Origin: Patescibacteria group bacterium | GTDB taxonomy: Bacteria; Patescibacteriota; Minisyncoccia; UBA6257; 2-01-FULL-56-20 | Direction: 5' to 3' | Assembly: GCA_018971305.1 (NCBI GenBank) | Contig: JAGXBC010000004.1 | Span: 4,028 to 68,027 of the forward strand | Length of the DNA stretch: 64,000 nucleotides | Shown: positions 1 to 64,000 of the stretch, in pieces | Numbering within the stretch: position 1 is the first letter of the stretch | Layout: each line of letters begins with the position of its first letter | Notes under the pieces: model-generated | What the model was told of the DNA's origin: nothing | Seen by the model: only the letters and a program-made list of their open reading frames with translations | The model's database searches: none | Position numbers and translations under genes: made by a program

Positions 1-263
1 ACCGGATAGTAGCCGTGCTCGTCGGGGTCCGTAATTTTCAAATAAGCGCCGGCGTGGAGCGTAATCTTCGCGGGATACGTGAGCGTGATCTGCGTACCTT
101 CGGGGCCGGACGTGGGCGAAAGCGCGCTTTTTCCTCCCCCGCCGCTTTTGTGCAAGTGATAACCGGCAAGCCCCAAACCGATGATCGCAACGCCGATCAA
201 AAAGATCCATTTTGGATGCAGAAGCGCATTCCAAATATGCTTCAAGATATTATTCATTTTTAA
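1..263 (-). CDS. Partial CDS (N-terminal part). ATG at 263-261, membrane-anchored protein continuing beyond the left window edge.
   Basis: Reverse-strand translation from the ATG at 263 gives MNNILKHIWNALLHPKWIFLIGVAIIGLGLAGYHL... with a clear TM helix and no stop to the window edge. The + strand ORF 15..263 is Arg-rich low complexity, typical of an antisense artefact. Confidence 0.35.
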
Positions 264-671
264 AGTATAACATTTTGCCGCAGAAATAACCCTCCCGAGA
301 TTCGAACCAAGAAAAAATAGGTTTTCAATATAAATTCAAAGGGTGACATCCCAAGAGTAGCAGCAATGACTTTTCGGAGGTATAATGATTCATATAATCC
401 TTAAAAGGCCGATGTGTTTTAATTAACCTCATCATAAAAATATGGTAAAAGGAAACTTTCTTGGCGCGGCGATTGTTGCAATAATCTACACGGTCTATGT
501 TGTGTGGCACCCTCTTTCATCACGCTCACAGACAGCATTAGTATTAGTGATTCTTAATGCTTTAACTATCGTCCTGATGTCTTTTGCATTCAAAGGATAG
601 AAAGCGGAATAATGGGCCGAAGCGAAGTAGCCGCGAATCGCCTACGTTTTGATAAAATCAGGGTATCCACC

Positions 672-935
672 ATGTACTATCTTTATATGCTCCAATGCTC
701 TGACGGCAGTCTATACACGGGGATAACCAATGATATCGCAAAAAGGTTTTCCGAACACAAAAACAAAATAGGCGGGCGTTATACCCGCTCTCACGAGGTT
801 AAAAAAATTTTATACACCGAGAAATATAGAACAAAGAGCGGCGCCCTAAAACGTGAACTGGAAATCAAGAGCTGGCGACGGGAGAAGAAATTGGCTTTAA
901 TAAATAACCCAATCAAAGCCCCGCAGCAACTATAG
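672..935 (+). CDS. GIY-YIG nuclease family protein (UPF0213-like, about 87 aa). Track ORF 612..935; likely start at Met21.
   Basis: YYLYMLQCSDGSLYTGITNDIAKRFSEH matches the GIY-YIG catalytic motif. The size fits standalone GIY-YIG proteins. Confidence 0.7.
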   Translation: MYYLYMLQCSDGSLYTGITNDIAKRFSEHKNKIGGRYTRSHEVKKILYTEKYRTKSGALKRELEIKSWRREKKLALINNPIKAPQQL

Positions 936-943
936 GTGGAAAA

Positions 944-972
944 CAAAAGCGGTTCGATAGTCGAACCGCTTT
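944..972. terminator. Bidirectional intrinsic terminator hairpin between convergent genes.
   Basis: Perfect inverted repeat agcggttcga-tag-tcgaaccgct. Followed by a T-run on the minus strand (ttttgtttt) and a weak one on plus. Confidence 0.55.
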
Positions 973-975
973 ACA

Positions 976-1374
976 CTATCTCGGTTTTTTATCCCGCGGA
1001 TACACTACACAAGTATACTGTCCGGCCTTAACGTAAATCCCTTTCTCGTGGATTGCGGATGCGACCTCCGCGAGTCTCTCAAGAAGAAACGGAATTCTCT
1101 GTTTACCGAGAAAAGAAACTTCATAAACCCTGCAAACATCTTTATGTATTTCACCCGAAGAATCTTTCCAAAATCCCGTAACCGTAGATTTTGGAATCGT
1201 ACAAGCGTTAAAACGCTGTATAAGAAAATCATACACAATGCTTTTAACGGTCTTGCCGCCTATTTTCTTATTGAGCTTCCTTATCGGAATTAAAAACACC
1301 GCGGGTCGCCCAAGATCCTCAACCCAATATCTAGGATTGTCGGCAAATTCTCTCCATTTACTTTGCTGTTTCAT
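976..1374 (-). CDS. Hypothetical protein (132 aa).
   Basis: Intact ORF between convergent terminators. No motif recognised. Confidence 0.4.
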   Translation of the reverse strand: MKQQSKWREFADNPRYWVEDLGRPAVFLIPIRKLNKKIGGKTVKSIVYDFLIQRFNACTIPKSTVTGFWKDSSGEIHKDVCRVYEVSFLGKQRIPFLLERLAEVASAIHEKGIYVKAGQYTCVVYPRDKKPR

Positions 1375-1413
1375 AATTCCCCCATATCTGAATTGTTCTA
1401 GCGATATATTAAC

Positions 1414-2442
1414 CTAAACCTTTTCCCACGGCAATGAATCGTTGCCGAAATTTCCCTTTCTTGTTGCTTCCAGATATATAGGCCGGCGCAGGTCCAAAAG
1501 CTTGATGATCCCCTGCGGGCTCAGGTCAAAATTTTTTCTTACGTCCTCCGCCAATTTTTCGTCCATTCCGGTTCTTTCCACCTCAACCATAAGCGGTTCT
1601 TTAACGCCGATGGCGTAGGCAATTTTTACGAGTGCCTCTTTGACGCCATATTTTTTGACCAGATATTTTGCGAGATAACGCGCGGCATACGCGGCAGACC
1701 TGTCTACCTTTGTCGGGTCTTTGCCGGCATAAGATCCGCCGCCAATCGGAATGTCCGGTCCGTAATTATCAACCACAAGTTTCCTGCCGGACAAACCGCT
1801 ATCTGCGGTAAATCCACCTATAACAAATTTTCCAGTGGGATTGACCAATATCTTTACGCCGGACAAGTCGACGATCACTGGTTCAATAACATTTTTGATA
1901 ACGAAGTCCCGCAGGGTGTCGCCGGTAAAAGATTCAGTGTGCTGAGTGGAGACAAGAACGGTTATTATCTTCTCGCCAAGCATCGTAACCTGCGTCTTGC
2001 CGTCGGGACCAATATTTTTATTTCCCGCTTTACGAATATCTTCCAGTTTTTTCGCCAATTTTCTCGCGAGCACCACGGGCTTCGGCAGCATCTCCGGAGT
2101 TTCGTTCGTAGCATAGCCCACCATTATCCCCTGGTCGCCGGCGCCACCTGTGTCCACTCCTTGGGCTATTTCCGGAGATTGGGCGACAATTCTCGCCTCA
2201 ACCTCAATGCTTTCATCGTAACCGATATCGGCATAAACCGCTCTCGCTATTTTCGGGACATCAACTTTGGCCGAAGAAGTCACCTCTCCAGTCACAACAA
2301 GTTTTCCATGCGCGCCCAACGCCTCTATCGCGACCCTGGAATTGGGGTCTTGTTTTAAATATTCATCCAAAAGCGCGTCTACTATCTGGTCGCACACTTT
2401 GTCCGGATGGCCTATAGTCACCGATTCTGCTGTTCTTAGCAT
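1414..2442 (-). CDS. metK: S-adenosylmethionine synthetase (short form, 342 aa).
   Basis: SVTIGHPDKVCDQIVDALLD (the N-terminal hexapeptide motif variant) and GAGDQGIMVGYA, the MetK signature. Confidence 0.9.
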   Translation of the reverse strand: MLRTAESVTIGHPDKVCDQIVDALLDEYLKQDPNSRVAIEALGAHGKLVVTGEVTSSAKVDVPKIARAVYADIGYDESIEVEARIVAQSPEIAQGVDTGGAGDQGIMVGYATNETPEMLPKPVVLARKLAKKLEDIRKAGNKNIGPDGKTQVTMLGEKIITVLVSTQHTESFTGDTLRDFVIKNVIEPVIVDLSGVKILVNPTGKFVIGGFTADSGLSGRKLVVDNYGPDIPIGGGSYAGKDPTKVDRSAAYAARYLAKYLVKKYGVKEALVKIAYAIGVKEPLMVEVERTGMDEKLAEDVRKNFDLSPQGIIKLLDLRRPIYLEATRKGNFGNDSLPWEKV

Positions 2443-2541
2443 AATTTTTTATGTTTATTTTATATTAAGGTATAGGATAACATATTTGATAACTTACCCC
2501 ATAATACAGTAAAAAATATCTGTATTGTTATACTTTTATCA

Positions 2542-3819
2542 ATGGCGAAATTCGGCAGAAGAACAAAAAAACTTATCAAACTTATCGGCCCGGGGCTCGT
2601 GACCGGAGCGGCGGACGACGATCCGTCCGGAATCGCTACCTACACGCAAACAGGAGCGCAATTCGGCTACGGACAGCTCTGGACAGTCCCCTTTATCCTG
2701 CCCCTAATGACCGCAGTCCAAGAGGCCTGCGCGAGAATAGGCGCAGTCACGGGCAAAGGCATCGCCGCCGTTATTAAGGAACATTACAATAAAAAAATTC
2801 TTTATGGCGCGCTTGGATTGATATTGATAGCCAACACCATAAACATCGGCGCCGACCTTGGCGCGATGGGAGCCGCCGCGCGGCTTATCATTCCCCTTCC
2901 GCTCGGAATACTTACTCTCATTTTCACAGCCGCCATCCTGATATTGGAAGTATTTACCTCTTACAAAACCTACGCCAAAATACTCAAATGGCTGGCGCTC
3001 GCTTTATTCTCTTATGTGATAACCGTTTTTCTTGTGCACGAACCGTGGCTCGCGCTTTTGAAGGCGACCTTTATTCCGCACATTGAGTGGAACTTTACTT
3101 TTCTCTTTATAATCACCGGAGTTATCGGTACGACAATTTCTCCCTATATGTTTTTTTGGGAAGCATCTGAGGAGGTTGAGGAGGAAGGAAGAAGGCATCT
3201 TATCCTCAACGGCAAGCCCAAAATAACCAGATCGTTTATCCGCTCGCTCCGCTGGGATAATTTCTTGGGAATGCTTTCGTCGCAAGCAGCTACCTGGTGC
3301 ATTATAGTGGTCGCCGGCACGATTCTTAACGCCAACGGTATCACAAACGTTACGTCCGCGGCCGAAGCGGCAAAGGCATTGGAACCGCTTGTATTAACAT
3401 TCCCCTACGCCGGATTTTTGGCAAAATTTATCTTTGCCGCAGGCATTATTGGCCTCGGCCTGCTTGCCGTTCCAGTGCTCTCTGCTTCTGCTTCTTACGC
3501 GCTGTCGGAAACATTAAATTGGCATGAGGGATTAAATCTGAAGTTTAAAAAAGCTCACGGATTTTACGGAGTTATAACCATAGCCACCATCCTCGGATTA
3601 TTTATTAATTTTGTCGGAATCAATCCCATCCAAGCACTAGTTGTCACGGCGGTTGTGAATGGCATCATTTCGGTACCCCTTATTTTCCTTATCGCGAGAA
3701 TTGCCGGCAGTGAAAAAATAATGGGCGAATATAAAAGCGGTCCACTGTCCCAAACCCTTGTCTGGATTACTTTCGCGGTTATGGCCATAGCGGTCGTTGC
3801 GATGTTTATTTCTTTATAG
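2542..3819 (+). CDS. mntH: NRAMP family divalent metal (Mn2+/Fe2+) transporter.
   Basis: GPGLVTGAADDDPSGIATY is the NRAMP consensus. About 11 predicted TM segments. AT-rich promoter region upstream. Confidence 0.85.
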   Translation: MAKFGRRTKKLIKLIGPGLVTGAADDDPSGIATYTQTGAQFGYGQLWTVPFILPLMTAVQEACARIGAVTGKGIAAVIKEHYNKKILYGALGLILIANTINIGADLGAMGAAARLIIPLPLGILTLIFTAAILILEVFTSYKTYAKILKWLALALFSYVITVFLVHEPWLALLKATFIPHIEWNFTFLFIITGVIGTTISPYMFFWEASEEVEEEGRRHLILNGKPKITRSFIRSLRWDNFLGMLSSQAATWCIIVVAGTILNANGITNVTSAAEAAKALEPLVLTFPYAGFLAKFIFAAGIIGLGLLAVPVLSASASYALSETLNWHEGLNLKFKKAHGFYGVITIATILGLFINFVGINPIQALVVTAVVNGIISVPLIFLIARIAGSEKIMGEYKSGPLSQTLVWITFAVMAIAVVAMFISL

Positions 3820-3861
3820 ATGTTGCCGCGATTTCTACATAACTCACAACAATATTAAAAT

Positions 3862-5037
3862 TTATAGCGCGTAGGTGCTTGTTATTTTTGCGAACGCATC
3901 CTTGTCTCCCGAATCTATCGGCTTGCCTGCAGGCGGATTAATGGATAACGGATTTATGAGCGTACCGAACTTCCTCACTTCATAATGCAGGTGCGGGCCG
4001 GTAGCAAGTCCTGTGGCGCCAACATAGCCGATTACCTGCCCTTGCTTTACGTGCGCGCCGATCTTGATTCCTTTCGCGAAACTGGAGAAATGCCCGTAGG
4101 TCGTCGTGTATTCTTCGTTATAGCGAATAACAACTTTGTTCCCGTATTCCCCTCTCCAGCCGGCGTCTATCACAGTACCGTCACCGATAGAGACAACAGG
4201 CGTGCCGTAATTCGCGGCAAAATCAACCGCACGATGCGGTTCAACGGCACCGTTCACAGGATCAATCCGCCGGTAGGTGAAATAGGTACTGATGTATTTA
4301 TATTGCAGAGGAAACTTCAAGAATATTTTCTGCACGGAGTTGCCATTCTCGTCGTAATACCCTTCCGTAGTTTTGTCGGACTTAAAATAATAGGCGTAAT
4401 AGGGGTCGCCGCTATTTATAAATTTGGCAGCAAGAATTTTCCCGGGCATCTTGTAAACACCATTCAGGTAGCGGGCTTCGTAAATCATCTCAAATGAATC
4501 CCCTTTCTGAACGCTGAAAGCAAAATCCACCTGCCAGGCAAAAATTTCCGAAAGCAGCACGGCGAGGCGCGGGTCTTTGTTCTCATCAATTAGCGTCTGA
4601 TAAACAGATGAATCAATGGTCCCTTTTATAGTTTCAATTTTAATGTCGTAAGGAATATCCTTAACTGCGGACCGCCAATCGCCGCTATCAGTATTTTGAA
4701 TTTCAAGATTTTGATCGGCGTTGACGTTATAGACTATCCTCTTTACCTCATTAGTTGCGGCATCCGTGAATAATGACAGGACGTGTCCGGCCGTCAGCTT
4801 GGAAGTATCGTAAACATTATCCATAGACGCCACGATAGACGACCTGGTAGTTGTCGTAAGCGACAAATCATTCAAAAGAGCTTCAAAGGAGTAGCCGCTC
4901 GGTATCATTTTGTCTACCTCTCTAAGCGACTCTCTCTTCTCTGGAAGCAGAACTTTGCCTGAGTGACCTCCATGTACAACAATAAGAGCCGCCAAAGCGA
5001 CGGCAACGGCAAACACGGCGAATGTTACCCTGTTCAT
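3862..5037 (-). CDS. M23 family metallopeptidase (LytM-like) with N-terminal membrane anchor.
   Basis: C-terminal GTPVVSIGDGTVIDAGW...GNKVVIRY...TTYGHFSSF...GATGLATGPHLHYEV (HxxxD/HxH M23 motifs). N-terminal TM. Confidence 0.8.
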   Translation of the reverse strand: MNRVTFAVFAVAVALAALIVVHGGHSGKVLLPEKRESLREVDKMIPSGYSFEALLNDLSLTTTTRSSIVASMDNVYDTSKLTAGHVLSLFTDAATNEVKRIVYNVNADQNLEIQNTDSGDWRSAVKDIPYDIKIETIKGTIDSSVYQTLIDENKDPRLAVLLSEIFAWQVDFAFSVQKGDSFEMIYEARYLNGVYKMPGKILAAKFINSGDPYYAYYFKSDKTTEGYYDENGNSVQKIFLKFPLQYKYISTYFTYRRIDPVNGAVEPHRAVDFAANYGTPVVSIGDGTVIDAGWRGEYGNKVVIRYNEEYTTTYGHFSSFAKGIKIGAHVKQGQVIGYVGATGLATGPHLHYEVRKFGTLINPLSINPPAGKPIDSGDKDAFAKITSTYAL

Positions 5038-5069
5038 CTTAATCTAGAGGATAAACAGCGGAGGCCTAT

Positions 5070-5420
5070 TTAGCAACTCCGCAAACCACTTACCCCAAGA
5101 AATGAGCCAACAATCAGCGGTAGGCCCTTTGCCAAAATAGCTACTATTAAAGCAATAATAGCGTATGTAATAGCGCTGGAGTTGTCTCTTTTACTGGAGG
5201 ACTCACCTGCGGTTAAAATCGCGTACGCTCCTATTATGAAGAGGAGTACAGATATCACTATGAAGAAAGTAAAAATCCAGTTTATCGCAGAACAGATAAG
5301 ACCTATAAATCCCCCGATGGTTGTAACCGGAGGAGGAATATAGGATATCTGAGCGAAAGCCGCTAAAGGAAAAAGTGAGCTGAGAAAAATAGCCGCAGCT
5401 AATTTCAATTTATTTTTCAT
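5070..5420 (-). CDS. Small secreted/membrane protein (signal peptide plus 2 TM). Architecture resembles TrbC/VirB2-type pilins.
   Basis: Signal peptide ending AFAQ, then two hydrophobic helices. 116 aa. No enzymatic motif. Confidence 0.4.
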   Translation of the reverse strand: MKNKLKLAAAIFLSSLFPLAAFAQISYIPPPVTTIGGFIGLICSAINWIFTFFIVISVLLFIIGAYAILTAGESSSKRDNSSAITYAIIALIVAILAKGLPLIVGSFLGVSGLRSC

Positions 5421-5458
5421 ATACCTAAAAACTAAAGCTGCTACCTATTTAATATTGC

Positions 5459-6196
5459 TTAGCTGCTCGCAGTATCGTGCGCCGCTTTAAGAATATTGCT
5501 TATTGATTGGATGACCTGAGCCTGGCCCTGAAGATTATTCTGAAGGCTGGTTTGTCCAATACTGGCATTAAGCTTGGTTTCCAATTCTGCGGAAGCCACG
5601 GAGCTCGGAACACTGAACAAGAAACTGTACCAGGGATAATGGACTTTAACTCTTCCCTGCGCGTCTGTCTCAACTTGAGCCGAGAGACTACTACCGAAAA
5701 CCCCGAATAATTTAGCCGGCTCTTTGTAGGAAACTTTAACAGTATCGCTCGCGACCTGAACGTCTTCCACGTTATCGTCGCGTAAGAGCACGCCCTTGGC
5801 GAAATTCTGCAGATCCTGCCCGGAACGCAACTCGGCCTGCGCCTTAACCGTACCTAAAAATTGCTGCTTTTGAGTGGCATCCCAACCGCGGATTTCCACC
5901 GCCGAGGCACTGATAACAGATGCGTTTTTGGAAGAAGTACCCTCGTCAAATGTTGAAGTGTTAAATCGCGACCTATCAAATCCAGATGTACTTGTATTTT
6001 CCTGTTCTCCATTTGATCTTGATCCAACATCGCTATGCTGCGTAACCTCAACCGAACCGCTGGAACTGCCCCGAACCCCGGTTTGCGCCTGGACGCCGAC
6101 GTAAATTCCCCCGTCCTCAGCAAAACTCCTGCCCGCGAACACTAACAAACCGACCGCAACCGTCAAAACCAAAACATTTAAATGTGATTTTTTCAT
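5459..6196 (-). CDS. Secreted hypothetical protein (DUF5667-like, low complexity).
   Basis: N-terminal signal peptide, Ser/Thr/Gly-rich region and a conserved C-terminal half. The family is common next to pilus genes in CPR-like genomes (from memory). Confidence 0.45.
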   Translation of the reverse strand: MKKSHLNVLVLTVAVGLLVFAGRSFAEDGGIYVGVQAQTGVRGSSSGSVEVTQHSDVGSRSNGEQENTSTSGFDRSRFNTSTFDEGTSSKNASVISASAVEIRGWDATQKQQFLGTVKAQAELRSGQDLQNFAKGVLLRDDNVEDVQVASDTVKVSYKEPAKLFGVFGSSLSAQVETDAQGRVKVHYPWYSFLFSVPSSVASAELETKLNASIGQTSLQNNLQGQAQVIQSISNILKAAHDTASS

Positions 6197-6261
6197 ATAG
6201 TTTATTTTAGCATATTTTATAGATATACGTACAGGCGTGATGAACGCAACACGGCAATATA

Positions 6262-6292
6262 AAAACCCCCAAATTTTGAGGGTTATTATGTG
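6262..6292 (-). terminator. Putative intrinsic terminator downstream of the major pilin gene.
   Basis: On the minus strand, ccctc-aaaattt-ggggg followed by tttttat. Confidence 0.4.
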
Positions 6293-6313
6293 TAAGGGTT
6301 AATTTCTTAACCT

Positions 6314-6796
6314 TTAGCGAGTTACGGAGATCGTGCTAGTTGATAACTCTGTGCCAGGAGCGGAAACTGTTATACGACTGCTCGAAGCATCCTGAATAAT
6401 ATTATAGTCCGTATTATATGTAGTACAATTATTCGGATCATCACATTTTACTCCCTGCGATGGATCAATAGGTAGCTCAGACATGTAGGTCGGAACCAAA
6501 CACGGGCGAAGATTAAGCGTTGCCGAAGAAATATCCTGCGCCGGCGTAGACGTAGGAATATTTACTGCAACACCGCCAACCGTGCACTTAAACAATCCTT
6601 GGTTATCCGCCATGTTCTGGCCAATGGCATCCAGTATGGCATTAACGTTACTCTGACGCTGTGAGTTACGCGCCTGCGCGAACTGTCTCGCCGGGTTCAA
6701 AGCCACGAGCACAACTGCCGCCAAAATGGCGATAATGCCTATGACCACGAGAATTTCAATAAGTGTAAAACCTTTGATATTCTTCGTATTTTTCAT
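6314..6796 (-). CDS. Type IV pilin (prepilin-type N-terminal cleavage/methylation domain). Candidate major pilin.
   Basis: KGFTLIEILVVIGIIAILAAV: class III signal with G-1/F+1/E+5. Cys pair near the C-terminus. Confidence 0.8.
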   Translation of the reverse strand: MKNTKNIKGFTLIEILVVIGIIAILAAVVLVALNPARQFAQARNSQRQSNVNAILDAIGQNMADNQGLFKCTVGGVAVNIPTSTPAQDISSATLNLRPCLVPTYMSELPIDPSQGVKCDDPNNCTTYNTDYNIIQDASSSRITVSAPGTELSTSTISVTR

Positions 6797-6899
6797 TATT
6801 TTATTGCTTTTATTAAGATTCTTTTCGACCTTTCGGACTTAGTATTGTATTTATATATCATAAGGAACGATTTGTGGCAACCCCCCGCGATAAAATCTC

Positions 6900-7322
6900 T
6901 TACGTTTGCTTAGGAACTTCGCTCCAGGTGACGATTCCCATATCGGAACTGTCTGCTGTTATAACCAGGTCTGTATATGCCCGCTCGGCGGCGCCTTGGG
7001 GATATTGAGCGCTGACCTTAACGATAATCTGGGTGCTTCCGCTTTTTACTATTGACAAAATATTACAAGAATCTGTTCCCAAATAAATTGTCTCCGGGCC
7101 AACATAGCTACCATCTATCGCTCGCTTTAAAAGGGCGGTGTTAGCACACGCTTCCGCGAGAGAATAACTTTTTTCTTTATACGAAAGATATAAAACATTA
7201 AAACGGGAAAAGAATCCGGTAAAGCTAAGCGACAAAGTAACCGCCAAAAGTAGAACCGCTATAACAAGAGCGGAGGTAACGGCGATAAATCCTTTTTGAT
7301 TTTCTTGCGAACGATTCCTCAT
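6900..7322 (-). CDS. Pilin-like / pseudopilin-like protein (atypical N-terminus).
   Basis: QKGFIAVTSALVIAVLLLAV hydrophobic N-terminus without E+5. Sits inside the pilin gene array. Confidence 0.5.
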   Translation of the reverse strand: MRNRSQENQKGFIAVTSALVIAVLLLAVTLSLSFTGFFSRFNVLYLSYKEKSYSLAEACANTALLKRAIDGSYVGPETIYLGTDSCNILSIVKSGSTQIIVKVSAQYPQGAAERAYTDLVITADSSDMGIVTWSEVPKQT

Positions 7323-7789
7323 CTTAAATATGTGGTGACATCAAAAGATTGCGTTTCGTTCAAGTTTTTTAACGTGAACTGCGCCTCTACGCCGGCGGGC
7401 TTACTTCCGGAGGGAGGAATATTTATAAACGAAAGAGATATTACCTGCACACTTTGACTGTTTAATCTTTCGGCCGGTCCTCCGCCGATTGAAAGGGTTA
7501 ATCCGTCACCGTTTAGGGCAAAAACAAGCGGGCTGGGAGGATTTAACTGCGTTATCGTAAGCGTAGAAGCATTGGGAACGATAGAAATCGCTCCGGTAAG
7601 AGCCCAATTAAGTTTGCGCATTATAAACACGGATTCTTCGTTGATGAAAACTTTGCTCTGGAGATTTCCGCTTCCGCCAACTACGGCATAAGTGGTAAGA
7701 AGCATGCCGCCGACCACCAGCGTAAAAAGGGCGATGTAAATAATTATTTCTATTAAGGTGAAACCACCTGTTTTATTAAGAGGCTTCAT
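7319..7789 (-). CDS. Prepilin-type minor pilin. Track ORF 7319..7861; likely start at Met25.
   Basis: KTGGFTLIEIIIYIALFTLVVGG class III signal. Overlaps neighbours by a few nt (operon). Confidence 0.7.
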   Translation of the reverse strand: MKPLNKTGGFTLIEIIIYIALFTLVVGGMLLTTYAVVGGSGNLQSKVFINEESVFIMRKLNWALTGAISIVPNASTLTITQLNPPSPLVFALNGDGLTLSIGGGPAERLNSQSVQVISLSFINIPPSGSKPAGVEAQFTLKNLNETQSFDVTTYLR

Positions 7790-9560
7790 TGTCATCTTCT
7801 GGGTTATACGATGCTGAATTGTTGGGGTTCCCGTCCGTGTGGCACTGAGGATCTGCAGCATCTATTTTACCATCGCCATCATCGTCAATTTTATCTGCAC
7901 ACTGAGCTGGCCGAATAATACGAAGGCCGTCGTTTTGATTGTTCGAGCTATAAATAAAATTGTCCTCAAGATCAAGGCCTGTTGTGTGATTGGAAAAATT
8001 ATAAGGACCAATCGGCTTTATGGCGGCTGGATTTGAAATGTCCAACGTTAAAAATCCGATATTGGAATCGTCCAGTGAAAGAAACGCATAATTCCCGCTT
8101 ACCCGAGTTCCGGTCACGGTAGAACCAGAAATATTTTTGCTGATACTGGAGCCCAAATTTATTGAACAGGTCGCACAAAGTTCAACCGGAGTAGTTGGGT
8201 TCGAGATATCTAGAATGTAAAAATCTCTCTCGCTCGTGCTATTTACTATCTGCCGCCCAAAATATAATCGATTGCCGACAATAAAAATACTTGTCGCGTC
8301 TTCGTCGTCGCTTGCGCTTCTTTGGGCGTCAAAAGAACCCACAAGCTGTATATTTGCCGGGTTGCCGACATTATAAACCATTATTTCTCCGGAATCGTTT
8401 GACGTTGCTAAATAAGCGTAGTCCCCCCGTACAGCAATAGCATTTACATTATGGTTGACGTTTACGCTACCCATCCAAATCGGATTAGCCGGACTACTCG
8501 TATCACACATAGGAAAGGCGGGCTCTGGCCGTACGCAAAAAACATGAAATTCGTTATTTTTCGTGGACGGCAGCGCCAAGTTCGCAATATATTTAGTTCC
8601 CACATAAACTCTTCCGTCATAATAGAAAACACTCTGTCCGGCCAAACAAGGCTTCGAACAGGTGAACGTAATGTTGGGCAAAGTAGTTGAAGCAATTACC
8701 ATTGGATTCGCTGGATCAGTTGAAACGTCAATCACTTGAAGCTGTTTTTGATTGTCGTTCTGAACTACATAAGCATAAATTTTACCGGTATTATTGTCGC
8801 GAGCAACGTCAACTGAATTGAGCCCTGGTCCAATATTTAAGCTTCCTACGATTGGAGGCATAATTCCGTTGATGATGCCAGTGCCATCCAGTATGAAAAA
8901 ATTATCCTTATTAGACATGGCCGTCATATAAATAGTTTTATTCAGCACGTCCATGTCGGTTGCCGGCGTTCCAGCGGCAGAATTTACCAAGGGGTTGTCA
9001 TTGTACGAAGCCTTGTAGTTAAGATCGCGCGACATAAGCGTATTCGGATTCGTCCAACCTCCACCAGGTGGATTAATTTCACAATCCCCGCCCAGAGCGA
9101 TTGCTCCAGCAACGTCCGTAAAAACAGTGGAAAGGTTAACACCTTGTGGGCGAAGTGAACCGCTGTTCCAGGTTACGCTGCTTGTAACATCCTTCACACA
9201 TTCGGTAATATCCGCAACCTGTAAATTAATGGAATAAAAACTCTGTGCGCTTGATGTTGTAACTAAGGAATTAAAACTTCCCGCCACGGCAACCCTCGCC
9301 GCATCAAGCTGCTCTCTCGCCAGAGTAACAGCCTCGTTATTGGTTTCCGTATCCACCGTATAAGATTGATTGCTGAACGCCACCATAATGGAAGCGGAAA
9401 CTGCAAAAACAAGTACGGCGAGAGCGACGAGCATCTCCAGCGCTGCCTGTCCCGTTAGAAGTCGCGCTCGCGACGTAGTCGCGAGTCCGGAGGACCGCGG
9501 CGCGGCTAATTCTAACGGGACCTGACCCCTTTTATATTTTTTACCAACTGATTTGGCCAT
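7776..9560 (-). CDS. Large pilin-like protein: prepilin-like N-terminus, beta-propeller (LVIVD-type repeats) and a C-terminal TSP3-like Ca-binding loop flanked by Cys. Candidate pilus tip adhesin.
   Basis: TGQAALEMLVALAVLVFAV (G/QAALE with E+5). Repeated YAY/LA..D propeller-blade-like segments. C-terminal CADKIDDDGDGKIDAADPQC. Confidence 0.6.
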   Translation of the reverse strand: MAKSVGKKYKRGQVPLELAAPRSSGLATTSRARLLTGQAALEMLVALAVLVFAVSASIMVAFSNQSYTVDTETNNEAVTLAREQLDAARVAVAGSFNSLVTTSSAQSFYSINLQVADITECVKDVTSSVTWNSGSLRPQGVNLSTVFTDVAGAIALGGDCEINPPGGGWTNPNTLMSRDLNYKASYNDNPLVNSAAGTPATDMDVLNKTIYMTAMSNKDNFFILDGTGIINGIMPPIVGSLNIGPGLNSVDVARDNNTGKIYAYVVQNDNQKQLQVIDVSTDPANPMVIASTTLPNITFTCSKPCLAGQSVFYYDGRVYVGTKYIANLALPSTKNNEFHVFCVRPEPAFPMCDTSSPANPIWMGSVNVNHNVNAIAVRGDYAYLATSNDSGEIMVYNVGNPANIQLVGSFDAQRSASDDEDATSIFIVGNRLYFGRQIVNSTSERDFYILDISNPTTPVELCATCSINLGSSISKNISGSTVTGTRVSGNYAFLSLDDSNIGFLTLDISNPAAIKPIGPYNFSNHTTGLDLEDNFIYSSNNQNDGLRIIRPAQCADKIDDDGDGKIDAADPQCHTDGNPNNSASYNPEDDNEAS

Positions 9561-10011
9561 TGTTGTTTATTGAAATCGTGGAACTGCGAACACCGTCACC
9601 TATCGTAAAAGTTCCGAGATAACTCGTTGAAGCGCTAAGCTGGTTAAAAACAACGTCTTGCGGCAACACCGGATTGCCAGTGATTTTCACGCCGCCGGAA
9701 GGAGTAATTGCTTGATTAAGCGAACCACCCTCCACATAAGGAGTCCCCTGGAAGATAACATATCTGCCGCTTTCAACGTGAACGCCATGCACATCTTCGT
9801 TTATGTTCAGCATAGATTCCATTCTCGCTTTTTGCAGAGCGCTTATAAAAATATTCTTTTCCGAACGGAAAGAATAGCTGCGGTAAAAATCCATGCTTAC
9901 CCAAAGCCCCATACTGGCCAAAATGCCTATAAGGGCAATGACAATGATTATCTCTATGAGGGTAAACCCGGAGCGCTTTGAATTAGGGGTGGATGTACTG
10001 AGTAAGTTCAT
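9541..10011 (-). CDS. Minor pseudopilin (GspH/FimT-like).
   Basis: KRSGFTLIEIIIVIALIGILASM class III signal. Confidence 0.75.
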   Translation of the reverse strand: MNLLSTSTPNSKRSGFTLIEIIIVIALIGILASMGLWVSMDFYRSYSFRSEKNIFISALQKARMESMLNINEDVHGVHVESGRYVIFQGTPYVEGGSLNQAITPSGGVKITGNPVLPQDVVFNQLSASTSYLGTFTIGDGVRSSTISINNNGQISW

Positions 10012-11083
10012 ATATGGGGGTAATAATGGAAACAGCGATAAATCCGACTAGCGCTCCCATCACTATCATTAAAGCCGGCTCTATCGTGTTTGATAAATTT
10101 TTGGTTATCATATCAACCTCGTTCTCATAAAGTTCCGAAACGAAAAGCAGTGTGTCGCTCAGCGTGCCCGTAGTCTCGCCGACCGATACCATCTGCGTCA
10201 TAATCGGCGGGAAAATATTTTGATGCTTTGCGAGGTGTTTGGAGATTACTTCACCCCTCAAAAGATTTTCGGACATTGCCGTTATCTCCCTGCGATACAC
10301 CATATTCTTTACGGTACTCGCTGATATCTTCGTCGCCTCCACAATGGAAATCTGGCTTTTAAGAAGCAGGCCTAAAGTGCGGCAAAAATTGGCCATATAA
10401 TAACTTTGTATCAATCTGCCAAAAATAGGTGTTTTCAAAACCCAGCTGTCAACGAAGGTGCGAAATCCGGGAGTTCTGCGCAAAAAAATAAAAGCGACGA
10501 TAGCGGCGATAAATCCCAACAAGACATAGAAACCGAAGTTTATAAAAAATCCGCTTACGAATATCAATGTCTTGGTCGTAAAGGGAAGGTCAAACTTAAA
10601 ACTCGCAAATATCGGCAAAACTTTAGGGAAAATAAAAACTGTTAGAAGAACGCTGAGAGCAATCGTTGCTGCTACAACTATAACGGGGTAAACCATAGCT
10701 CCAACAACCTTGCGCCTCAATTCCTGCTTCTTTTTAAGCTCCTCGGCAAGATAGTTAAGGTTTGTCTCCAGGGTGCCGCTCATTTCTCCGATTCTTATAA
10801 CGTTCACCGCAAAATCCCCGAAAATATTCCCGAAAGACGCCAAACTGGAAGAAAGAAATTGTCCCCTCTCCACGTCGGATACTATCTTGGAATAAATTTT
10901 CGTCGCCGAAGCGGAACCGGGCTGGTTCTTCAACATACGCAAGCATTCCAATATCGGATTACCGGCTCTGATCAGGATGGAAAGGCGCTTGGCGAACATG
11001 ATCTTTTCCTGGATGGAAAGCCGGGTTAGAAAAGGAAGGTTTTTAAGAAATTTATTCATGAAGCATGCGAAGCACTTCGTCAA
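9983..11083 (-). CDS. pilC: Type IV pilus / T2SS platform protein, GspF/PilC family.
   Basis: Two T2SSF-like repeats with three TM regions. Typical position after pilB. Start may be an internal Met; overlaps the pilB 3' end. Confidence 0.85.
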   Translation of the reverse strand: MTKCFACFMNKFLKNLPFLTRLSIQEKIMFAKRLSILIRAGNPILECLRMLKNQPGSASATKIYSKIVSDVERGQFLSSSLASFGNIFGDFAVNVIRIGEMSGTLETNLNYLAEELKKKQELRRKVVGAMVYPVIVVAATIALSVLLTVFIFPKVLPIFASFKFDLPFTTKTLIFVSGFFINFGFYVLLGFIAAIVAFIFLRRTPGFRTFVDSWVLKTPIFGRLIQSYYMANFCRTLGLLLKSQISIVEATKISASTVKNMVYRREITAMSENLLRGEVISKHLAKHQNIFPPIMTQMVSVGETTGTLSDTLLFVSELYENEVDMITKNLSNTIEPALMIVMGALVGFIAVSIITPIYELTQYIHP

Positions 11084-12269
11084 AGGTGGTTATGCCGGCT
11101 CCGGCTTTTTTAACCGCGTCTTCTATCATCGGAACCATTCCCTGAGCTACGGCGATTTTCTGAATCTCATCGGCAGTTGCTTTGCGTAAAATGGCGTCGC
11201 GGATGGGACCATCTATTACTAAAACTTCCTGAACACCAATGCGCCCCTTATAACCGGTCTTGCCGCAATCGTCACAGCCCTTGCCGACAAAAAACTTTTT
11301 ATGAGCGCTGAGGGCATCTTTAGGAAGAACTTCGGCAAGGCCTTTTTGTTCGGCTTCGGTTACTTTTTTTTCTGTCTTGCAAGATTCGCATATCTTACGC
11401 ACCAATCGTTGGCCAATAGCCACGTTTACCGTTGAAGCTATTAGGTATGATTCTATTTTCATGTCCAGCAACCGAGGCAGGGTTGTGGCGGCGTCATTCG
11501 TATGAATGGTTGAAAGCAAAAGGTGGCCAGTAAGCGCCGTGTTTACGGCAACCCCAGCCGTTTCCGAATCTCTTATCTCGCCCACCATGATTATGTTCGG
11601 ATCTTGACGCAAAATTGAGCGGAGTCCGTTCGCGAAAGTTAAACCCGTGCGCGAGTTCGCCTGTATCTGGTTTATGCCTTTAATAGCATACTCCACCGGG
11701 TCTTCTATGGTAATTATGGAAACGCTTCTTTTGTTCAGAGTTCTGATGAGAGTATAAAGCGTAGTGGTTTTTCCCGAACCGGTCGGGCCCGTCGCAAGTA
11801 TCATACCGTAAGGCTTATGAACGGCATTCGTTATTTTCACGGCGTTCTCTTTGCTAAAGCCGAGCGCTTCCAAACTAAAATCTTCCGCCTGGTCAACGAG
11901 CAATCGCATCACGGAATTTTCTCCGTAAAAAGTAGGGACGACGGAAACGCGCACGTCTATGGCTTTATTATTTTCTTTCAAAAAATATCTGAAGCGGCCA
12001 TCCTGGGCGGACTGGTGCTCGTCGGTGCGCATGTGGGCAATTATTTTTATCCGGGACATAACCTCGGCATACATATCTTTGCCGAAAGAATGGATGTCCT
12101 GCAAAACTCCGTCGATGCGGAAACGTATCTGGATCTTGTCGTCTTCCGGATCCAGATGCACGTCCGAAGCCCGTAAGTGGTAGGCGTCTTCAATAAGACA
12201 ATTTACGAAACTGATTATAGAAATATTAGCTCCTTGTTTGAGCTCTTTTTCGAGATGTGTGGCTATCAT
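11052..12269 (-). CDS. pilB: Type IV pilus assembly ATPase, GspE/PilB family (short form without N-terminal domains).
   Basis: Walker A ILATGPTGSGKTTTLY, Asp box, Walker B and tetracysteine (CESC...CDDC) motifs. Confidence 0.9.
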   Translation of the reverse strand: MIATHLEKELKQGANISIISFVNCLIEDAYHLRASDVHLDPEDDKIQIRFRIDGVLQDIHSFGKDMYAEVMSRIKIIAHMRTDEHQSAQDGRFRYFLKENNKAIDVRVSVVPTFYGENSVMRLLVDQAEDFSLEALGFSKENAVKITNAVHKPYGMILATGPTGSGKTTTLYTLIRTLNKRSVSIITIEDPVEYAIKGINQIQANSRTGLTFANGLRSILRQDPNIIMVGEIRDSETAGVAVNTALTGHLLLSTIHTNDAATTLPRLLDMKIESYLIASTVNVAIGQRLVRKICESCKTEKKVTEAEQKGLAEVLPKDALSAHKKFFVGKGCDDCGKTGYKGRIGVQEVLVIDGPIRDAILRKATADEIQKIAVAQGMVPMIEDAVKKAGAGITTFDEVLRMLHE

Positions 12270-12314
12270 TTATTAGGATGAATCTAAAAATTATACTATA
12301 GCCGGAATAACCGT

Positions 12315-13346
12315 CTACAATATCTTTATCGCGGCAGTCGCTAAATACTGATTGAAAAGAAATACTCCGCCGACAAGAAGAAGGATAAGCAGTCCATTCA
12401 TAATCAGCTGGGCGTGCTGAATACGCACTTTAACGAAAATATTTAGTGCTAAAGCGAGTATGGTGAGTAATCCCACTGCATAAAAAACGTAGTTGGCTGT
12501 TGCCCTCGGAGACGCAACGAGCGCAGCCATGCCGCCGTCTTGAAGCGGAACGATTGGCTCCTCAACCGAATTATTGGCTACACCTGCGACAATCGGAGAA
12601 GATGTAACGGAAGAAGTTTCTTCACCTTTCACGGCGACGAAAGTTTCTGATCCGGAAGTACCCGTGGATGTCGTCTCTGCGGTGACTATCGGTTTTTGCG
12701 GCAACTGTTCAGCCGCGGATGCCGTAGGCACGCCCGGCAAAGACGGCGATGAAACGCGCGCTATAGAGTTGGGCTTGCCGAACATTTCCACGACAAAAGT
12801 TGCCTGATGGCCTTCGTAGATACCTTGGGACGTAGCAATGCCTATTTCAGTAAAATTTCCGTTAAGAATATTTTCTTTATGCGTGGGCGAATTCATCCAG
12901 GCGTTGGTCACATCGCTGGAGTCAACAAAATTAACCGCGAGGTTTTCTCCGGCATAAGCAAAGCGATATCCCACTTGCTGCATCCAATACCAGGGCGTAA
13001 GTCCCTCGGGGCTCGTGTGAGCGAAATATCCTTTGGCTGCCATATCCTGGGCCTTTTCCATGGCCGCGACTTCCAAAAGAGCGTTCGGTCTCAACGGGGA
13101 AAGATCGTATAACTGTCTATTGGCATTAGTTTCGTCCACGAGAACATTGGGAATTACAAAGGCAAAAAATTTGCTGTGCGGCAGAACTACAAACGCCTGT
13201 AAAAGAAAGAGCACCTCAACACCTACAAGAATAGTGGCGAGAAAAAGAACGGACTCATTGCGCAAAAGATGCGGCTGATGGTCGTTTTCCTCCTGCGGAA
13301 TGAAATATTTTGTGAGCCAGTTCTTCATAAGGTTAAAGTATAGCAT
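12315..13346 (-). CDS. CAP (SCP/PR-1-like) domain protein with TM segments at both ends and a Ser/Thr-rich linker.
   Basis: GYFAHTSPEG...NAWMNSPTHKENIL resembles the CAP-domain HNxxR-type signature region. Confidence 0.65.
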   Translation of the reverse strand: MLYFNLMKNWLTKYFIPQEENDHQPHLLRNESVLFLATILVGVEVLFLLQAFVVLPHSKFFAFVIPNVLVDETNANRQLYDLSPLRPNALLEVAAMEKAQDMAAKGYFAHTSPEGLTPWYWMQQVGYRFAYAGENLAVNFVDSSDVTNAWMNSPTHKENILNGNFTEIGIATSQGIYEGHQATFVVEMFGKPNSIARVSSPSLPGVPTASAAEQLPQKPIVTAETTSTGTSGSETFVAVKGEETSSVTSSPIVAGVANNSVEEPIVPLQDGGMAALVASPRATANYVFYAVGLLTILALALNIFVKVRIQHAQLIMNGLLILLLVGGVFLFNQYLATAAIKIL

Positions 13347-13373
13347 AGTAATTATACCACTATATCAATAAAA

Positions 13374-13408
13374 AAGCAAGTCCATTAGAGGGCTTGCTTT
13401 CATTGAGT
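13374..13408 (-). terminator. Intrinsic terminator downstream of the giant surface-protein gene.
   Basis: Minus strand: aagcaag-loop-cttgctt followed by TTTTTTATT. Confidence 0.5.
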
Positions 13409-13573
13409 CTTATGCATTTATAGTTTTACCAAAATGGCGCAGAGCCTGTTTCTGGAGAAGCTTTCGGAGCCCCGACGGGCCTGGTCTCGAAGAGCCGTCG
13501 GGGCGAGAAGCAGCGGGGAATTTTCGCTGGAAAAATTCAACCGCGGTTCTCCAAAACAGTGCACAAGCCACAC

Positions 13574-16500
13574 TTATGGAAGCTGGGGCATCGGGATATC
13601 AAGAGTAGAACATCCGAGAAGATTTACCCATCTCTTTGTCGTCTTATAGACATATCCGGTCGGAGTCTGGGCGTTCGGTAATCCGTAGGCAACCCAAGGA
13701 ACAAGAATATCCGTTGCATATTTCAATTGGAACTGTTTCACTGCTTCTCTCGTCTGCTTTCCGAAGAAACCGGTTATCGGCAAATTAATTCCGAGCTCCT
13801 GATTAAGGAATGCCTGCAGAACTTTTACATCATCAACATTGTTCTTGGCACCATACTTCATATAAGAACCAATTGTGTAACCGCAGGAAGTGCTTGCACC
13901 GAGAACTTCACCGGTAGTGCTCGCTCCTAAAACCGCTCCGCCGCCACCACCTCCGCCAACTAAGCCACCACCGCCACCAGGGTTACCTCCTCCGCCAACT
14001 CCAACCGTACCTCCTCCACCACCTCCGCCACCGCCACCCGTGTTAGTATTGCTGTTCTGGACAGTGAAAGATATGGAGGGTGAATTATTGGAGGAATCAT
14101 CGGTCAGAGAACCAAGCTCACTTCCTGTAGCCGTGTTCGTAATCGTCTGACCCGATGTATTAGACCCAACGACTACCGTAAGGGTCATTGTCGCGGATGT
14201 ACCAGGGCTAAGATCGCCAACGTTCCAATCCAACGTACCACCGTTCACAATACTGCCTTGCGAAGATGTGGCACTGGAAAGAGTAATACCGCTCGGCAAT
14301 AAATCGTGGATAACTATATAGGTTGAGGTCGCGGGACCGAGGGCAGTCGCCGTAATTGTGTAGTGTATAGTATCACCGGCAGCCGGATTGAAATTATCAA
14401 CTGTCTTCTCAACCTTCAAATCGGCAACAGTTCCTCCGCTACCTCCGCCGCTCGTCTGGACACTGGTTCCCGGAGCGGTAGATGAGTTATTTCCCGAATT
14501 AGGGTCATTTACGCCGGAAGATTCCGTAACCGTTGCTGAATTAGTTATAGTGTTTCCTCCCTGGCCGACATTAACCGTAGCCGCAATCGTAAGCGTTGAG
14601 CTAGAACCCGCAGACATATCCCCTATTGTCCAAACGCCAGTTGAAGTGGAATAACTGCCAACCGAAGGCGTAGCGGAAACAAAGGTCAATCCCGCAGGAA
14701 GGACGTCTGTTGCCTCAACCGCCGTTGAAGTAGACGGGCCCAGAGCCGAAACAGTTAGTGTATACGTAAGAGTTCCGCCTTCCGTAGTGCTCGTAGAGTC
14801 AACAGTCTTGTCTATTGAAACATCGGCATCCGGAGTTCCACCTCCGCCGCCTCCACCTCCGCCGCCAGAAAGATCGAACTGGGCATTAACGGTAGTATCT
14901 GAATTCATAATAACGTCGCAAGTGGTGGAAGTGCTGCCGGCGCAGGCACCACCGGACCAGCTTACAAATACGGAGCCCGCATCAGCAACCGCAGTAAGAG
15001 TGGTCGTGGAATTGGTCGGGTAAAATACCGGACCGCAACCAGTACCGCAATTAATAAGCCAGCCGTCGGTAACTGTTCCTGTGCCGGTGCCGGACTTCGT
15101 GACAGTTAAGGTATGAGTGGTGTGAACCGGGGGCACAAGAGTGAATTCGGCGTTCACGGTCATATCCGAATTTAAGGTAACGTCGCAGGTGGTGGAGGTA
15201 CTTCCGGCGCAGGCATCACCGGACCAACCGGTGAATGTTGAACTGGCGTCGGGGGAGGCAGTAAGAGTTGTCACAGACCCGGTTGAGTAAAAAACACTGC
15301 AGGTCGTACCACAGTTTATTAACCAACCGTCGGAGACCGTTCCGGTTCCTGTTCCCGATTTGGTTACGGTAAGGGTATTGGTAGTATGGGTAATCGGATT
15401 AGCGGCAAAAGTTACGGCAATCGTATGATCAGTAATAACTCCGGTAAATGTGTAGCTCGTAGATGTGGCAACAGAAGAACTGTCGACTGTAAGGGTGTCA
15501 ATATGATAACCGCCATTCGGGGTAAATGTGAATGTTTGATCAGAGCCGTCGTTCACGATAACCGTACCAGAAGGAGAAATGGAACCGTTAGCGCTGGAAG
15601 TTGCATTTATCGTATGGGTCAAGACGAACTCTGCGCTCACGGAAAGATTAGATGTCATCGTAAGGTCGCAGGTTGGCGAAGAACCGGCACTAGAGCAGTC
15701 GCCTCCCCAGCCGATAAACGTGGAACCGGTAGCCGCAGTAGCAGTCAAGGTAGTAGTAGTATTGGGCTGATAGAAAACCTCACATCTATTATGGCCATTT
15801 CCGCAGTTCAACCAACCATCGGTGATATTACCGATACCGTTGCCGGTAGTCGTAGCGGTGAGAGAATACGTGATAACTGGAGCCGAATTTACAAATAACG
15901 TATAGGCCCGAGAAGTAGATGTCGCTGTGTCAGATACTCCAACAGTAAAGTTGTAAGTGCCAGCCGTTGTCGGTGTTCCAGAAATCGTAGTCGTAGAACC
16001 GGTTGCAGAGGTATCAAGCGTTAATCCTGCCGGCAACGTTCCCGAAGATAAATTCCAAGCGAACGGGTGTCCGTTGGTTCCTGAAACGGTGATTGTTTGA
16101 GAGTAAGCTGTTCCCGATGTCGCGTTCGGTAAAGACGCAGGAGATATAGAAATGGGTTGAATTGGAATGGTGATATTTGCAGAAAATGTTGAAGCTGCGG
16201 AACCTTCTGCACCATTAAAGTTTGCGTGATAAACTTTCACGCAAATAGCATATGTTCCCGGCGTAGAAAATGGGTGAGAGGTACTCCACGTAGCATTAGT
16301 GAATGTACCATTGTTATGTCCGTCTGGTCCACCACTCCCACCTGTAAATACTATAGAACTAAAATTAAATTGCGTTGAGCTAGATGCGTTACATGCTCCC
16401 GTCCAATCCACACCCATGTGTTGATCACTACTCTGCCCAGTATATGGATTTCCGGTCGCGGTACCAGAAAGGTTAACCGTTAATCCGGTAATGGTATAAG

Positions 16501-16627
16501 AACCAGAGATAGAATAACTACTAGCCGCCATCGCTGTTGGCACAGTAACCGCACCGACGCCAAAAAACATCGCTACTGTAAAAAGCGATATACCAACAAT
16601 TCCGACTTTAATTAATTTATTTTTCAT
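13574..16627 (-). CDS. Giant secreted surface protein (1017 aa). N-terminal putative-Ig domain, three divergent InlB B-repeat-like domains, two DUF11/CARDB-like repeats, poly-Gly tracts, and a C-terminal peptidoglycan-binding (PG_binding_1) domain.
   Basis: Signal peptide. Thrice-repeated GTGTV.DGWLNCG...C...F segments. ATDVLPAGLTFVSAT...TLTIAATV (DUF11-like). C-terminal GAKNNVDDVKVLQAFLNQELG...GFFGKQTREAVKQFQ (PG-binding). The (GGN)n codon runs encode G10-G12 tracts. Confidence 0.75.
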   Translation of the reverse strand: MKNKLIKVGIVGISLFTVAMFFGVGAVTVPTAMAASSYSISGSYTITGLTVNLSGTATGNPYTGQSSDQHMGVDWTGACNASSSTQFNFSSIVFTGGSGGPDGHNNGTFTNATWSTSHPFSTPGTYAICVKVYHANFNGAEGSAASTFSANITIPIQPISISPASLPNATSGTAYSQTITVSGTNGHPFAWNLSSGTLPAGLTLDTSATGSTTTISGTPTTAGTYNFTVGVSDTATSTSRAYTLFVNSAPVITYSLTATTTGNGIGNITDGWLNCGNGHNRCEVFYQPNTTTTLTATAATGSTFIGWGGDCSSAGSSPTCDLTMTSNLSVSAEFVLTHTINATSSANGSISPSGTVIVNDGSDQTFTFTPNGGYHIDTLTVDSSSVATSTSYTFTGVITDHTIAVTFAANPITHTTNTLTVTKSGTGTGTVSDGWLINCGTTCSVFYSTGSVTTLTASPDASSTFTGWSGDACAGSTSTTCDVTLNSDMTVNAEFTLVPPVHTTHTLTVTKSGTGTGTVTDGWLINCGTGCGPVFYPTNSTTTLTAVADAGSVFVSWSGGACAGSTSTTCDVIMNSDTTVNAQFDLSGGGGGGGGGGTPDADVSIDKTVDSTSTTEGGTLTYTLTVSALGPSTSTAVEATDVLPAGLTFVSATPSVGSYSTSTGVWTIGDMSAGSSSTLTIAATVNVGQGGNTITNSATVTESSGVNDPNSGNNSSTAPGTSVQTSGGGSGGTVADLKVEKTVDNFNPAAGDTIHYTITATALGPATSTYIVIHDLLPSGITLSSATSSQGSIVNGGTLDWNVGDLSPGTSATMTLTVVVGSNTSGQTITNTATGSELGSLTDDSSNNSPSISFTVQNSNTNTGGGGGGGGGGTVGVGGGGNPGGGGGLVGGGGGGGAVLGASTTGEVLGASTSCGYTIGSYMKYGAKNNVDDVKVLQAFLNQELGINLPITGFFGKQTREAVKQFQLKYATDILVPWVAYGLPNAQTPTGYVYKTTKRWVNLLGCSTLDIPMPQLP

Positions 16628-16899
16628 ATTTTTTATTATTTTATTATTTTTTATGACTTTTTTATTTTTATCCGCCGGATTATTGTGAGAGCCGGCGAAT
16701 CTTGTACAAATTTATTTGTTTAATATTAACTTATTCGAATCTCTCTGCAAGCAATACTGTATAAACTCTGTGTTATGTTGAAAATAGCTGTTTTTATTGG
16801 CCATTCCTCGACCATCTTTATTACGCTCTATATTACACATAATATGCATAAAAGTCAAGTTGGCGATTTCAACGCTAAACCTAGAGTTAGAACGGTTTT

Positions 16900-16935
16900 C
16901 TGGGTAAAAAAAGAGGGCTAGAATTTCTAGCCCCA
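16900..16935 (-). terminator. Intrinsic terminator downstream of the PEP-CTERM gene pair.
   Basis: gggctagaa-ttt-ctagcccc hairpin followed by ctcttttttt on the minus strand. Confidence 0.6.
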
Positions 16936-16956
16936 AATGGTTGCTCCCGTTGCAAC

Positions 16957-17673
16957 CTAATTTTTACGGGATGGTTTCAGTTTTCGCCTGGCAAATCCGA
17001 TCACCGGAATAATTCCGGTGCCGAAAAGCATAATGCTCGTCGGTTCGGGAGTAGAAGTTGGCGGGCTGTATGTACCAGCCACATCCCCCGTTGTGCAAGC
17101 ACCTTGGCAATCCGGGTTCCCGATATTGACATGAGCCGACGCATCCCAACCTTTGTCGTTGAGCGCGAGTACGCTCGCGGCATCAGCGAATGATCCGCTG
17201 GTTGGGGTCAGTAATGCCGACCAGGAAGTTACGGAGTTCGTAAAACCATCGAAGGCATCAACTGTGTTATTGAACACACCGAAGCCGTCAACGGTTCCCG
17301 AACCGCCCAGAGAAAAAGCCGTGTGGCTTCCCCCGCCGGTGTAAGTTATGTTACTAATGGTCACCGGAAGCGACGTATTGAAGTCGACTGCCTGGGCACT
17401 GCCAAGCAGATAAATATACCCGTCGCTGGTTAAACTGGTGAAAGTGATTGTTGCGTCACCTCCGCCGCTCGGAACCGATATGGTTACCCCTACGTACGGC
17501 CCGGTTCCGTAACCAGGCACGTTCGTTGCTGTGAGGTCAAAGGTAATGGAATCCGCTCTCGCCTGGATAGCCGCGAATAACAATACGGCAAACATGGTAA
17601 GGGCGAACGCCGCTGTACTACGGTGTTTTTTCTTCATATCTTGCCTTTCCTCCCTTTGATTGGATTTATTCAA
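16957..17673 (-). CDS. PEP-CTERM sorting-domain secreted protein.
   Basis: Signal peptide, then the C-terminal TPEPTSIMLFGTGIIPVIGFARRKL: PEP motif, TM helix and basic cluster. Confidence 0.7.
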   Translation of the reverse strand: MNKSNQREERQDMKKKHRSTAAFALTMFAVLLFAAIQARADSITFDLTATNVPGYGTGPYVGVTISVPSGGGDATITFTSLTSDGYIYLLGSAQAVDFNTSLPVTISNITYTGGGSHTAFSLGGSGTVDGFGVFNNTVDAFDGFTNSVTSWSALLTPTSGSFADAASVLALNDKGWDASAHVNIGNPDCQGACTTGDVAGTYSPPTSTPEPTSIMLFGTGIIPVIGFARRKLKPSRKN

Positions 17674-18233
17674 GATATCAACCTCCTGCGCAGGAACCCG
17701 GCCATCCCTAGAAGGCCGGTGCCGAACAGGGCCAAACTCGCTGGTTCAGGAACTGCTGTGATAGTAGCATCACCGCTTGTTGCAATCCCCCCGGAAGTCA
17801 GTGATATCACAAAAGTCTGGCCAGTCCCGGCGGAATTTCCAAAGTATGTTTGGAAATCACCGGCTGGAAGAGACCAGAAAGTGTTGAAGGATAGGCCCAC
17901 CGTCGACCCGAAAGAACTCGCGTTGAAGCTGTCGATGGTTCCCGAAATAACAGTAGACCCGTCTGTGAGAGATGCAGTTCCAGCAGCGGTATCGAAAACC
18001 AGAAGAAAGTGCTGGTTCAGGAATGCCGCAGGGCCCTGGTCCATAATCATAGTAAGGCCGGTTGTGGAGTAGTTGCTCCCCGAAGTGAGGACGGTACCAC
18101 TGCAATCCGCAGATGAAGCCGGGGCCGTGCAATAAAAGTCAGCCACCGAATCCGCCTTCGCCGCTGGTGCCGCCAGCACGGAAAACACAGGAACTAACAA
18201 AGCCAAAACCAGCGCAATCTTCTTCATATTCAT
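17670..18233 (-). CDS. PEP-CTERM sorting-domain secreted protein.
   Basis: Signal peptide, then the C-terminal AVPEPASLALFGTGLLGMAGFLRRR, a canonical PEP-CTERM. 4-nt overlap with the downstream paralogous-type gene. Confidence 0.75.
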   Translation of the reverse strand: MNMKKIALVLALLVPVFSVLAAPAAKADSVADFYCTAPASSADCSGTVLTSGSNYSTTGLTMIMDQGPAAFLNQHFLLVFDTAAGTASLTDGSTVISGTIDSFNASSFGSTVGLSFNTFWSLPAGDFQTYFGNSAGTGQTFVISLTSGGIATSGDATITAVPEPASLALFGTGLLGMAGFLRRRLIS

Positions 18234-18472
18234 ATTTCAAAGACCTCCACCTAGAATTCCTAAGACACATCTATACTTGCGTATTTGGTGTGCCCAAGGT
18301 AATTGGCATGCTAACATTTATACTATATAAATGTCAAGAGGTTATTGGCGCCTGCAAAATAAGCAGATAATGATCTATTACAATATTTCGGGAAAGGAAA
18401 AATAAAAGCGGCACAATTATACTCGGCAGAAAGGAGAAAATAAAAAAATGCGCTTGTTTATTTTCTCCGAGC

Positions 18473-18492
18473 CCTGCCTGCCGGCAGGCAGG
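18473..18492. repeat. Perfect 20-bp GC palindrome (REP-like hairpin) downstream of the ABC exporter.
   Basis: cctgcctgcc|ggcaggcagg. Related CCTGC..GCAGG hairpins at about 42646 and about 46125. Confidence 0.5.
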
Positions 18493-18516
18493 AAACCAAT
18501 TTTATAAACGAAGCGA

Positions 18517-20358
18517 TTATTGCGCCGCTTTGCCCGCAACCTTCCGGGTCTTATCAGCCAGGAATCCCTCTACCTGCATGTCAACCATCTCTTTATAAGT
18601 AGAGCAGGTCTGCATCAGCTCTTCGTGCGGCCCGTTGCCGATGATTTTTCCATCTTCAAGGACAAGGATTTTATCCGAGTGGCGAACCGTAGAGAGACGG
18701 TGAGCGATGATAAGCGTTGTTCTTACTTTTATCAATTCGTTGATTCCTTCTTGAACTTTCTTTTCGGTGATGCTGTCCAACGCGCTCGTCGGCTCATCCA
18801 GAACAACGATGCGCGGATCTTTAAGAATCGCCCTGGCTATTGCGAGACGCTGTTTCTCTCCACCGGAGAGACGCACTCCCCTTTCACCTATTAAGGCGTC
18901 GTAGCCCTTAGGAAGCCTCTGGATAAACTCGTCTGCATGAGCCTGTTTAGCTGCCCTTACTACTTGCTCTCTCGTCGCCCAAGGATCTCCGTAGGCGATA
19001 TTTTGCGCTACCGTTTCGTTATACATCGCGTTCTCCTGCAGAACGGTGCCGACGTATTTTTTTATCTCTTCGGGATTGAAGCTGTTCAAGTTCGCGCCAT
19101 CAATGGTTATTATTCCGCTCGTGGGATCAACCAGGCGCGTGAGCAACGTCATGATGGTCGTCTTACCCGAACCGGAGTGCCCGACTAAAGCCACGGTTTT
19201 CCCCGCGTCTATCGTGAACGAAACATCGTTCAGAGAAAAGGCGCTCTTCTCCTGAGGGTAAGAAAAGGAAACATGCTCAAATTCAACCCTCCCCTGCACT
19301 TCCGAAACTTTTGTAGGAATCCGGGGAACCGTTATCACATCCTCTTCGGCAAATAGACCGAGCAACCGCTCTATGTGCTGAGAACGCCGCGTATACTGAG
19401 GCAGAATATCTCCCAAGAGGTGTAAGGGGGTAAGAATTTCGTTCAAGAGCCCCATAAACATGAAGAGTGTTCCGAGCGTGATAGAACCGCTCTGGACGAA
19501 AAATATTCCTGCGCCCAAAACGAGGAAGCGCGCGATGGAATCCGGGTTAAGCATTTCCACTATGCGCCATTTTTTATTAAGTGAGAATTGGGAAGCCGAA
19601 GCACGGTCGCTATAAGCTTTGTGGCGCTCCACGAAAATTTCTTCGTGGGGATTCAATTTATAAGTCACGACGTTAGAGATCTGATCGGAAAGGTGCTCGT
19701 GCTTTTCTTCCCACATTTTATTTACCCTTCTCTGCTCGTCCTCGTACTTATTCACGTGCCTGATAATGAACCACAAAGTTGGCGGTATAACGGAAACGGC
19801 GATAAGCGTCATCTGCCAGCTCACAATCAGGGCGATGGCAAGCATGCCGATAAATCCGAGTATGGCCGAAGAGAATATTCCGAGCCACCAGTTCGTCATT
19901 TCCCAAGTGCTTACATCGGCGTCGTCAATTATTTTCGTGTAACGGCTGGAGTGCTCGGACATGTGCTTCGCGTAATCTAGGCGCAAGAGGCGCCGATAGC
20001 CGCTGATATTCGCTTCCTGCGAACTGATATTTCCTATCTTCCAGACGAGGAACGAGGTCTGCGCGCTTGCGACATTGACTATAACCGCGAGAACAAACCA
20101 GAAAGCAACCACCATAACCAAGGTTTGCGTCTGTGAAGCAAGAAAACCGCCGCTGACAAGGCCATTGGTCAAAGTATCCACAACAACCTTATAAAGATAA
20201 GGTTCGGTAAGACGCGCCGCCACGCTCACGAAAAGCAGGGTCGCTAAAACTGCCATGGACCGCTTTTGTTTGAAAGCGAGCTTAAAGATATATCTCAAAT
20301 AATCCGGTATGAATTTTTTTGTTTTGCGGGTATCCATTGTTTTTATTTTATTTTGCAT
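18517..20358 (-). CDS. ABC transporter, fused permease/ATP-binding type (MsbA/lipid A exporter-like). Track ORF extends to 20424 via a TTG inside a leader hairpin; likely ATG start at Met23.
   Basis: Six-TM ABC_membrane domain, Walker A GHSGSGKTT, signature LSGGEKQRLAIARA, Walker B VVLDEPTSALD. AAGGAG SD before Met23. Confidence 0.85.
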   Translation of the reverse strand: MQNKIKTMDTRKTKKFIPDYLRYIFKLAFKQKRSMAVLATLLFVSVAARLTEPYLYKVVVDTLTNGLVSGGFLASQTQTLVMVVAFWFVLAVIVNVASAQTSFLVWKIGNISSQEANISGYRRLLRLDYAKHMSEHSSRYTKIIDDADVSTWEMTNWWLGIFSSAILGFIGMLAIALIVSWQMTLIAVSVIPPTLWFIIRHVNKYEDEQRRVNKMWEEKHEHLSDQISNVVTYKLNPHEEIFVERHKAYSDRASASQFSLNKKWRIVEMLNPDSIARFLVLGAGIFFVQSGSITLGTLFMFMGLLNEILTPLHLLGDILPQYTRRSQHIERLLGLFAEEDVITVPRIPTKVSEVQGRVEFEHVSFSYPQEKSAFSLNDVSFTIDAGKTVALVGHSGSGKTTIMTLLTRLVDPTSGIITIDGANLNSFNPEEIKKYVGTVLQENAMYNETVAQNIAYGDPWATREQVVRAAKQAHADEFIQRLPKGYDALIGERGVRLSGGEKQRLAIARAILKDPRIVVLDEPTSALDSITEKKVQEGINELIKVRTTLIIAHRLSTVRHSDKILVLEDGKIIGNGPHEELMQTCSTYKEMVDMQVEGFLADKTRKVAGKAAQ

Positions 20359-20394
20359 GGTTTCTGCTCCTTTTCTTCCGGCTATTTGCTCCTT

Positions 20395-20475
20395 TTTAAT
20401 TGACAAGGAGCTTAGACAAGCCAAAAATGCCTCGGCTTGTCTAACCGAGGCATCCTTTAAAATAAGAAAAGAAAT
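20395..20475 (-). promoter_or_regulatory. Structured 5' leader of the ABC exporter: terminator-like hairpin plus U-tract, with an overlapping alternative pairing (attenuator-like).
   Basis: Minus strand: ATGCCTCGG-ttagacaa-GCCGAGGCAT-TTTT, then GGCTTGTCTAA, which can pair with TTAGACAAGCC in the loop and 3' arm. The structures are mutually exclusive. Confidence 0.4.
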
Positions 20476-20665
20476 TGCCGATTTATGCCTTGGTTAGACA
20501 AGAAACTTTCGTTTTTCCGCCCCAAAACATAAGGACGCGCGGAAAAGCGGCCCGGGAACGGGCGTTCAGAATCATTTTGTGGCCGTAATTCTTCATAGCA
20601 AATTTATATTAACATATAACGACCTGTTTAGTCAATTGGTTACGCTGCTCGTACGAGGCCTGACT

Positions 20666-20881
20666 TTATTTTCCTATGTCTATAATTTTTTTCCTGCCTG
20701 TCGCGCCGGAAACAATACTCACCGCCGACCGCGAAACGCCAAAATGGCGGGCCAGCTTGCGAGCAATTTCGTCGTTCGCTTTCCCCTTCTCCGGCCGCGC
20801 CAAAACACCAACGGTTATTTGATTGCCGTTTACTTCCACAAAATCCTTGTGGAACTTTACGCTGACTTCGTAGCGCATCAC
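20666..20881 (-). CDS. DUF167 (YggU/UPF0235) family protein.
   Basis: VSVKFHKDFVEVNGNQITVGVLARPEKGKANDEIARKLARHFGV...IVSGATGRKKII resembles the DUF167 consensus. 4-nt overlap with msrB. Confidence 0.65.
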   Translation of the reverse strand: MMRYEVSVKFHKDFVEVNGNQITVGVLARPEKGKANDEIARKLARHFGVSRSAVSIVSGATGRKKIIDIGK

Positions 20882-21255
20882 TTATCTTTTTTCTCCAGCT
20901 CCAGACAAACCGAATTGATGCAATATCTTTTTCCGCCTTTTTCTTTGGGGCCGTCGTCAAAAACATGGCCCAAATGAGCTCCGCAATTTTTACAGACGAC
21001 TTCCGTGCGGCTCATACCATAGGTTTTATCTTCTTTAAGCTCAACATTCTTCAGGTTTGCCGGCTCGGTGAAACTCGGCCAGCCGGTACCGGAGTCAAAT
21101 TTAGTGTCCGAAGAAAAAAGCTCCGTGCCGCAGATGGCGCATTTATACATTCCTTTAGAATGCTCATTCCAATATTTTCCCGTGAACGCCGGCTCTGTTC
21201 CGCCTTCTCGCGCTACATGGCGCAACTCGGACGAAAGTTCTTCGTCTTTTTTCAT
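20878..21255 (-). CDS. msrB: Peptide-methionine (R)-S-oxide reductase MsrB.
   Basis: GTEPAFTGKYW...YKCAICGTELFSSDTKFDSGTGWPSF...CKNCGAHLGHVFDDGP...RYCINS: SelR signature with both zinc-binding CxxC pairs. Confidence 0.9.
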   Translation of the reverse strand: MKKDEELSSELRHVAREGGTEPAFTGKYWNEHSKGMYKCAICGTELFSSDTKFDSGTGWPSFTEPANLKNVELKEDKTYGMSRTEVVCKNCGAHLGHVFDDGPKEKGGKRYCINSVCLELEKKDK

Positions 21256-21893
21256 TTTTCAGAATTTTTTAAAAGCTCGTGGAACTTTTCTTTAAGTTTA
21301 TCCATTTTGGGATTAATGACAATCTGGCAGTATGGCGCCGAGGTATTGTTCTTATAGTATTGTCTGTGATAATCTTCGGCATCATAAAAGTCACCAAGCG
21401 GTACAATTTCCGTGACTACTTTTGGGCCGGATTTATTAAGTTCTTTGATAAATGCTTCCGCCGATTTTTTCTGTTCATCTGTCGCATAGAAAATCGCCGA
21501 GCGATACTGGGTACCCGTATCCGCTCCCTGGCGGTTTAAAGTCGTGGGGTCATGCGTGGCAAAAAAAACCGTCAGCAAGTCGCTATAGGAAATCTTTTCC
21601 GGGTTGTATTCTATTTTAATCGCCTCAGCATGACCTGTTCTGCCGGTGCAGACTTGTTCGTAGGTTGGATTTTTTGTGGTGCCGCCAGTATATCCGGGCA
21701 TAACGGAAACAACGCCCTTCAGTTCTTCAAAAACCGCTTCTGTGCACCAAAAACAGCCTCCCGCGAAAACAGCTCTTTGAATTTCGTTTTCCATAAAATT
21801 ATTAGCCGAAGGTAAAAGTATAGGCATCCAAACCAGGAGAATCAATAATAATTTCCAGCGTATGCTCGCTTGAACCATCGGAACACACGCCAT
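21252..21893 (-). CDS. msrA: Peptide-methionine (S)-S-oxide reductase MsrA, possibly exported. N-terminal hydrophobic segment; the catalytic domain starts at Met34 (21794). A start at 21893 would overlap the tlpA 3' end by 92 nt.
   Basis: AVFAGGCFWCTEAVFEELKGV...GYTGG...NPTYEQVCTGRTGHAEAIKIEYNP is the MsrA GCFWC signature. Upstream residues MVQASIRWKLLLILLVWMPILLPSA look like a Sec signal. Confidence 0.85.
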   Translation of the reverse strand: MACVPMVQASIRWKLLLILLVWMPILLPSANNFMENEIQRAVFAGGCFWCTEAVFEELKGVVSVMPGYTGGTTKNPTYEQVCTGRTGHAEAIKIEYNPEKISYSDLLTVFFATHDPTTLNRQGADTGTQYRSAIFYATDEQKKSAEAFIKELNKSGPKVVTEIVPLGDFYDAEDYHRQYYKNNTSAPYCQIVINPKMDKLKEKFHELLKNSEK

Positions 21894-23022
21894 TGGGAGA
21901 ACAATTGCCGCGATTATCTATTATATTGTATAACCTACTCTCCTGGATCGTAACTTTTCCGTTGTGAACATCGCTTCCCGCCGCGGCGGCAGAAACCGGT
22001 TGGCCGTCTTGAAAAATTTCTATCGTTGCACCTTTCGGAGCGTCGGCGACAAAATATACCCTGGCTGCGTTGTACTTATATATGATTTTGGTTCCAACTG
22101 CATTGTTAGTCGCATACTCATTCTGGAAATTCCAGCTGCCGGTAAGATACAAACTATTAAGACTTATATTTTGCGGCACCTGCAGATTCTGGCTGCCCGC
22201 AGTTCCCTGAACCCCGTTCGCGAGATACTGATTTCGGGCCGCGCCAAAATAAGTTTCGGGACTTAAAAATCCACCGGAGATATTGCTCTGCGGCACGGAA
22301 ACAGTTGATGTCAGCATCTCTCCTTGCGCAACGCCAAGAACCCTGCTCCGTTCAGCAAGTAATTTCTGTATCTCGGTCTCTGTTTCGCCGTAATTCCCTT
22401 CTCCTATCTGGTCGTGCACGATATAACCGGCAAGATCAATAAGATATTCGTGCGGCCAATATTGGTTGGAGTAAGCAGTCCAAGTTCCGTAGTCGCTGTC
22501 TAAAACAACCGGGTATTTAATTCCAAATTTCTCCGTCGCCGCTTTCACGTTGTCGTACCTTTTTTCAAAATCAAATTCCGGAGTATGAATTCCGACTATT
22601 TCCAATCCCTCGTCGCGATACCTTTGATACCAAGAATTAAGGTACGGAAGCGTGCGGATGCAGTTGATACAGCTATATGTCCAAAAGTCCAAAAGAATAA
22701 TTTTTTTGCCGATGAGGTTTTTTAGCAGGAACGAAGAACTGGCGTTTATAAAATCTGTCGGATTAGAGATCTCTATTGCCGGCTGATATCCAGCTTTTTT
22801 ATCTGCGGCGGCAATGTCAGAGATGTTCAGGCTGGGTTTTACCGCTGAATTTTTGCCGGAAGAGGCCAACACGTCAATAGAAGATGTAGCCGCATCTATG
22901 TTTAGCGCCTGAGAAGGATTGCTGTTATCGGTGGCACCAGGACGAGCCTTCGTACTTTCAATGTACCAAATGGAAACGATGATTAAGACCACAACGATTA
23001 TTAACGCTAAATTCTTTTTCAT
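21802..23022 (-). CDS. Membrane-anchored thioredoxin-like thiol-disulfide oxidoreductase (TlpA/ResA-like redoxin) with a C-terminal extension domain.
   Basis: N-terminal TM. Redoxin fold with LLDFWTYSCINCIRTLP (CxxC). Lies between ccdA and msrA. Confidence 0.75.
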   Translation of the reverse strand: MKKNLALIIVVVLIIVSIWYIESTKARPGATDNSNPSQALNIDAATSSIDVLASSGKNSAVKPSLNISDIAAADKKAGYQPAIEISNPTDFINASSSFLLKNLIGKKIILLDFWTYSCINCIRTLPYLNSWYQRYRDEGLEIVGIHTPEFDFEKRYDNVKAATEKFGIKYPVVLDSDYGTWTAYSNQYWPHEYLIDLAGYIVHDQIGEGNYGETETEIQKLLAERSRVLGVAQGEMLTSTVSVPQSNISGGFLSPETYFGAARNQYLANGVQGTAGSQNLQVPQNISLNSLYLTGSWNFQNEYATNNAVGTKIIYKYNAARVYFVADAPKGATIEIFQDGQPVSAAAAGSDVHNGKVTIQESRLYNIIDNRGNCSPNGVCSDGSSEHTLEIIIDSPGLDAYTFTFG

Positions 23023-23024
23023 TT

Positions 23025-23744
23025 TTATAAATTATGATTTAAAAGAAAATTATTTACGAAATCAAAATTAGCAACCAGCTGAAGGCTTTGCGTAAACACG
23101 AGCACGCCGAGGACAACGAGAACCGCTCCGAACACTTTTGTTACGTATTCAAGTTTATCGGCATAACGATTAATAAAGGATGATGCCCGGGCGGCAAGAG
23201 CTCCGACAACAAGAAACGGAATCCCTAATCCTATCGCGTAAGACAGCAAAAGATAGAAGGCCTCTCCCGGAGCTGAGGCCGCCAATCCTAAAATCCCACC
23301 AAGAATAGGACCGACGCACGGCGTCCAGCCGGCGGCGAAAGCGAAACCGAACGCGAGCGAAGTAAGATAACGCGAACGAAAACCGAAACCAACGCGCATT
23401 TTATGGTCAAACTCCAAAAAAGAGATTTTGAAAAATCCCATTAAATATAGTCCGAAGAAAATAATTAGCGCCCCGCCGATGCGCGCCAGCCAATCCTGCA
23501 CCGCGTAAGCGGCATGGGAGAGAACGCTATTCAGAAGTACGCCAAGAATGGCGAAGACAACCGAGAACCCGATTACAAAAAATAAACTGTTCAAAAAAAT
23601 AGCGGAGCGAGACGACTTAGAAGCGCCCGATGAAGATTCGCCGGCAAGATAGGCCAAAAATCCTGGGATGATAGGCAAAACACACGGCGACAAAAAAGAA
23701 ACTATTCCTGCCACAAATGCGACGACTATGGGAATATTGAGCAT
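23025..23744 (-). CDS. ccdA: Cytochrome c-type biogenesis protein CcdA (DsbD transmembrane-domain family).
   Basis: Six TM helices with the two conserved Cys in LSPCVLP and GWTPCVGP. Confidence 0.85.
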   Translation of the reverse strand: MLNIPIVVAFVAGIVSFLSPCVLPIIPGFLAYLAGESSSGASKSSRSAIFLNSLFFVIGFSVVFAILGVLLNSVLSHAAYAVQDWLARIGGALIIFFGLYLMGFFKISFLEFDHKMRVGFGFRSRYLTSLAFGFAFAAGWTPCVGPILGGILGLAASAPGEAFYLLLSYAIGLGIPFLVVGALAARASSFINRYADKLEYVTKVFGAVLVVLGVLVFTQSLQLVANFDFVNNFLLNHNL

Positions 23745-23826
23745 TTGATTATTATAAAGAATAATCCGGTATTGGGAAAATCATGAGAATACTAGATAAA
23801 TGTGATGTTACCGAAAACTAGAATAT

Positions 23827-24423
23827 TTATCGGCGGTATTTTGCCGTAATCCTATTATGAATCCTTACTAAAACGAAAATTACTATGCTAACCGCTATCA
23901 CGCCCGCGAAAATACTTAAATATCCGGAAAAATTATTCCAATAATTGCCTGCGGTATAGCCGATAAATAAAGCCGCGGCAGGCTCAATTAAATTTCCCAG
24001 TAAATCATAAACGATAAACGTTCTGAATGGCACGCGCACAAGTCCCGATAAGAGCGAAGCTATGGGACTCAAAGAACCGGCAAAACGCGTTATAAACACA
24101 GTGACTGCAGCATCAACAACCAACTCTTCTTTAAGCCTAAGAAAAAAACGGCTCTCCCCCATGCCCAACCAATGAATAATATCTTCGCCGTATTTCCTCG
24201 TGATGCTATAATCGAACAAATCTCCAAGAGTATTGGCGATGACAGCAACCGTTAAGGATAACCAGATGTTAAAATGCCCCTGGAAAGAAAGTGCGCCTAT
24301 GGCTAAAAGCATTGCGTTTCCAGGCAACGGGAGAATCACTGCAGCGAAAAAAACAAATGCGAAAAGCGCCGCATATCTATAGATAAGGATATAAGAAATG
24401 AATGAGCCGAGTAGCGTCTCCAT
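23827..24423 (-). CDS. DedA / VTT (SNARE-associated) family membrane protein.
   Basis: Membrane-protein topology and length typical of DedA. Confidence 0.7.
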   Translation of the reverse strand: METLLGSFISYILIYRYAALFAFVFFAAVILPLPGNAMLLAIGALSFQGHFNIWLSLTVAVIANTLGDLFDYSITRKYGEDIIHWLGMGESRFFLRLKEELVVDAAVTVFITRFAGSLSPIASLLSGLVRVPFRTFIVYDLLGNLIEPAAALFIGYTAGNYWNNFSGYLSIFAGVIAVSIVIFVLVRIHNRITAKYRR

Positions 24424-24492
24424 CGCGGTTGATTATTTTATCTTTGCAACTATAATATCCGGCATTAGCTCAGCCGCAGAATAATGGCACAC

Positions 24493-24915
24493 TCAAGCAA
24501 TCGGACTATTTTTAATAAGGGTAAGGGCAATAGCAGAAAAAATGAAAATTAAAATATAAAAAATAAGTCCGTAAGCACAGGTTGAAAGCCCGAGAGTCCC
24601 TGTAACGCGCGACTGCATAATCTCTTGGACGGTAAAACTGCCGGAAAAAATTATTCCCAAAAAAGATACGGCGAGATCTGTCTTGATCGCTTTCCTAACA
24701 GATATCTTTCCGAAAAATACCAGCGAGGTGACCATGAACATCAGGACATACATTCCGAAACCGTACCAGCAGGAAGGATATCCCAAAAAATACGGGCAGG
24801 ATTCGTTGAAGGCGCAAGTACCGCTGAAGATTTTTACCCCGCTCAGATAACCGGAGAAAATGAGTCCGGCAGAGATGAGGACAAGAATTTTTTTTGTCAG
24901 GTTTTTTGTGTTCAT
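24493..24915 (-). CDS. Hypothetical membrane protein (4 TM) with conserved Cys in the first loop. Possible thiol-redox membrane component.
   Basis: GTCAFNESCPYFLGYPSC loop Cys residues and four hydrophobic helices. No canonical VKOR CxxC, so family unassigned. Confidence 0.35.
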   Translation of the reverse strand: MNTKNLTKKILVLISAGLIFSGYLSGVKIFSGTCAFNESCPYFLGYPSCWYGFGMYVLMFMVTSLVFFGKISVRKAIKTDLAVSFLGIIFSGSFTVQEIMQSRVTGTLGLSTCAYGLIFYILIFIFSAIALTLIKNSPIA

Positions 24916-24944
24916 ATCTCAAAATTATATAACTGCTTTAAAAA

Positions 24945-26381
24945 TTATTGCGTTTTAATAATATTTATATAACTTCTCGTTTTAGGACCAAAGTAACCTG
25001 CCGGCGGATCAATACCAACGCTCCCCTGGTATTCGGAGAGAGCTTTCTGAGTCAATAATCCGAAGTAACCGGTGTTTCCGGCTACACCCAGATTGCGTGC
25101 CGCTGAACCTATATCCTGACCCACAAGAAATTTCTGCAATTCCGCCACGTCAGCTCCAGACGAACCAAGTGTCAGATTTCGGGAAAATCCAGACACAGAA
25201 GGGCTCGGCTGAACTACTGCCGAACCCGAATCTGTGCTACTGGTGGCATTTACGCTTGTCGCCGCCGCAGAAGAAAGTTGTTTCTCCTGAACTTGTGCCA
25301 TTAACTGCTGCAGAAGTGCCGTAAGGCTTTGTATTTGTTCCTGCAGTGAGGCCGAATCGGCCTGAGGAGAAGATGACGACGAAGAAGTTGTTGATATGGA
25401 CGTTGTCGTTGACAAATCAGTAGCAGAGGTTTGCGCCGAAGAAGTCGCGCCAGACATGGGCACAACAGAATTAGTAAAAGCAGCTGGTCCGTTTCCGGAA
25501 ACATTTATCGCGCTGACACTAAATAAATAAGACACGCCATTCGTCAAACCGTCGATAATCGCCGAAAGAGTGCTGCTGCCCACCGTAAGAGAACTGGAGG
25601 CGCTTGATGTAACAATGTATCCTGTAAGGCTTCCTATATTTACATAGGCCGGCGACCAACTCACCGTGACCTGGCCATCACCGGCAATCGCTTTCACGCT
25701 TTGAGGAGCGGATGGCAGAGGCGGTATTATTGTAAAAACATGCTGCGACGGATTTCCTGTGCCGGCGGAATTAATAGCATAAACACGGTAGTCATAAGTT
25801 ACTCCCGGAATAAGATTGGTGTCGGTGTAGGCAGTATCGGCGGAATTGGTATTAGACACGATCGTTCCGCCATTGCGCTCCACCCTGTATCCGGTAACGG
25901 AATCCGTGCTTAAGGCGGCACTCCAGGATAATTCTATTTTTGAGATGGATATAGGAATTGCAGAGAGGTTCTGCGGAATATTTGGAAGATATGCAATAGC
26001 AGGGGCTGGATAAGTAGCGGCATATGCTTGATTTGCAGAAACGGGACCGGTACCATCAGAGTTAATCGCTGATATTCTGTAACTATAAGTTGTACCGGGG
26101 GCGAGATTGGTATCCTGATAACTCACAACCGAACCCGTATCCGCGACTATAGTAGTGAAACCGCCCCCAACAGGAGACTCTCTTTCAATTTTGTATCCGG
26201 TTACTGCTGGATCAGCGATAACGCCAGGCCAAGACAGATCAATTTCCGAAGAATTTATAACATTCAAAGTGATAACGCCAGGAGCATATGTAGGCGTAGC
26301 CGCATAGGCGCTCAATAACGGAAAGGCGATAAAAAACGCCGGTAAAAAAACAAATAATAAAATTTTGTCGTCTAATTTCAT
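24945..26381 (-). CDS. Secreted protein with three fibronectin type III domains, a Ser-rich linker, a coiled coil and a C-terminal PG_binding_1 domain.
   Basis: Signal peptide. Repeated ...SW....TGY.IER...YSYRISAIN FN3-like units. C-terminal GSSGADVAELQKFLVG...GYFGLLTQKALSEYQ (PG-binding). Confidence 0.7.
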   Translation of the reverse strand: MKLDDKILLFVFLPAFFIAFPLLSAYAATPTYAPGVITLNVINSSEIDLSWPGVIADPAVTGYKIERESPVGGGFTTIVADTGSVVSYQDTNLAPGTTYSYRISAINSDGTGPVSANQAYAATYPAPAIAYLPNIPQNLSAIPISISKIELSWSAALSTDSVTGYRVERNGGTIVSNTNSADTAYTDTNLIPGVTYDYRVYAINSAGTGNPSQHVFTIIPPLPSAPQSVKAIAGDGQVTVSWSPAYVNIGSLTGYIVTSSASSSLTVGSSTLSAIIDGLTNGVSYLFSVSAINVSGNGPAAFTNSVVPMSGATSSAQTSATDLSTTTSISTTSSSSSSPQADSASLQEQIQSLTALLQQLMAQVQEKQLSSAAATSVNATSSTDSGSAVVQPSPSVSGFSRNLTLGSSGADVAELQKFLVGQDIGSAARNLGVAGNTGYFGLLTQKALSEYQGSVGIDPPAGYFGPKTRSYINIIKTQ

Positions 26382-26436
26382 CTTTTTTATATTCTATAAT
26401 TCTAACATAATGTTTGAAGATATTTTTTCTATCTAA

Positions 26437-26466
26437 AAATCCCGCCTAAGCGGGATTTTTAGATAC
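26437..26466. terminator. Bidirectional intrinsic terminator.
   Basis: aaaaatcccgc-ctaa-gcgggattttt: perfect hairpin flanked by A- and T-runs. Confidence 0.65.
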
Positions 26467-26480
26467 CATATTTTTTTATC

Positions 26481-27662
26481 TTAGAAATTTACCGTAAGCG
26501 GGCTGCCTAAACCAGTTACATAATCATAAGCATTCTGCGCAGTACAATATAATCCGCAACTTCCATTGGAACCTACGGTAATATCCCTGAAATCTGCGGA
26601 GTAACTAGCCGGCACGGAAGCGTCAGCGTATAATCGGGAATTTGTCGCCGTGGCACCAAGAGCACGAATTGCAGCCCACTGAGGAGCACCGGCAGACGTG
26701 CCACCGACAACAAACCATCCCTTTATTCCGTTATAGCCAAAACTGTCGTAAACGGACACGCCGGAATTGGGGTCGGCATCATAAGACACATCCGGCACTG
26801 CACGGAAATTATTGGCGTTCGGAACTCCGTAAGCAGACTGATAATTCGGTTCATGTTCGTAAGCGCTCAATCCTCCACCGCTTCCGTTCCAAGCAGTTTC
26901 AGAAACTAAATTTCCGTTGATATCCAGGTTCAAAGTTGTGCCACCTACGCTTGTTACATTAGAAGAAACCGCCGGCCACTGAACGCCGCTGCCCGAATCT
27001 CCAGAAGAGGCGAAAAATGCAGCGCCAGAATTTGACGTGAAATGGGAATCGTAAGATGATTCTCCGGAAAATTCATTGCTACCCCAACTCATAGAAACAG
27101 CCACCACGTCAGATCTATTTCTCGCATAATCCACGGCAGCTAAAAGATCGTTGCCACTTGAGGATTTTGCTTCCACTAAAAGTATTTTCGCTCCCGGAGC
27201 GATGGCGTGTGCCCATTGCGTGTCTAATGCAGATTCCAAAAGCCAACCGCTGTTTGTCCGAAGCTTTGGCGCCATCACATGCTTTTCAAAACATCCATTA
27301 GCGGTAGTACAAGCCGTAAGGCCAAACTGGGCGCTAAAAGTATTCAAGTCGCTTTCCGCGTTCGGGTTATCGTAAGCATCAACTATCGCAATAGTTCCCG
27401 AACCGCTTCCAGAGTAATAAAGCTGATAAAATGATTTTATTTGACTCGGAGATAAGCCCTTAGGCGAAGTATTAATAGAACCACCTCCTCCGCTGCCGCC
27501 ATGGCCGTTGGAACCATCTCCTCCTTTTAGATGAATAGGCGGATGCGCCTCAAAACCGTCCAGCGGTTGACGCGCCGAGGCAAATCCCGCGAAACCGAAA
27601 TATGCTACTACGGAAACTGCAAGCACAAACACATACACACTCGCTATAATTTTATTTTTCAT
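26481..27662 (-). CDS. Secreted S53 (sedolisin/kumamolisin-like) or S8-like serine peptidase with a Gly-rich pro-region.
   Basis: Signal peptide. IAIVDAYDNP (catalytic Asp region) and GGTSAGAPQWAAIRAL (kumamolisin-like GTSxxAPxWA catalytic Ser). Confidence 0.7.
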   Translation of the reverse strand: MKNKIIASVYVFVLAVSVVAYFGFAGFASARQPLDGFEAHPPIHLKGGDGSNGHGGSGGGGSINTSPKGLSPSQIKSFYQLYYSGSGSGTIAIVDAYDNPNAESDLNTFSAQFGLTACTTANGCFEKHVMAPKLRTNSGWLLESALDTQWAHAIAPGAKILLVEAKSSSGNDLLAAVDYARNRSDVVAVSMSWGSNEFSGESSYDSHFTSNSGAAFFASSGDSGSGVQWPAVSSNVTSVGGTTLNLDINGNLVSETAWNGSGGGLSAYEHEPNYQSAYGVPNANNFRAVPDVSYDADPNSGVSVYDSFGYNGIKGWFVVGGTSAGAPQWAAIRALGATATNSRLYADASVPASYSADFRDITVGSNGSCGLYCTAQNAYDYVTGLGSPLTVNF

Positions 27663-27741
27663 TTTGTAATGATATTTTATATATATTTAGATAATAGTAT
27701 AGCATTTTTATTCTGGCAAATCCAAATAAGAAAGATGGCCC

Positions 27742-27782
27742 CTAAAATAAAATTCCCCCGCAGCCGAACGTCTGGGGGGGGA
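27742..27782 (-). terminator. Intrinsic terminator downstream of the VWA gene.
   Basis: Minus strand: cccccccagacgttcggctgcggggg hairpin, then aattttatttt. Confidence 0.5.
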
Positions 27783-27783
27783 T

Positions 27784-28860
27784 TTAATTTGTTGGAGCAT
27801 AGTAACCGCTCCTGAATTTAGGTGTTATGGCTTGTTGATTCAGGGTCTTGGGTAAATCTTTTAGCTTAACCTTGAGGCGCCGCCATTTGCCGTCTCTAAC
27901 CAAATTTGACGGCCTATAGCTTATCACATACTGATTGCGGATATCAAAAGAGATATTATCCGCAACATCCATCAATTCCTTCTCGTTTAAATTATCATTA
28001 GAATCACCTTCCACGGAAAACATCCGTCCGCCTGAAATATCAGAAAATTCTGAGAGCAGATCTGGTCCGTTCGCCTCTTCCATACTCCTGTTGCGCAGGC
28101 CAGGTGGCTCTAAAATGCCAATACAATAAACTTGTACATCGGCTTCCTGCAGAAACCTTTTCACATCTTTTTTTGTATACCTACTATGATTATCGCCGCC
28201 ATCCGATATCACAATCAAATCCTTGTGATTTAATGTGGCTCCGGTTTTCAACGTCTCTAATCCAAGATATATTGCGTCCAGAAGAGCTGTTTTACCTTCT
28301 GCCTTCTGTATTGATAGCAGAGAATCTTCCAGCCGCTGGGTATTAGACACCGGACCAACAACGACATCTGGTTTTTCATTGAACACGATTAGTGTATATT
28401 CGTCCTGAGGATTGGATTCCTTTACGATTTTACGAATTGCCTCAATAGAAAGCGGCAGCTTATATCCCAACGAACCGCTATAATCAAGAACTATGCAGAT
28501 TGAGGCCGGATCTTCATCAGTAAAAAATCCTAAAATCTTTTGTTTGACACCATCATCAAAGACCTCGAAATTATCCGGCCTTAATCCGGTTACTAATCCG
28601 TTTTTATCGTTGACCACAGAAACCCTGAGCTGGACCTCGTCTACCGTTACCTGCATCGGTGGGGCGTGGATGATTTTCTGGGCCACCTTAAAAGTAGTGG
28701 TTGCTGCTTTATTGATAGGAGTTATAGCTTTCTCCAGTAATGATTTATCTTTCTTGTCGGAATTTTCCGCCTTGGTTTCCTGTGCAAAAAGAGAAACCGA
28801 GAAGAAAACATACCACAATACAAATAAAGACAGCAACTCTTTCGGCGCTTTCTTTTTCAT
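27784..28860 (-). CDS. Secreted von Willebrand factor A domain protein (VWFA-related Acidobacterial domain type).
   Basis: Signal peptide. ICIVLDYSGSL MIDAS DxSxS, LIVISDGGDN, and a C-terminal RLKVKLKD...SGYYAP tail typical of TIGR03436-like proteins. Confidence 0.75.
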   Translation of the reverse strand: MKKKAPKELLSLFVLWYVFFSVSLFAQETKAENSDKKDKSLLEKAITPINKAATTTFKVAQKIIHAPPMQVTVDEVQLRVSVVNDKNGLVTGLRPDNFEVFDDGVKQKILGFFTDEDPASICIVLDYSGSLGYKLPLSIEAIRKIVKESNPQDEYTLIVFNEKPDVVVGPVSNTQRLEDSLLSIQKAEGKTALLDAIYLGLETLKTGATLNHKDLIVISDGGDNHSRYTKKDVKRFLQEADVQVYCIGILEPPGLRNRSMEEANGPDLLSEFSDISGGRMFSVEGDSNDNLNEKELMDVADNISFDIRNQYVISYRPSNLVRDGKWRRLKVKLKDLPKTLNQQAITPKFRSGYYAPTN

Positions 28861-28894
28861 GTCGGTTCCTCCTTTGCTATTTGATTTTCAAAAA

Positions 28895-29008
28895 AGGGCT
28901 ATTCCTAATGAAGTTTAGGAAAACCATTCCTTCGCGCCTCTCACACGGACCTGTCGCCCATAAGATTGGCGCCGCTTTTAGGAATAGAGTCGAAACTCCG
29001 TTAGGAAT
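28895..29008. promoter_or_regulatory. Cluster of TTAGGAAT repeats (direct and inverted) in the VWA gene upstream region. Candidate operator.
   Basis: gggctattcctaa ... ttaggaaaacc ... ttaggaatagag ... ttaggaattgccc. The outer arms are inverted repeats with one mismatch. Confidence 0.35.
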
Positions 29009-29107
29009 TGCCCTTTTCTTTCTTTCTGCGGCTTATCTATTCTAAGAGTAACATTAACACACCTGTCCGAAAAAAGTCAATCTTGTCCTCCCGGCAATTT
29101 TGATGAT

Positions 29108-30016
29108 CTAATTCTTCAGATATCTCCTTACTGCCACCAAACTGGATAACGTTCCGATACCAACCCCAAAAATTAACTGATATAGAAAAAGTTTGCCTAA
29201 ATTTTCATAAAAATATTGGAAAACGTCCAATCCGGGTATAAAAACTTTGAGATAAGGTGAAACAAAATAAATTATAGGAGCAGCGATTATCATACTCAAC
29301 ACCGCTGCCAAAATCCCAGAGATTATTCCCTCAACCACCAATGGTCCGCGAACGAAACTATTGGAAGCGCCAACTACGCGCATGACTCCTATCTCTTCTC
29401 TGCCGGAATAAATAGCCAGGCGAATAGTATTGAAAACCACGAGTCCAGCCACAAGCGCAAGAACAATCGTCAAAACCCAGCCACCGCGGTTTACGCCCTT
29501 CACAATGGCCGTGAGGCGATCTATAACGACCTGATTCTTTGCATAACTTACAGAGTCAATATATTGAGACAAATTGGGCGCGTCTAAATAATTGGCTATA
29601 TCCGCATACTGGTCGGGCTGCTGGGCTTTGATGTTAAGAGATGCCTCAAGCGGGTTGCTATTCAACTCATTTATCCCCTGGCTGATAGTCGCATCATCCT
29701 TGTGCGCCTCCTTAAAAATTGACAAGGCCTGATCGCTGGAAATATATTCAACGCTTTTGACCTCGGATAAATTTTCCAGTGATTGTTTAACATTTAAAAC
29801 CTGGTCTTCCGAAGTTGTTGTTTTAAAATAAACACTAATATCTATCTTGTCTTGTATGGAAGAAGCAGCATGGTCAGCGACAACTCCGAATATAATCAAT
29901 CCGACAAAAACCAAAAGAGCCAAAATCATAATGGCTACCGTAGCCGCGGAAAGCCAGCCGTGCCGCCAAAAATTCTTGAAACCAAAATGGGTTATACGCG
30001 AAAGAACTGTGAACAT
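29108..30016 (-). CDS. ftsX: Cell division ABC transporter permease FtsX.
   Basis: Four-TM FtsX topology with a large extracellular loop. Immediately downstream of ftsE. Confidence 0.85.
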   Translation of the reverse strand: MFTVLSRITHFGFKNFWRHGWLSAATVAIMILALLVFVGLIIFGVVADHAASSIQDKIDISVYFKTTTSEDQVLNVKQSLENLSEVKSVEYISSDQALSIFKEAHKDDATISQGINELNSNPLEASLNIKAQQPDQYADIANYLDAPNLSQYIDSVSYAKNQVVIDRLTAIVKGVNRGGWVLTIVLALVAGLVVFNTIRLAIYSGREEIGVMRVVGASNSFVRGPLVVEGIISGILAAVLSMIIAAPIIYFVSPYLKVFIPGLDVFQYFYENLGKLFLYQLIFGVGIGTLSSLVAVRRYLKN

Positions 30017-30030
30017 TCTATTTAGTTATA

Positions 30031-30720
30031 TTATACCAATATGTATTTTCCTTTTTCCTCGTCGCGGATTATGCGGCCGCGATCAAGAGTAATAACTCTC
30101 TTCTCTAAAGTATTAATGACTTCTTTGTCGTGCGTCGCCAAAAGCAAAGTAGTGCCAAGCTGATTGATTTTCTCCAGAAGTTTGATGATTTCGTATGTGT
30201 TTAATGGATCCAGATTGCCAGTCGGCTCGTCGGCGATGATGATTTCCGGCCTGTGAATCATAGCGCGGGCGATCGCCACTCTTTGCCGCTCTCCGCCCGA
30301 AAGCTCGTGCGGAAAATTTCCGGATTTTTCACTCAAGCCCACCATGTCTAAAACCTGGGGAACGAGTTCCACGATATCTCTCTGCGGCCTGCCGGCAACC
30401 TCAAGGGCAAAAGCAACGTTTTCATAGGCCGTTTTCATCGGCAAAAGGCGGAAGTCTTGGAAAATAACGCCGACGTGCCTACGAAAAGCCGGCAATTCTC
30501 CGTCTTTGAGCTTATTAACCTCATATTGGCTAAAAAAAACTCTGCCTTTAGTTGGTTTTTCTTCACCTATTAATAGCTTGATAACGGTTGATTTTCCGGC
30601 TCCCGAACGCCCTGTGAGAGAAACAAATTCTCCCGGTTGGACCTCAAAATCAAGGTCTTCCAGAGCCGCGGAGTGGCTGTTATAAATTTTTGATACCCCT
30701 TGAAAAACTACCATAGCCAT
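30031..30720 (-). CDS. ftsE: Cell division ATP-binding protein FtsE.
   Basis: Walker A GRSGAGKST, LSGGERQRVAIARA, IIADEPTGNLD. 229 aa. Confidence 0.9.
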   Translation of the reverse strand: MAMVVFQGVSKIYNSHSAALEDLDFEVQPGEFVSLTGRSGAGKSTVIKLLIGEEKPTKGRVFFSQYEVNKLKDGELPAFRRHVGVIFQDFRLLPMKTAYENVAFALEVAGRPQRDIVELVPQVLDMVGLSEKSGNFPHELSGGERQRVAIARAMIHRPEIIIADEPTGNLDPLNTYEIIKLLEKINQLGTTLLLATHDKEVINTLEKRVITLDRGRIIRDEEKGKYILV

Positions 30721-30770
30721 TTTTTATTGACATCTCTAATTCTATATTGTTTGTAAAAATTCACAAGTGG

Positions 30771-31806
30771 TTACTTCAAAGATTCTATCTCCGCCTCAAT
30801 GAATATGTCCAAATCTCCGGCCAATACTCCCACAACATTGGAAGTTTCCGCCTTCGTACGATGATCCTTGACCATTTGATAGGGATTAAGCACATAAGAG
30901 CGAAGCTGATTCCCCCACTCCGGCTTAACTTTAACGCGAAGATTACCCAACTCCTTAACTTGATTACGTTCCATAAGCTGGAATAATTTCGCCTTGAGGT
31001 GCCTGAGGGCCACTTCGCGATTCTGCGACTGCGAACGCTCGGCGCGGGCGGAAACTGCTATTCCCGTGGGAAGATGCACCACTCGCACCGCCGTCTCCAC
31101 CTTATTGACGTTCTGCCCGCCCGGACCTCCGGCCCTGGAAAACTCCCACCTCAAATCAGCATCGGGGATTATTAGTTTCGATTCTACAAGTGCCGGCAAA
31201 TCGGGGACAACTTCGACGAGAGCGAACGATGTGTGCCGCAATTGTTTAGAAGAAAATGGCGAGATGCGCACGAGGCGGTGCACACCCGATTCTCTCCTCA
31301 GATATCCATAGGCGAAAGAGCCGCGGATTTCGAAAGTACGCGATCGCGGACTGTCATCTATAGCGACAACTTTCCATTTTTGCCGTGCCGCGTATCCCTC
31401 ATACATCTCTGCAAGCATGCGCGCCCAGTCTTCGGCGTCGTCTCCCCCGGCACCAGGATAAACAGAGAGTACGGCCGCCTGCTTGTCGTATGGTCCGCTA
31501 AAAAGAGTCGCGAGTTCCAATTCGCGGAATTTCTTTTTTACTTCAAAAAATTTATTTTCGTCGAAAACATTCTCCAGCTCGGCCACGCCGCTCTCGATTA
31601 AATAGAATTTATCCGTCAGGTCGCGCAGTTCTCCCAGAGTCTTTATTTTTTCGTCGGCGGCAAAACGATCAGTCCAAAAACCTGGCGACGACATTTCACC
31701 CTCCAGTTTTTCTATCTCTTTCTTTTTAGTCTCTACGTCAAAGCCGCCCGCCCAAACGGCGGGCTTCGGATTCAAGTTCGGTTAATTGTTCCCTATGATC
31801 ATCCAT
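30771..31806 (-). CDS. prfB: Peptide chain release factor 2 with a programmed +1 ribosomal frameshift. Frame-0 start ATG 31806-31804 encodes 22 aa to CTT TGA C at 31743-31737; the +1 frame continues to the stop at 30771.
   Basis: GGQ motif ([11 protein letters not shown]) and SPF tripeptide (RISPFSS), so RF2. Frame 0 encodes [22 protein letters not shown], then CUU UGA C, identical to the E. coli RF2 autoregulatory site. The +1 frame continues [13 protein letters not shown], aligning with E. coli Leu25/Asp26. The track ORF starts artificially at a TTG. Confidence 0.9.
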
Positions 31807-32136
31807 TTATAGTTTTTTATTTGGTTTATGGGATTTTTGTTTCTTGGCTTCTTGCGCCAGTTCTTCGCGAAGATAAACTTTCGCCAAATATCTTAAGTCT
31901 TCCTCGCTGGCATTTCGTGGATTGCTCCGCCGTGCACGCTCCATCGCCCTATACCACGCTGTATTCTCTTCCGATTCTTTATATTTTATCTTTTTTGGAT
32001 TCCTAAAACATTCCGGACAGTTTCCGGGACTATCGAATTCGTTACCACAACGATTACAAGAAGTTATTGTATGTATTTCCGGCCCCTTGGATTCTGGCTG
32101 AAAATTGGATTCCGATTGTTCCGGCATCAGAACCAT
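31807..32136 (-). CDS. Hypothetical zinc-ribbon protein (109 aa). Stop TAA directly abuts the prfB ATG.
   Basis: CNRCG...CPEC zinc-ribbon Cys pairs and a Lys/Arg-rich C-terminus. The TAAATG junction with prfB suggests co-transcription. Confidence 0.4.
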   Translation of the reverse strand: MVLMPEQSESNFQPESKGPEIHTITSCNRCGNEFDSPGNCPECFRNPKKIKYKESEENTAWYRAMERARRSNPRNASEEDLRYLAKVYLREELAQEAKKQKSHKPNKKL

Positions 32137-32152
32137 TGTAACTCAATTCCGC

Positions 32153-32518
32153 TTAATTTTGAAGATAATGCGCGGAAGGGATGACTGGCCTCCCATCCAG
32201 CACGAGCCCAAGAGAAAACATTGCAGTCGGTACACCCCAGATATAGGCAGCGGTTCCGTCTATTGGGTCACAAAACCATTTTCTTCCGCCACCATATTCA
32301 GCAGTGCTTTCCTCCTCACCGATAACTCCATCGCTGGGAAATGCTTTTGCTAATCTTTGGATAACGAGAGAATTTATCAATTTGTCCGCGATGGTTACTT
32401 GGGTATTATCTTTTTTTATTTCGATATGCTGATCTTCGTCAAAGTATTTGCGCATTATTACGCCCGCTTCTTTAGCGATATCTTTGGCTGCAAATAATTC
32501 TTTAGTGTAGCTACTCAT
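32153..32518 (-). pseudogene. Inositol monophosphatase (IMPase/SuhB/CysQ) family fragment: N-terminal 121 aa only, truncated.
   Basis: DGVIGEEES...WFCDPIDGTAAYIWGVP (IMPase motifs A and B) present. The C-terminal WD..G/GG motifs are absent in any frame downstream. Confidence 0.55.
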
Positions 32519-32658
32519 TACATAGACTGTATCATAAAACTATTGTGCGCGGGAGTTTCGCATGCCCGATAGTCAGTTGGGCAGATACGCTTCCAGTTCA
32601 AATCCGGGAAAACAGGATGCAACTAAATTGTTCCAATGGAACAGTTTGGTTGCACATG

Positions 32659-32730
32659 AGCCACCTCCCGGATTTGAACCGGGGACCTTCGCTTTACGAA
32701 AGCGCTGCTCTACCGCTGAGCTAAGGTGGC
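32659..32730 (-). tRNA. tRNA-Thr (anticodon CGU), no encoded CCA.
   Basis: Minus strand: GCCACCT-TA-GCTC-AGCGGTA-GAGC-A-GCGCT-TTCGTAA-AGCGA-AGGTC-CCCGG-TTCAAAT-CCGGG-AGGTGGC-T. Cloverleaf fits, with U33 and A37 and anticodon CGT. Confidence 0.85.
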
Positions 32731-32821
32731 GGCATTTTATATTTGAAATTTAACAAATTTCCGGCCAATTCGCAAACAAAATAGGCGTGGCAAAAGCCGC
32801 ACCTATTATCACAAAATCGGA

Positions 32822-33013
32822 TTAATTAACAAACACTTCTTTAAATCTTTCTTCGCCGAATACTTGCTTGAATGCTTCTGGTTTCCAAAGCCGTCTCAAA
32901 TATTCGTTTCTCAGCCTTTCAATGTCATAACTTTCATGATGACCGTCAACAAATTCGTCGCGGATTCGTTCGCGTTTTCCGCGGACCAGTATCAGTAAAA
33001 GCGGATTATTCAT
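32822..33013 (-). CDS. Small hypothetical protein (63 aa).
   Basis: ORF only. No motif. Confidence 0.2.
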   Translation of the reverse strand: MNNPLLLILVRGKRERIRDEFVDGHHESYDIERLRNEYLRRLWKPEAFKQVFGEERFKEVFVN

Positions 33014-33151
33014 CGTAGCATCCTCCTTATAGATAACTATCTACATAATAACAAGAACAACCAAATATCGGCAACCCTACGCCAAATCTAACTCAGTTAA
33101 AATTGCTCTATCAAACAGAAATCAGTTGATTAGACGTTATGCCGTTTTGAG

Positions 33152-33685
33152 CTATTGAACGATTATCGTACCCGTATCGCTGGCGCGGAGATGGTTGTGA
33201 TAATTCCAAGTTCCTGACTTATTGAATGTAAATGACCACGAGCCGCCAGGTGGAATGCCGCCGCAAGCGTCAAACGTGTCGCCGGTAGGACTCGCGCAGT
33301 GCTGTTGGAGAGATGTGCCGTCATAAAGAGTGTGTGTGGGATGATTATTGGATGCCGGCCAGAACGAAGATGAGCTCTTATTTTCGAAAACAACCGTGTC
33401 GCCCCGGTTTATTGTCACGGCATTCGGAGAAAAACCACTGTCGGTATAGTCAACCGTAACGGTTATGGTTGCCGTAACAGTAGCTGGAGGAAGAACGGGT
33501 GTAGGATCAACGGTCTTATCCGTAGCAGGGGTATTAGCATCGGCACCGTTCAAATTATTCTGTGATACCGTGCCGTTCTGAACGCCGGGTACAACAGTCG
33601 CACTTGTTCCGGAATTTTTAACAACAACAAAAGTCACCAACACAACTATAACTATCCCACCTAAAATATATAATTTTTTAGACAT
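33152..33685 (-). CDS. Secreted hypothetical protein. Possible cupredoxin-like beta-sandwich domain.
   Basis: N-terminal TM/signal, Thr/Pro-rich linker and a C-terminal TINRGDTVVFENKS...HNH...GTIIV beta-rich domain. No complete blue-copper ligand set. Confidence 0.4.
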   Translation of the reverse strand: MSKKLYILGGIVIVVLVTFVVVKNSGTSATVVPGVQNGTVSQNNLNGADANTPATDKTVDPTPVLPPATVTATITVTVDYTDSGFSPNAVTINRGDTVVFENKSSSSFWPASNNHPTHTLYDGTSLQQHCASPTGDTFDACGGIPPGGSWSFTFNKSGTWNYHNHLRASDTGTIIVQ

Positions 33686-33699
33686 AAAATAATTTTAAT

Positions 33700-34173
33700 T
33701 TAACCAATGAAGTCGCGCAAGCGCGGGTACTTGGCGCAAAACGCCGCATTAGACCGCCAACTGTCTATCCCCCACACGCGCCCTGCTCGTGAAGCGGCAA
33801 AAAACAACATAACAAATCCGTAAATAATATGTTCGTCGACAATTAGCGAATTGGCATCGGGATGGATTATGCCAAGAGGCAAATAATATAAAAGCATCAT
33901 TACCGCTCCGAGCTTGGATGAAAGACGAACGCCTACTCCCAAAATAAGAGAAGTGCCAAGGAGCGTTAACCCCCATTCGTTCACGAAATTCGTTATCGGC
34001 AAAATAGCCGGACTCGCAAGCCATGCATAAAATCCTGACAGAAACTTGGCGTTATTCAAGTATCCAGCAGCTGACCAGTTCGGATTTAAAACTTTCGTTA
34101 TACCGGCGTAAAACATTAACCATCCCAAAGAAACTCGGGCTAGAACCAAAAACAATTTTTGCGATTTGGTCAT
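33700..34173 (-). CDS. DoxX family membrane protein.
   Basis: Four TM helices, about 157 aa. N-terminal LARVSLGWLMFYAGITKV matches DoxX. Confidence 0.7.
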   Translation of the reverse strand: MTKSQKLFLVLARVSLGWLMFYAGITKVLNPNWSAAGYLNNAKFLSGFYAWLASPAILPITNFVNEWGLTLLGTSLILGVGVRLSSKLGAVMMLLYYLPLGIIHPDANSLIVDEHIIYGFVMLFFAASRAGRVWGIDSWRSNAAFCAKYPRLRDFIG

Positions 34174-34231
34174 GAATAAATTATATCACAAAGAATAAGG
34201 TCGACATGAACCGACAATAAAATATATTGTT

Positions 34232-35428
34232 TTAAGAATAAATTCTTATCAGTTCGTCGAATTTGGACATTCGTTCCTTTACCGGTGCGCCTATTTTTAC
34301 GCCATATGCTCCACCGGCGCGGGCAAGATGGATTATAAAATTATCAGCAGTTTCTCCGGAGCGGTGGGAAACGATGCATTTTATCCCAAGCTTGTGCGCG
34401 GCCTTCATTGCCGCGCAGGCCTCGCTTACCGTTCCTATTTGATTCGGTTTGATGATAACGCCGCTTATCAATTTACCCCGCCCAGCTGCAGAAATAGCCG
34501 CGGGGTTCGTTACGGTCAAGTCATCACCTACTATTAATTTCTTTTTCTCAGCCGCCAAAAGTTCGGCAAATCCTCCGCCGTCGTTCTCGTCGAAGGGGTC
34601 TTCAACGGAAACAAGCATCGGAGCCTGGCGAAAATATCTTTCGTAGGTTTTTAAAAGTTCTTCCCGGGAGAGACGCGCGCCTGCAAACATATACCAACCA
34701 CCTTTATAAAATCCAGAGGCCGCGGCATCAAGCCCGATTTGGAAATCTTTCCGCAGGCGGAATTTCTTAATGAGCTCTCCTAAAATATGTATCGGTTCGA
34801 AATTGTTTTTGAAATCCAAAGAATATCCACCCTCATCACCTATGGGAAGATTTTTCATCTTGTATCTCTTGCCCAAAAAGTCCCCAAGTTTTTTATAAAA
34901 ACCAACAAGTGTCTCAACGCTTTTCTCCACTGGCCGCCCAATTCTCACTACAATCATATACTCCTGGATATCCAGATCGTTATTTGCATGCACGCCGCCG
35001 TTTATGACATTGGAAAATATAAATGGCACGCGCTTAATGTTTTTGCCGGGGAAAAATTCTTTTTGCAATATCTGCCATGGCTCTTTTTTATGTTCAAAAG
35101 CCAATCCGCGCGTAAAAGCGATGGAGGCACCGAGCATAACATTGCCGCCAAATTTCTTTTTGTCCGACGTACCATCCAGCTTTAGAAGAAAGCGATCGAA
35201 CTTAGTAATGGAGATAAATCTCTTGCCGCGAAGTTTCTTGTTAAGTAATTCTCCGGCTTTCTTGGCCGCTTTCGGCGGTAATACAAATACTTCCCGTTCT
35301 CCGCGGCTTTTTCCGGAAGGCACCTGACCGAAAAATTCTTCGCCGCTGCCGTCAACAATGCAAACCTCAACAGTCGGCTCGCCGCGTGAGTCGAAAATTT
35401 CTCTGACAAGTAAATTTTTTACCGTCAT
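34232..35428 (-). CDS. eno: Enolase (phosphopyruvate hydratase).
   Basis: REIFDSRGEPTVEV N-terminal motif and IVSHRSGETAD active-site region. Confidence 0.9.
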   Translation of the reverse strand: MTVKNLLVREIFDSRGEPTVEVCIVDGSGEEFFGQVPSGKSRGEREVFVLPPKAAKKAGELLNKKLRGKRFISITKFDRFLLKLDGTSDKKKFGGNVMLGASIAFTRGLAFEHKKEPWQILQKEFFPGKNIKRVPFIFSNVINGGVHANNDLDIQEYMIVVRIGRPVEKSVETLVGFYKKLGDFLGKRYKMKNLPIGDEGGYSLDFKNNFEPIHILGELIKKFRLRKDFQIGLDAAASGFYKGGWYMFAGARLSREELLKTYERYFRQAPMLVSVEDPFDENDGGGFAELLAAEKKKLIVGDDLTVTNPAAISAAGRGKLISGVIIKPNQIGTVSEACAAMKAAHKLGIKCIVSHRSGETADNFIIHLARAGGAYGVKIGAPVKERMSKFDELIRIYS

Positions 35429-35430
35429 CC

Positions 35431-36420
35431 TTATTTATTTGGCACTAAATTCACCGGCTTTCCTTCGGTGAAGGCAACAATATTATCTATCGTGGTTTCC
35501 AAAATTCTCTGGAACGCTTCCTTGGTATTGAAGGCGTTGTGCGGCGTAACTATTACGTTCGGCATCATAACAAGTTCGCGGTCAAGGCTCATGTCCCCCG
35601 CTTTCATATTCGCTTCTTCTTCAAGCACATCAAGCCCCGCGCCGCCAAGCTGTCCGGATTTGAGCGCGGCGATAACCGCAGGCGTTTCCACTATAGCCCC
35701 GCGGGCTGTATTAATAAGATAGGCACCCTTCTTCATTAAGCCGATGTTATTTTTATTTATAAGGTGGTGCGTTGACGGCAAATACGGGCAATGGATGGTA
35801 ATAACATCGCTCTCTGCGAGAATTTCTTCCAACGAAACATAGGAGTATCCCATCTCTTTGGCAAAAGCGTCATCGTGGTAAACATCATACGCCACTATTT
35901 TCATTCCAAAACCTTTTCCCATGCGGACCGCGTGTTTGCCGATACGACCGGTACCGATAACGCCCAGAGTTTTGCCTGCCAGGTCAAAACCGCAAAGCCC
36001 GTCCGTGGAAAATTTCTTTTCGTCTTTAACCCGAACGCTCGCTTCGCGTATCTTCCGAGATAAAGCAAGGAGGAGGGCAAAAGCGAATTCTGCCACCGTA
36101 TTTTCCCCGTATGCGGGCACCGATGAAACCTGGACCCCGCGTTCCGCTGCGGCTTTAAGGTCTATGTGATCAAAACCGGTCGAGAGCGTGGCTATGAATT
36201 TAAGTTCCGGCAGGACGCTTATCGTAGACGCATCAACCTTGGAATCCATAAAAACCCCGGCGATATCGAAATCTTTTTCGGATGGGATACTATCTTTATT
36301 TAATAATTCACCGGAGAAAACGACTTCCACTCCGGCTTTTTTTAATTTCTCGCTGCTTTCCACGTAATCCTTTCCTTCGCCCCAATATTTAAAATTAAAA
36401 AATATTGCTTTATGATTCAT
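35431..36420 (-). CDS. D-isomer-specific 2-hydroxyacid dehydrogenase (D-lactate / glycerate / phosphoglycerate dehydrogenase family).
   Basis: NAD-binding GVIGTGRIGK. Catalytic R/E/H region TARGAIVE...HNAF. Confidence 0.85.
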   Translation of the reverse strand: MNHKAIFFNFKYWGEGKDYVESSEKLKKAGVEVVFSGELLNKDSIPSEKDFDIAGVFMDSKVDASTISVLPELKFIATLSTGFDHIDLKAAAERGVQVSSVPAYGENTVAEFAFALLLALSRKIREASVRVKDEKKFSTDGLCGFDLAGKTLGVIGTGRIGKHAVRMGKGFGMKIVAYDVYHDDAFAKEMGYSYVSLEEILAESDVITIHCPYLPSTHHLINKNNIGLMKKGAYLINTARGAIVETPAVIAALKSGQLGGAGLDVLEEEANMKAGDMSLDRELVMMPNVIVTPHNAFNTKEAFQRILETTIDNIVAFTEGKPVNLVPNK

Positions 36421-36490
36421 ATAATAATTTTAGAACAATTTTACCGAGATGCACAAATGATGATTGTGGCCAGTTAGAGATAATAATAAA

Positions 36491-37270
36491 CTATGGAACG
36501 TCATCAATTTTCATTGCTGCAAGACATAAAAACAAAGGTATTTCTTTCCGGGCAATGTCTTCCGCCTTGGCCCGCGGACCCGGCTCGCTCTTTTTATGCG
36601 AATTCCATTCTTCCAGCGCCGTAACCGCTAAACCGGCTTTCCGTAACACCTTAAAATAAAATTGCAGCGGACGGTGAAAAGAAAGCGTATGCTTTCCCGG
36701 ATTGTCCCCGGGGTGCATCTCTATCGGCACCTTGGCCTCGGAAAGATATTTATCTATGCGACGATATTGTATTTTGGCCTTATCATCCCAACCCCAACTG
36801 CTGGCTTTGGGAACGCGGAATGCAGGATGGTTCATGACGATAAAAATCTTGCCGCCAAGCTTAAGTACGCGCGCGCATTCGCGCAACGCCTCCCCAACAC
36901 CGTCTATGTTTTGCAGGGCGAGAACGACAGCAATCTTATTTACGCTTTCGTTCTTTATAAATGGAAACTTTCCCGCGGAAGCAACTTCAAAATGAATATC
37001 TTCGGGCGAATGAGTCCTGGCCAGAGCTATTAAAGTCCGCGATGCGTCAACTCCCGTGACTCGCGCTCCGGCTCGCAGAAATTCCCTGGCGAAAAACCCT
37101 TGTCCGCAGGCAAGATCAAGAACCGTCTCTCCCTTTTTTATTTCCATAAGGCGCAAAAGGTTGGGCAATATCAAATCTTTCTGATACGTCCCCTGGCCCT
37201 CAAGCATTCGGTCATACCATTTAGCAACCCCCTCCCAGGAAGTATCTTTTTTATGTACGGGTTTTTTCAT
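36491..37270 (-). CDS. Class I SAM-dependent methyltransferase. Track ORF to 37318; likely start at Met17.
   Basis: Motif I VLDLACGQG and motif post-I. Confidence 0.75.
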   Translation of the reverse strand: MKKPVHKKDTSWEGVAKWYDRMLEGQGTYQKDLILPNLLRLMEIKKGETVLDLACGQGFFAREFLRAGARVTGVDASRTLIALARTHSPEDIHFEVASAGKFPFIKNESVNKIAVVLALQNIDGVGEALRECARVLKLGGKIFIVMNHPAFRVPKASSWGWDDKAKIQYRRIDKYLSEAKVPIEMHPGDNPGKHTLSFHRPLQFYFKVLRKAGLAVTALEEWNSHKKSEPGPRAKAEDIARKEIPLFLCLAAMKIDDVP

Positions 37271-37321
37271 GCGGTTGCTCTTATTATATTGGCCAGAAGG
37301 AAATAATAAAAGCTCCACGGT

Positions 37322-37350
37322 TTGACGCGAAAAAAAATTTGCGATAAAAT
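37322..37350 (+). promoter_or_regulatory. Near-consensus sigma70 promoter for the small membrane protein paralog A.
   Basis: TTGACG, 17 nt spacer, TAAAAT. AAGGAGG SD at -8 of the ATG. Confidence 0.5.
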
Positions 37351-37380
37351 ATCCTAAGTTTATTTTGGAAGGAGGAAACT

Positions 37381-37680
37381 ATGCTTCTCTGGGTAGGATT
37401 ACTTTTGGCAGGTCTTTCCCTTTTTGGTTTCGTGGGATACTCCCACATCCGATACGGGTATTACTGGGCCATGCGTCCCGACAAACTTGTTGTTGCCGTG
37501 TGCTTAACCGCATGGGCTATGTATTACGTCGGCTTGATTAAGCTGGTAGGAACTGAGCATGTTAACACCACCTACATTGGTATTAAAATCCTTGCATTTA
37601 TACTCACGCTTGGAGTTCTCACCTCAAGTAATAAAGTAGGTAGGGCCATAGCTAGAGTAAGAAATCGGAGAGAAGAATAA
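37381..37680 (+). CDS. Small membrane protein (99 aa, 3 TM), paralog A of 42760..43077.
   Basis: LxxGLxLFGFxGYSxxRxGxYW..R.D shared with the paralog. Own promoter, strong RBS and terminator. Confidence 0.6.
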   Translation: MLLWVGLLLAGLSLFGFVGYSHIRYGYYWAMRPDKLVVAVCLTAWAMYYVGLIKLVGTEHVNTTYIGIKILAFILTLGVLTSSNKVGRAIARVRNRREE

Positions 37681-37715
37681 AATTTCTCCCGCAAAACATC
37701 CTAAAACCCACAACG

Positions 37716-37748
37716 ACCCGCCAAATTGGTGGGCGTTTTTATATCCAA
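37716..37748 (+). terminator. Intrinsic terminator of paralog A.
   Basis: cccgcca-aat-tggtgggcg followed by TTTTTAT. Confidence 0.6.
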
Positions 37749-37809
37749 AAATAGATTTAATAAAAAACCACCCAGAAAATCTGGGCGGTTCGCACAAATA
37801 GGATAATTA

Positions 37810-38070
37810 TTATTTTTCTTTCGAAAATATGAAGTCGCGCAAAAATTCAAATCCCGCGGGCGTATCTTCAAACAAATCGCCTTTAGGGGGTTTTTTCTCC
37901 GGCTCTTTGGGAACATGCTCCCCGGGTGGAACCGGAATATGAACATTCCCCTTGGCGCCACATTTTCCACAACGCACTGTTACGGTTGTTCCATAATGTT
38001 TTTCCGAAATCCGAAATTGTAATTTATAGCCGCAACCCGGACATTGTACGGTACGGAATCCTTTTTCCAT
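37810..38070 (-). CDS. Small zinc-ribbon protein (86 aa).
   Basis: CPGCG...CGKCG. Lys/Pro-rich tail. Confidence 0.4.
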   Translation of the reverse strand: MEKGFRTVQCPGCGYKLQFRISEKHYGTTVTVRCGKCGAKGNVHIPVPPGEHVPKEPEKKPPKGDLFEDTPAGFEFLRDFIFSKEK

Positions 38071-38182
38071 ATTCTCCTCTCTGATTCCAAAATTCTGTGA
38101 TAGATTATAACGCCAGCCGGTAATAACATCAAACGCGTTGGCCCTAAAATAAAGCGCTCCAGCGATGCTGGAGCTTTTAATA

Positions 38183-39043
38183 TTATCTATTTATAAGACT
38201 GGGTTGTTCGTAGGGGTCGGCGGGGTCATCAATCGTTCCGCAAAATTCTGCAGCAATCGATAAGTATTCATGGACAACGAGCCAATCAAATCTGCCCTGT
38301 ACATCCTTCATCTTCCTTTCTGTATCAATGTTCAAGTTGCGAAAAGTGAAAAATAGGTCGCTTAGTCCAGGGAGAACTCTTCCTTCAAGGCCTCCAGCAA
38401 CACCGAGACCCAGAGAACTGTTTTCCTGATGAATGACGCTAAGATATCTCATTGCTTTCTCGGCATCCAAAAGTTTTCCGGTACCGCCGCTCATATCAAA
38501 GAGAATGTCGGAAACAAATCCGCCGAAAGAAGCGATGTGCCTCGCAAGTTCATTCGGGGCTTTTTCACCAAAAACATTTTCCAGTTCGCTTACGACAGCG
38601 GACGAGGTCTGAAGGATTATGCGAACATTTGGATAGTTAACGCAGTACTTCGCGAGCTCGCTTATAATACGCTCCCGTACGGCTGGCCGGTTGATACTGA
38701 GATCATTGAGTTGGAAACCATGAAGGCGCCTTCCACCCAAATCTGTCAGCCTAAGCAGCTGATCGCTTAGGGTATTTGGATTATTCGTGTTGTAATGAAT
38801 CAGGTTCAAAACCTTGGCAGAGTCATCAGTTCTGAAGACATGTTGTATCCGGCTTCCTGGAGCATAACGTTTCTCTTGAAGACTCTTATCGCACAAAAGA
38901 GAGTTCTGATCTGCACTAACTCCGATCATTAGAGGCCTCTTGTTGCGCACACCCTTAAGCTGCTCTGACCAAAACGCAATCGTGTTTTCAACCTCCAACG
39001 GCCAGAGATAACCGTTAATTCCTACATACGGAGCAAAACGCAT
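38183..39043 (-). CDS. Hypothetical protein. The C-terminal half has a PRAI(TrpF)-like TIM-barrel phosphate-binding motif.
   Basis: FDMSGGTGKLLD...LGVAGGL resembles TrpF D.SGGTG..FDW...LAGGL. No other trp genes nearby, so function unassigned. Confidence 0.45.
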   Translation of the reverse strand: MRFAPYVGINGYLWPLEVENTIAFWSEQLKGVRNKRPLMIGVSADQNSLLCDKSLQEKRYAPGSRIQHVFRTDDSAKVLNLIHYNTNNPNTLSDQLLRLTDLGGRRLHGFQLNDLSINRPAVRERIISELAKYCVNYPNVRIILQTSSAVVSELENVFGEKAPNELARHIASFGGFVSDILFDMSGGTGKLLDAEKAMRYLSVIHQENSSLGLGVAGGLEGRVLPGLSDLFFTFRNLNIDTERKMKDVQGRFDWLVVHEYLSIAAEFCGTIDDPADPYEQPSLINR

Positions 39044-39206
39044 ATTGTGATTCTCCTTTCAATTTGGGCTGAGAACATATTAAAGCTTGGTACGGTGTTT
39101 AGTCAATAGTTATTCCGCTATATATTACAAAACCTATCGCATCTAGGGCGGGCTTAGCCGGGAATTAGAAACAAAAAAAATCGGCGCCGAAGTTCGGAAC
39201 CGATGT

Positions 39207-39710
39207 TTAATTTATTCTAAAGAAGAAAATCGCCTGCGCTGCGGTGATGGCCGCAGACATAAACATAACCGCGTCGCCGAAACTGAAACGCCATTTGGGG
39301 AAAATATCCGCGAATATGTCTGCCAGAAACGCCAACTTTGTGTCCGAACCCATCGGACGATACATTACTGTGTCGCGCAGTCGTTGATGAGAACGAACAA
39401 TACTAGGCATCCTACCCCCGTTGACACAGATAACGGCCAGGTTTAAGGCGCTCCCAAAAGGCAGCATATACTTTAGTGCCCAATATTGATGATTTCCGAG
39501 AACTAGGCAGGAAAATATCAGCAACATACCGGTTGTAAAGATTGTTATGACGGTTATCACTCTCAGCTTTGCCGAAGAAAAAAAACGCCATAGAAAATGA
39601 TCTGCCACCCATACCACGAAAAAGATAATCGGGTGGATGACAATATTCTTAACCAACGGAACCAGGGCGAAAATTATAAACCAGAGTACGAAATAGCCAT
39701 AAAGAAACAT
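39207..39710 (-). CDS. Hypothetical integral membrane protein (about 5 TM).
   Basis: Hydrophobicity pattern only. Confidence 0.45.
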   Translation of the reverse strand: MFLYGYFVLWFIIFALVPLVKNIVIHPIIFFVVWVADHFLWRFFSSAKLRVITVITIFTTGMLLIFSCLVLGNHQYWALKYMLPFGSALNLAVICVNGGRMPSIVRSHQRLRDTVMYRPMGSDTKLAFLADIFADIFPKWRFSFGDAVMFMSAAITAAQAIFFFRIN

Positions 39711-39818
39711 GCCTCATCCTCCCGTCCAGAATTTTAAATGCCTGCGCCTATGGTAATACTATGTTCAGCTTCGGTCAAATTTTTTTCGAGATTCTACAGG
39801 CTCCCGCCAACCAAGAAA

Positions 39819-40316
39819 TTATACGATCTTCATCGCCTCCTCTATGATTTTAAAATCCCGGGAAACTATGAACGGCCCGTCGTTAGTTTTAGGCCTGCCC
39901 TTCTTCAATAATTCAACCGCAGTTTCGGGGTTTACCCATTGAACCTCAAAACCATCGTCGATTTCGTCCTGCTCAAAGCGCGGCTCGCCTTTTTTACTTG
40001 TCACGTTGGCAATATAAGAAAACGACTCCTGTTCTTCGTCTCGCTCGTCAGGGAAATGGCGGTACTCGATTATTTCTCCCACCTCTGCCGCAACCTCAAC
40101 GTCGCATCCTATCTCTTCCAAACACTCTCTTTTGAGCGCCTCAATAATACTCTCGCCTTCATCAATGCCGCCGCCGGGAAGTTTATGGTAACCGTGTTTG
40201 GAAACATAAAGCAGGGCCACTTTCCCCTCTTTATCAAAAACAACGGCTCGCGCCGCTTTTCGAACTTTATAATCCCGAAGAACATTTTTATCTCCGAGTG
40301 TCAGTAAAAGTTTCAT
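39819..40316 (-). CDS. NUDIX hydrolase.
   Basis: Nudix box GGGIDEGESIIEALKRECLEEIG (GX5EX7REUXEEXGU). Confidence 0.85.
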   Translation of the reverse strand: MKLLLTLGDKNVLRDYKVRKAARAVVFDKEGKVALLYVSKHGYHKLPGGGIDEGESIIEALKRECLEEIGCDVEVAAEVGEIIEYRHFPDERDEEQESFSYIANVTSKKGEPRFEQDEIDDGFEVQWVNPETAVELLKKGRPKTNDGPFIVSRDFKIIEEAMKIV

Positions 40317-40429
40317 AGGAAAATTATATCATTGAGTGTGATTATTTTGAAAACATTAGCGAAAGAATGGAAAAATAAAATCCCTCTCAAACAACGAGAG
40401 GGTGGAGTTTTGTCCGCCGGAATAGCGTC

Positions 40430-40813
40430 TTACCATTTGTATTCACAACGGCCATTTTCAATTTGCTCCCAGCCAGGATATTCACCCCTTGGGATTGAAG
40501 AGCTCCAGGTGATGATAGAGAATCCAAAAACACTGCGGGACTCCACTACCTTGCCAACGCGAATCTCGCTGTCCAAAGCCACAGGAAATGTCTTCCTTAA
40601 TTCACTTGCCATCTCCTGAAAATCCGCGATGGTGCCCTGGTTGTAACCGACCAACATATGAACATTTGCAAATGTTTTGCCTTTCTCCTTAGATATCAAA
40701 TCCTTCCGCCAATAGATATATTTTCTCATCCCGTTCATATTTTTGTCCACCTTTATTCGAACAAATGCGCTACGAACAAAATAGCACATAAAGTTACTAT
40801 TTATCAACCCCAC
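40430..40813 (-). CDS. Hypothetical protein. The real start is probably the internal Met26 (about 40738).
   Basis: ORF only. The N-terminal 25 aa look non-native. Confidence 0.35.
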   Translation of the reverse strand: MGLINSNFMCYFVRSAFVRIKVDKNMNGMRKYIYWRKDLISKEKGKTFANVHMLVGYNQGTIADFQEMASELRKTFPVALDSEIRVGKVVESRSVFGFSIITWSSSIPRGEYPGWEQIENGRCEYKW

Positions 40814-40931
40814 GGCGCTCTTGCGGCAGATGGATAAAATTGTCGTGCCTACGGATTTGCTTGTCTACCTTTGACAAAATTATAAGCGGAACTTAGTATA
40901 TCAGCAGCTCAAAGATCAATCAGGGGGATTT

Positions 40932-41270
40932 ATGACCACTAATGATCCTACCACGATTATTTACTTGATTTTCGTATTTCTAATAGGAATTTGGGCTCCG
41001 GCTGGAATCTTCATCTATCTCTTGGACGACGTGAAGCGAATCCAAAGTCAGCGGCGGCGGTGGCAATTAATCTCCGCTCTCGGATGCATTTCCATACTCT
41101 GCGTAACACTAATCTGGACAACTGATAATTTTTCCTTCAGCGTCATACAGACCCCGAACTTATGGGTGTTGTCCGCGTACTTCATTATTGTTGGATGGTC
41201 GTTTTTCTTTGCTACGATGGGATTTCTCTTTGGTTTCTTAACCCCCAAGAACGCAACGACGCATGTTTAA
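40932..41270 (+). CDS. Hypothetical membrane protein (3 TM, 112 aa).
   Basis: Hydrophobicity. Followed by a strong terminator. Confidence 0.45.
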   Translation: MTTNDPTTIIYLIFVFLIGIWAPAGIFIYLLDDVKRIQSQRRRWQLISALGCISILCVTLIWTTDNFSFSVIQTPNLWVLSAYFIIVGWSFFFATMGFLFGFLTPKNATTHV

Positions 41271-41290
41271 CCTGCGTCGTTTTTTATTTG
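41247..41290 (+). terminator. Intrinsic terminator.
   Basis: acgacgca-tgtttaacc-tgcgtcgt followed by TTTTTTATTT. Confidence 0.6.
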
Positions 41291-41321
41291 GGCTCTCAGG
41301 GGAAAAACCTGGCAGAGGTAA

Positions 41322-41357
41322 ATAAAAAACCCACCGTTATTGGTGGGTCGTCAATTT
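41322..41357 (-). terminator. Intrinsic terminator of the metallopeptidase gene.
   Basis: Minus strand: cccacc-aataa-cggtggg followed by TTTTTTATTT. Confidence 0.55.
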
Positions 41358-42535
41358 AAAGGAATCTGGATTTTGGGTTTCTCGGACAAGATAAAATATA
41401 TCTCGTAGGCCTCGTTTCCCAGATGGAAGCGGCCTGTTTTAATTGGCCTTACGGAAAATTGATTAATCAGAAAAGCTTCGCCTCCTTTCAGCTTAACCAG
41501 GGTGTTGTCTATATACTTGCCGTAAAGGATCGGGTTGGAGTTGATGATGTCTATGTCGTGCACCGTTCCGCAACATTCGTAGTGCTGCAATTGCTTCCGG
41601 TATCGCAAATCTATTGCGCCAATGGCAGGACGAATGCTTCCGTCCAAATATCCGGCGAGTGAACGCTGTTTGCGCCGCAGTGGTGATAACTGCCCCTGGC
41701 CTCCCCATCTCACACCGCTCTCATCGGTATGATAAACGACGAGAGCAATATCTTGGGATAATTCGTCAAGAGAATTATATGACTCTTTTCGGTCCGCCTT
41801 CAGTAATAGATGTCCATGAGAAAAATCATTATCGCTAAAACTCATAAAGTATCCCTCGCGGAACATAAGGTCAATGTGCGACGAGACCAGTTTGCCGAAT
41901 TTTTCCGGAACGGGAATTTCAACATTTAAGAAAGACGTAATCCGCAAGCTATTGGGATTACAGAATTTTTCCAGACGAGCAAGGCGTCTAAGATGAATCT
42001 TAATGTACGGATTGTCCGTGTTTTCTGACCAGTGCTTAAGGCGGCTTTCAAGTTCCAGGAATTTTGCTACGGCGCAGGGGTCGCGGCCCTCGCCGAGAAA
42101 CGTACTGACCGCGAAATCATCCGCCTCCACCTCTTGTTTTTCCAGAAGCTCAAAATCTTCAAGTGGTTTGCTCAATATGCCGGTAAATTTTGCCGTCGGC
42201 ACATGCTTCAACTTTAAATGGCCGAACTCATGAGCCAGTTCACCGGCATATTCTTCTTCTCCATATCCATTATCGGCAAGAGCAAGTATTTGTCCTTTGC
42301 TTATAACTATCTCGTAGGGCGTAAAGAATCGGGCATACGGCTCCTTGTCCTCATATATAGATATCCTCACGGACTCCACCAAAGGATCTCCCGGGAAAAG
42401 TTCCGATAGAAGGCGCCTTGTGTATGCTTCCCAAGATATTGTGGAAAAATTATTTTTCGTCTTGATCGGAAACTGAGCTAAAGCCAACACAGAAAAAACA
42501 CTCACTGCTATTATGACAAAAAACGGTCTTTTCAT
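41351..42535 (-). CDS. Secreted putative zinc metallopeptidase (HExxH).
   Basis: Signal peptide. GELAHEFGHLKLKH plus downstream EVEADDFAV, a possible third-ligand Glu as in M48/M56-like folds. Confidence 0.55.
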   Translation of the reverse strand: MKRPFFVIIAVSVFSVLALAQFPIKTKNNFSTISWEAYTRRLLSELFPGDPLVESVRISIYEDKEPYARFFTPYEIVISKGQILALADNGYGEEEYAGELAHEFGHLKLKHVPTAKFTGILSKPLEDFELLEKQEVEADDFAVSTFLGEGRDPCAVAKFLELESRLKHWSENTDNPYIKIHLRRLARLEKFCNPNSLRITSFLNVEIPVPEKFGKLVSSHIDLMFREGYFMSFSDNDFSHGHLLLKADRKESYNSLDELSQDIALVVYHTDESGVRWGGQGQLSPLRRKQRSLAGYLDGSIRPAIGAIDLRYRKQLQHYECCGTVHDIDIINSNPILYGKYIDNTLVKLKGGEAFLINQFSVRPIKTGRFHLGNEAYEIYFILSEKPKIQIPLN

Positions 42536-42645
42536 TCAGCCTCCAGATATTCTGGTGATTGCTGGTTTCAATATAGCAGACCAGCTCTCGTATTGTCCAT
42601 CGCAAAAGAATCAATAGAAATTTTCGGTCCTCAGAAAGAACCCGT

Positions 42646-42678
42646 GCTCGGCATGCCTGCGCAGGCAGGGGTTGGGGG
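42646..42678. repeat. GC palindrome plus G-run element (member of intergenic repeat families).
   Basis: gcctgcgcaggc hairpin followed by ggggttggggggcgg. Confidence 0.4.
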
Positions 42679-42697
42679 GCGGTTCGGCAAAAAATTC

Positions 42698-42726
42698 TCC
42701 ACTTGATTTTCCTGGTTGTATATCCT
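42698..42726 (+). promoter_or_regulatory. Sigma70-type promoter for paralog B.
   Basis: TTGATT, 17 nt spacer, TAATAT. TAGGAGG SD upstream of the ATG. Confidence 0.5.
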
Positions 42727-42759
42727 AATATGTCGTTAGTAAAACTTTAGGAGGAATGA

Positions 42760-43077
42760 ATGACTCTTGTGTGGATAGTAGCTTTGTGTCTCGGACTCTT
42801 CTTGTTTGGTTTGATTGGCTACTCCGATCACCGCGAAGGGATTTATTGGACCACGCGCGGAGATAACAGTTTTTGCGTTTTCTTGCTTTCGTTACTTCTG
42901 TATTACGGTAGTTTAATTGAATTGATTGGGTGGAAAAATATACAGAATTCCCCTGCCACAATGATTATCCTTACTATCATCGGGACAGTTAAAGTTTTCG
43001 CCTGGGGTAGGGAAACGGGAAAATATTTTGCCAGAAAAAATAACGGCTGGCGCAAACGCTGCGACATCGTTGTCTAA
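42760..43077 (+). CDS. Small membrane protein (105 aa, 3 TM), paralog B of 37381..37680.
   Basis: LGLFLFGLIGYSDHREGIYWTTRGDN aligns with paralog A LAGLSLFGFVGYSHIRYGYYWAMRPDK. Confidence 0.6.
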   Translation: MTLVWIVALCLGLFLFGLIGYSDHREGIYWTTRGDNSFCVFLLSLLLYYGSLIELIGWKNIQNSPATMIILTIIGTVKVFAWGRETGKYFARKNNGWRKRCDIVV

Positions 43078-43089
43078 TCCCAAACCGCA

Positions 43090-43128
43090 GGTGCCTACCA
43101 CGTTGGTGGGCATTTTTATTTCTCCTCA
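43090..43128 (+). terminator. Intrinsic terminator of paralog B, homologous to the paralog A terminator.
   Basis: gcctacca-cgt-tggtgggc followed by ATTTTTATTT. Confidence 0.6.
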
Positions 43129-43145
43129 AAAATCTAACGCCCTCA

Positions 43146-43178
43146 GAAACAAACTCCGCTCGGGGTTGGGGCGGGCGG
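43146..43178. repeat. 30-nt intergenic repeat with G-quadruplex-capable tract, copy 1.
   Basis: aaacaaActccgctcggggttggggcgggcggg. Copy 2 at 44514..44543 differs by 1 nt over 29. Confidence 0.6.
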
Positions 43179-43256
43179 GCAAGAATAGTTGATATATTAA
43201 AACAGAAAAGCCTCGCACAGAAGGAAGCGCTTAGCTTCTCTGTACGAGGCTTGATA

Positions 43257-43715
43257 TTAATTAACTCGGAAATGCCTTGAGGTGCGGACCTCGATGGCGC
43301 TTGTTACCTCGGCAATGCCGACAAATTTTTTCTTTGCCAACTCCTCGGCGAGTTTCGCCAAATATTTCTCGTAAGCGTACACTTGGGACCTGCGGATGTC
43401 GCGATACTCCGTAAAGAGGTCGAACCAAACCATTTTCAGCGGACCGTTCAGGTCGTGAACAACCACTCGTCCACCGCTGAGATAGAAAAGGCTTTTGTGG
43501 TTCATCTTGGAATCAATGTCATCGTCGTGCCATGGGAACATTGCGTCCACTTCCCGGATCGCCGCGGCCAGCTGCTGCAAATCTAACTCCATGTTATGGC
43601 ATCCATGTCCAATCTCAAAAACAATATTACCTTTGACGTTGTAGCGCCGTTCACCTCGAATCAAGTTAGCCAACCGATTTTCTAAAATCCAGTTTCGCAT
43701 TGTCAAGGTTCTCAT
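43257..43715 (-). CDS. Hypothetical protein. Track ORF to 43739; start moved to Met9, which has a GGAGG SD.
   Basis: taGGAGGtttctcgATG. No recognisable domain. Confidence 0.5.
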   Translation of the reverse strand: MRTLTMRNWILENRLANLIRGERRYNVKGNIVFEIGHGCHNMELDLQQLAAAIREVDAMFPWHDDDIDSKMNHKSLFYLSGGRVVVHDLNGPLKMVWFDLFTEYRDIRRSQVYAYEKYLAKLAEELAKKKFVGIAEVTSAIEVRTSRHFRVN

Positions 43716-43763
43716 CGAGAAACCTCCTATTGGATTCAATCCGATTACTCGAATCGTTCGTAA

Positions 43764-43792
43764 ATATTACAATATAATTCTATATATGTCAA
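43764..43792 (-). promoter_or_regulatory. Consensus sigma70 promoter (TTGACA-17-TAATAT) embedded in a repeated element.
   Basis: Minus strand: ttgaca-tatatagaattatattg-taatat. The element is shared with 46075..46103. Confidence 0.55.
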
Positions 43793-43873
43793 TTAAAAAT
43801 CCCCCGCCCGAACCGGGGTAAACTTGCCGCGCTGAATCCGCCCACCGGCGGGGTGGTGGGGCAGGAGGAGGGG

Positions 43874-43906
43874 TATAAAAAATGCGGGCTCCCTTTTGGG
43901 AGCCCT
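43874..43906 (-). terminator. Intrinsic terminator of the macro-domain gene.
   Basis: Minus strand: gggctccc-aaaa-gggagccc followed by gcatttttta. Confidence 0.6.
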
Positions 43907-43923
43907 GAAATATTTGATGCTTG

Positions 43924-44439
43924 CTAGTTGGCAGAAAAAGCACTGGCCAGTAAGCGATGCAAGTTTGTTTCGTTGTAAACGACAACCGTGATGTTCTGAA
44001 CCGACTTCGGGTTTTCCGACAGGAAGATGTTGACTCCATGAACCATTTCGCTGACCGCCTGCTGCGGAGTCTTTTCGACCACCCCCAGCATAACGCCCAT
44101 CCTGATTGTCGGCAGAGACACGCTTGAGAATCCAGATGTTTCCGCAGTACGCAGGCCAGCAAGAACGATCTGATGCAACGGCCTTGTGAGGTCGTCGACC
44201 ACAAAAATCACGTTCTTGAACTTTCCCGAATTCCTATTGCCGCCACGAGCCACGATGGCTTCTCCGTCCACCAACTTGGCATTCGCCGCTTGCTGATGGA
44301 ACAGTTCACCGGCGGCACGCTGAATGACACCGTCAATGCCACCGAACCACATTCCGCCGGAATTGATAGCGGTGATGAGCGCGTCTGATTCCACTCGGGC
44401 GATATCGCCGGACACAACTTCGATTTTCGTCATTGTCAA
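43924..44439 (-). CDS. Macro domain protein (ADP-ribose binding / processing, MacroD/YmdB-like).
   Basis: VVSGDIARVESDALITAINSGGMWFGGIDGVIQRAAG matches macro-domain N-terminal motifs. GGAGG SD. Confidence 0.8.
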   Translation of the reverse strand: MTMTKIEVVSGDIARVESDALITAINSGGMWFGGIDGVIQRAAGELFHQQAANAKLVDGEAIVARGGNRNSGKFKNVIFVVDDLTRPLHQIVLAGLRTAETSGFSSVSLPTIRMGVMLGVVEKTPQQAVSEMVHGVNIFLSENPKSVQNITVVVYNETNLHRLLASAFSAN

Positions 44440-44513
44440 AACCTCCGCAAGAGATTCAAATCTGGCTCAAGGATATCATTATTTATTGATATTGTCAATC
44501 TCTACCTCCGCAA

Positions 44514-44543
44514 AAACAAGCTCCGCTCGGGGTTGGGGCGGGT
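44514..44543. repeat. 30-nt intergenic repeat, copy 2.
   Basis: aaaacaaGctccgctcggggttggggcggg. Confidence 0.6.
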
Positions 44544-44551
44544 GTGCGAAT

Positions 44552-45457
44552 TTATGCTAGCGACTGGGCGAGATTTTGTTTTGAAAGCATTTCGTAAATA
44601 TTCGGCAGAACCACGGATACTCCGATAAGTATTCCGCCAAGAATCGTCGTGATGCTAAGTATCTCGTGAAACAGAAGCAATCCGAAGAGCACACCAAAAA
44701 CTATTTCCGAAAGAAGAATAATACTTCCTTTATGTGCCTCAATAAATTTAAAGCCGTAAATCGCAAGACCAGAACCGGCAAAGCCGGCAAAGCCATAACC
44801 AACATTAGCGAACCAGGCGGTGGAAGTGAAATCGCTGTTAAAAGATTCTTTGAGGCCCGCGGCTATCATAAAATTAACAGCTATGGCAAAAATATATCCG
44901 TAAACATTTATAAGCGCGGTCGGATACTTAGAGCTTATCTTTTTGCTAAATACAAACCAAAAGCTAAAAAGCGTTCCCGAAACACAGGCCGCCAGGACAG
45001 GGACGATCTTGCCGGCTTCAAAATGTATATCTCCCCAATAGACAAGAAGCAGCCCAACAAATGCGGACGCCAGCGCAATAATACTTATCTTCGTCAATTT
45101 CTCACGAAGGATTAAAGAACCGAGGATATAGCTCGTGATAACCGTAGCCGCGTATTGAATGAACAATGCCGTTCCTATATTGAGGTTTGCGAGTGAATAA
45201 AAGGTAGGAGCAAGCGCTAAAGAACCGACAACCCCCACCACGATAAACCACTTGATATCCTCCTTCCTGATTTTGACGAAAAAATTTTTATAAAAACAAA
45301 ACAGGATAAAACAAAGAAGCGTTATAATGCTCCGCGTCCAGACCTGGGTAAATGGTGCAAAGGCATTACCGATTATTTTAGAAAAAATACCGTACGAAGC
45401 ATAAGCTAACGCGGAGGTGAGAAGTATAAAAAATCCGTATGTTGTGCTTTTTACCAT
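44552..45457 (-). CDS. EamA family (DMT superfamily) transporter.
   Basis: Ten TM helices in two EamA-like halves. Confidence 0.75.
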   Translation of the reverse strand: MVKSTTYGFFILLTSALAYASYGIFSKIIGNAFAPFTQVWTRSIITLLCFILFCFYKNFFVKIRKEDIKWFIVVGVVGSLALAPTFYSLANLNIGTALFIQYAATVITSYILGSLILREKLTKISIIALASAFVGLLLVYWGDIHFEAGKIVPVLAACVSGTLFSFWFVFSKKISSKYPTALINVYGYIFAIAVNFMIAAGLKESFNSDFTSTAWFANVGYGFAGFAGSGLAIYGFKFIEAHKGSIILLSEIVFGVLFGLLLFHEILSITTILGGILIGVSVVLPNIYEMLSKQNLAQSLA

Positions 45458-45530
45458 TATTTGAATTGTAGCAAAAACAAAAAGGCCGGAACTTTCGTCC
45501 CGACCGTATGAGAGCTTTAGCTCTCAAAAT

Positions 45531-46037
45531 TCACTCGATTGATTTCCAGAGGCGCGCTCCGGTTAATCCGTAGGCCTCGCTCCGATAGCCATACCGACTA
45601 GAACTGCTTACAAGAACTGAACCGTCGTTTTGGAAGTCAACGCTTTCCGCCGGGAAATTCAATTGGATTGCCTTGCGAAGATATGGCGTCCCCTCAGAAC
45701 TACAAACGATCGCCAACCATGTTTTGCCGCTTTCATCTCCTCCTACGCTCGTAATGAGCATGGCCGCATCCTGCCAACCGTCGTGATTGAAATCGCCGGA
45801 TGCAATCTGAGCGATAACGGCCACCTTGGTATTCTTGTCTCCAAGGTAGTAGCCTTCTCCGTCGGAGAAATAAATCATTTTCGCTCCGACAAGATAGTGC
45901 TCATTCTTCAGGGTGGTCTCGGGGATCGGGGCGGTCATTCTGTCATGAATGACGTTTTGCCGAACTCCGGAAAAAATCAAGCCAGAAACTGATAAAACGC
46001 TAATCAAACTGAGAACGACCACGGTTTTCTTAGGCAT
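45531..46037 (-). CDS. Secreted hypothetical protein.
   Basis: Signal peptide. No motif. Confidence 0.45.
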   Translation of the reverse strand: MPKKTVVVLSLISVLSVSGLIFSGVRQNVIHDRMTAPIPETTLKNEHYLVGAKMIYFSDGEGYYLGDKNTKVAVIAQIASGDFNHDGWQDAAMLITSVGGDESGKTWLAIVCSSEGTPYLRKAIQLNFPAESVDFQNDGSVLVSSSSRYGYRSEAYGLTGARLWKSIE

Positions 46038-46074
46038 AAATCACCTCACAGAATTTAAATACTAACCTGACGAT

Positions 46075-46103
46075 ATTATACTCTCTGTTTATAAATATGT
46101 CAA
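46075..46103 (-). promoter_or_regulatory. Consensus sigma70 promoter (TTGACA-17-TATAAT) inside a repeated element with GC hairpins.
   Basis: Minus strand: cctgcctcaggcag hairpin, cccgccccgggcggg hairpin, ggattttgattgaca-tatttataaacagagag-tataat. Confidence 0.55.
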
Positions 46104-46193
46104 TCAAAATCCCCCGCCCGGGGCGGGCTGCCTGAGGCAGGAGGGGGTGGAAACTCACAGTAGATATAAAGGTAAATAAAAGAAATAAGAAAT

Positions 46194-47105
46194 TTAAAAT
46201 GGGATCGTTTTTTCTGCTACCTCTTTGGCATCTATATTTAATGTCAATTTTTTAGTAGTCTCCAATCCCCACGTAATAGTAAAAAGGTGTTTTTGTGACA
46301 TATTTAGCAAAGAAATATCGTAATCTAACCCTATTTCTCCTTTATCGTAAATTGTATAAAAAATTTTTAATTTATTATCCACGTCTTTAACAATAGAAAT
46401 GCTACCGCTGCTATTTTTTTCATCAAGAAATATTACCTTCTTATCGTCAGCGAAAGAAATATCGCTCGGTGTCCAAAAAAAGAAGGTGCCCTCCTTGATG
46501 TTTAGGATATTTGTTATTAAATCATCTTTAGTCCAGTCATATAAACTAGCACCGTTCGATTTAAAATTTAAACTTGTAAATAGTCGATTTTTAATAAAGC
46601 CGTTAGCGAAATAAGATAAAATATAATTTTTATCTGACGAATCTTTAATGAACAAATCTAGATTCCATCCATATGGTCCATCTTCAAGGTCGGTCATAAA
46701 TGCTGGCTGTAGGGGGTATACATTGATTTCTGTATCCTTCCCAGGATAAATTGGGTATGCATTATTATAACTATTCCGGGCTTCATTACTAAATGAATAT
46801 CCGCATATATAGATAGTTGAAGCTCCAAGATTTGTTAATTTAACTCGGTTGGTTGCAAAATCAAATTGGGCTTCTATTTGCGGTAATTCGGATTTCGATA
46901 GATTAATAATTACATTTTGTTGAACTATAAGATTTTTTATGGATTGGAATACGGTTTGGTTGGGAGAAATTATAAATCCAACCAAGGTCAATATAGCCCC
47001 CACCACGGCTATCCACTCTGCTTGTGACTGCCCCCTCAAGGCTAATACAGCAAACACCACCGTCAAACTGCCCCCGACTATTTGTAGCCACCACCCAAGA
47101 CTCAT
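46194..47105 (-). CDS. Hypothetical membrane-anchored protein encoded in a markedly AT-rich (about 30% GC) segment. Probable horizontal acquisition.
   Basis: N-terminal 2 TM. GC content far below the window average. No motif. Confidence 0.5.
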   Translation of the reverse strand: MSLGWWLQIVGGSLTVVFAVLALRGQSQAEWIAVVGAILTLVGFIISPNQTVFQSIKNLIVQQNVIINLSKSELPQIEAQFDFATNRVKLTNLGASTIYICGYSFSNEARNSYNNAYPIYPGKDTEINVYPLQPAFMTDLEDGPYGWNLDLFIKDSSDKNYILSYFANGFIKNRLFTSLNFKSNGASLYDWTKDDLITNILNIKEGTFFFWTPSDISFADDKKVIFLDEKNSSGSISIVKDVDNKLKIFYTIYDKGEIGLDYDISLLNMSQKHLFTITWGLETTKKLTLNIDAKEVAEKTIPF

Positions 47106-47112
47106 AAGTTTC

Positions 47113-47910
47113 TTATTTAATATTCTTTATATACCTACATTTCGGAAAATTTGAACAACCCCAAAATTGTTTACCGGCATAATCCCCTTGATGCGCCGTT
47201 CGAAGCTCTAGCTTACCACCACATTGAGGACAAATTTTTTCGTCTTGAGTTGCAGCCGGCTGTTGCGCTGGCAAATCCTCCGGCACGGCGTCTTTGCCAT
47301 ACGAAAGCCTATAGTATTTGATCAACTTCAAGCCATCGATAAGTTCTATTCTCGGATTTCCTTCAGCAGCCTTCTCTGCCATCATAGTGAAATTACCCGT
47401 TGTAACAAAAAATCCCTTTTCTGCCGGATTATTAATATTGGTAATCGCCCCAAGAAAATCGCGAACTTCGTGCGGGGTTACTTCTCTGGTTATAAACTTT
47501 TTACACTGAATAAAATATTTTTTGCCGTCCTTGTGTGCGATAACATCTATTCCCCCATCGTTTGCCCCACCAACAACCTCCGCTTTATATCCCAACCCTT
47601 CAAACATATCTGCAACCTCCTTTTCAAACTGCGCCGGCGACATACCTTTTAACATGTATAAAATCTTGTCGTCGCTTAAAAACGCAAGACCCCTGTTGTC
47701 GTGCGCTCTTTTCTTTAGAACAAAATATAAAATTACGCCGACAACCAAAACTACGGTGGCGATAATTCCATATAGAATGGCTTGCTCGCGATGTGTATAT
47801 GCCCAACCAAACAAACCAAGAATAAAAAGACCAATAATGCCGCTGGCAATGTCAACAAGCTCTTCTTTTGGAGATTTTCGCCTATAGTAATAACGCCTCC
47901 TTCTTGCCAT
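47113..47910 (-). CDS. Membrane-anchored restriction endonuclease-like (Mrr_cat) protein with a C-terminal topoisomerase-type C4 zinc ribbon.
   Basis: N-terminal 2 TM. Mrr catalytic-core-like GGANDGGIDVIA...QCKKF. C-terminal CPQCGG...WGCSNFPKCRY. Confidence 0.7.
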   Translation of the reverse strand: MARRRRYYYRRKSPKEELVDIASGIIGLFILGLFGWAYTHREQAILYGIIATVVLVVGVILYFVLKKRAHDNRGLAFLSDDKILYMLKGMSPAQFEKEVADMFEGLGYKAEVVGGANDGGIDVIAHKDGKKYFIQCKKFITREVTPHEVRDFLGAITNINNPAEKGFFVTTGNFTMMAEKAAEGNPRIELIDGLKLIKYYRLSYGKDAVPEDLPAQQPAATQDEKICPQCGGKLELRTAHQGDYAGKQFWGCSNFPKCRYIKNIK

Positions 47911-48096
47911 ATAATTTTACGACTTCTTAAAATCCGCCCAAAGGGAGAATAGGCCGAGCGCGAGGAAGAGCGCCGCCTCCGCCCAATTCTGTTTTTGCAA
48001 TGCCTCAATAAGCGCTATACCGAAAAAGATTATGAATACCGTGATGTTTACGAATTTTATGTTTTTCATATTTATCAGTATAATCCCAAATTTTGT

Positions 48097-48654
48097 TTAG
48101 CTCAATTTCTTTTCCACCTCCTCCCACGAAAATACCCGCTCAACGTTTTTGGGAAACTCGCCCTCCCTGTTCCACGGCTGATCAAAAAGAAAAACTCTTA
48201 TGCCGGCGGCGGCGCAATCAATGGCCGTAGCCAGATTGTCTTCAATAAAAACGTCTATCTCCAGCTCTTTGCATATCCCGGATTTTTTCCCGAAAGTTGT
48301 GTGGTGAACGTCCGCGAAGGCGTCCGGAAAACGCCCTTCTATCCACAATTTTGTCTCTTCCCTTTCTTTTGTCTCTCTCGCTGTGATTATATAAAGTTCG
48401 TGTCCCTGGGCTTTGATTGCCTTTATCGCTTTTACGGAACCTGCCACAGGATTGATCTTCTTAAGCTGGTCCGTAGCAAAAAATTCGTCCAGTTCTTTAA
48501 CGCGCTCTTCACGCGAGATGCCCCAGGTTTTTTCCCAGGAAAACTCGCGGAAGTCCGCCTTTTTAAAATCGGCTCCGTGTTTTTTATTGTGCATCTCGAT
48601 GATAGCGGCTCCGGAATCCGCCACTACGTCATCGAGGTCAAGTCCGATACGCAT
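48097..48654 (-). CDS. HAD superfamily 5'(3')-deoxyribonucleotidase-like protein.
   Basis: Motif I GLDLDDV. About 185 aa, NT5C-like. Confidence 0.65.
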   Translation of the reverse strand: MRIGLDLDDVVADSGAAIIEMHNKKHGADFKKADFREFSWEKTWGISREERVKELDEFFATDQLKKINPVAGSVKAIKAIKAQGHELYIITARETKEREETKLWIEGRFPDAFADVHHTTFGKKSGICKELEIDVFIEDNLATAIDCAAAGIRVFLFDQPWNREGEFPKNVERVFSWEEVEKKLS

Positions 48655-48658
48655 TTGG

Positions 48659-51118
48659 TTATTTCCTAACCTGTTTCTCCTTCTTTGCTATCGCTACCGT
48701 GGTTTTCACAACTGTGTCGGGGTTAAGGGACATGCTGTCAATGCCGGCTTCCACAAGGAATTCGGCGAAGTCCGGATAATCGGACGGGCCCTGGCCGCAG
48801 ATGCCGATGTATTTGCGCTTTGCTTTGCAGATTTTTATGACGTCCGCTATCAACTTCTTTATCGCCGGATTTTTTTCGTTCGCCACTTTGCTTACAATTC
48901 CCGAATCGCGGTCCAGTCCGAGCGTGAGTTGCGTAAGGTCGTTGGAACCGATAGACATTCCGTCAAAAATTTCCAAAAATTCGTTTGCCAAAATAACGTT
49001 GGATGGAATTTCGCACATCACGTAGATTGGAGTAATTGCTCTGCTTTTATCCTTATTCCTTACTCCTTTCTCCACATACCTCGTTACAAGTCCCACCTCT
49101 GCCATCGCCTCCTGGGTTTTTATTCCTTCTTCCACCGTGCGGCAGAAGGGCACCATCGGAATCACGTTCGTGAGGCCCATTTCTTCGCGGACGATTTTCA
49201 CCGCCGCGGCTTCCATCATAAAAGCCGGCTTGAACTTGGGGTCGTAGTAGCGGGAAGCGCCGCGCCAGCCGATCATCGGATTTTCTTCTTTCGGTTCGTA
49301 GGCCTCGCCGCCCAAAAGCGTTCTGTATTCGTTGGTCTTGAAGTCCGAGAAGCGGACGATAACCGGCCGTGGGTAGAAAGCCACGCCTATCTTCGCGATG
49401 CCAAAAGCAAGATTATCAATATAATATTTTTTCTGGTCTCTCCAGCCACTCATTTTACCGGCAATCTCCCGGCGCACGGCTGGTTTTTGTTTGGAAAGAT
49501 TTAATAAGGCCAAAGGATGAATGCCGATTTTGGAAGCGATAATAAATTCCTCGCGCGCGAGGCCCACGCCGGAATTCGGCAGGAAGGACGTTTCAAAAGC
49601 GGTGTCGGGCATCGCGACATTGACCATTACTTTGGTTTTCGGGTGCGGGATTTTCTTCAAATCGTGCTCAATAACTTTGAACTTCATAAATCCGCGGTAA
49701 ACGTTGCCGGCACTACCTGTAGTGTCTACCGTAACCGGGTCGCCGGTTTTTATAAATTTAGTGGCGTTCTCCGTTCCCACAACCGCCGGAATGCCGAGCT
49801 CGCGGCTAACTATTGCCGCGTGCGAAGTGCGGCCGCCTTTGTCCGTAACTATCGCCGAGGCAATCTTCATAATCGGTTCCCAGTCCGGGTCTGTCATCGT
49901 GGTCACCAAGACCTCGCCTTTCTTGAAATCGCGGATGCGTTTCGCGTCCAGTATCACGCGCGCTTTACCGGTTGCTATCCTTGAACCCACGGATGCCCCG
50001 GTTACAATTATCCTTGCTTCTTGCTTCCTACTTCCTACTTCCTGTAAGCGGTATTCCTTAATCTTTGAATAATCCTGATTGGCGTGAACGGTCTCAGGCC
50101 TCGCCTGAACGATAAAGAGCTCCCCCGTTATGCCGTCTTTTGCCCATTCCATATCCATCGGCGTCCACTTTTTATAGTGGTCGCTGTAGTGTTTTTCAAT
50201 AATCATGCCCCATTGCGCGAGCTGGGAAACTTCTTTATCCGTGAGAACAAAGCGGGCGCGCTCCACGGGCGACGTGGGAACTATTTTTGTCTGTTGAATC
50301 GCCTGGCCGGCATGGTAGATCATTTTCTGCAATTTAACGCCGAGCTTTTTTTCTATGATCGGATGCGGAACGCCGGTATCAAGTCCTTTTTTCCAAACGA
50401 ACCATTCATCCGGCGTCACTTCGCCTTTCACTATCATTTCTCCCAAACCCCAGGAACCGTTGATTAAAACGACGTCCGGGAAACCGGACTCGGTGTCCAG
50501 CGTGAACATTACGCCGGATGAGGCGCGGTCGGAGCGCACCATTTTCTGCACGCCGACGGAAAGCGCGATCTTCAGATGGTCAAAGTGGCGGTCGGCGCGG
50601 TAGGAAATAGCCCGGTCTGTGAATAAAGATGCCATCGTTGCCCTGACTGCGGCTACAACTTCTTCCGCTCCGCGGATTCCCAAGTAACTCTCCTGCTCGC
50701 CGGCGAAACTTGCTCCCGGCAAATCTTCGGCAGTTGCCGAGGAACGCACAGCTACATCAACATTCTTGCCGTAATGTTTTTCCATTTCCCGATAGGAACG
50801 GACAACCTCCGCGGATAAATCCTTGGGAAGCTTGGCGTGCATAATCGCGTAGCGTATCGCCGAACCGCGTTCGTGCAATTCTTTTAAATTTTTCGTTTTC
50901 AAACCCTGGAGCGTTTCTTTGATAAATTTATCCAAACCGGTTTTTTTGAGGAAATAGAAATAGGCCGTTGCGGTAACGACAAATCCGGACGGCACCGGCA
51001 CGCCTTTGGATTTAAGCGTGCGGATCATTTCTCCGAGCGAAGCATTCTTGCCGCCCACGAGGGAAACATCTTTAATGCCGACTTCTTCAAAAGGAAGGAT
51101 TAGTTTTTTGGACTTCAT
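48659..51118 (-). CDS. ppsA: Phosphoenolpyruvate synthase (pyruvate, water dikinase).
   Basis: N-terminal GGKNASLGEM. Phospho-His domain GGRTSHAAIVSRELGIPAVVG. C-terminal PEP-utilising TIM barrel. 819 aa. Confidence 0.9.
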   Translation of the reverse strand: MKSKKLILPFEEVGIKDVSLVGGKNASLGEMIRTLKSKGVPVPSGFVVTATAYFYFLKKTGLDKFIKETLQGLKTKNLKELHERGSAIRYAIMHAKLPKDLSAEVVRSYREMEKHYGKNVDVAVRSSATAEDLPGASFAGEQESYLGIRGAEEVVAAVRATMASLFTDRAISYRADRHFDHLKIALSVGVQKMVRSDRASSGVMFTLDTESGFPDVVLINGSWGLGEMIVKGEVTPDEWFVWKKGLDTGVPHPIIEKKLGVKLQKMIYHAGQAIQQTKIVPTSPVERARFVLTDKEVSQLAQWGMIIEKHYSDHYKKWTPMDMEWAKDGITGELFIVQARPETVHANQDYSKIKEYRLQEVGSRKQEARIIVTGASVGSRIATGKARVILDAKRIRDFKKGEVLVTTMTDPDWEPIMKIASAIVTDKGGRTSHAAIVSRELGIPAVVGTENATKFIKTGDPVTVDTTGSAGNVYRGFMKFKVIEHDLKKIPHPKTKVMVNVAMPDTAFETSFLPNSGVGLAREEFIIASKIGIHPLALLNLSKQKPAVRREIAGKMSGWRDQKKYYIDNLAFGIAKIGVAFYPRPVIVRFSDFKTNEYRTLLGGEAYEPKEENPMIGWRGASRYYDPKFKPAFMMEAAAVKIVREEMGLTNVIPMVPFCRTVEEGIKTQEAMAEVGLVTRYVEKGVRNKDKSRAITPIYVMCEIPSNVILANEFLEIFDGMSIGSNDLTQLTLGLDRDSGIVSKVANEKNPAIKKLIADVIKICKAKRKYIGICGQGPSDYPDFAEFLVEAGIDSMSLNPDTVVKTTVAIAKKEKQVRK

Positions 51119-51128
51119 TGGTTATATT

Positions 51129-51668
51129 TTAGAACACATTTTCCAGTTGATAAAGCCACCCGGGCTGCCATTTCCACGGCTGAGAAATTACGGTTTCCAG
51201 GGGAATTTTATTGATAATATTTTCCAAACCGTACTGCGTGGCGCGATGGCCGATGATCATTATCTTCTGGCCGTCGTATTTTTTGGAAATGTCGCTGAGA
51301 AAATCGCGCATGCGCTCGGTTGTTTGCGTATAACTTTCGCCGTTCGGGAAAGGAGTGTTAATTCTCTTCAATTTTTCCGCCCCAACCTTCTCGCCCGGAC
51401 CTTGCGTCAAGTCGCCATAATTGCATTCGTTCAGGCGCGCATCTCTTATTATTGGGAATTTATCACCAAAGGCAAGCTCGCCTGTTCTATATGACCTCTG
51501 CAGAGCCGAACAAAATATCGCGGCGAATTTATCGCCCTTATACCTCTCCCCCAATTCTTTCGCCTGCTTTTCTCCGAGCGGCGACAAGGCAACATCGTTC
51601 CAGCCGGAGGCCAGACCGGATTCATTATCGAAACTTGTTCCGTGCGCTTCGAAAATAATTTCTACCAT
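51129..51668 (-). CDS. Histidine phosphatase family protein (phosphoglycerate mutase-like).
   Basis: N-terminal IIFEAHGTS (RHG-like) and IIGHRATQ. Sits in a lower-glycolysis neighbourhood. Confidence 0.6.
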   Translation of the reverse strand: MVEIIFEAHGTSFDNESGLASGWNDVALSPLGEKQAKELGERYKGDKFAAIFCSALQRSYRTGELAFGDKFPIIRDARLNECNYGDLTQGPGEKVGAEKLKRINTPFPNGESYTQTTERMRDFLSDISKKYDGQKIMIIGHRATQYGLENIINKIPLETVISQPWKWQPGWLYQLENVF

Positions 51669-51678
51669 GAAAGATTTC

Positions 51679-52965
51679 TTACTCCTTTATCGCAATAACT
51701 AAATCGGAAACATTGGAACCGGTGTCGCCGGTTACAATATAATTCCCCACTAACTCAAAAAACGGATAGCTGTTGTTCTCTTGAAGAGATTTTTCTATAT
51801 CTATTCCCTTTTCTTCGGCGACATTCAAGGTAACCTTATCACAAATCGCGCCGGCGAATTCGCCGTTATCACGGCCGTCGGAAGCGAGTGTTAAGATAAG
51901 CTGTCCGTCTTTTATGTCTGTTAATTGCGAGAGCGCGAGCTGAAGGTTTCTGCCGCCGCGGCCGTTGCTTTTTACGCTTACCGTCGTCTCGCCGCCATAA
52001 AGCAAAGCGGTTTTTGACTCGCTTCTCTTTAACTCTTCTGCGATATCCCTTCCTACGGCTTGCGCCTCTTCGTTCATGGTCGTCGTCATAATTTGCGGAG
52101 AAAAACCCAACCGCCGCGCTTCGTCGGCCATGGCTTGTAAAGCGATGTCATTCGACACCACAAGGACATTCGCGACTTTCTCAAAATATTTATCTTCTTT
52201 CGGAGTTTCTATCATCATAGAAGCCACGAAGTCACATTCCCGCTTTTTATCATATCTGGCGATTACTTTTTGGGCATCAGCAATGGTAGTCGTATCTTTC
52301 ATTGTCGGCCCGGAAGCAACGAATTCAATATCATTGCCAGGCACGTCGGAAAAAACAAGCGAGACCGAACGCGCCGGATATGCGTATTTCGCCAAAAATC
52401 CTCCGCGAGCCAAAGAAATATGTTTGCGCACCGTATTTAGTTCCGTAATATCGGCTCCGGCATCCGTAAGGCAATTAAAAATTTTAGCTTCCTCAGAACA
52501 AGCCCTATTGGTCGGCTGGCAGAGAAGCGTTGAGCCGCCTCCCGAAATTATAAATATCACCAAGTCGTCTTCCTTGCAGGCATCCAAAAGATCTATTATT
52601 TTTTTCGTGGCGTCCATATTTTCGTCGGTGGGCAGGGGGTGGCTTCCGGCAAACGTTTGAATTCTTTTTAGAGTTCCTTTGTGCACATCTATAACGATTC
52701 CGCCTGTTATGCGCTCGCCTAACACATCTTCCAGCGCCGCACCGGCTTCGAGTGAACATTTGCCCACGCCCACAACGTAAAGATTTTTTATTGAAGCGAG
52801 GTCAAATTGGTAGTTATTGATGCTGAGTTTGTCGCCTTCCACCCTCACGGCGCGTTTAACAGCCCCATCGGTATCTATCGCCGCGAGTCCCGCTTCCGCG
52901 ATATTCAAAGCGGCCCGCCGCAGGTCGGTGGTTGCCAGATCGTTGAGGTTTTTGATTTTGTTCAC
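51679..52965 (-). CDS. Glycerate 2-kinase (MOFRL family).
   Basis: DUF4147 plus MOFRL architecture. GGGSTLL and GGETTV motifs. Confidence 0.8.
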   Translation of the reverse strand: MNKIKNLNDLATTDLRRAALNIAEAGLAAIDTDGAVKRAVRVEGDKLSINNYQFDLASIKNLYVVGVGKCSLEAGAALEDVLGERITGGIVIDVHKGTLKRIQTFAGSHPLPTDENMDATKKIIDLLDACKEDDLVIFIISGGGSTLLCQPTNRACSEEAKIFNCLTDAGADITELNTVRKHISLARGGFLAKYAYPARSVSLVFSDVPGNDIEFVASGPTMKDTTTIADAQKVIARYDKKRECDFVASMMIETPKEDKYFEKVANVLVVSNDIALQAMADEARRLGFSPQIMTTTMNEEAQAVGRDIAEELKRSESKTALLYGGETTVSVKSNGRGGRNLQLALSQLTDIKDGQLILTLASDGRDNGEFAGAICDKVTLNVAEEKGIDIEKSLQENNSYPFFELVGNYIVTGDTGSNVSDLVIAIKE

Positions 52966-53038
52966 AATTAAATACTACAACTTTTTGGCGCACAAAAAAA
53001 CGGCGCAGTTCTTATGAACGCGCCGTTTAATTTCCTTA

Positions 53039-53239
53039 TTATTTATAGCACCTCCTCACTACGGGGCAGAAAGTTATAGACAGATTAACCAGCACCCAGA
53101 GGACAAGAGAGTTTAAGAATAAGTTTCCCAACACACCGAATAGATACTGAACATAATACAAAAACGCGAAAAAGGAAACTTCGGAAATTACTCCATAAAC
53201 GAACTCTTTGGTTTTATTCATTTTAGATTTTTGTTTCAT
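53039..53239 (-). CDS. Small hypothetical membrane protein (66 aa).
   Basis: ORF with 2 TM. Weak support. Confidence 0.25.
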   Translation of the reverse strand: MKQKSKMNKTKEFVYGVISEVSFFAFLYYVQYLFGVLGNLFLNSLVLWVLVNLSITFCPVVRRCYK

Positions 53240-53361
53240 AGGTTCGGCCTTTCTTTATAGTATATAACAATTTAGTTTTAAATGTTATCGCACTGCCATT
53301 ATCCGAATATTCTCAACAATTCTTTTTCGGATTCTAAAGTATATTCGCCCTCTCGATCATC

Positions 53362-55482
53362 TTATAACTTTTCCCTCCGCAGCAAAACGGCGTTCACGGC
53401 AACGATAACCGTACTCAAAGACATGAACACGGCCGCGAGCGCGGGCTCAAGCAAGATTCCGCGGGAGGCAAGAACTCCGGCGGCCAAAGGCAGGGCAACA
53501 ACGTTATAGCCGGTTGCCCAAAATAAATTCTGTACCATTTTGTTGTATGTAAGTCGGGAGAGTTTGATGATTTTCAGAATATCGCGCGGGTCGTTCTTCA
53601 CTAAAATTATTCCGGCGGATTCTATCGCAATGTTAGTTCCCGCGCCGATGGCAATTCCCAAATCTGCCTGAGTAAGTGCCGGAGCGTCGTTAATACCATC
53701 GCCAACCATAGCGACCTTCAATCCCCGCTTCTGCAATTCTTTTACTTTGGATGCTTTTTCGCCCGGCAGAACTTTTGCGAAATATTCGTCTATACCAAGT
53801 TTTTCGGCAACCCAGCTGGCTACATCTTCGGAATCGCCGGTTATCATCGCCGTTCTTACACCGGCTTTCTTTAGTTTCACTATCGCTTCGCGTGATTCTT
53901 CGCGGATTATATCAGCCAAAGCAATGGCTCCGAGTAATACTCCGCCGGAGACGATATAAATTATTGTCTTTCCTTCTTTAGACAATACGGCGAGCCGAGA
54001 TTTCATTTTATCGGCAACCGCGCCGCTCAATATAGCTTCACCACCAACTAAAACATCCTGGCCATCAACCAATCCTCTAACACCTTTGCCGGGAATGCGC
54101 TCAAAATTTTTTACTTCAGCAATTTTGAGATCGCGCTTTTTCGCTTCCGCAACTATCGCCCGCGAAACGAAGTGCTCTGAATTTGAATCAACCGCAGCGG
54201 CCAGCCGCAAAACTTCCCCATCGTTCTCGGCAATAATATCTGTTACTCCATATTCGCCTTTAGTCAGGGTTCCCGTCTTATCAAAAAGAACAATATTTAT
54301 TTTCCTTGCTCGCTCCAACGAGGCTCGCTGCCTGATAAGAAATCCATTACGAGCCGCCATCGTAGTGGAGATCGCGGCAACAAGTGGTATGGCGAGTCCC
54401 AAGGCGTGCGGGCAAGCTATCACGAGAACAGCGACTAGCCGCGTTAAAGCGAAAGAGATTCCGGCCGAAGCAAGGAGCCAGGAAACCAAAGTTATAATTC
54501 CCGACGCCACGGCGATTATGGTGAGATAGAATGCCGCCTTGTCCGACAAAATCTGCAATCGCGATTTGGAGGCCTGCGCTTCTTTTATAAGCCGCATCAC
54601 TCCGGCCAAAAAAGTTTTCTCGCCGATTTTTGCCACGCGAATTTTTAGCGAGCCGTCACCGTTCGTCGTTCCGGCTATTACCTCGGCGCCCGTATTCTTT
54701 ATAACCGGCTTTGATTCGCCGGTGATAATTGCTTCGTTTACGTCCGACTTGCCGTCCGCCACAATCCCGTCCGCGGGAATTTTCCCTCCGGGCCGTACGA
54801 ATACCAAATCACCCTCTTTTAATTCCATGAGCGGAACGGTTTCACTCTTATCGCCGCGAATCACCTCGGCTACGTCCGGTAAAAGTTTGGATAATTCCTT
54901 AAGAGCTCCCTGGGCACCCTGGACAGATTTCATTTCTATCCAATGTCCCAAAAGCATCACAGCGATAAGCGTTGTCAGCTCCAAAAAAAGAGTCTGCGTG
55001 CCACCCGCCAAAACCGATATGGCGCTGTAAACGTAGGCGGTCGTAATGGCCAAGGCGATGAGCGTCATCATCCCTGGCAATTTGGCCTTAAGTTCACGCC
55101 AGGCACTTGCGATAAAAACCCAGCCGCAATAGAAAAATACTATTGAGCCGATCAATAACTGGAGATAGCGCGAACCGGGAAATTGCGGCGCTTGCCAGTT
55201 GAAAAACGTCTGCGGTAAATCCGAATAAACCAGAACCGGAACGGTTAAAACCAAACTCACCAAGAATTTTTTTAGAAAATCCTGGGTATGATGCCCGGCA
55301 TGTTTGTTGAAATCATCTTTGCTTCCTTCATGTTCGGAATGCTTGCTGTGTTCTATACTGCGTGCCTCGTGTTTTACGGCCACGAGCGCCATCCCGCAAT
55401 CCGGACACATACCGGGAATTTCCTGTTTAATCTCCGGATGCATAGGGCAGGTATAAATTTTGTTAACTAATTCCTGGTTCAT
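53362..55482 (-). CDS. copB: Copper-translocating P1B-type ATPase (CopB-like, CPH motif) with an N-terminal CxxC...CxxC metal-binding domain and a His-rich stretch.
   Basis: YTCPMHPE...CPDCGM, His-rich HEARSIEHSKHSEHEG..HAGHH, TGES, CPH, DKTGTLT, GDGINDAPAL. Confidence 0.9.
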   Translation of the reverse strand: MNQELVNKIYTCPMHPEIKQEIPGMCPDCGMALVAVKHEARSIEHSKHSEHEGSKDDFNKHAGHHTQDFLKKFLVSLVLTVPVLVYSDLPQTFFNWQAPQFPGSRYLQLLIGSIVFFYCGWVFIASAWRELKAKLPGMMTLIALAITTAYVYSAISVLAGGTQTLFLELTTLIAVMLLGHWIEMKSVQGAQGALKELSKLLPDVAEVIRGDKSETVPLMELKEGDLVFVRPGGKIPADGIVADGKSDVNEAIITGESKPVIKNTGAEVIAGTTNGDGSLKIRVAKIGEKTFLAGVMRLIKEAQASKSRLQILSDKAAFYLTIIAVASGIITLVSWLLASAGISFALTRLVAVLVIACPHALGLAIPLVAAISTTMAARNGFLIRQRASLERARKINIVLFDKTGTLTKGEYGVTDIIAENDGEVLRLAAAVDSNSEHFVSRAIVAEAKKRDLKIAEVKNFERIPGKGVRGLVDGQDVLVGGEAILSGAVADKMKSRLAVLSKEGKTIIYIVSGGVLLGAIALADIIREESREAIVKLKKAGVRTAMITGDSEDVASWVAEKLGIDEYFAKVLPGEKASKVKELQKRGLKVAMVGDGINDAPALTQADLGIAIGAGTNIAIESAGIILVKNDPRDILKIIKLSRLTYNKMVQNLFWATGYNVVALPLAAGVLASRGILLEPALAAVFMSLSTVIVAVNAVLLRREKL

Positions 55483-55654
55483 TGTTGTTTAGAAAAATTA
55501 TTTTCAATTGCATGGCTTATAACCTCAAGATTGCAACTTTTGTGCTCCCGGCACCACGCCTCGCATTTTTCCGCCCATTCTTTATCTTTATACGCGGAAC
55601 CGCATTCGGAGCAGATAAACGTTTGCGGCGATGTCTGTTTATTGTTTTGCTTCA
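55479..55654 (-). CDS. Small Cys-rich ORF (59 aa) not in the ORF track. Its stop overlaps the copB ATG (ATGA). Candidate metal-binding chaperone or regulator.
   Basis: Hand translation: MKQNNKQTSPQTFICSECGSAYKDKEWAEKCEAWCREHKSCNLEVISHAIENNFSKQQ. Open for 59 codons. ATGA overlap with copB. Confidence 0.4.
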
Positions 55655-56133
55655 TAGCTTATGACGATCTGGTCCTTGTCGCGCAAGATGGTGTTTTCGT
55701 AGGTATCCACCTGTGATCCGTTGACCATCACTTTAATTATATGACTATCATCAATGGTATTGTCGAGAATCTGGTTTTGGTTGAAGGTTTTATCCCACAC
55801 CGCGAAGAAGTCGGCGAGGGTGAAATCCCTTGCTTCCGGCGATTCTACGTGAAGCGTGCCGCTCGTGTCATGCGTGTGAATCGGATGCATACACGCGAGG
55901 GTGATGCCGATATTCGCGGGGATGTCCTGCTGCTGGCCATTGATGAGGATTTGGAGATGCGGATGGATGTGGAATGTCGTAAACATATCCGTCGTACAGC
56001 TTAGCGCGAGTTGCCGGTTCGTTTGGTTGGAGACGGAATGGTTGCCCCACCAAAAAAGCCCAGCGACGAGCGCAATCGTGATTCCAGTAATCCACCACCC
56101 CGTGTATGATTTTTTGTAAGAATATTTGCTCAT
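55639..56133 (-). CDS. His-rich exported protein (TM anchor) upstream of copB. Candidate periplasmic copper-binding protein. Track ORF to 56211; Met27 start preferred.
   Basis: FHIHPHLQ...CMHPIHTHDTSGTLHVE His/Cys cluster. N-terminal TM. Confidence 0.45.
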   Translation of the reverse strand: MSKYSYKKSYTGWWITGITIALVAGLFWWGNHSVSNQTNRQLALSCTTDMFTTFHIHPHLQILINGQQQDIPANIGITLACMHPIHTHDTSGTLHVESPEARDFTLADFFAVWDKTFNQNQILDNTIDDSHIIKVMVNGSQVDTYENTILRDKDQIVISYEAKQ

Positions 56134-56143
56134 GTTTTTAGTG

Positions 56144-56827
56144 TTAGCCGCCGCAGATGTCCGAAGCATCCCAGAAAGCGGCAATTTGCTGGGCGTTGAA
56201 TATTCCATCAATGATCATCTTTTTCGCAATGCCCTCATCCACGAAGTAATGCCAGCACTTGCAGCAACACGGCTTTTCTTTTGAGATCGCATATGCCTGA
56301 TTGTAGATTGCCTGCTGTGCCGGAGTAAGCTTCGTGGCATTGTCGTAATCGATCCATTGTTTTGCCATCGCGATTGGCGTGTGCATCGGATCAAGCGGGA
56401 TGTTCGGCATGCTCTTATACGCTTGGAGTTTTTGGAGGTTCGCGTGGCGCTCGACCGTATCCATAAGCGCCGAACAGCATTGGCCACCCAAGTATTTCCC
56501 AGTGGTGTTTGGGAGCGTTCCTCCCGCAGCAACGCAGCTTCCCTCGTAAGTTTGAGAGCCCGAAGCAAGTGCGTCGAGATTCGCACCACAGGTGATGATT
56601 TGGGAATCGAGATCAAGAAGTTCCGGATTAACGTCTTTTGTAAGATTCTGGCTTTGCTTCAGAAAATCATTCTTTCCCGCTTGCGTAGGAATTTGAGTGA
56701 GTTCTGTCGCAAGTTTTGCGGCGAGAGTGGTATCCGTCCCCGCGTTATTTTTTGAGAAAGAAAAATACAAAGCGCCGCCTACGAGCAGGAGTGCCACCGC
56801 GATTGAGATTTTTACATTTTTGTTCAT
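56144..56827 (-). CDS. Secreted Cys-rich hypothetical protein. Track ORF to 56950; likely start at Met42 with a signal peptide.
   Basis: Signal peptide MNKNVKISIAVALLLVGG. Cys clusters GGQCCSAL and PCCCKCWHY. Confidence 0.45.
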   Translation of the reverse strand: MNKNVKISIAVALLLVGGALYFSFSKNNAGTDTTLAAKLATELTQIPTQAGKNDFLKQSQNLTKDVNPELLDLDSQIITCGANLDALASGSQTYEGSCVAAGGTLPNTTGKYLGGQCCSALMDTVERHANLQKLQAYKSMPNIPLDPMHTPIAMAKQWIDYDNATKLTPAQQAIYNQAYAISKEKPCCCKCWHYFVDEGIAKKMIIDGIFNAQQIAAFWDASDICGG

Positions 56828-56966
56828 CCCGATTAGAGATAGGAAACGCAGGCGTTTCCGTATCTGATTATGTCTTTGCATAAGATATTCAATTAATTTC
56901 TTTTTATGTTTCCCGCTAGGATACCGTTGGGCATCTCTAACGGGATTCATGGTTTTATTTTTTTAT

Positions 56967-57533
56967 TTAAGGCAGGCAAACCGGCGACGCCGAGATTCTT
57001 TTCGCCACAAAGTAAATTGAAGATGCGAGAAGAATTACGCTCAGCAAGCCGAATTCGCCGCCCTTAAGTGGCAGGAGCGCTATTGCTCCTCCCGCGCCGA
57101 CCAATGAGAGAATGCTTGTTGCGAGAAACGATCCGCATGCGGCGCAGCCGACGCCGAACATTCCGCTAATCACGCCACCTACGCTTGCAGTCATTTCTCT
57201 CTGCCCCAGCGCGAGGTTTCTCTTCGCGAGGTAGACGATCATCGCAAGATCGATGCCAAAGAGAATCGCTATCGCGATAGTGTATGAAGCCGAGAATACG
57301 CTGAAGTTTGTCGTGATGCTCTCAAAAAGTCCCGCGAGAAGTTGCGCTTTTATGCCAAGAGGCACGCTCCAATTTCCAAGGGTGTTTGCGATCAAGGAGA
57401 AATTTGGCAGCCATACCACAAAGGTAAAAGCTGCGAGTCCTCCAACGAGCGCGATCACGACGTAAGAGAATTTTCCGAACACTTCTCGGAGAGCGCGGAT
57501 CAGCATTTTATTTCGTCGCAAGCGCGGCATCAA
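56967..57533 (-). CDS. Hypothetical integral membrane protein (about 5 TM) with GCAACG in a TM segment.
   Basis: Hydrophobicity. GVGCAACGSFL. Overlaps the dsbA 3' end, so likely an operon. Confidence 0.45.
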   Translation of the reverse strand: MMPRLRRNKMLIRALREVFGKFSYVVIALVGGLAAFTFVVWLPNFSLIANTLGNWSVPLGIKAQLLAGLFESITTNFSVFSASYTIAIAILFGIDLAMIVYLAKRNLALGQREMTASVGGVISGMFGVGCAACGSFLATSILSLVGAGGAIALLPLKGGEFGLLSVILLASSIYFVAKRISASPVCLP

Positions 57534-58266
57534 TCGCCGCCTTGAAGGCAGAGTATGGCTGTGCGCCTTGCACCATCTGGCCGTTCACGTAACTCGTCGG
57601 GGTGGAATTCACGCCGATTGCCTGGGCCGCCGCCGTGTCTTTTTTCACCTGATCGTCATATTTGTTGCTGTCGATGCAGGAAGTGAATGCGTTCATGTCG
57701 AGCCCAACATTTCCCGCGAGTTTCAGGAACTCGTTTCTACTGAAGAATCCGTCGTTTTCACCGTTCGCGGCATCTTTCACCTTTGCACCGTAGAGCGCAT
57801 CGTGGTATTCCCAGAACTTCGACTGGTATTTCGCGCATTCCGCTGCCGCTCCGGCGTTCGTCGATTCAGCGCCCAAGAACTGGAAATTCCGATAGACCAT
57901 TTTCACTTTGCCGGTTTTAATATAATCGGCGCGAAGCGACGGTTCTACTTGGCTGAAAAACCTGCCGCAAAACGGACATTGATAATCGCCGTACTCGACG
58001 AACGTTACGGGCGCGTTTACATCACCCAAGACAGCATCGCTACCGTTGATCTTGAGCGCTTCTGCAAGATTGGCGCTGGGCGCGGCGGTTTGGGTGTTTC
58101 CGGCCGCCTGCGGAATTTTAGTGTCCGATTTCTTTCCTACAGAATAGACAACTGCTCCGGCTATGAGCACTCCGGCAATGAGAATGGAGGCGGGCATGAG
58201 AAAATTATTCGATGTTTGTGTTTTTTCTATTTGCGGAATTTCTTCCGGTTTATTTTCATGACGCAT
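57508..58266 (-). CDS. dsbA: DsbA family thiol:disulfide interchange protein, membrane-anchored.
   Basis: N-terminal TM. Thioredoxin fold FVEYGDYQCPFCGRF (CPFC). Confidence 0.8.
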   Translation of the reverse strand: MRHENKPEEIPQIEKTQTSNNFLMPASILIAGVLIAGAVVYSVGKKSDTKIPQAAGNTQTAAPSANLAEALKINGSDAVLGDVNAPVTFVEYGDYQCPFCGRFFSQVEPSLRADYIKTGKVKMVYRNFQFLGAESTNAGAAAECAKYQSKFWEYHDALYGAKVKDAANGENDGFFSRNEFLKLAGNVGLDMNAFTSCIDSNKYDDQVKKDTAAAQAIGVNSTPTSYVNGQMVQGAQPYSAFKAAIDAALATK

Positions 58267-58354
58267 AGTTTTATAAAATTATTTTATTATCAGATTAACA
58301 AAAAACACACGCCCCGTGGTTTGCGCGTGTTTGTGGGCGCAAATCGGGCGTTAT

Positions 58355-58765
58355 TTAAACGTTCAAGGAGTAATCGTAAATTTTAGCGTGGAGAATGCCC
58401 CTGCTCAGCGCGAAGAGAATGGGATTAAAAATCCGGTTAATAAAGATCTGATTTTTGTTGTACAAGAAAACTTTTTCCTCACGGTGATCATCCCTATCAA
58501 GTTTTCTGGAAACATTAGAAAACAAGAAGGTGAATAACAAAAGCAGTGGGATGACATTTGGTATAACGGCAGCAGAAAGCAATCCCCATGCACTAAGATG
58601 TTCCATAATATTCATGCGACAAATCGAAGCGGTGCCGTTCATTAATGGGCAAGAAGCCATATTGCCATGACTATCCATATTCATCGAAACAGTCAAACCG
58701 AATACTGCCATAGCTGTAAACAGAATGAAGATTACTAAAGTAAGCTTTGTATTCAAAATAGGCAT
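58355..58765 (-). CDS. 2-TM membrane protein with a Met/His-rich loop carrying a Cys pair. Paralog of 61289..61690.
   Basis: MDSHGNMASCPLMNGTASICRMNIMEH between TM1 and TM2. Same architecture as 61289..61690. Confidence 0.5.
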   Translation of the reverse strand: MPILNTKLTLVIFILFTAMAVFGLTVSMNMDSHGNMASCPLMNGTASICRMNIMEHLSAWGLLSAAVIPNVIPLLLLFTFLFSNVSRKLDRDDHREEKVFLYNKNQIFINRIFNPILFALSRGILHAKIYDYSLNV

Positions 58766-58809
58766 AGTTCTATTTTAGCACCGAAGATAAAGTTTCTCAA
58801 TTTCTCTAT

Positions 58810-59214
58810 TCACCAGATCTTCACGCGCTCCTGCGGCTCGCGCCATAACTTGTCTCCCGGCTTACAGTCGCTCACTTGCGCCAATTTTTCTAAGCTTTGT
58901 TCACCAACAAGCTTGGTGCCATCGACCAAAATCCACGTCGGAGTGCCCTCAACTCCGGCATCAGTGCATTTCTGCGGCTCGTCCGCGCATTCCACATAGG
59001 GAACGTACTTGAACGAATCACCGAATTCGGCTTTTTGGCTTTGACAGTGCGAACACCAATATGCTCCGTACATCGTCACATTTTTCTGTGCCAGACATTT
59101 GGCGAAGTCGTCCAGATTCTTAGTTGCTCCTTCGCGCGGATAGAATTCTAAGAACGCCGCTACCACAATTATCGCGACAACAATAATTACGATTATTTTA
59201 TGATTTTTTTTCAT
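58810..59214 (-). CDS. Membrane-anchored thioredoxin-like protein of the type fused to bacterial VKOR (WCxHC). Track ORF to 59364; start at Met51. The C-terminal 17 aa match the M13 peptidase C-terminus.
   Basis: N-terminal TM. TMYGAYWCSHCQSQKAEFG...GTPTW (VKOR-associated Trx-like signature). Tail KPGDKLWREPQERVKIW. Confidence 0.7.
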   Translation of the reverse strand: MKKNHKIIVIIVVAIIVVAAFLEFYPREGATKNLDDFAKCLAQKNVTMYGAYWCSHCQSQKAEFGDSFKYVPYVECADEPQKCTDAGVEGTPTWILVDGTKLVGEQSLEKLAQVSDCKPGDKLWREPQERVKIW

Positions 59215-59403
59215 TGATTTTATTCTTATCACCCCTCTCCCTCTACAGCGACTGGCTTGTTTCGTAAGGCAGTTCCCGCAAGCGATAAAAGCTTGGTGTC
59301 CTCCGCCAATTGGCGGAGGACTTTTATTGCCGAGGGTGCAGGCGGTCGTATGCCGCTGGAGCATACGAACCGCCGGTGCCGAGCGAAATATGCCGGTCGC
59401 AAC

Positions 59404-59898
59404 TTATTCATCGCAACAATCAACTAATTTATCCACGATGTCGTTAAGCGACCAAGGCTTATCTTCGGCCGCTATTTCTTTCAGACCATTCGCGGTTATC
59501 AACTTTAAACGCAAGGCCCAAAAGAGAGAATAGATCTTGTAGCCGTAATCAAACGTTTCCTTGGCTTCTTTTGTTTTGCCGTCGGAATGAAGCTTTGTAC
59601 CCACCTCAATGAGCCGCATGGTCGTAGCCAAGAGGTGCTTGGAAACGCACCATGTCTCCCCTTCGTGCTTCGGTATCATCCGGCCAAGCAGATTTTTCCG
59701 AACTTCCCGTACCTCCTTAAGCAAGTCGAAATATTCCGGCTTGCCGGTTTTTTCGGCGCTAAAGTAGAAATGCTCTTCCAGGCTTATCAGGTTCATAACG
59801 GCCACGCTTAAATCTTCTTCTGTAGACAGATCAACAGTGCCCGACTTTTTCATCTCTTCCGCTTTTTTTATCAATTCCTGAAATTTTTTTTCGTCCAT
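59404..59898 (-). CDS. Hypothetical cytoplasmic protein (164 aa) ending CCDE.
   Basis: ORF. No motif. Confidence 0.45.
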   Translation of the reverse strand: MDEKKFQELIKKAEEMKKSGTVDLSTEEDLSVAVMNLISLEEHFYFSAEKTGKPEYFDLLKEVREVRKNLLGRMIPKHEGETWCVSKHLLATTMRLIEVGTKLHSDGKTKEAKETFDYGYKIYSLFWALRLKLITANGLKEIAAEDKPWSLNDIVDKLVDCCDE

Positions 59899-59950
59899 GT
59901 TTTTATAAAGCGAAAATGATAAGGCCTAAAACGACCATTGCCACTCCGCT

Positions 59951-60688
59951 CTAAAAACGCATATTTCCCGTCTCCGACCTTTTCCAATCCTGAACTTTTT
60001 TTAGCAATCCCTGCTCACTCGCGACGAGAAGAATAATCGCCAGCGGCAAAATGAATATCATATTGTAGAGAAACAGATAGCCGAGCCCCGGCAGAAAAGT
60101 CTGCTGGTCATGCAATAATCCGAGAACCATTAGGTACGGCCCGCCCGTACAGGGAAATTCGCAGAGCCCCACAAGGCCACCCAAAAGAAATGCGGTTGGC
60201 ACGGAAGCTTTATTCATAAACTCAGCCATCTTCGCGTGGGCCGCGTGCGGTATCCGTAATTTAATCGGGAAAGCCGGGAAAAATTCGTTGATGAGATTGA
60301 TCCCTCCGAGCGCCATAAGCAAGATAGCTCCAACTTTTGCCATAAAGTGGGGCGTATTGAAGAGATGCAGAGCTTGAAGTATGCCAAGTCCGATAGCGAT
60401 GTATACTAGAAATATTCCAAGGACATACGCCCCGCCTATCTTCAAAATATCTCGTCTTGATTTTCCCAGACTGAACAGAAACGCGATAGTAAGAACGAGG
60501 ATGGAGAATGCACAAGGATTAATGCTGTCGGCCAAAGCAGCGACGAGAAGCACGGGCAGAAACCACTTGCCACTTTGGGAAATCTTCCAGAGAAAGTTCG
60601 CGCTCTGCTGCGAATTGAAGAATACGGCTAAGCCGATAACGGCAACAGCCACGACCACAAGCCAAAACAATCTTTTGTTTGATGTCAT
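59951..60688 (-). CDS. ccdA: CcdA/DsbD-transmembrane-domain family protein (second copy).
   Basis: SINPCAF and LCEFPCTGGPYL conserved Cys motifs. Six TM. Confidence 0.85.
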   Translation of the reverse strand: MTSNKRLFWLVVVAVAVIGLAVFFNSQQSANFLWKISQSGKWFLPVLLVAALADSINPCAFSILVLTIAFLFSLGKSRRDILKIGGAYVLGIFLVYIAIGLGILQALHLFNTPHFMAKVGAILLMALGGINLINEFFPAFPIKLRIPHAAHAKMAEFMNKASVPTAFLLGGLVGLCEFPCTGGPYLMVLGLLHDQQTFLPGLGYLFLYNMIFILPLAIILLVASEQGLLKKVQDWKRSETGNMRF

Positions 60689-60689
60689 G

Positions 60690-61193
60690 TTATGGAGTAA
60701 CTAACGCCTTGAAAGCGACTTGGAATTGACCTTTGTCGGTGTAAACCGTTACTTGCCTTTCTATGGCACCGATACCGGATGGACCATGGGCGGCAGGATC
60801 AAAAATAGTCCGCAAATTCATTTCTCCTCCCACGGGAACAACTTCGTTTATGGACGGAGCAAAACCCATTCCAGCCATTCCGAATGGACCGAATTCCTTG
60901 CCGCCAAAATTCAAGACCGCCTCTGTACACATGCAAGAAGTGTCTGCTCTGTTCACGGTTACAACGGAATCTCCGCTATTCGTGAAGCTGAAATCGTGTT
61001 CCACCTTGCCGTTCGCCATGGAAATAGTCCCGAAATCAAATTCCTGAACCGCCTGGCCGAAAACGGCGCTGGTTTCTCCGAGAAGAGACACCTTGCCGCT
61101 CACCGCAGGCGCATGGCTGCCCCAGAACAAAAGCAATCCGGCAACTACGGCAATTATCGTAACTAAAATAAAAGTTTTTTTGTTTTTAGACAT
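60690..61193 (-). CDS. DUF1573 domain protein, membrane-anchored.
   Basis: N-terminal TM. FDFGTI..G...H.F.F.N.G...VTV......SCMCT resembles the DUF1573 consensus. Start abuts the ccdA stop. Confidence 0.65.
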   Translation of the reverse strand: MSKNKKTFILVTIIAVVAGLLLFWGSHAPAVSGKVSLLGETSAVFGQAVQEFDFGTISMANGKVEHDFSFTNSGDSVVTVNRADTSCMCTEAVLNFGGKEFGPFGMAGMGFAPSINEVVPVGGEMNLRTIFDPAAHGPSGIGAIERQVTVYTDKGQFQVAFKALVTP

Positions 61194-61288
61194 AGTTTAT
61201 GTTTTTTACGAAACCAAAAACAACCCCTTGAGGGTTGTTATCGGCGGCGAAATGCAGCCTGTCGAGTCAGGACTGCAAAAACACCGCC

Positions 61289-61690
61289 TTAGGCGAACGA
61301 GGGGCTATTTTCGTGAAAAGAAAGCCAGCGGATGAGCTGAAGTTTCACCGGAGGAATAAAGTCATAGAATGAAACCCCGGTCAGATGCGGCTTAGTTATA
61401 GGTAAGATTCCTCCGACGACACTATTGAGATCCAGAACAAAATATATTAGTAAAGACAACGCCACGATCATGGACCAGGAAACCAAAACTGCCAAAGAAA
61501 AATTCTTCAGGGCGTTGAAGTGGAAATTTATAAAATCGATCACGCTTGCTCCCAAAGGACACATTGCACCTTCCGAAGTGGAAGCAATACAGCCCATATG
61601 ATTGCTATTCATAAAAGCCACGCCGATAAATCCCAAAACGGCGATACTTATAAAACTTATAGCAATGTATATGGCAAGCGCTTTGTTCAT
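61289..61690 (-). CDS. 2-TM membrane protein with a Met/His-rich Cys-pair loop. Paralog of 58355..58765.
   Basis: NSNHMGCIASTSEGAMCPLGASV loop between TM1 and TM2. Confidence 0.5.
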   Translation of the reverse strand: MNKALAIYIAISFISIAVLGFIGVAFMNSNHMGCIASTSEGAMCPLGASVIDFINFHFNALKNFSLAVLVSWSMIVALSLLIYFVLDLNSVVGGILPITKPHLTGVSFYDFIPPVKLQLIRWLSFHENSPSFA

Positions 61691-61747
61691 TTGAGATTAT
61701 TATACAATATTTTTCGTATAAAAACAAATGAGGGGGGGTATTTAATA

Positions 61748-63712
61748 TCACCAAATCTTTACCCGTTCCTCAGGATCCCGCCAAAGCTTATCCCCGGGAT
61801 TACAATCAAAAGCGTCGTAAAATTCCTGCATATTGGACATCGGTCCGTTCACGCGAAATTCCGAAGGTGAATGAGGGTTGGTCTGCAAGTGCAAGCGGGT
61901 AAGTTCGTCACGGACGTTCCTTTGCTCTGTTATGGCATAACCTATAAAAAATCTCTGCTCGGGAGAAAATCCGTCAATATTCTCTTCCACGGGAGTTTCG
62001 GCGAGTTTTAATTTCAAAGCGTCATAGGCGATAAGTAGTCCGCCGAGATCGGCGATATTTTCTCCCAAAGTCAGCTTGCCGTTAACGTGCATCCCCGGAA
62101 TCGGTTCGTATTCATCAAACTGCCCCGCCAGTTTAGCAGCCTCGGCTTCAAATTTATCTTTGTCTTCTTTCGTCCACCACTCGTTCAGATTTCCACGATT
62201 GTCAAAACGAGAACCTTGGTCGTCAAAGCCGTGCGTCAATTCATGTCCGATAACGCTGCCGATGCCACCGAAATTCACGGCATCGTCGGCGTTCGGGTCA
62301 AAAAACGGAGGCTGGAGAATTGCAGCCGGGAAAACAATATCGTTCAAAGACGCCTGATAATAGGCATTGACCATCTGCGGCGGCATGAACCATTCGTTGC
62401 GATTCACCGGACCACCGACCTCTTTGATTTTTCGGTCAAATTCAAAAACATCCGCGCGTATGACATTCCCCGCAAAAGAATCTGCGTTGATAGAAAGCGC
62501 AGAGTAATCTTTCCAGACATCGGGGTAGCCCAGCTTTTTGGAAACCGCCTGGAGTTTTTCCAGCGCTTTCTTTTTGGTTTTTTCGCTCATCCAGTCAAGT
62601 TTTTCTATGCGCACCGCATAGGCGGAGGCGAGATGCCCAACAAGATCCTTTATTTTCTTTTTCGCGTCCTCGTTGAAGTGGCGCTCCACATATAATTGCC
62701 CGACAAGCTCATCCAAAGCCGAGCTTGTGGCATTAAGCGCGCGCCGCCACAACGGTTTCATCTCGGTCTGCCCGGCGAACGTGCGTCCGTAAAATTCAAA
62801 GTGCCGGCGTTCCATATCTTCACCAAGATAAGAGTCCGTGCCGTTAAGAACGCGCCAACGAAGATATAACTTCAGGTCCTCCAGCGGCGTCTCAGCTAAA
62901 ATGGAATTAATTTCCAAGAGGAACTTCGGCTGACCGAGAAGAAGATATTCTGCCTTTGGATTATTTATTGACGGGAAATATGATGATAGCGGTATTTTCG
63001 GAGCCAATTGAGAGAATTCTTCTAGGGTTACCTTATTATAATTTTTTTCAACATCGCGGAGCTCAACAGGAGTGGAAGACGCCTTCGCCAGAAGCGTTTC
63101 CATATTCATTATCACGGAACATATGTCTTCACCGCTGGATGCCATATTTGCCAACGCTAAAATATCTTTCATGTAAGACAGATAATCCGTGCGAATCTTT
63201 AAGCTATTTTCATCATTATTCAAATAATAATCCCTGTCGGGCAGGCCCAATCCCCCTTGCCAAAAATGCAACGCCATCATTTCGCTATCGCGCTCATCCT
63301 GATCAATAAAAGGAATCCAAAAAGCGTTAATTCCTCGGCGATGAAGAAACCCGATTGCGCCGACAATGTCCTCGCGCTTTTTTATACCATCTATACCCTG
63401 GAAAAGTTCTGTAAGCGGAGACGCACCGGCGCGATTGCGGCTTTCAACGTCCGTAGCGCTCAGATAAAAATCGCGGATTTTCTGCTCTGCGCTTCCGGCA
63501 ACCAAATCTTTTTTCGCCACGACTTCTTCAAAAATATTTTTTAACTGCTGCTCAACGTTAAAACGCAGAACGTCGAACGACCCCCAGCTCGCCTCGTCCG
63601 GCGGTATCGGATTATTTTTCATCCAGCCGCCGTTAACGTAACGGAAAAAATCATCCGTAGGTTTTACGGATTTGTCGAAATTATTTTTGTCTATAGCTGA
63701 TGATAACGGCAT
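61748..63712 (-). CDS. pepO: M13 family metallopeptidase (PepO / neprilysin-like endopeptidase).
   Basis: HELTHGFDDQG (HExxH), ENIADLGG (ENxADxGG), NAYY. C-terminal ...GDKLWRDPEERVKIW. Confidence 0.9.
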   Translation of the reverse strand: MPLSSAIDKNNFDKSVKPTDDFFRYVNGGWMKNNPIPPDEASWGSFDVLRFNVEQQLKNIFEEVVAKKDLVAGSAEQKIRDFYLSATDVESRNRAGASPLTELFQGIDGIKKREDIVGAIGFLHRRGINAFWIPFIDQDERDSEMMALHFWQGGLGLPDRDYYLNNDENSLKIRTDYLSYMKDILALANMASSGEDICSVIMNMETLLAKASSTPVELRDVEKNYNKVTLEEFSQLAPKIPLSSYFPSINNPKAEYLLLGQPKFLLEINSILAETPLEDLKLYLRWRVLNGTDSYLGEDMERRHFEFYGRTFAGQTEMKPLWRRALNATSSALDELVGQLYVERHFNEDAKKKIKDLVGHLASAYAVRIEKLDWMSEKTKKKALEKLQAVSKKLGYPDVWKDYSALSINADSFAGNVIRADVFEFDRKIKEVGGPVNRNEWFMPPQMVNAYYQASLNDIVFPAAILQPPFFDPNADDAVNFGGIGSVIGHELTHGFDDQGSRFDNRGNLNEWWTKEDKDKFEAEAAKLAGQFDEYEPIPGMHVNGKLTLGENIADLGGLLIAYDALKLKLAETPVEENIDGFSPEQRFFIGYAITEQRNVRDELTRLHLQTNPHSPSEFRVNGPMSNMQEFYDAFDCNPGDKLWRDPEERVKIW

Positions 63713-63824
63713 ATGTAATAGAAAAACATTTTATTTTATATTTTGCAATAAAACGCAAAAATTGACCCACCTCTCTTATTCTGATAAATTAATAATAGAA
63801 ATTTTGCTTAAAGGAGGGTGCTTA

Positions 63825-64000
63825 TGTCGATTATAAGGATTGCGCTGAAACAAGAAGAAGGCATATCCAAGGACCCCGCTCGCGTACTTATTTACAAAGA
63901 TAACGAACTTCTGGCTGAGGTAATCGCAGAAATTGAACTAAAACGAGGAGCTGATAATGGATTTTATAATTGCGTCACGCTAAAGCCGACAATATCCGGC
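63825..64000 (+). CDS. Partial CDS (N-terminus), hypothetical. Continues past the right edge.
   Basis: GGAGGG SD-like upstream of the ATG. Open to the window end. Confidence 0.3.

Follow-up and report, generated by a model that had tools for sequence, protein, structure and literature searches.

A 12-kb stretch beside ppsA in a Patescibacteria genome looks like a patch of unrelated accessory genes

Introduction

Macro, NUDIX, nucleotidase, and nuclease domain types recur in defense systems. In the toxin-antitoxin system DarTG, the ADP-ribosyltransferase DarT is paired with the macro domain protein DarG. Other described proteins close to those considered here are the MacroD/YmdB deacetylases, which share an N-x6-GG[VLI]D motif, and the Mrr-family type IV restriction endonucleases (PF04471), which have an Mrr_cat PD-(D/E)xK domain with a D...QxK motif. 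At the level of gene blocks, genomic islands have been reported to be common in Patescibacteria (PMC12455944). Here we analyzed a 64,000-nucleotide stretch of DNA (the window) from a Paceibacteria-like member of the Patescibacteria, an ultra-small bacterium, in which an earlier note had proposed a candidate defense or signaling island.

Results

In 10 Patescibacteria relatives, ppsA is followed at about 12 to 250 nt by the genes for a 2-hydroxyacid dehydrogenase (2HAdh) and enolase, and in at least 10 further relatives it is followed by enolase with a gap within 50 nt. Upstream of ppsA there is a glycerate kinase-like gene that is kept in more than 40 loci. In the window, 12,238 bp and 18 genes lie between the start of 2HAdh (35431-36420, minus strand) and the stop of ppsA (48659-51118, minus strand) (Table 1); the ppsA of the nearest relative is 75% identical. 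This synteny break bears out the claim that the stretch departs from its housekeeping context, and the bounds then proposed (37322-48000) were roughly right, although the true ones are slightly wider.

Table 1. Features of the accessory stretch
Feature	Coordinates	Strand	Basis
Whole accessory stretch	36421..48658	.	ppsA-to-2HAdh gap 12,238 bp vs about 12-250 nt in 10 related loci
Class I SAM-dependent methyltransferase (MTase), 275 aa	36491..37318	-	Methyltransf_11 2.5e-17
Small 3-TM membrane protein, 99 aa	37381..37680	+	TM segments; paralog of 42760-43077
Zinc-ribbon miniprotein, 86 aa, two CxxC pairs	37810..38070	-	Zinc-ribbon Pfam matches, sub-threshold
TIM-barrel protein, (beta-alpha)8, 286 aa	38183..39043	-	AF2 model, Foldseek; function unassigned
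DUF5317 membrane protein, 167 aa	39207..39710	-	PF17248 1e-09; TM segments
NUDIX hydrolase, 165 aa	39819..40316	-	PF00293 5.9e-18
Hypothetical protein, 127 aa or shorter	40430..40813	-	Orphan
Small 3-TM membrane protein, 112 aa	40932..41270	+	TM segments; promoter-like site 40871-40899
Signal-anchored HExxH metalloprotease-like protein, 394 aa	41351..42535	-	Peptidase_M48 2e-04; phrog_87 metalloprotease 1e-05
Small membrane protein, 105 aa	42760..43077	+	TM segments; terminator-like site 43089-43115
40-nt GC-rich intergenic repeat, copy 1	43141..43180	.	Family D11; 88% identical to copy 2
Hypothetical alpha+beta protein, ORF 160 aa	43257..43739	-	AF2 pLDDT 85.8; 15 homologs
GC hairpin + TTGACATAT promoter block	43764..43818	-	Alignment A1; similar to 46075-46127; promoter/terminator scan
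MacroD/YmdB-type macro domain protein, about 170 aa	43924..44439	-	PF01661 2e-06
40-nt GC-rich intergenic repeat, copy 2	44508..44547	.	Family D11
EamA/DMT-family transporter, 301 aa	44552..45457	-	PF00892 1.7e-29, two repeats
Signal-anchored or secreted protein, 168 aa	45531..46037	-	N-terminal hydrophobic segment
GC hairpin + promoter block, second copy	46075..46127	-	303-aa gene terminator + 168-aa gene 12/12 promoter
2-TM membrane protein, 303 aa, C-terminal concanavalin-A/Laminin_G_3-like domain	46194..47105	-	GC, homolog search
Membrane-anchored Mrr-like PD-(D/E)xK nuclease, 265 aa	47113..47910	-	Mrr_cat 1.2e-28; Zn_ribbon_Top1 2.7e-11
50-aa single-TM miniprotein	47917..48069	-	TM segment
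NT5C-family HAD 5'(3')-deoxyribonucleotidase-like protein, 185 aa	48097..48654	-	PF06941 8e-13; phrog_420 3.4e-31

Other lineages carry inserts at the ppsA/2HAdh junction of 4.6 kb (L012, with a P-type ATPase), 2 kb (L011), and 1 kb (L029), and in L014 a 600-aa gene separates enolase from 2HAdh; all of these are unrelated to the island genes. Among 80 ppsA loci, NUDIX relatives occurred at three loci (one of them weak) and an MTase relative at one, and the other island proteins had no relative there. One NUDIX homolog (L025, 51% identity) lies immediately upstream of ppsA. The MTase homolog (L069, 62% identity) lies 5 kb upstream of ppsA, and the MTase is therefore probably a lineage gene and not foreign.

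A promoter/terminator scan found 40 promoter-like sites in the stretch (24.2 ± 4.9 expected) and 28 terminator-like sites (18.6 ± 4.8 expected). Promoter-like sites lay just 5' of 12 of the 18 genes and terminator-like hairpins just 3' of 10. For example, such sites flank the 99-aa gene (promoter-like, 37322-37350; terminator-like, 37717-37733), the macro gene (44498-44470 and 43905-43886), and the 168-aa gene, which has a 12/12 consensus promoter (46103-46075) and a terminator-like site at 45505-45484. The median intergenic spacer, in a comparison that rests on crude ORF calls, was 112 nt inside the stretch and 43 nt in the rest of the window (Mann-Whitney P = 0.014). Taken together, these results mostly uphold the separate transcription of the genes that had been claimed, with four genes packed 3' of ppsA as the exception.

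Membrane or secreted products, recognized by transmembrane (TM) or signal segments, account for 10 of the 18 proteins, and nucleotide and nuclease genes account for 4 or 5. Pfam profile matches confirmed the NUDIX, macro, and NT5C calls and that of a membrane Mrr_cat protein with a topoisomerase zinc ribbon. The small membrane proteins encoded at 37381-37680 and 42760-43077 are indeed paralogous (BLASTP, 36% identity, E = 2e-07). Zinc-ribbon miniproteins had been described in the plural; however, a scan for small island ORFs with at least two CxxC motifs gave only the 86-aa one. The 394-aa protein has a hydrophobic segment at its N terminus, and its Peptidase_M48 match is confined to the N-terminal part. 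The 40430-40813 protein had no match in Pfam, NCBIfam, PADLOC, or PHROGs. The 286-aa protein, previously labeled PRAI-like, had no sequence match in Pfam, NCBIfam, or the PDB, and AF2 modeled it (pLDDT 89.7) as a (beta-alpha)8 barrel of a generic kind, for which the top PDB matches in Foldseek were TIM, KDO8PS, and aldolases at a TM score of about 0.5; the family has 8 homologs among 5.8e9 clusters. Judged from sequence, the product of the 160-aa ORF is likely 152 aa long, with an MRTLTMRNW start at 43715; its homologs begin with MRT.

GC and GC3 are window-like for 17 of the 18 genes. The exception is the 303-aa gene (GC 0.345 versus about 0.45), and so the reported low-GC gene is real. In a word-indexed search its product matched only itself; an exhaustive search found one full-length homolog and about 48 proteins that share residues ~200 to 301, and in an alignment of this C-terminal domain 14 of 20 sequences match PF13385. 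Where several GC-rich repeat families had been reported, we found two 2-copy repeats of about 30 to 40 nt with ordinary folding. The two copies of the 40-nt repeat share a 21-nt core without a mismatch (chance expectation, 0).

Three of the 18 families (the 152-aa, 286-aa, and Mrr-like nuclease families) were traced to other genomes, and for macro, NUDIX, NT5C, M48-like, EamA, and the remaining families linkage was compared against 110 loci. The 152-aa family was found in 5 contexts elsewhere, none with a macro or other island gene, and neither the 286-aa family (3 contexts) nor the nuclease family (13 metagenome loci and 3 plasmids) had anything beside it except unrelated neighbors; this negative rests on few contexts because several families are very rare (8 to 15 members). 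PADLOC likewise found no system, only single-gene models matching the nuclease (PDC-S02, 1.9e-20; mREase_IV, 9e-14), in agreement with the earlier note that no known system architecture is present. With relatives of the three traced genes scattered singly and island linkage never seen, the proposed defense or signaling island did not hold up, and these results favor the other reading that had been offered, in which accessory genes with no relation to one another have simply collected here.

Discussion

Given its synteny break, its gene content, the signals for separate transcription of its genes, and the fact that no linkage among them is conserved, the stretch has the look of a commonplace set of accessory genes that are unrelated to one another and not of a coordinated anti-phage or signaling system. 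It is probably a lineage-specific, variable patch, with independent products, inside a glycerate kinase-ppsA-2HAdh-enolase cluster of sugar metabolism (glycolysis) that is otherwise conserved.

The genes next to ppsA require a separate consideration. The NT5C, 50-aa, Mrr, and 303-aa genes are packed 3' of ppsA with gaps of 4, 27, 6, and 7 nt; the one promoter-like site in this run is weak (9/12) and lies inside the 3' end of the NT5C gene, and a terminator follows solely the 303-aa gene. The gene order is repeated on two independent Logan contigs from the same population; the 50-aa gene was called on the identical contig (L001), and on L002 its ORF is present and was not called. These four genes may be co-transcribed, possibly reflecting shared function. 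It is nonetheless unlikely that the nucleotidase, the 50-aa TM peptide, the nuclease, and the lectin-like 303-aa protein constitute a functional operon, be it a nuclease-nucleotidase defense or a DNA-scavenging unit for a nucleotide-auxotrophic CPR cell. Nucleotide hydrolases of other families do adjoin Mrr homologs in L095 (NUDIX) and L093 (MazG-like), but 3 of 11 contexts are explainable by chance adjacency to common enzymes, and the NT5C, 50-aa, and 303-aa genes are all absent beside the nuclease in the 13 metagenome loci and 3 plasmids, where the neighbors are otherwise unrelated (Schlafen/AlbA_2 with a serine recombinase, M23 peptidase, DUF3800, and TraN). Furthermore, the GC of the 303-aa gene is very unlike that of its neighbors, which suggests separate acquisition.

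We consider it very improbable that a remnant mobile element (a prophage, an integrative element, or an integron-like cassette array) brought the genes in together. The block interrupts a conserved cluster and contains small, repeated GC-rich intergenic blocks, serine recombinases are found near Mrr homologs (L090 and L099) and a 152-aa homolog (L108), and NT5C matches phrog_420 (3e-31). However, no block protein has an integrase, recombinase, transposase, or phage structural domain, no tRNA flanks the block (the only one is 3.7 kb outside), no flanking direct repeats were found, the right junction is just 4 nt from the ppsA stop, and the GC of 17 genes is native. IMG/VR gave no close Mrr or macro relatives and one distant NT5C match (28% identity). 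Folding of the repeats does not resemble that of attC sites (z about 0), and the genes have their own promoters, unlike integron cassettes.

There is very little to recommend a coherent, undescribed anti-phage or NAD+/ADP-ribose signaling island in which macro, NUDIX, NT5C, TIM-barrel, and Mrr proteins cooperate: although these domain types are all confirmed inside 12 kb and the nuclease matches defense models, PADLOC detects no system architecture, the candidate genes have their own promoters and terminators and are parted by unrelated membrane genes, homologs of three members never occur beside another member, the macro protein is of the housekeeping MacroD/YmdB type, and the relative with a ppsA-adjacent NUDIX gene shows no other island gene on its 8.5-kb contig.

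The accessory-gene patch probably consists of about 14 heterogeneous transcription units, each with a product that works on its own. For the most part these products are envelope proteins, namely, the three small membrane proteins, the DUF5317 protein, the EamA transporter, the signal-anchored metalloprotease-like protein, the secreted 168-aa protein, the membrane-anchored lectin-like protein, and the 50-aa TM peptide. The NUDIX hydrolase, the MacroD-type ADP-ribose/O-acetyl-ADP-ribose hydrolase, and the NT5C nucleotidase would have inferred roles in generic nucleotide house-cleaning, and the remainder would include some rare orphan families. The genes may have been gathered piecemeal at an insertion-tolerant junction. 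Only the Mrr-like nuclease is plausible as an individually defense-like element, and it most likely acts alone as a restriction-type endonuclease at the cytoplasmic membrane face. By the positive-inside rule, its nuclease domain and its zinc ribbon would both be cytoplasmic. Its relatives of about 265 to 276 aa are labeled "restriction endonuclease" in 593 plasmid records.

As in DarTG, the island macro gene adjoins a gene for a small protein, here of unassigned function. However, this neighbor has no DUF4433/ART signature and a predicted ferredoxin-like fold instead, the two genes have separate promoters with a terminator in between, homologs of the neighbor never adjoin a macro gene, and the macro protein is of the MacroD/YmdB type. 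Its best sequence matches are E. coli YmdB in the PDB (3e-08) and the O-acetyl-ADP-ribose deacetylase models of NCBIfam (PRK00431; down to 1.7e-13), and it shares the MacroD/YmdB motif as NSGGMWFGGID. In contrast to these deacetylases, it falls short of the NCBIfam equivalog cut-offs and has GVMLG instead of GVYG as its second glycine-rich motif. It is a distant MacroD/YmdB member.

The putative nuclease resembles Mrr-family type IV enzymes in its Mrr_cat domain, in its DGGID...QCK motif, and in standing alone, with no cognate methyltransferase adjoining. Where E. coli Mrr has a winged-helix DNA-binding domain at its N terminus, this protein has two TM helices instead, and it carries a topoisomerase-type zinc ribbon at its C terminus.

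Unlike the genomic islands of Patescibacteria (PMC12455944), the stretch has no integrase, tRNA target, or compositional deviation (one gene excepted), and it was recognized via synteny and not by island prediction software; it may or may not have arrived as a single unit. What it shares with those islands is that it is a lineage-specific, largely hypothetical block that breaks synteny in a streamlined genome and includes a restriction-type nuclease.

Results

Nearly all genes of the window lie on the minus strand, and its source is a Paceibacteria-like Patescibacteria MAG. We mapped the window's flanking genes onto 80 genomic loci around relatives of ppsA (L numbers denote loci fetched from relatives), the best of which are all from Patescibacteria MAGs at no more than 75% identity. 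In 10 loci (L003, L004, L005, L006, L007, L016, L019, L024, L042, and L066), the closest relative among them, the 2-hydroxyacid dehydrogenase gene (2HAdh) follows ppsA after about 12 to 250 nt, and in most of these enolase comes next; enolase directly follows ppsA in at least 10 further loci, and more than 40 loci have in common a glycerate-kinase-like gene upstream of ppsA. In the window, ppsA and 2HAdh are 12,238 bp apart, and the synteny conserved in related genomes is broken, as in genomic islands. The accessory stretch proposed in the earlier note is thus real and bounded by synteny, and we call it the island. Across many Patescibacteria (loci L003 to L066), the glycerate-kinase-like gene, ppsA, 2HAdh, and enolase form a conserved cluster.

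Within the 80 loci, relatives of island genes were limited to those of the NUDIX gene (L025, L021, and, weakly at 29%, L051) and the methyltransferase gene (L069). Other lineages carry unrelated inserts at the ppsA/2HAdh junction (4.6 kb with a P-type ATPase in L012, 2 kb with a PaaX-like gene in L011, and 1 kb in L029), and L014 has a 600-aa gene between enolase and 2HAdh. These inserts near the same place imply that the junction is recurrently variable.

ORF calling with Pfam, NCBIfam, PADLOC, and PHROGs scans placed 18 genes between 2HAdh and ppsA, their products recorded as 'MAG: hypothetical protein KGJ89_0xxxx [Patescibacteria group bacterium]'. TM or signal-like segments occur in 10 of the 18 proteins, and envelope proteins, not nucleotide enzymes, are predicted to predominate in the block. 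The 99-aa and 105-aa plus-strand membrane proteins are genuinely paralogous (36% identity, E = 2e-07), as the earlier note had it; of its several zinc-ribbon miniproteins, one exists. Elsewhere in the window, a 1017-aa ORF carries several direct repeats within it (90-nt units at 267-nt spacing; GGN/CCN-rich runs) and probably encodes a repetitive surface protein.

Features of the window and of related loci
Feature	Position (strand)	Remark
Glycolytic cluster	34232-52965	glycerate-kinase-like gene, ppsA, 2HAdh, enolase
2HAdh gene	35431-36420	flank
Island	36421-48658	18 genes, in order below
SAM methyltransferase		
99-aa membrane protein	(+)	
86-aa zinc-ribbon protein		
286-aa protein	38183-39043 (-)	no family
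DUF5317 membrane protein		
NUDIX hydrolase	39819-40316 (-)	
127-aa protein		no family
112-aa membrane protein	(+)	
394-aa HExxH protein		signal-anchored
105-aa membrane protein	(+)	
160-aa ORF	43257-43739 (-)	probably 152 aa
Macro-domain protein	43924-44439 (-)	
EamA transporter		
168-aa protein		signal-anchored
303-aa membrane protein	46194-47105 (-)	low GC
265-aa nuclease	47113-47910 (-)	TM-Mrr_cat-Zn_ribbon_Top1
50-aa TM peptide		
NT5C nucleotidase	48097-48654 (-)	
ppsA	48659-51118	flank
303-aa C-terminal domain	46194-46500 (-)	residues ~200-301
NUDIX upstream spacer	40317-40351 (-)	-10-like box
EamA upstream spacer	45458-45480 (-)	-10-like box
Terminator-like hairpin	43905-43886	between macro and 152-aa genes
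Promoter-like site	43792-43764	between macro and 152-aa genes
Promoter-like site	46103-46075	12/12 consensus
40-nt repeat	43141-43180; 44508-44547	
G-quadruplex-like run	43155-43175; 44522-44541 (+)	in 40-nt repeat
Hairpin-plus-promoter block	~43764-43818; 46075-46127	
tRNA	32658-32730	only tRNA
1017-aa ORF	13574-16627 (-)	
Nuclease + NT5C	47113-48654	window
Nuclease + NUDIX	L095, 9965-11109	
Nuclease + MazG-like	L093, 4361-5602	
Tandem Mrr_cat genes	L091, 285-2383	

A consensus scan of 36 to 50 kb gave 40 promoter-like sites against 24.2 ± 4.9 expected and 28 terminator-like sites against 18.6 ± 4.8, strong sites being somewhat denser in the island than in its flanks. The median spacer is 112 nt in the island versus 43 nt in the rest of the window (Mann-Whitney p = 0.014), with crude ORF calls. 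A promoter-like site lies immediately upstream of 12 genes, one site matching the full consensus; a hairpin with a T-run immediately follows 10; and a Shine-Dalgarno sequence precedes most starts on reading of the spacers. Four genes are packed behind ppsA, where the gaps for NT5C, the 50-aa peptide, the nuclease, and the 303-aa protein are 4, 27, 6, and 7 nt. The one promoter-like site between ppsA and this run is weak (9/12) and falls inside the 3' end of NT5C, and the four genes are probably co-transcribed with ppsA. Upstream of the NUDIX and EamA genes, -10-like boxes (TATAAT; TGCTACAAT) end 7 to 8 nt before the ATG, the same spacers have no Shine-Dalgarno sequence, and the transcripts look leaderless.

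GC content deviates only in the 303-aa gene (0.345), which the earlier note had rightly singled out; the other island genes (0.42 to 0.53) resemble the rest of the window, so the island does not have the deviant base composition of a genomic island. Outside the window, the GC-rich repeats said to be confined to the island recur, among the fetched loci, only in a Logan contig identical to the window; 109 other loci have no copy. The "several families" amount to two repeats of two copies each. That copy number, folding no better than shuffled sequence (z-scores of -1.4 to +1.0), the lack of an Rfam match (the sole match in the window is the tRNA), and the absence of copies from other loci led us to reject both a structured-RNA and an integron attC reading. 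The plus-strand sequence of the 40-nt repeat, GGGGTTGGGGCGGG(C/T)G(G/T)GC, is G-quadruplex-like.

The nuclease matches PF04471 Mrr_cat (1.2e-28, 112 of 115 profile positions), and its translation contains DGGID...IQCKK, the D...(Q/E)xK motif of PD-(D/E)xK Mrr_cat enzymes. Two TM helices are predicted at the N terminus and Zn_ribbon_Top1 at the C terminus. PADLOC matched it convincingly, and no other island protein (PDC-S02, 1.9e-20; the type IV REase model mREase_IV, 9.3e-14; and the ZorD nuclease domain). Weaker PADLOC matches were partial for the NUDIX protein (a single-gene candidate) and, for the methyltransferase, a generic methyltransferase-domain match to mad2. None of the 13 nuclease relatives in the metagenome collection (43 to 75% identity) has another island protein in its locus, and their neighbors differ from locus to locus: Schlafen/AlbA_2 with a serine recombinase, NUDIX, M23 peptidase, a terminase-small-like HTH protein, DinB with a MazG-like protein, a second TM-Mrr_cat gene, and DUF3800. 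Plasmid relatives over the nuclease and zinc-ribbon domains comprise 593 records annotated 'restriction endonuclease'; the three inspected are about 265 to 276 aa and solitary. Of 11 contexts examined, 3 have a nucleotide hydrolase adjoining the nuclease, from a different family each time; the three plasmid contexts have none, and an obligatory partnership is not established. In L091, membrane-anchored Mrr_cat proteins are encoded in tandem: behind a 267-aa homologue of the nuclease comes a 424-aa TM protein whose Mrr_cat domain is C-terminal.

The macro protein matches PF01661 (2.2e-06, over the cut-off) and YmdB (3.3e-08), scores under the NCBIfam equivalog cut-offs, and has the N-x6-GG[VLI]D motif, read from its sequence. 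It thus combines the macro fold profile and motif of the MacroD type, and we predict that it is of the housekeeping MacroD/YmdB kind. The neighboring 152-aa protein has no Pfam, NCBIfam, or PADLOC match and was modeled with a ferredoxin-like alpha+beta fold (AF2 pLDDT, 85.8); a terminator-like hairpin and a promoter-like site separate the two genes. Its family, 15 of 5.8 billion clusters, is marked by an FPW motif and by a helix, QVYAYEKYLAKLAEEL, that does not vary (family alignment A5). Homologues occur in five independent contexts, each single (YceG/PaaX_M/DNA ligase; the L10/L12 genes; S6/SSB; L25 with RF1/PrmC; and an unknown-gene block with a serine recombinase), never beside a macro gene. 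The top PDB folds for the model are SAM-AMP lyase and phage SAM lyase; with TM scores of 0.38 to 0.47, no sequence support, and no named viral structure match, a SAM-lyase reading was set aside and kept as a lead only.

The 286-aa protein was confidently modeled as a (beta-alpha)8 barrel (pLDDT, 89.7), for which the best Foldseek matches were TIM, KDO8PS, and aldolases at a TM score of about 0.5, not TrpF. It has no Pfam or NCBIfam match at E <= 0.1 and no PDB sequence match, family profile included. The PRAI-like (TrpF) identity that it had been given is therefore replaced by a generic TIM barrel; its sole PRAI resemblance is the phosphate-binding-like motif DxSGGxG, invariant across the 8 clusters of relatives (family alignment A3). 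No island gene recurs in the three independent contexts of these relatives (L102/L103, L104/L105, and L106). In L104, family member P0019 adjoins adenylosuccinate synthase, IMPDH, adenylosuccinate lyase, and a dCMP-deaminase-like gene.

A word-indexed search returned only the 303-aa protein itself, but exhaustive HMMER searching removed its ORFan status, finding a single relative over the full length and, for the C-terminal 100 residues, about 48 proteins (representative clusters) that share them. This Laminin_G_3-like domain is about half the usual size, and the proteins sharing it are mostly free-standing, at about 108 aa.

Discussion

The best-supported explanation of the island is a heterogeneous patch of accessory genes at a variable junction. 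Pfam and PHROGs scans found no integrase, recombinase, transposase, or phage structural domain in it, and it has neither flanking direct repeats nor a flanking tRNA, so the integrase or recombinase, tRNA/att target, and repeats of a classical genomic island are missing. Together with the native composition and the 4 nt between the ppsA stop and the NT5C start, this argues for accumulation that is old or intra-lineage, probably piecemeal, rather than recent mobile-element insertion.

A bolder reading, which we consider very unlikely, is that the ppsA/2HAdh junction is a recurrent, integrase-free accretion site in Paceibacteria and that the nuclease and an interchangeable nucleotide hydrolase form an undescribed two-part module. 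Self-contained promoter-gene-terminator units would be added singly, possibly via short GC-rich intergenic blocks, and the Mrr_cat-zinc-ribbon nuclease would act with a hydrolase (NT5C in the window, NUDIX or MazG-like in other loci) in defence or in DNA scavenging in nucleotide-auxotrophic CPR bacteria. The tight packing from NT5C to the 303-aa gene and the hydrolase adjacency are weak residual leads.

The earlier note saw a candidate defence or signalling island, a reading to be given up if homologues proved scattered with no conserved linkage. In three linkage tests, relatives of the 152-aa protein, the 286-aa protein, and the nuclease proved scattered without other island genes, the outcome that the note had named as refuting. 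The only individually defence-like product is the solitary Mrr-type nuclease, predicted to be membrane anchored. A prophage or viral origin was rejected because IMG/VR holds no close relatives of the nuclease or the macro protein (NT5C has one match, at 28%) and PHROGs gave generic enzyme matches only.

Under the accessory-patch explanation, the island offers a clean case of lineage-specific genes dividing a conserved glycolytic cluster (glycerate kinase-ppsA-2HAdh-enolase), and the junction where they lie is variable in other lineages too. It also brings three very rare families with confident predicted folds (286-aa TIM barrel, 152-aa alpha+beta protein, and half-size lectin-like domain) and a candidate nuclease of a widespread membrane-anchored Mrr_cat-zinc-ribbon architecture that is cheap to phage-challenge. 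As a caution, macro, NUDIX, nucleotidase, and nuclease genes strung together in a CPR genome can mimic a defence island that dissolves under a neighborhood test.

Compared with known systems, DarTG is a conserved operonic toxin-antitoxin pair in which the DarT toxin (a DUF4433 ADP-ribosyltransferase) adjoins the macro gene, unlike the macro gene and its neighbor here; absence of ART, TIR, and SIR2 domains and homologues without a macro neighbor exclude a DarTG or Thoeris-like pair. Thoeris and other NAD+-signalling defences use TIR (ThsB) and SIR2/SLOG (ThsA)-type proteins, whereas no DarT, TIR, SIR2, SLOG, CARF, or SAVED component was found among the 18 proteins with Pfam and PADLOC. Escherichia coli Mrr has an N-terminal winged-helix Mrr_N domain that the island nuclease does not match. 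Integron arrays consist of promoterless cassettes with structured attC sites and IntI nearby, whereas island genes have their own promoter-like sites and no integrase domain occurs among the island proteins scanned. A published survey (PMC12455944) has shown genomic islands, some with restriction genes, to be common in Patescibacteria.

Follow-up and report, generated by a model that had tools for sequence, protein, structure and literature searches.

Gene content of the locus

Within the window, by which we mean the whole 64-kb stretch of DNA that was analysed, the gene for a small thioredoxin-like (Trx) protein and the gene for an M13 peptidase end in nearly the same peptide. Both genes are read from the minus strand, as are the two blocks of genes that lie between and beyond them, here referred to as module 1 and module 2. 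The features concerned are the following.

61748..63712, minus strand: full-length M13 (PepO/neprilysin-type) peptidase, 654 aa, assigned with Pfam
61748..61807, minus strand: native M13 tail, DCNPGDKLWRDPEERVKIW plus TGA, the counterpart of the grafted piece
59404..61690, minus strand: remainder of module 1, upstream of Trx, delimited with Pfam and the gene order in relatives
61289-61690, minus strand: smallA, module 1
60690-61193, minus strand: DUF1573 protein, module 1, assigned with Pfam
59951-60688, minus strand: CcdA/DsbD-type membrane protein, module 1, assigned with Pfam
59404-59898, minus strand: X164, module 1, ending in VDCCDE
58810..59214, minus strand: chimeric Trx gene, 134 aa, from the ORF and its translation
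58810..58869, minus strand: grafted piece, 19 codons Asp116-Trp134 (DCKPGDKLWREPQERVKIW) plus TGA stop, from the codon-by-codon comparison with M13
58772..58800, minus strand: promoter-like site TTGAGA-17-TG-x-TAAAAT (with TG extension) of smallB and module 2, from a consensus scan and the alignment with loci L095 and L098
53362..58765, minus strand: module 2, from smallB to the Cu-ATPase, also with membrane proteins and proteins of unknown function
58355-58765, minus strand: smallB, at the head of module 2
57508-58266, minus strand: DsbA-like protein, module 2
53362-55482, minus strand: P-type Cu-ATPase with an HMBD domain, module 2

The true start of the Trx gene is the MKKNHK start at 59214, which yields a protein of 134 aa; the 184-aa ORF P0277 of the program-made list is a spurious 5' extension upstream of it. 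A membrane anchor (residues ~4-23) is followed by a VKOR-type Trx-like domain containing WCSHC (~35-117) and, after Cys117, by the 17-residue M13-derived extension. As read, the protein ends with ...AQVSDCKPGDKLWREPQERVKIW directly before the stop codon (longer stretch ...LAQVSDCKPGDKLWREPQERVKIW). In Pfam, the 134-aa protein matches Thioredoxin (E = 5e-5) and Thioredoxin_2 and nothing else; an M13_N domain, an HExxH site and an M13 catalytic domain were looked for in the same way and are absent, and in tblastn the M13 protein matches just its last 19-28 residues. The closest Foldseek match is 3kp8 (46% identity, E = 6e-9, TM-score 0.79 normalised on the target), and the CxxC of a VKOR-type Trx domain is present in WCSHC, with C54 and C57 invariant in the alignment of homologues.

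Fold and CxxC are thus common to the window protein and the Trx-like domain of Synechococcus VKOR (3kp8/3kp9). Unlike the latter, however, the window protein has a single N-terminal helix, is not fused to the VKOR membrane domain and carries a foreign tail, and its gene belongs to a CcdA/DUF1573 operon in which the partner is CcdA/DsbD_TM rather than VKOR. The protein is predicted to be exported, with a signal anchor. In an AlphaFold (AF2) model, the domain reaches pLDDT values above 90, and tail residues 121-134 of the monomer form a coil with pLDDT 57-71, which is weak evidence as the alignment is uninformative there. Between the X164 and Trx genes, inside the 5' extension of P0277, lies a perfect 24-nt palindrome (GTCCTCCGCCAATTGGCGGAGGAC, 59298-59321) that is terminator-like on both strands.

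The M13 peptidase matches PF05649 (E = 1.5e-116) and PF01431 (E = 6e-74), the model of the latter extending to residue 651, and ends as read with ...YDAFDCNPGDKLWRDPEERVKIW before its stop codon (longer stretch ...FYDAFDCNPGDKLWRDPEERVKIW). Solved chains of PepO (9kn2, 9fma) and Zmp1 (3zuk) align with it end to end and finish with ...P-x-x-R-V-x-[IV]-W. Hence, the tail is built into the M13 catalytic domain; the motif also lies within the Pfam model and the solved neprilysin chains, as the structural C-terminus of this domain. In peptidase family M13 (neprilysin/PepO/Zmp1), the extreme C-terminus reads GD-x-[LM]-[WY]-R-x-P-x-x-R-[VA]-x-I-W, which recurs in the Trx tail, and the canonical ending GD-x-L-W-R-x-P-x-E-R-V-x-I-W, found in M13 genes of many phyla, is likewise complete there. 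Furthermore, the M13_N domain begins at residue 18, so that the 17 preceding residues leave no room for a signal peptide. Since the peptidase lacks a signal peptide and Trx has a predicted signal anchor, the two tails should sit in different compartments.

Extent and distribution of the shared tail

Over 19 codons plus stop (58810-58869 versus 61748-61807), the Trx and resident M13 tails agree at 16/19 residues and 45/60 nt (75%). The similarity spans Asp-Cys to the stop codon, and both the nine preceding residues and the DNA beyond the stop are unrelated. Eleven codons (12 nt) differ synonymously and three non-synonymously (K/N, E/D, Q/E), corresponding to pS ~1.1, i.e. saturation, pN ~0.065 and pN/pS ~0.06. 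This similarity is far beyond chance: with the M13 protein as tblastn query, the Trx tail is the sole second M13-like match in the 64-kb window (E = 2.3e-7), in which M13 and Trx are the only carriers of the tail. Cys117 (58864-58866) takes the position of the invariant or nearly invariant C-terminal Cys of the Trx family.

The original prediction, made from the letters of the window, is borne out by these data in several respects: a VKOR-type Trx-like protein, as supported by the Foldseek match, and an M13 peptidase do share a homologous C-terminal tail; their DNA is about 75% identical with mostly synonymous differences (12 synonymous versus 3 non-synonymous); GDxxxRxPEERVxIW is the M13 C-terminus, shared by the solved PepO and Zmp1 structures; and with its synonymous sites saturated, the Trx tail was not copied recently from the end of the resident M13. 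The count of 15/17 identical residues has to be corrected to 14/17 after Cys, 15/18 with Cys and 16/19 with Asp-Cys.

The locus is 100% identical at the DNA level in the NCBI MAG GCA_028865265.1 and in the Logan assemblies SRR32006849 and SRR32006850, which stem from other runs, and the chimeric protein is present under three NCBI accessions. The reading frame continues unbroken across the junction and is intact in all assemblies. No variants of the tail were seen in the population: all assemblies are identical, and the other member of the protein cluster is the same ORF with a longer start.

A search over 5.8 billion proteins returned 229 homologues of Trx, mostly from Patescibacteria, among which the query alone exceeded 90% coverage. 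The best 120 of these 229 were aligned: 108 end 2-8 residues after Cys117, typically with C-x-L-P, the longer ends are Ser/Thr-rich, and the window protein is the only one to end in Trp, the tail being absent from the 119 others. In the loci of three relatives, no cryptic M13-like tail follows the Trx stop codon in any frame, and tblastn revealed no further M13 remnants near the Trx gene of the window. The tail is therefore specific to this species, as far as the aligned homologues reach. The nearest Trx homologue is just 61-64% identical, too distant to date the graft or to serve as an orthologue that would show whether the tail decays or is conserved.

Searches directed at the tail itself encountered the motif, outside the Trx protein, solely on genuine M13 peptidases and on one M13 relic. 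A degenerate DNA pattern (GDxLWRxPxERVxIW plus stop) occurs at six places in 241 million metagenome records, each time after typical M13 sequence; a strict DNA pattern of the tail had no match in the genome_contigs collection, which evidently does not hold this genome. At the protein level, two tail copies were joined to reach the 40-aa minimum of a query, and this weak search, which collected seven candidates and left P0001 unlisted, gave one match, a 44-aa 'putative endopeptidase'. The latter is the relic (locus L004, positions 387-521; JGI 3300042090, Ga0455669_00349877). M13-like sequence is confined to its final 32 codons, which end with ...SNLEEFYNAFDCKKGDKLWREPGERVKIW and a stop codon and are preceded by stop codons and a gene on the opposite strand. 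At 17/19 residues, its tail, DCKKGDKLWREPGERVKIW, agrees with that of Trx. As in the Trx tail, only the 3' end of M13 remains; unlike the Trx tail, the relic is not fused to a recognisable gene, and it belongs to a different organism (GC 53%, distant similarity elsewhere). Scraps of M13 3' ends thus occur elsewhere, too.

A joint between two gene modules

In three relatives (L005, L007, L008), the block smallA-DUF1573-CcdA-X-Trx has the same order as in the window, with a tail-less Trx as its last gene. There, Trx is followed by MOFRL and/or PPDK, either directly or past one variable gene (L007, L008; partly L005); in the window, MOFRL-HisPhos-PPDK come after module 2 instead. Module 2 is found alone in L095-L097, with a 69%-identical smallB as its first gene and a divergent hydrolase gene behind which the block sits; upstream of it, there is no Trx, M13 or tail in these three loci. 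The promoter-like site of module 2 is conserved before the smallB orthologues and starts no more than 9 nt past the stop codon of the tail, which marks the left edge of module 2. The 57-nt tail is the sole sequence at the Trx/smallB joint that belongs to neither module. By Pfam, the 10 kb to either side contain no integrase or recombinase, and no integrase, transposase or tRNA gene lies near the joint.

Two other accounts of the tail's position were considered and rejected. A smallB promoter is not hidden inside the tail, as the promoter-like site lies past the stop codon. Both tails precede genes for membrane proteins of ~135 aa, which would fit a duplication of an M13 tail together with the small membrane gene downstream of it; however, smallB has its own 69%-identical orthologues, which head module 2 in L095-L097 and are not preceded by a tail there, smallA and smallB are just distantly homologous (BLASTP E = 0.017; hhalign probability 68%, E = 4.6e-5), and the downstream neighbours of M13 are unrelated in other genomes.

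Several observations on the neighbouring genes are worth recording in their own right. smallA and smallB are uncharacterised membrane proteins of ~135 aa without a Pfam match, each heading a redox module. The smallA family is large (651 cluster representatives at E <= 1e-3) and is characterised by C-x9-C-P, F-H and a C-terminal W-L-x-x-H-E-N-S-P; the smallB family is small, with SCPL-x-G-x4-C-x-MN-x2-EH and R-G-I-L-H-x-K-I-Y, and smallB-type genes stand in place of smallA before DUF1573 in L099 and L100. X164 (164-176 aa, no Pfam match) lies directly upstream of Trx in every relative examined, at 57-67% identity, has an internal G-E-T-W-C and ends in K-L-V-D-C-C-[DH]-E. X164 could serve CcdA and Trx as a dedicated redox or metal partner. 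The cassette of smallB, DsbA, membrane proteins and HMBD Cu-ATPase occurs in different contexts in two Patescibacteria (53362-58765 of the window, 10001-15716 of L095) and looks like a portable copper-homeostasis module. In L007, genes for a Cu-ATPase, a CsoR-like and a SHOCT protein are placed inside module 1. Directly after DsbA, a gene at 56967-57533 (minus strand) for a multi-pass membrane protein of 179-188 aa with G-V-G-C-A-A-C-G and without a Pfam match is conserved; L095 also has a 196-aa gene at this position. Finally, a promoter-like sequence TTGAGAAAC...TG-x-GCTA-x-AAT with an extended -10 recurs at 58772-58800 of the window, ~9955-9995 of L095, ~325-355 of L098 and, before MOFRL, ~4160-4205 of L008.

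Origin and meaning of the tail

We compared the Trx tail with the tails of 80 M13 relatives fetched from species-representative genomes. These match the Trx tail at 4-15/19 residues, the resident M13 at 16/19. Members of the clade ending in GD[KG][LM]WR.P.ERV.IW, whose overall identity to the resident M13 is 42-59%, agree with the Trx tail at 13-15/19 residues and 39-45/60 nt; those from Nanopelagicales have 15/19 residues and 44/60 nt, and an M13 at the metagenome locus L014 has 15/19 residues and 45/60 nt. Among the 14 identical residues of the Trx and resident tails for which there is a choice of codon, the same codon is used at three, about what random choice from the genome's usage would give. 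Their longest exact match is 6 nt, and a repeat finder with 8-nt seeds does not detect the pair. Given the random-like agreement of 3/14 codons and the 44-45/60 nt reached by other M13 genes, the DNA does not tie the tail specifically to the neighbouring M13. The putative donor is an M13 of the GD[KG][LM]WR.P.ERV.IW clade and cannot be named. No sequence found in the searches stood out in DNA identity to the Trx tail, and no genome was found with an M13 directly upstream of a smallB-type module, so that the proposed donor arrangement is unobserved.

The original prediction had offered an ancient gene conversion from the neighbouring M13. Such an event is possible; it is not required, as other M13 tails come equally close (44-45/60 nt, 15/19 residues) and the relic even closer at the protein level (17/19), and the 75% identity of the two tails is no higher than that to the M13 genes of unrelated organisms. 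A foreign origin argued from GC3 was likewise considered, 15 of 18 codons ending in G or C, a level reached in 0.75% of 18-codon windows. However, these are the codons that the genome prefers for P, R, Q and E, and the Trx tail fits the genome's usage slightly better than the M13 tail does; since the codons are the preferred ones, GC3 is evidence neither way.

Can conserved residues over diverged DNA be taken as a sign of strong selection, as had been proposed along with a dN/dS check? We simulated a neutrally drifting duplicate of the resident tail, accepting at most three amino-acid changes and no stop codon, and obtained a probability of no more than 8e-4, even when half of the observed synonymous changes were charged to the Trx tail. 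Neutral drift being rejected, either strong purifying selection has acted inside Trx, or most of the divergence arose while both sequences ended functional M13 genes. The inference of strong selection, for which the proposed check has now been run, holds just if the donor was the resident gene and fails for another M13 donor. We favour divergence inside M13 genes, with the scrap reaching Trx later, because the residues kept are those of the M13 fold, the tail sits on the seam, the L004 relic exists and no other protein carries the peptide. Indeed, the Trx tail keeps every residue conserved in the M13 clade (G, D, L, W, R, P, E, R, V, I, W), and such full retention would more readily follow from a brief stay outside M13 than from identical constraints in a foreign fold.

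Several other explanations have to be weighed against a rearrangement at the seam. That the arrangement is an assembly chimera, a mis-called ORF or a convergent similarity is hardly credible: nothing but its rarity suggests this, while three assemblies from different runs share identical DNA, three accessions hold the protein, the frame runs continuously through the junction and tblastn finds the tail within the window at the E-value given above. Scarcely better founded is a C-terminal sorting, recognition or partner-docking signal common to both proteins, which we regard as very improbable. Sequence identity and proximity in a redox/metal gene cluster speak for it, and nothing more, whereas the M13 catalytic domain ends structurally in this motif according to the Pfam model and the PepO, Zmp1 and neprilysin chains, and the motif is seen elsewhere on M13 proteins only and would have to serve both an M13 without export signal and a membrane-anchored Trx. 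Known C-terminal sorting signals (sortase LPXTG, PEP-CTERM, GlyGly-CTERM, T9SS CTD) are found on several exported carriers per genome. Here, by contrast, the M13 carrier has no signal peptide, and the tail is hydrophilic (KPGDKLWREPQERVKIW), lacking the hydrophobic or charged features of such signals. The survey of the Trx family already contradicts the idea: the search for tailed Trx relatives that accompanied the original prediction ended with 119 aligned homologues without the tail, the very outcome it had linked to a lineage-specific accident, and its suggestion of a shared recognition, sorting or docking peptide is not supported in view of this absence, the M13-only occurrence elsewhere and the differing compartments. 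Improbable too, if less so, is an island inserted in the M13 3' end, in which module 1 (smallA to Trx) would have been inserted, supplying a replacement M13 end, and the original end would have been displaced to the far side, coming by chance in frame with the element's last gene. The model for this is icd/icdC around the cryptic prophage e14 of E. coli K-12, with a displaced 3' gene fragment beside an inserted block (PMC13626634), where, as that account summarises it, the icd copies differ mostly by synonymous or conservative changes and are similar up to the stop codon (PMC13626634; Hill et al. 1989 as cited there). As there, the window has an intact gene together with a short duplicate of that gene's 3' end as direct repeats on the same strand (61748-61807 and 58810-58869), here bracketing a 2.9-kb block from smallA to Trx, with similarity ending at the stop codon and mainly synonymous differences. 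Unlike e14, however, it has neither an integrase or recombinase within 10 kb nor an identical att core (longest exact match 6 nt, pair missed with 8-nt seeds), its synonymous sites are saturated, and the fragment is no free pseudogene but forms the in-frame end of an unrelated gene. Moreover, module 1 adjoins MOFRL/PPDK in relatives, so that module 2 rather looks like the inserted piece.

The most serious alternative is a co-opted, functional tail: the resident M13 3' end would have been copied long ago, by illegitimate recombination or conversion, and kept by purifying selection for a role in the envelope, e.g. partner docking, a stability or degradation tag, or regulation of Trx. We consider this account, including its route and purpose, unlikely. 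It draws on the low pN/pS (~0.06) with saturated synonymous sites and the rejection of neutral drift from the resident tail, on the resident M13 being the best-matching full-length gene, 2.9 kb away on the same strand, and on codons that fit the genome's usage in a frame intact in all assemblies. Yet the argument from selection fails once a different M13 from the same clade is taken as the donor, and the data fit such a donor equally well; no other Trx or non-M13 protein with the tail was found among 5.8 billion proteins or 241 million metagenome records; the residues kept are exactly those that the M13 fold needs, which is odd for a new function; and the predicted structure is a low-confidence coil. 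In its narrower form, that a 17-residue peptide from a buried, cytoplasmic M13 C-terminus was co-opted and is selectively maintained on an exported VKOR-type Trx, the proposal is more doubtful still. Such a tail might, for example, give the adjacent smallB/DsbA/copper module an arm for docking or regulation. If true, a sub-domain gene scrap would have acquired a new role in a minimal CPR genome, of which few cases are documented.

All variants of the reading taken together, we think it rather likely that the tail is an in-frame recombination scar at the module seam. The homology with its exact limits, its restriction to this species, its place at the seam and the synonymous saturation are observed; which events came first, what the donor was and that the tail has no function, we infer as follows. 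A 57-nt scrap of an M13 3' end with its stop codon would have been left at the joint between the copper/DsbA module (smallB to Cu-ATPase) and the end of the CcdA-Trx module. The break on the Trx side would have fallen at the conserved C-terminal Cys codon, so that the scrap came to be read in frame, replacing the usual 2-8 end residues (C-x-L-P...) with the Cys retained; we read this placement as survivorship, as only joints that keep Cys117 leave a working Trx. The synonymous divergence most likely built up while both sequences ended working M13 genes, in which case the donor would be another M13 copy of the same clade, lost since or foreign, that either came with module 2 or sat between Trx and smallB until it was deleted. 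The 17 extra residues would then be a tolerated, probably disordered appendage on an exported Trx and no signal common with a cytoplasmic peptidase. Besides the unobserved donor arrangement, the want of a close Trx orthologue and the weakness of the structural evidence for the tail, two points count against the scar: the intact M13 2.9 kb upstream on the same strand becomes a coincidence if the donor was foreign, and an intact, in-frame tail with preferred codons is equally expected from long residence under selection.

The feature is a species-specific chimeric gene end, and the event is of a known kind. As in bacterial chimeric or fusion genes that arise by deletion or illegitimate recombination, unrelated frames are joined in frame at a rearrangement joint, and the upstream protein retains its essential parts in the product, Cys117 among them. 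Unlike in such fusions, the added piece comprises just 19 codons, is smaller than a domain and stems from a buried C-terminal element of a protease, and no activity has been transferred.

In summary, the evidence points to an ordinary product of genome rearrangement, a chimeric reading frame where two portable gene modules meet, and not to a new C-terminal signal of unrelated redox-island proteins. It also calls for caution in the reading of short paired copies, in which a conserved protein over diverged DNA is no proof of selection on both, as the donor may be another orthologue. Should close relatives show a conserved tail, it would count as a genuine, if small, instance of peptide co-option. 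As it stands, the locus offers a natural example of a gene-end scrap captured in frame, the host protein probably spared because the break preserved its essential Cys, and the tail would pinpoint the edge at which a copper/DsbA cassette was inserted into a CPR genome.
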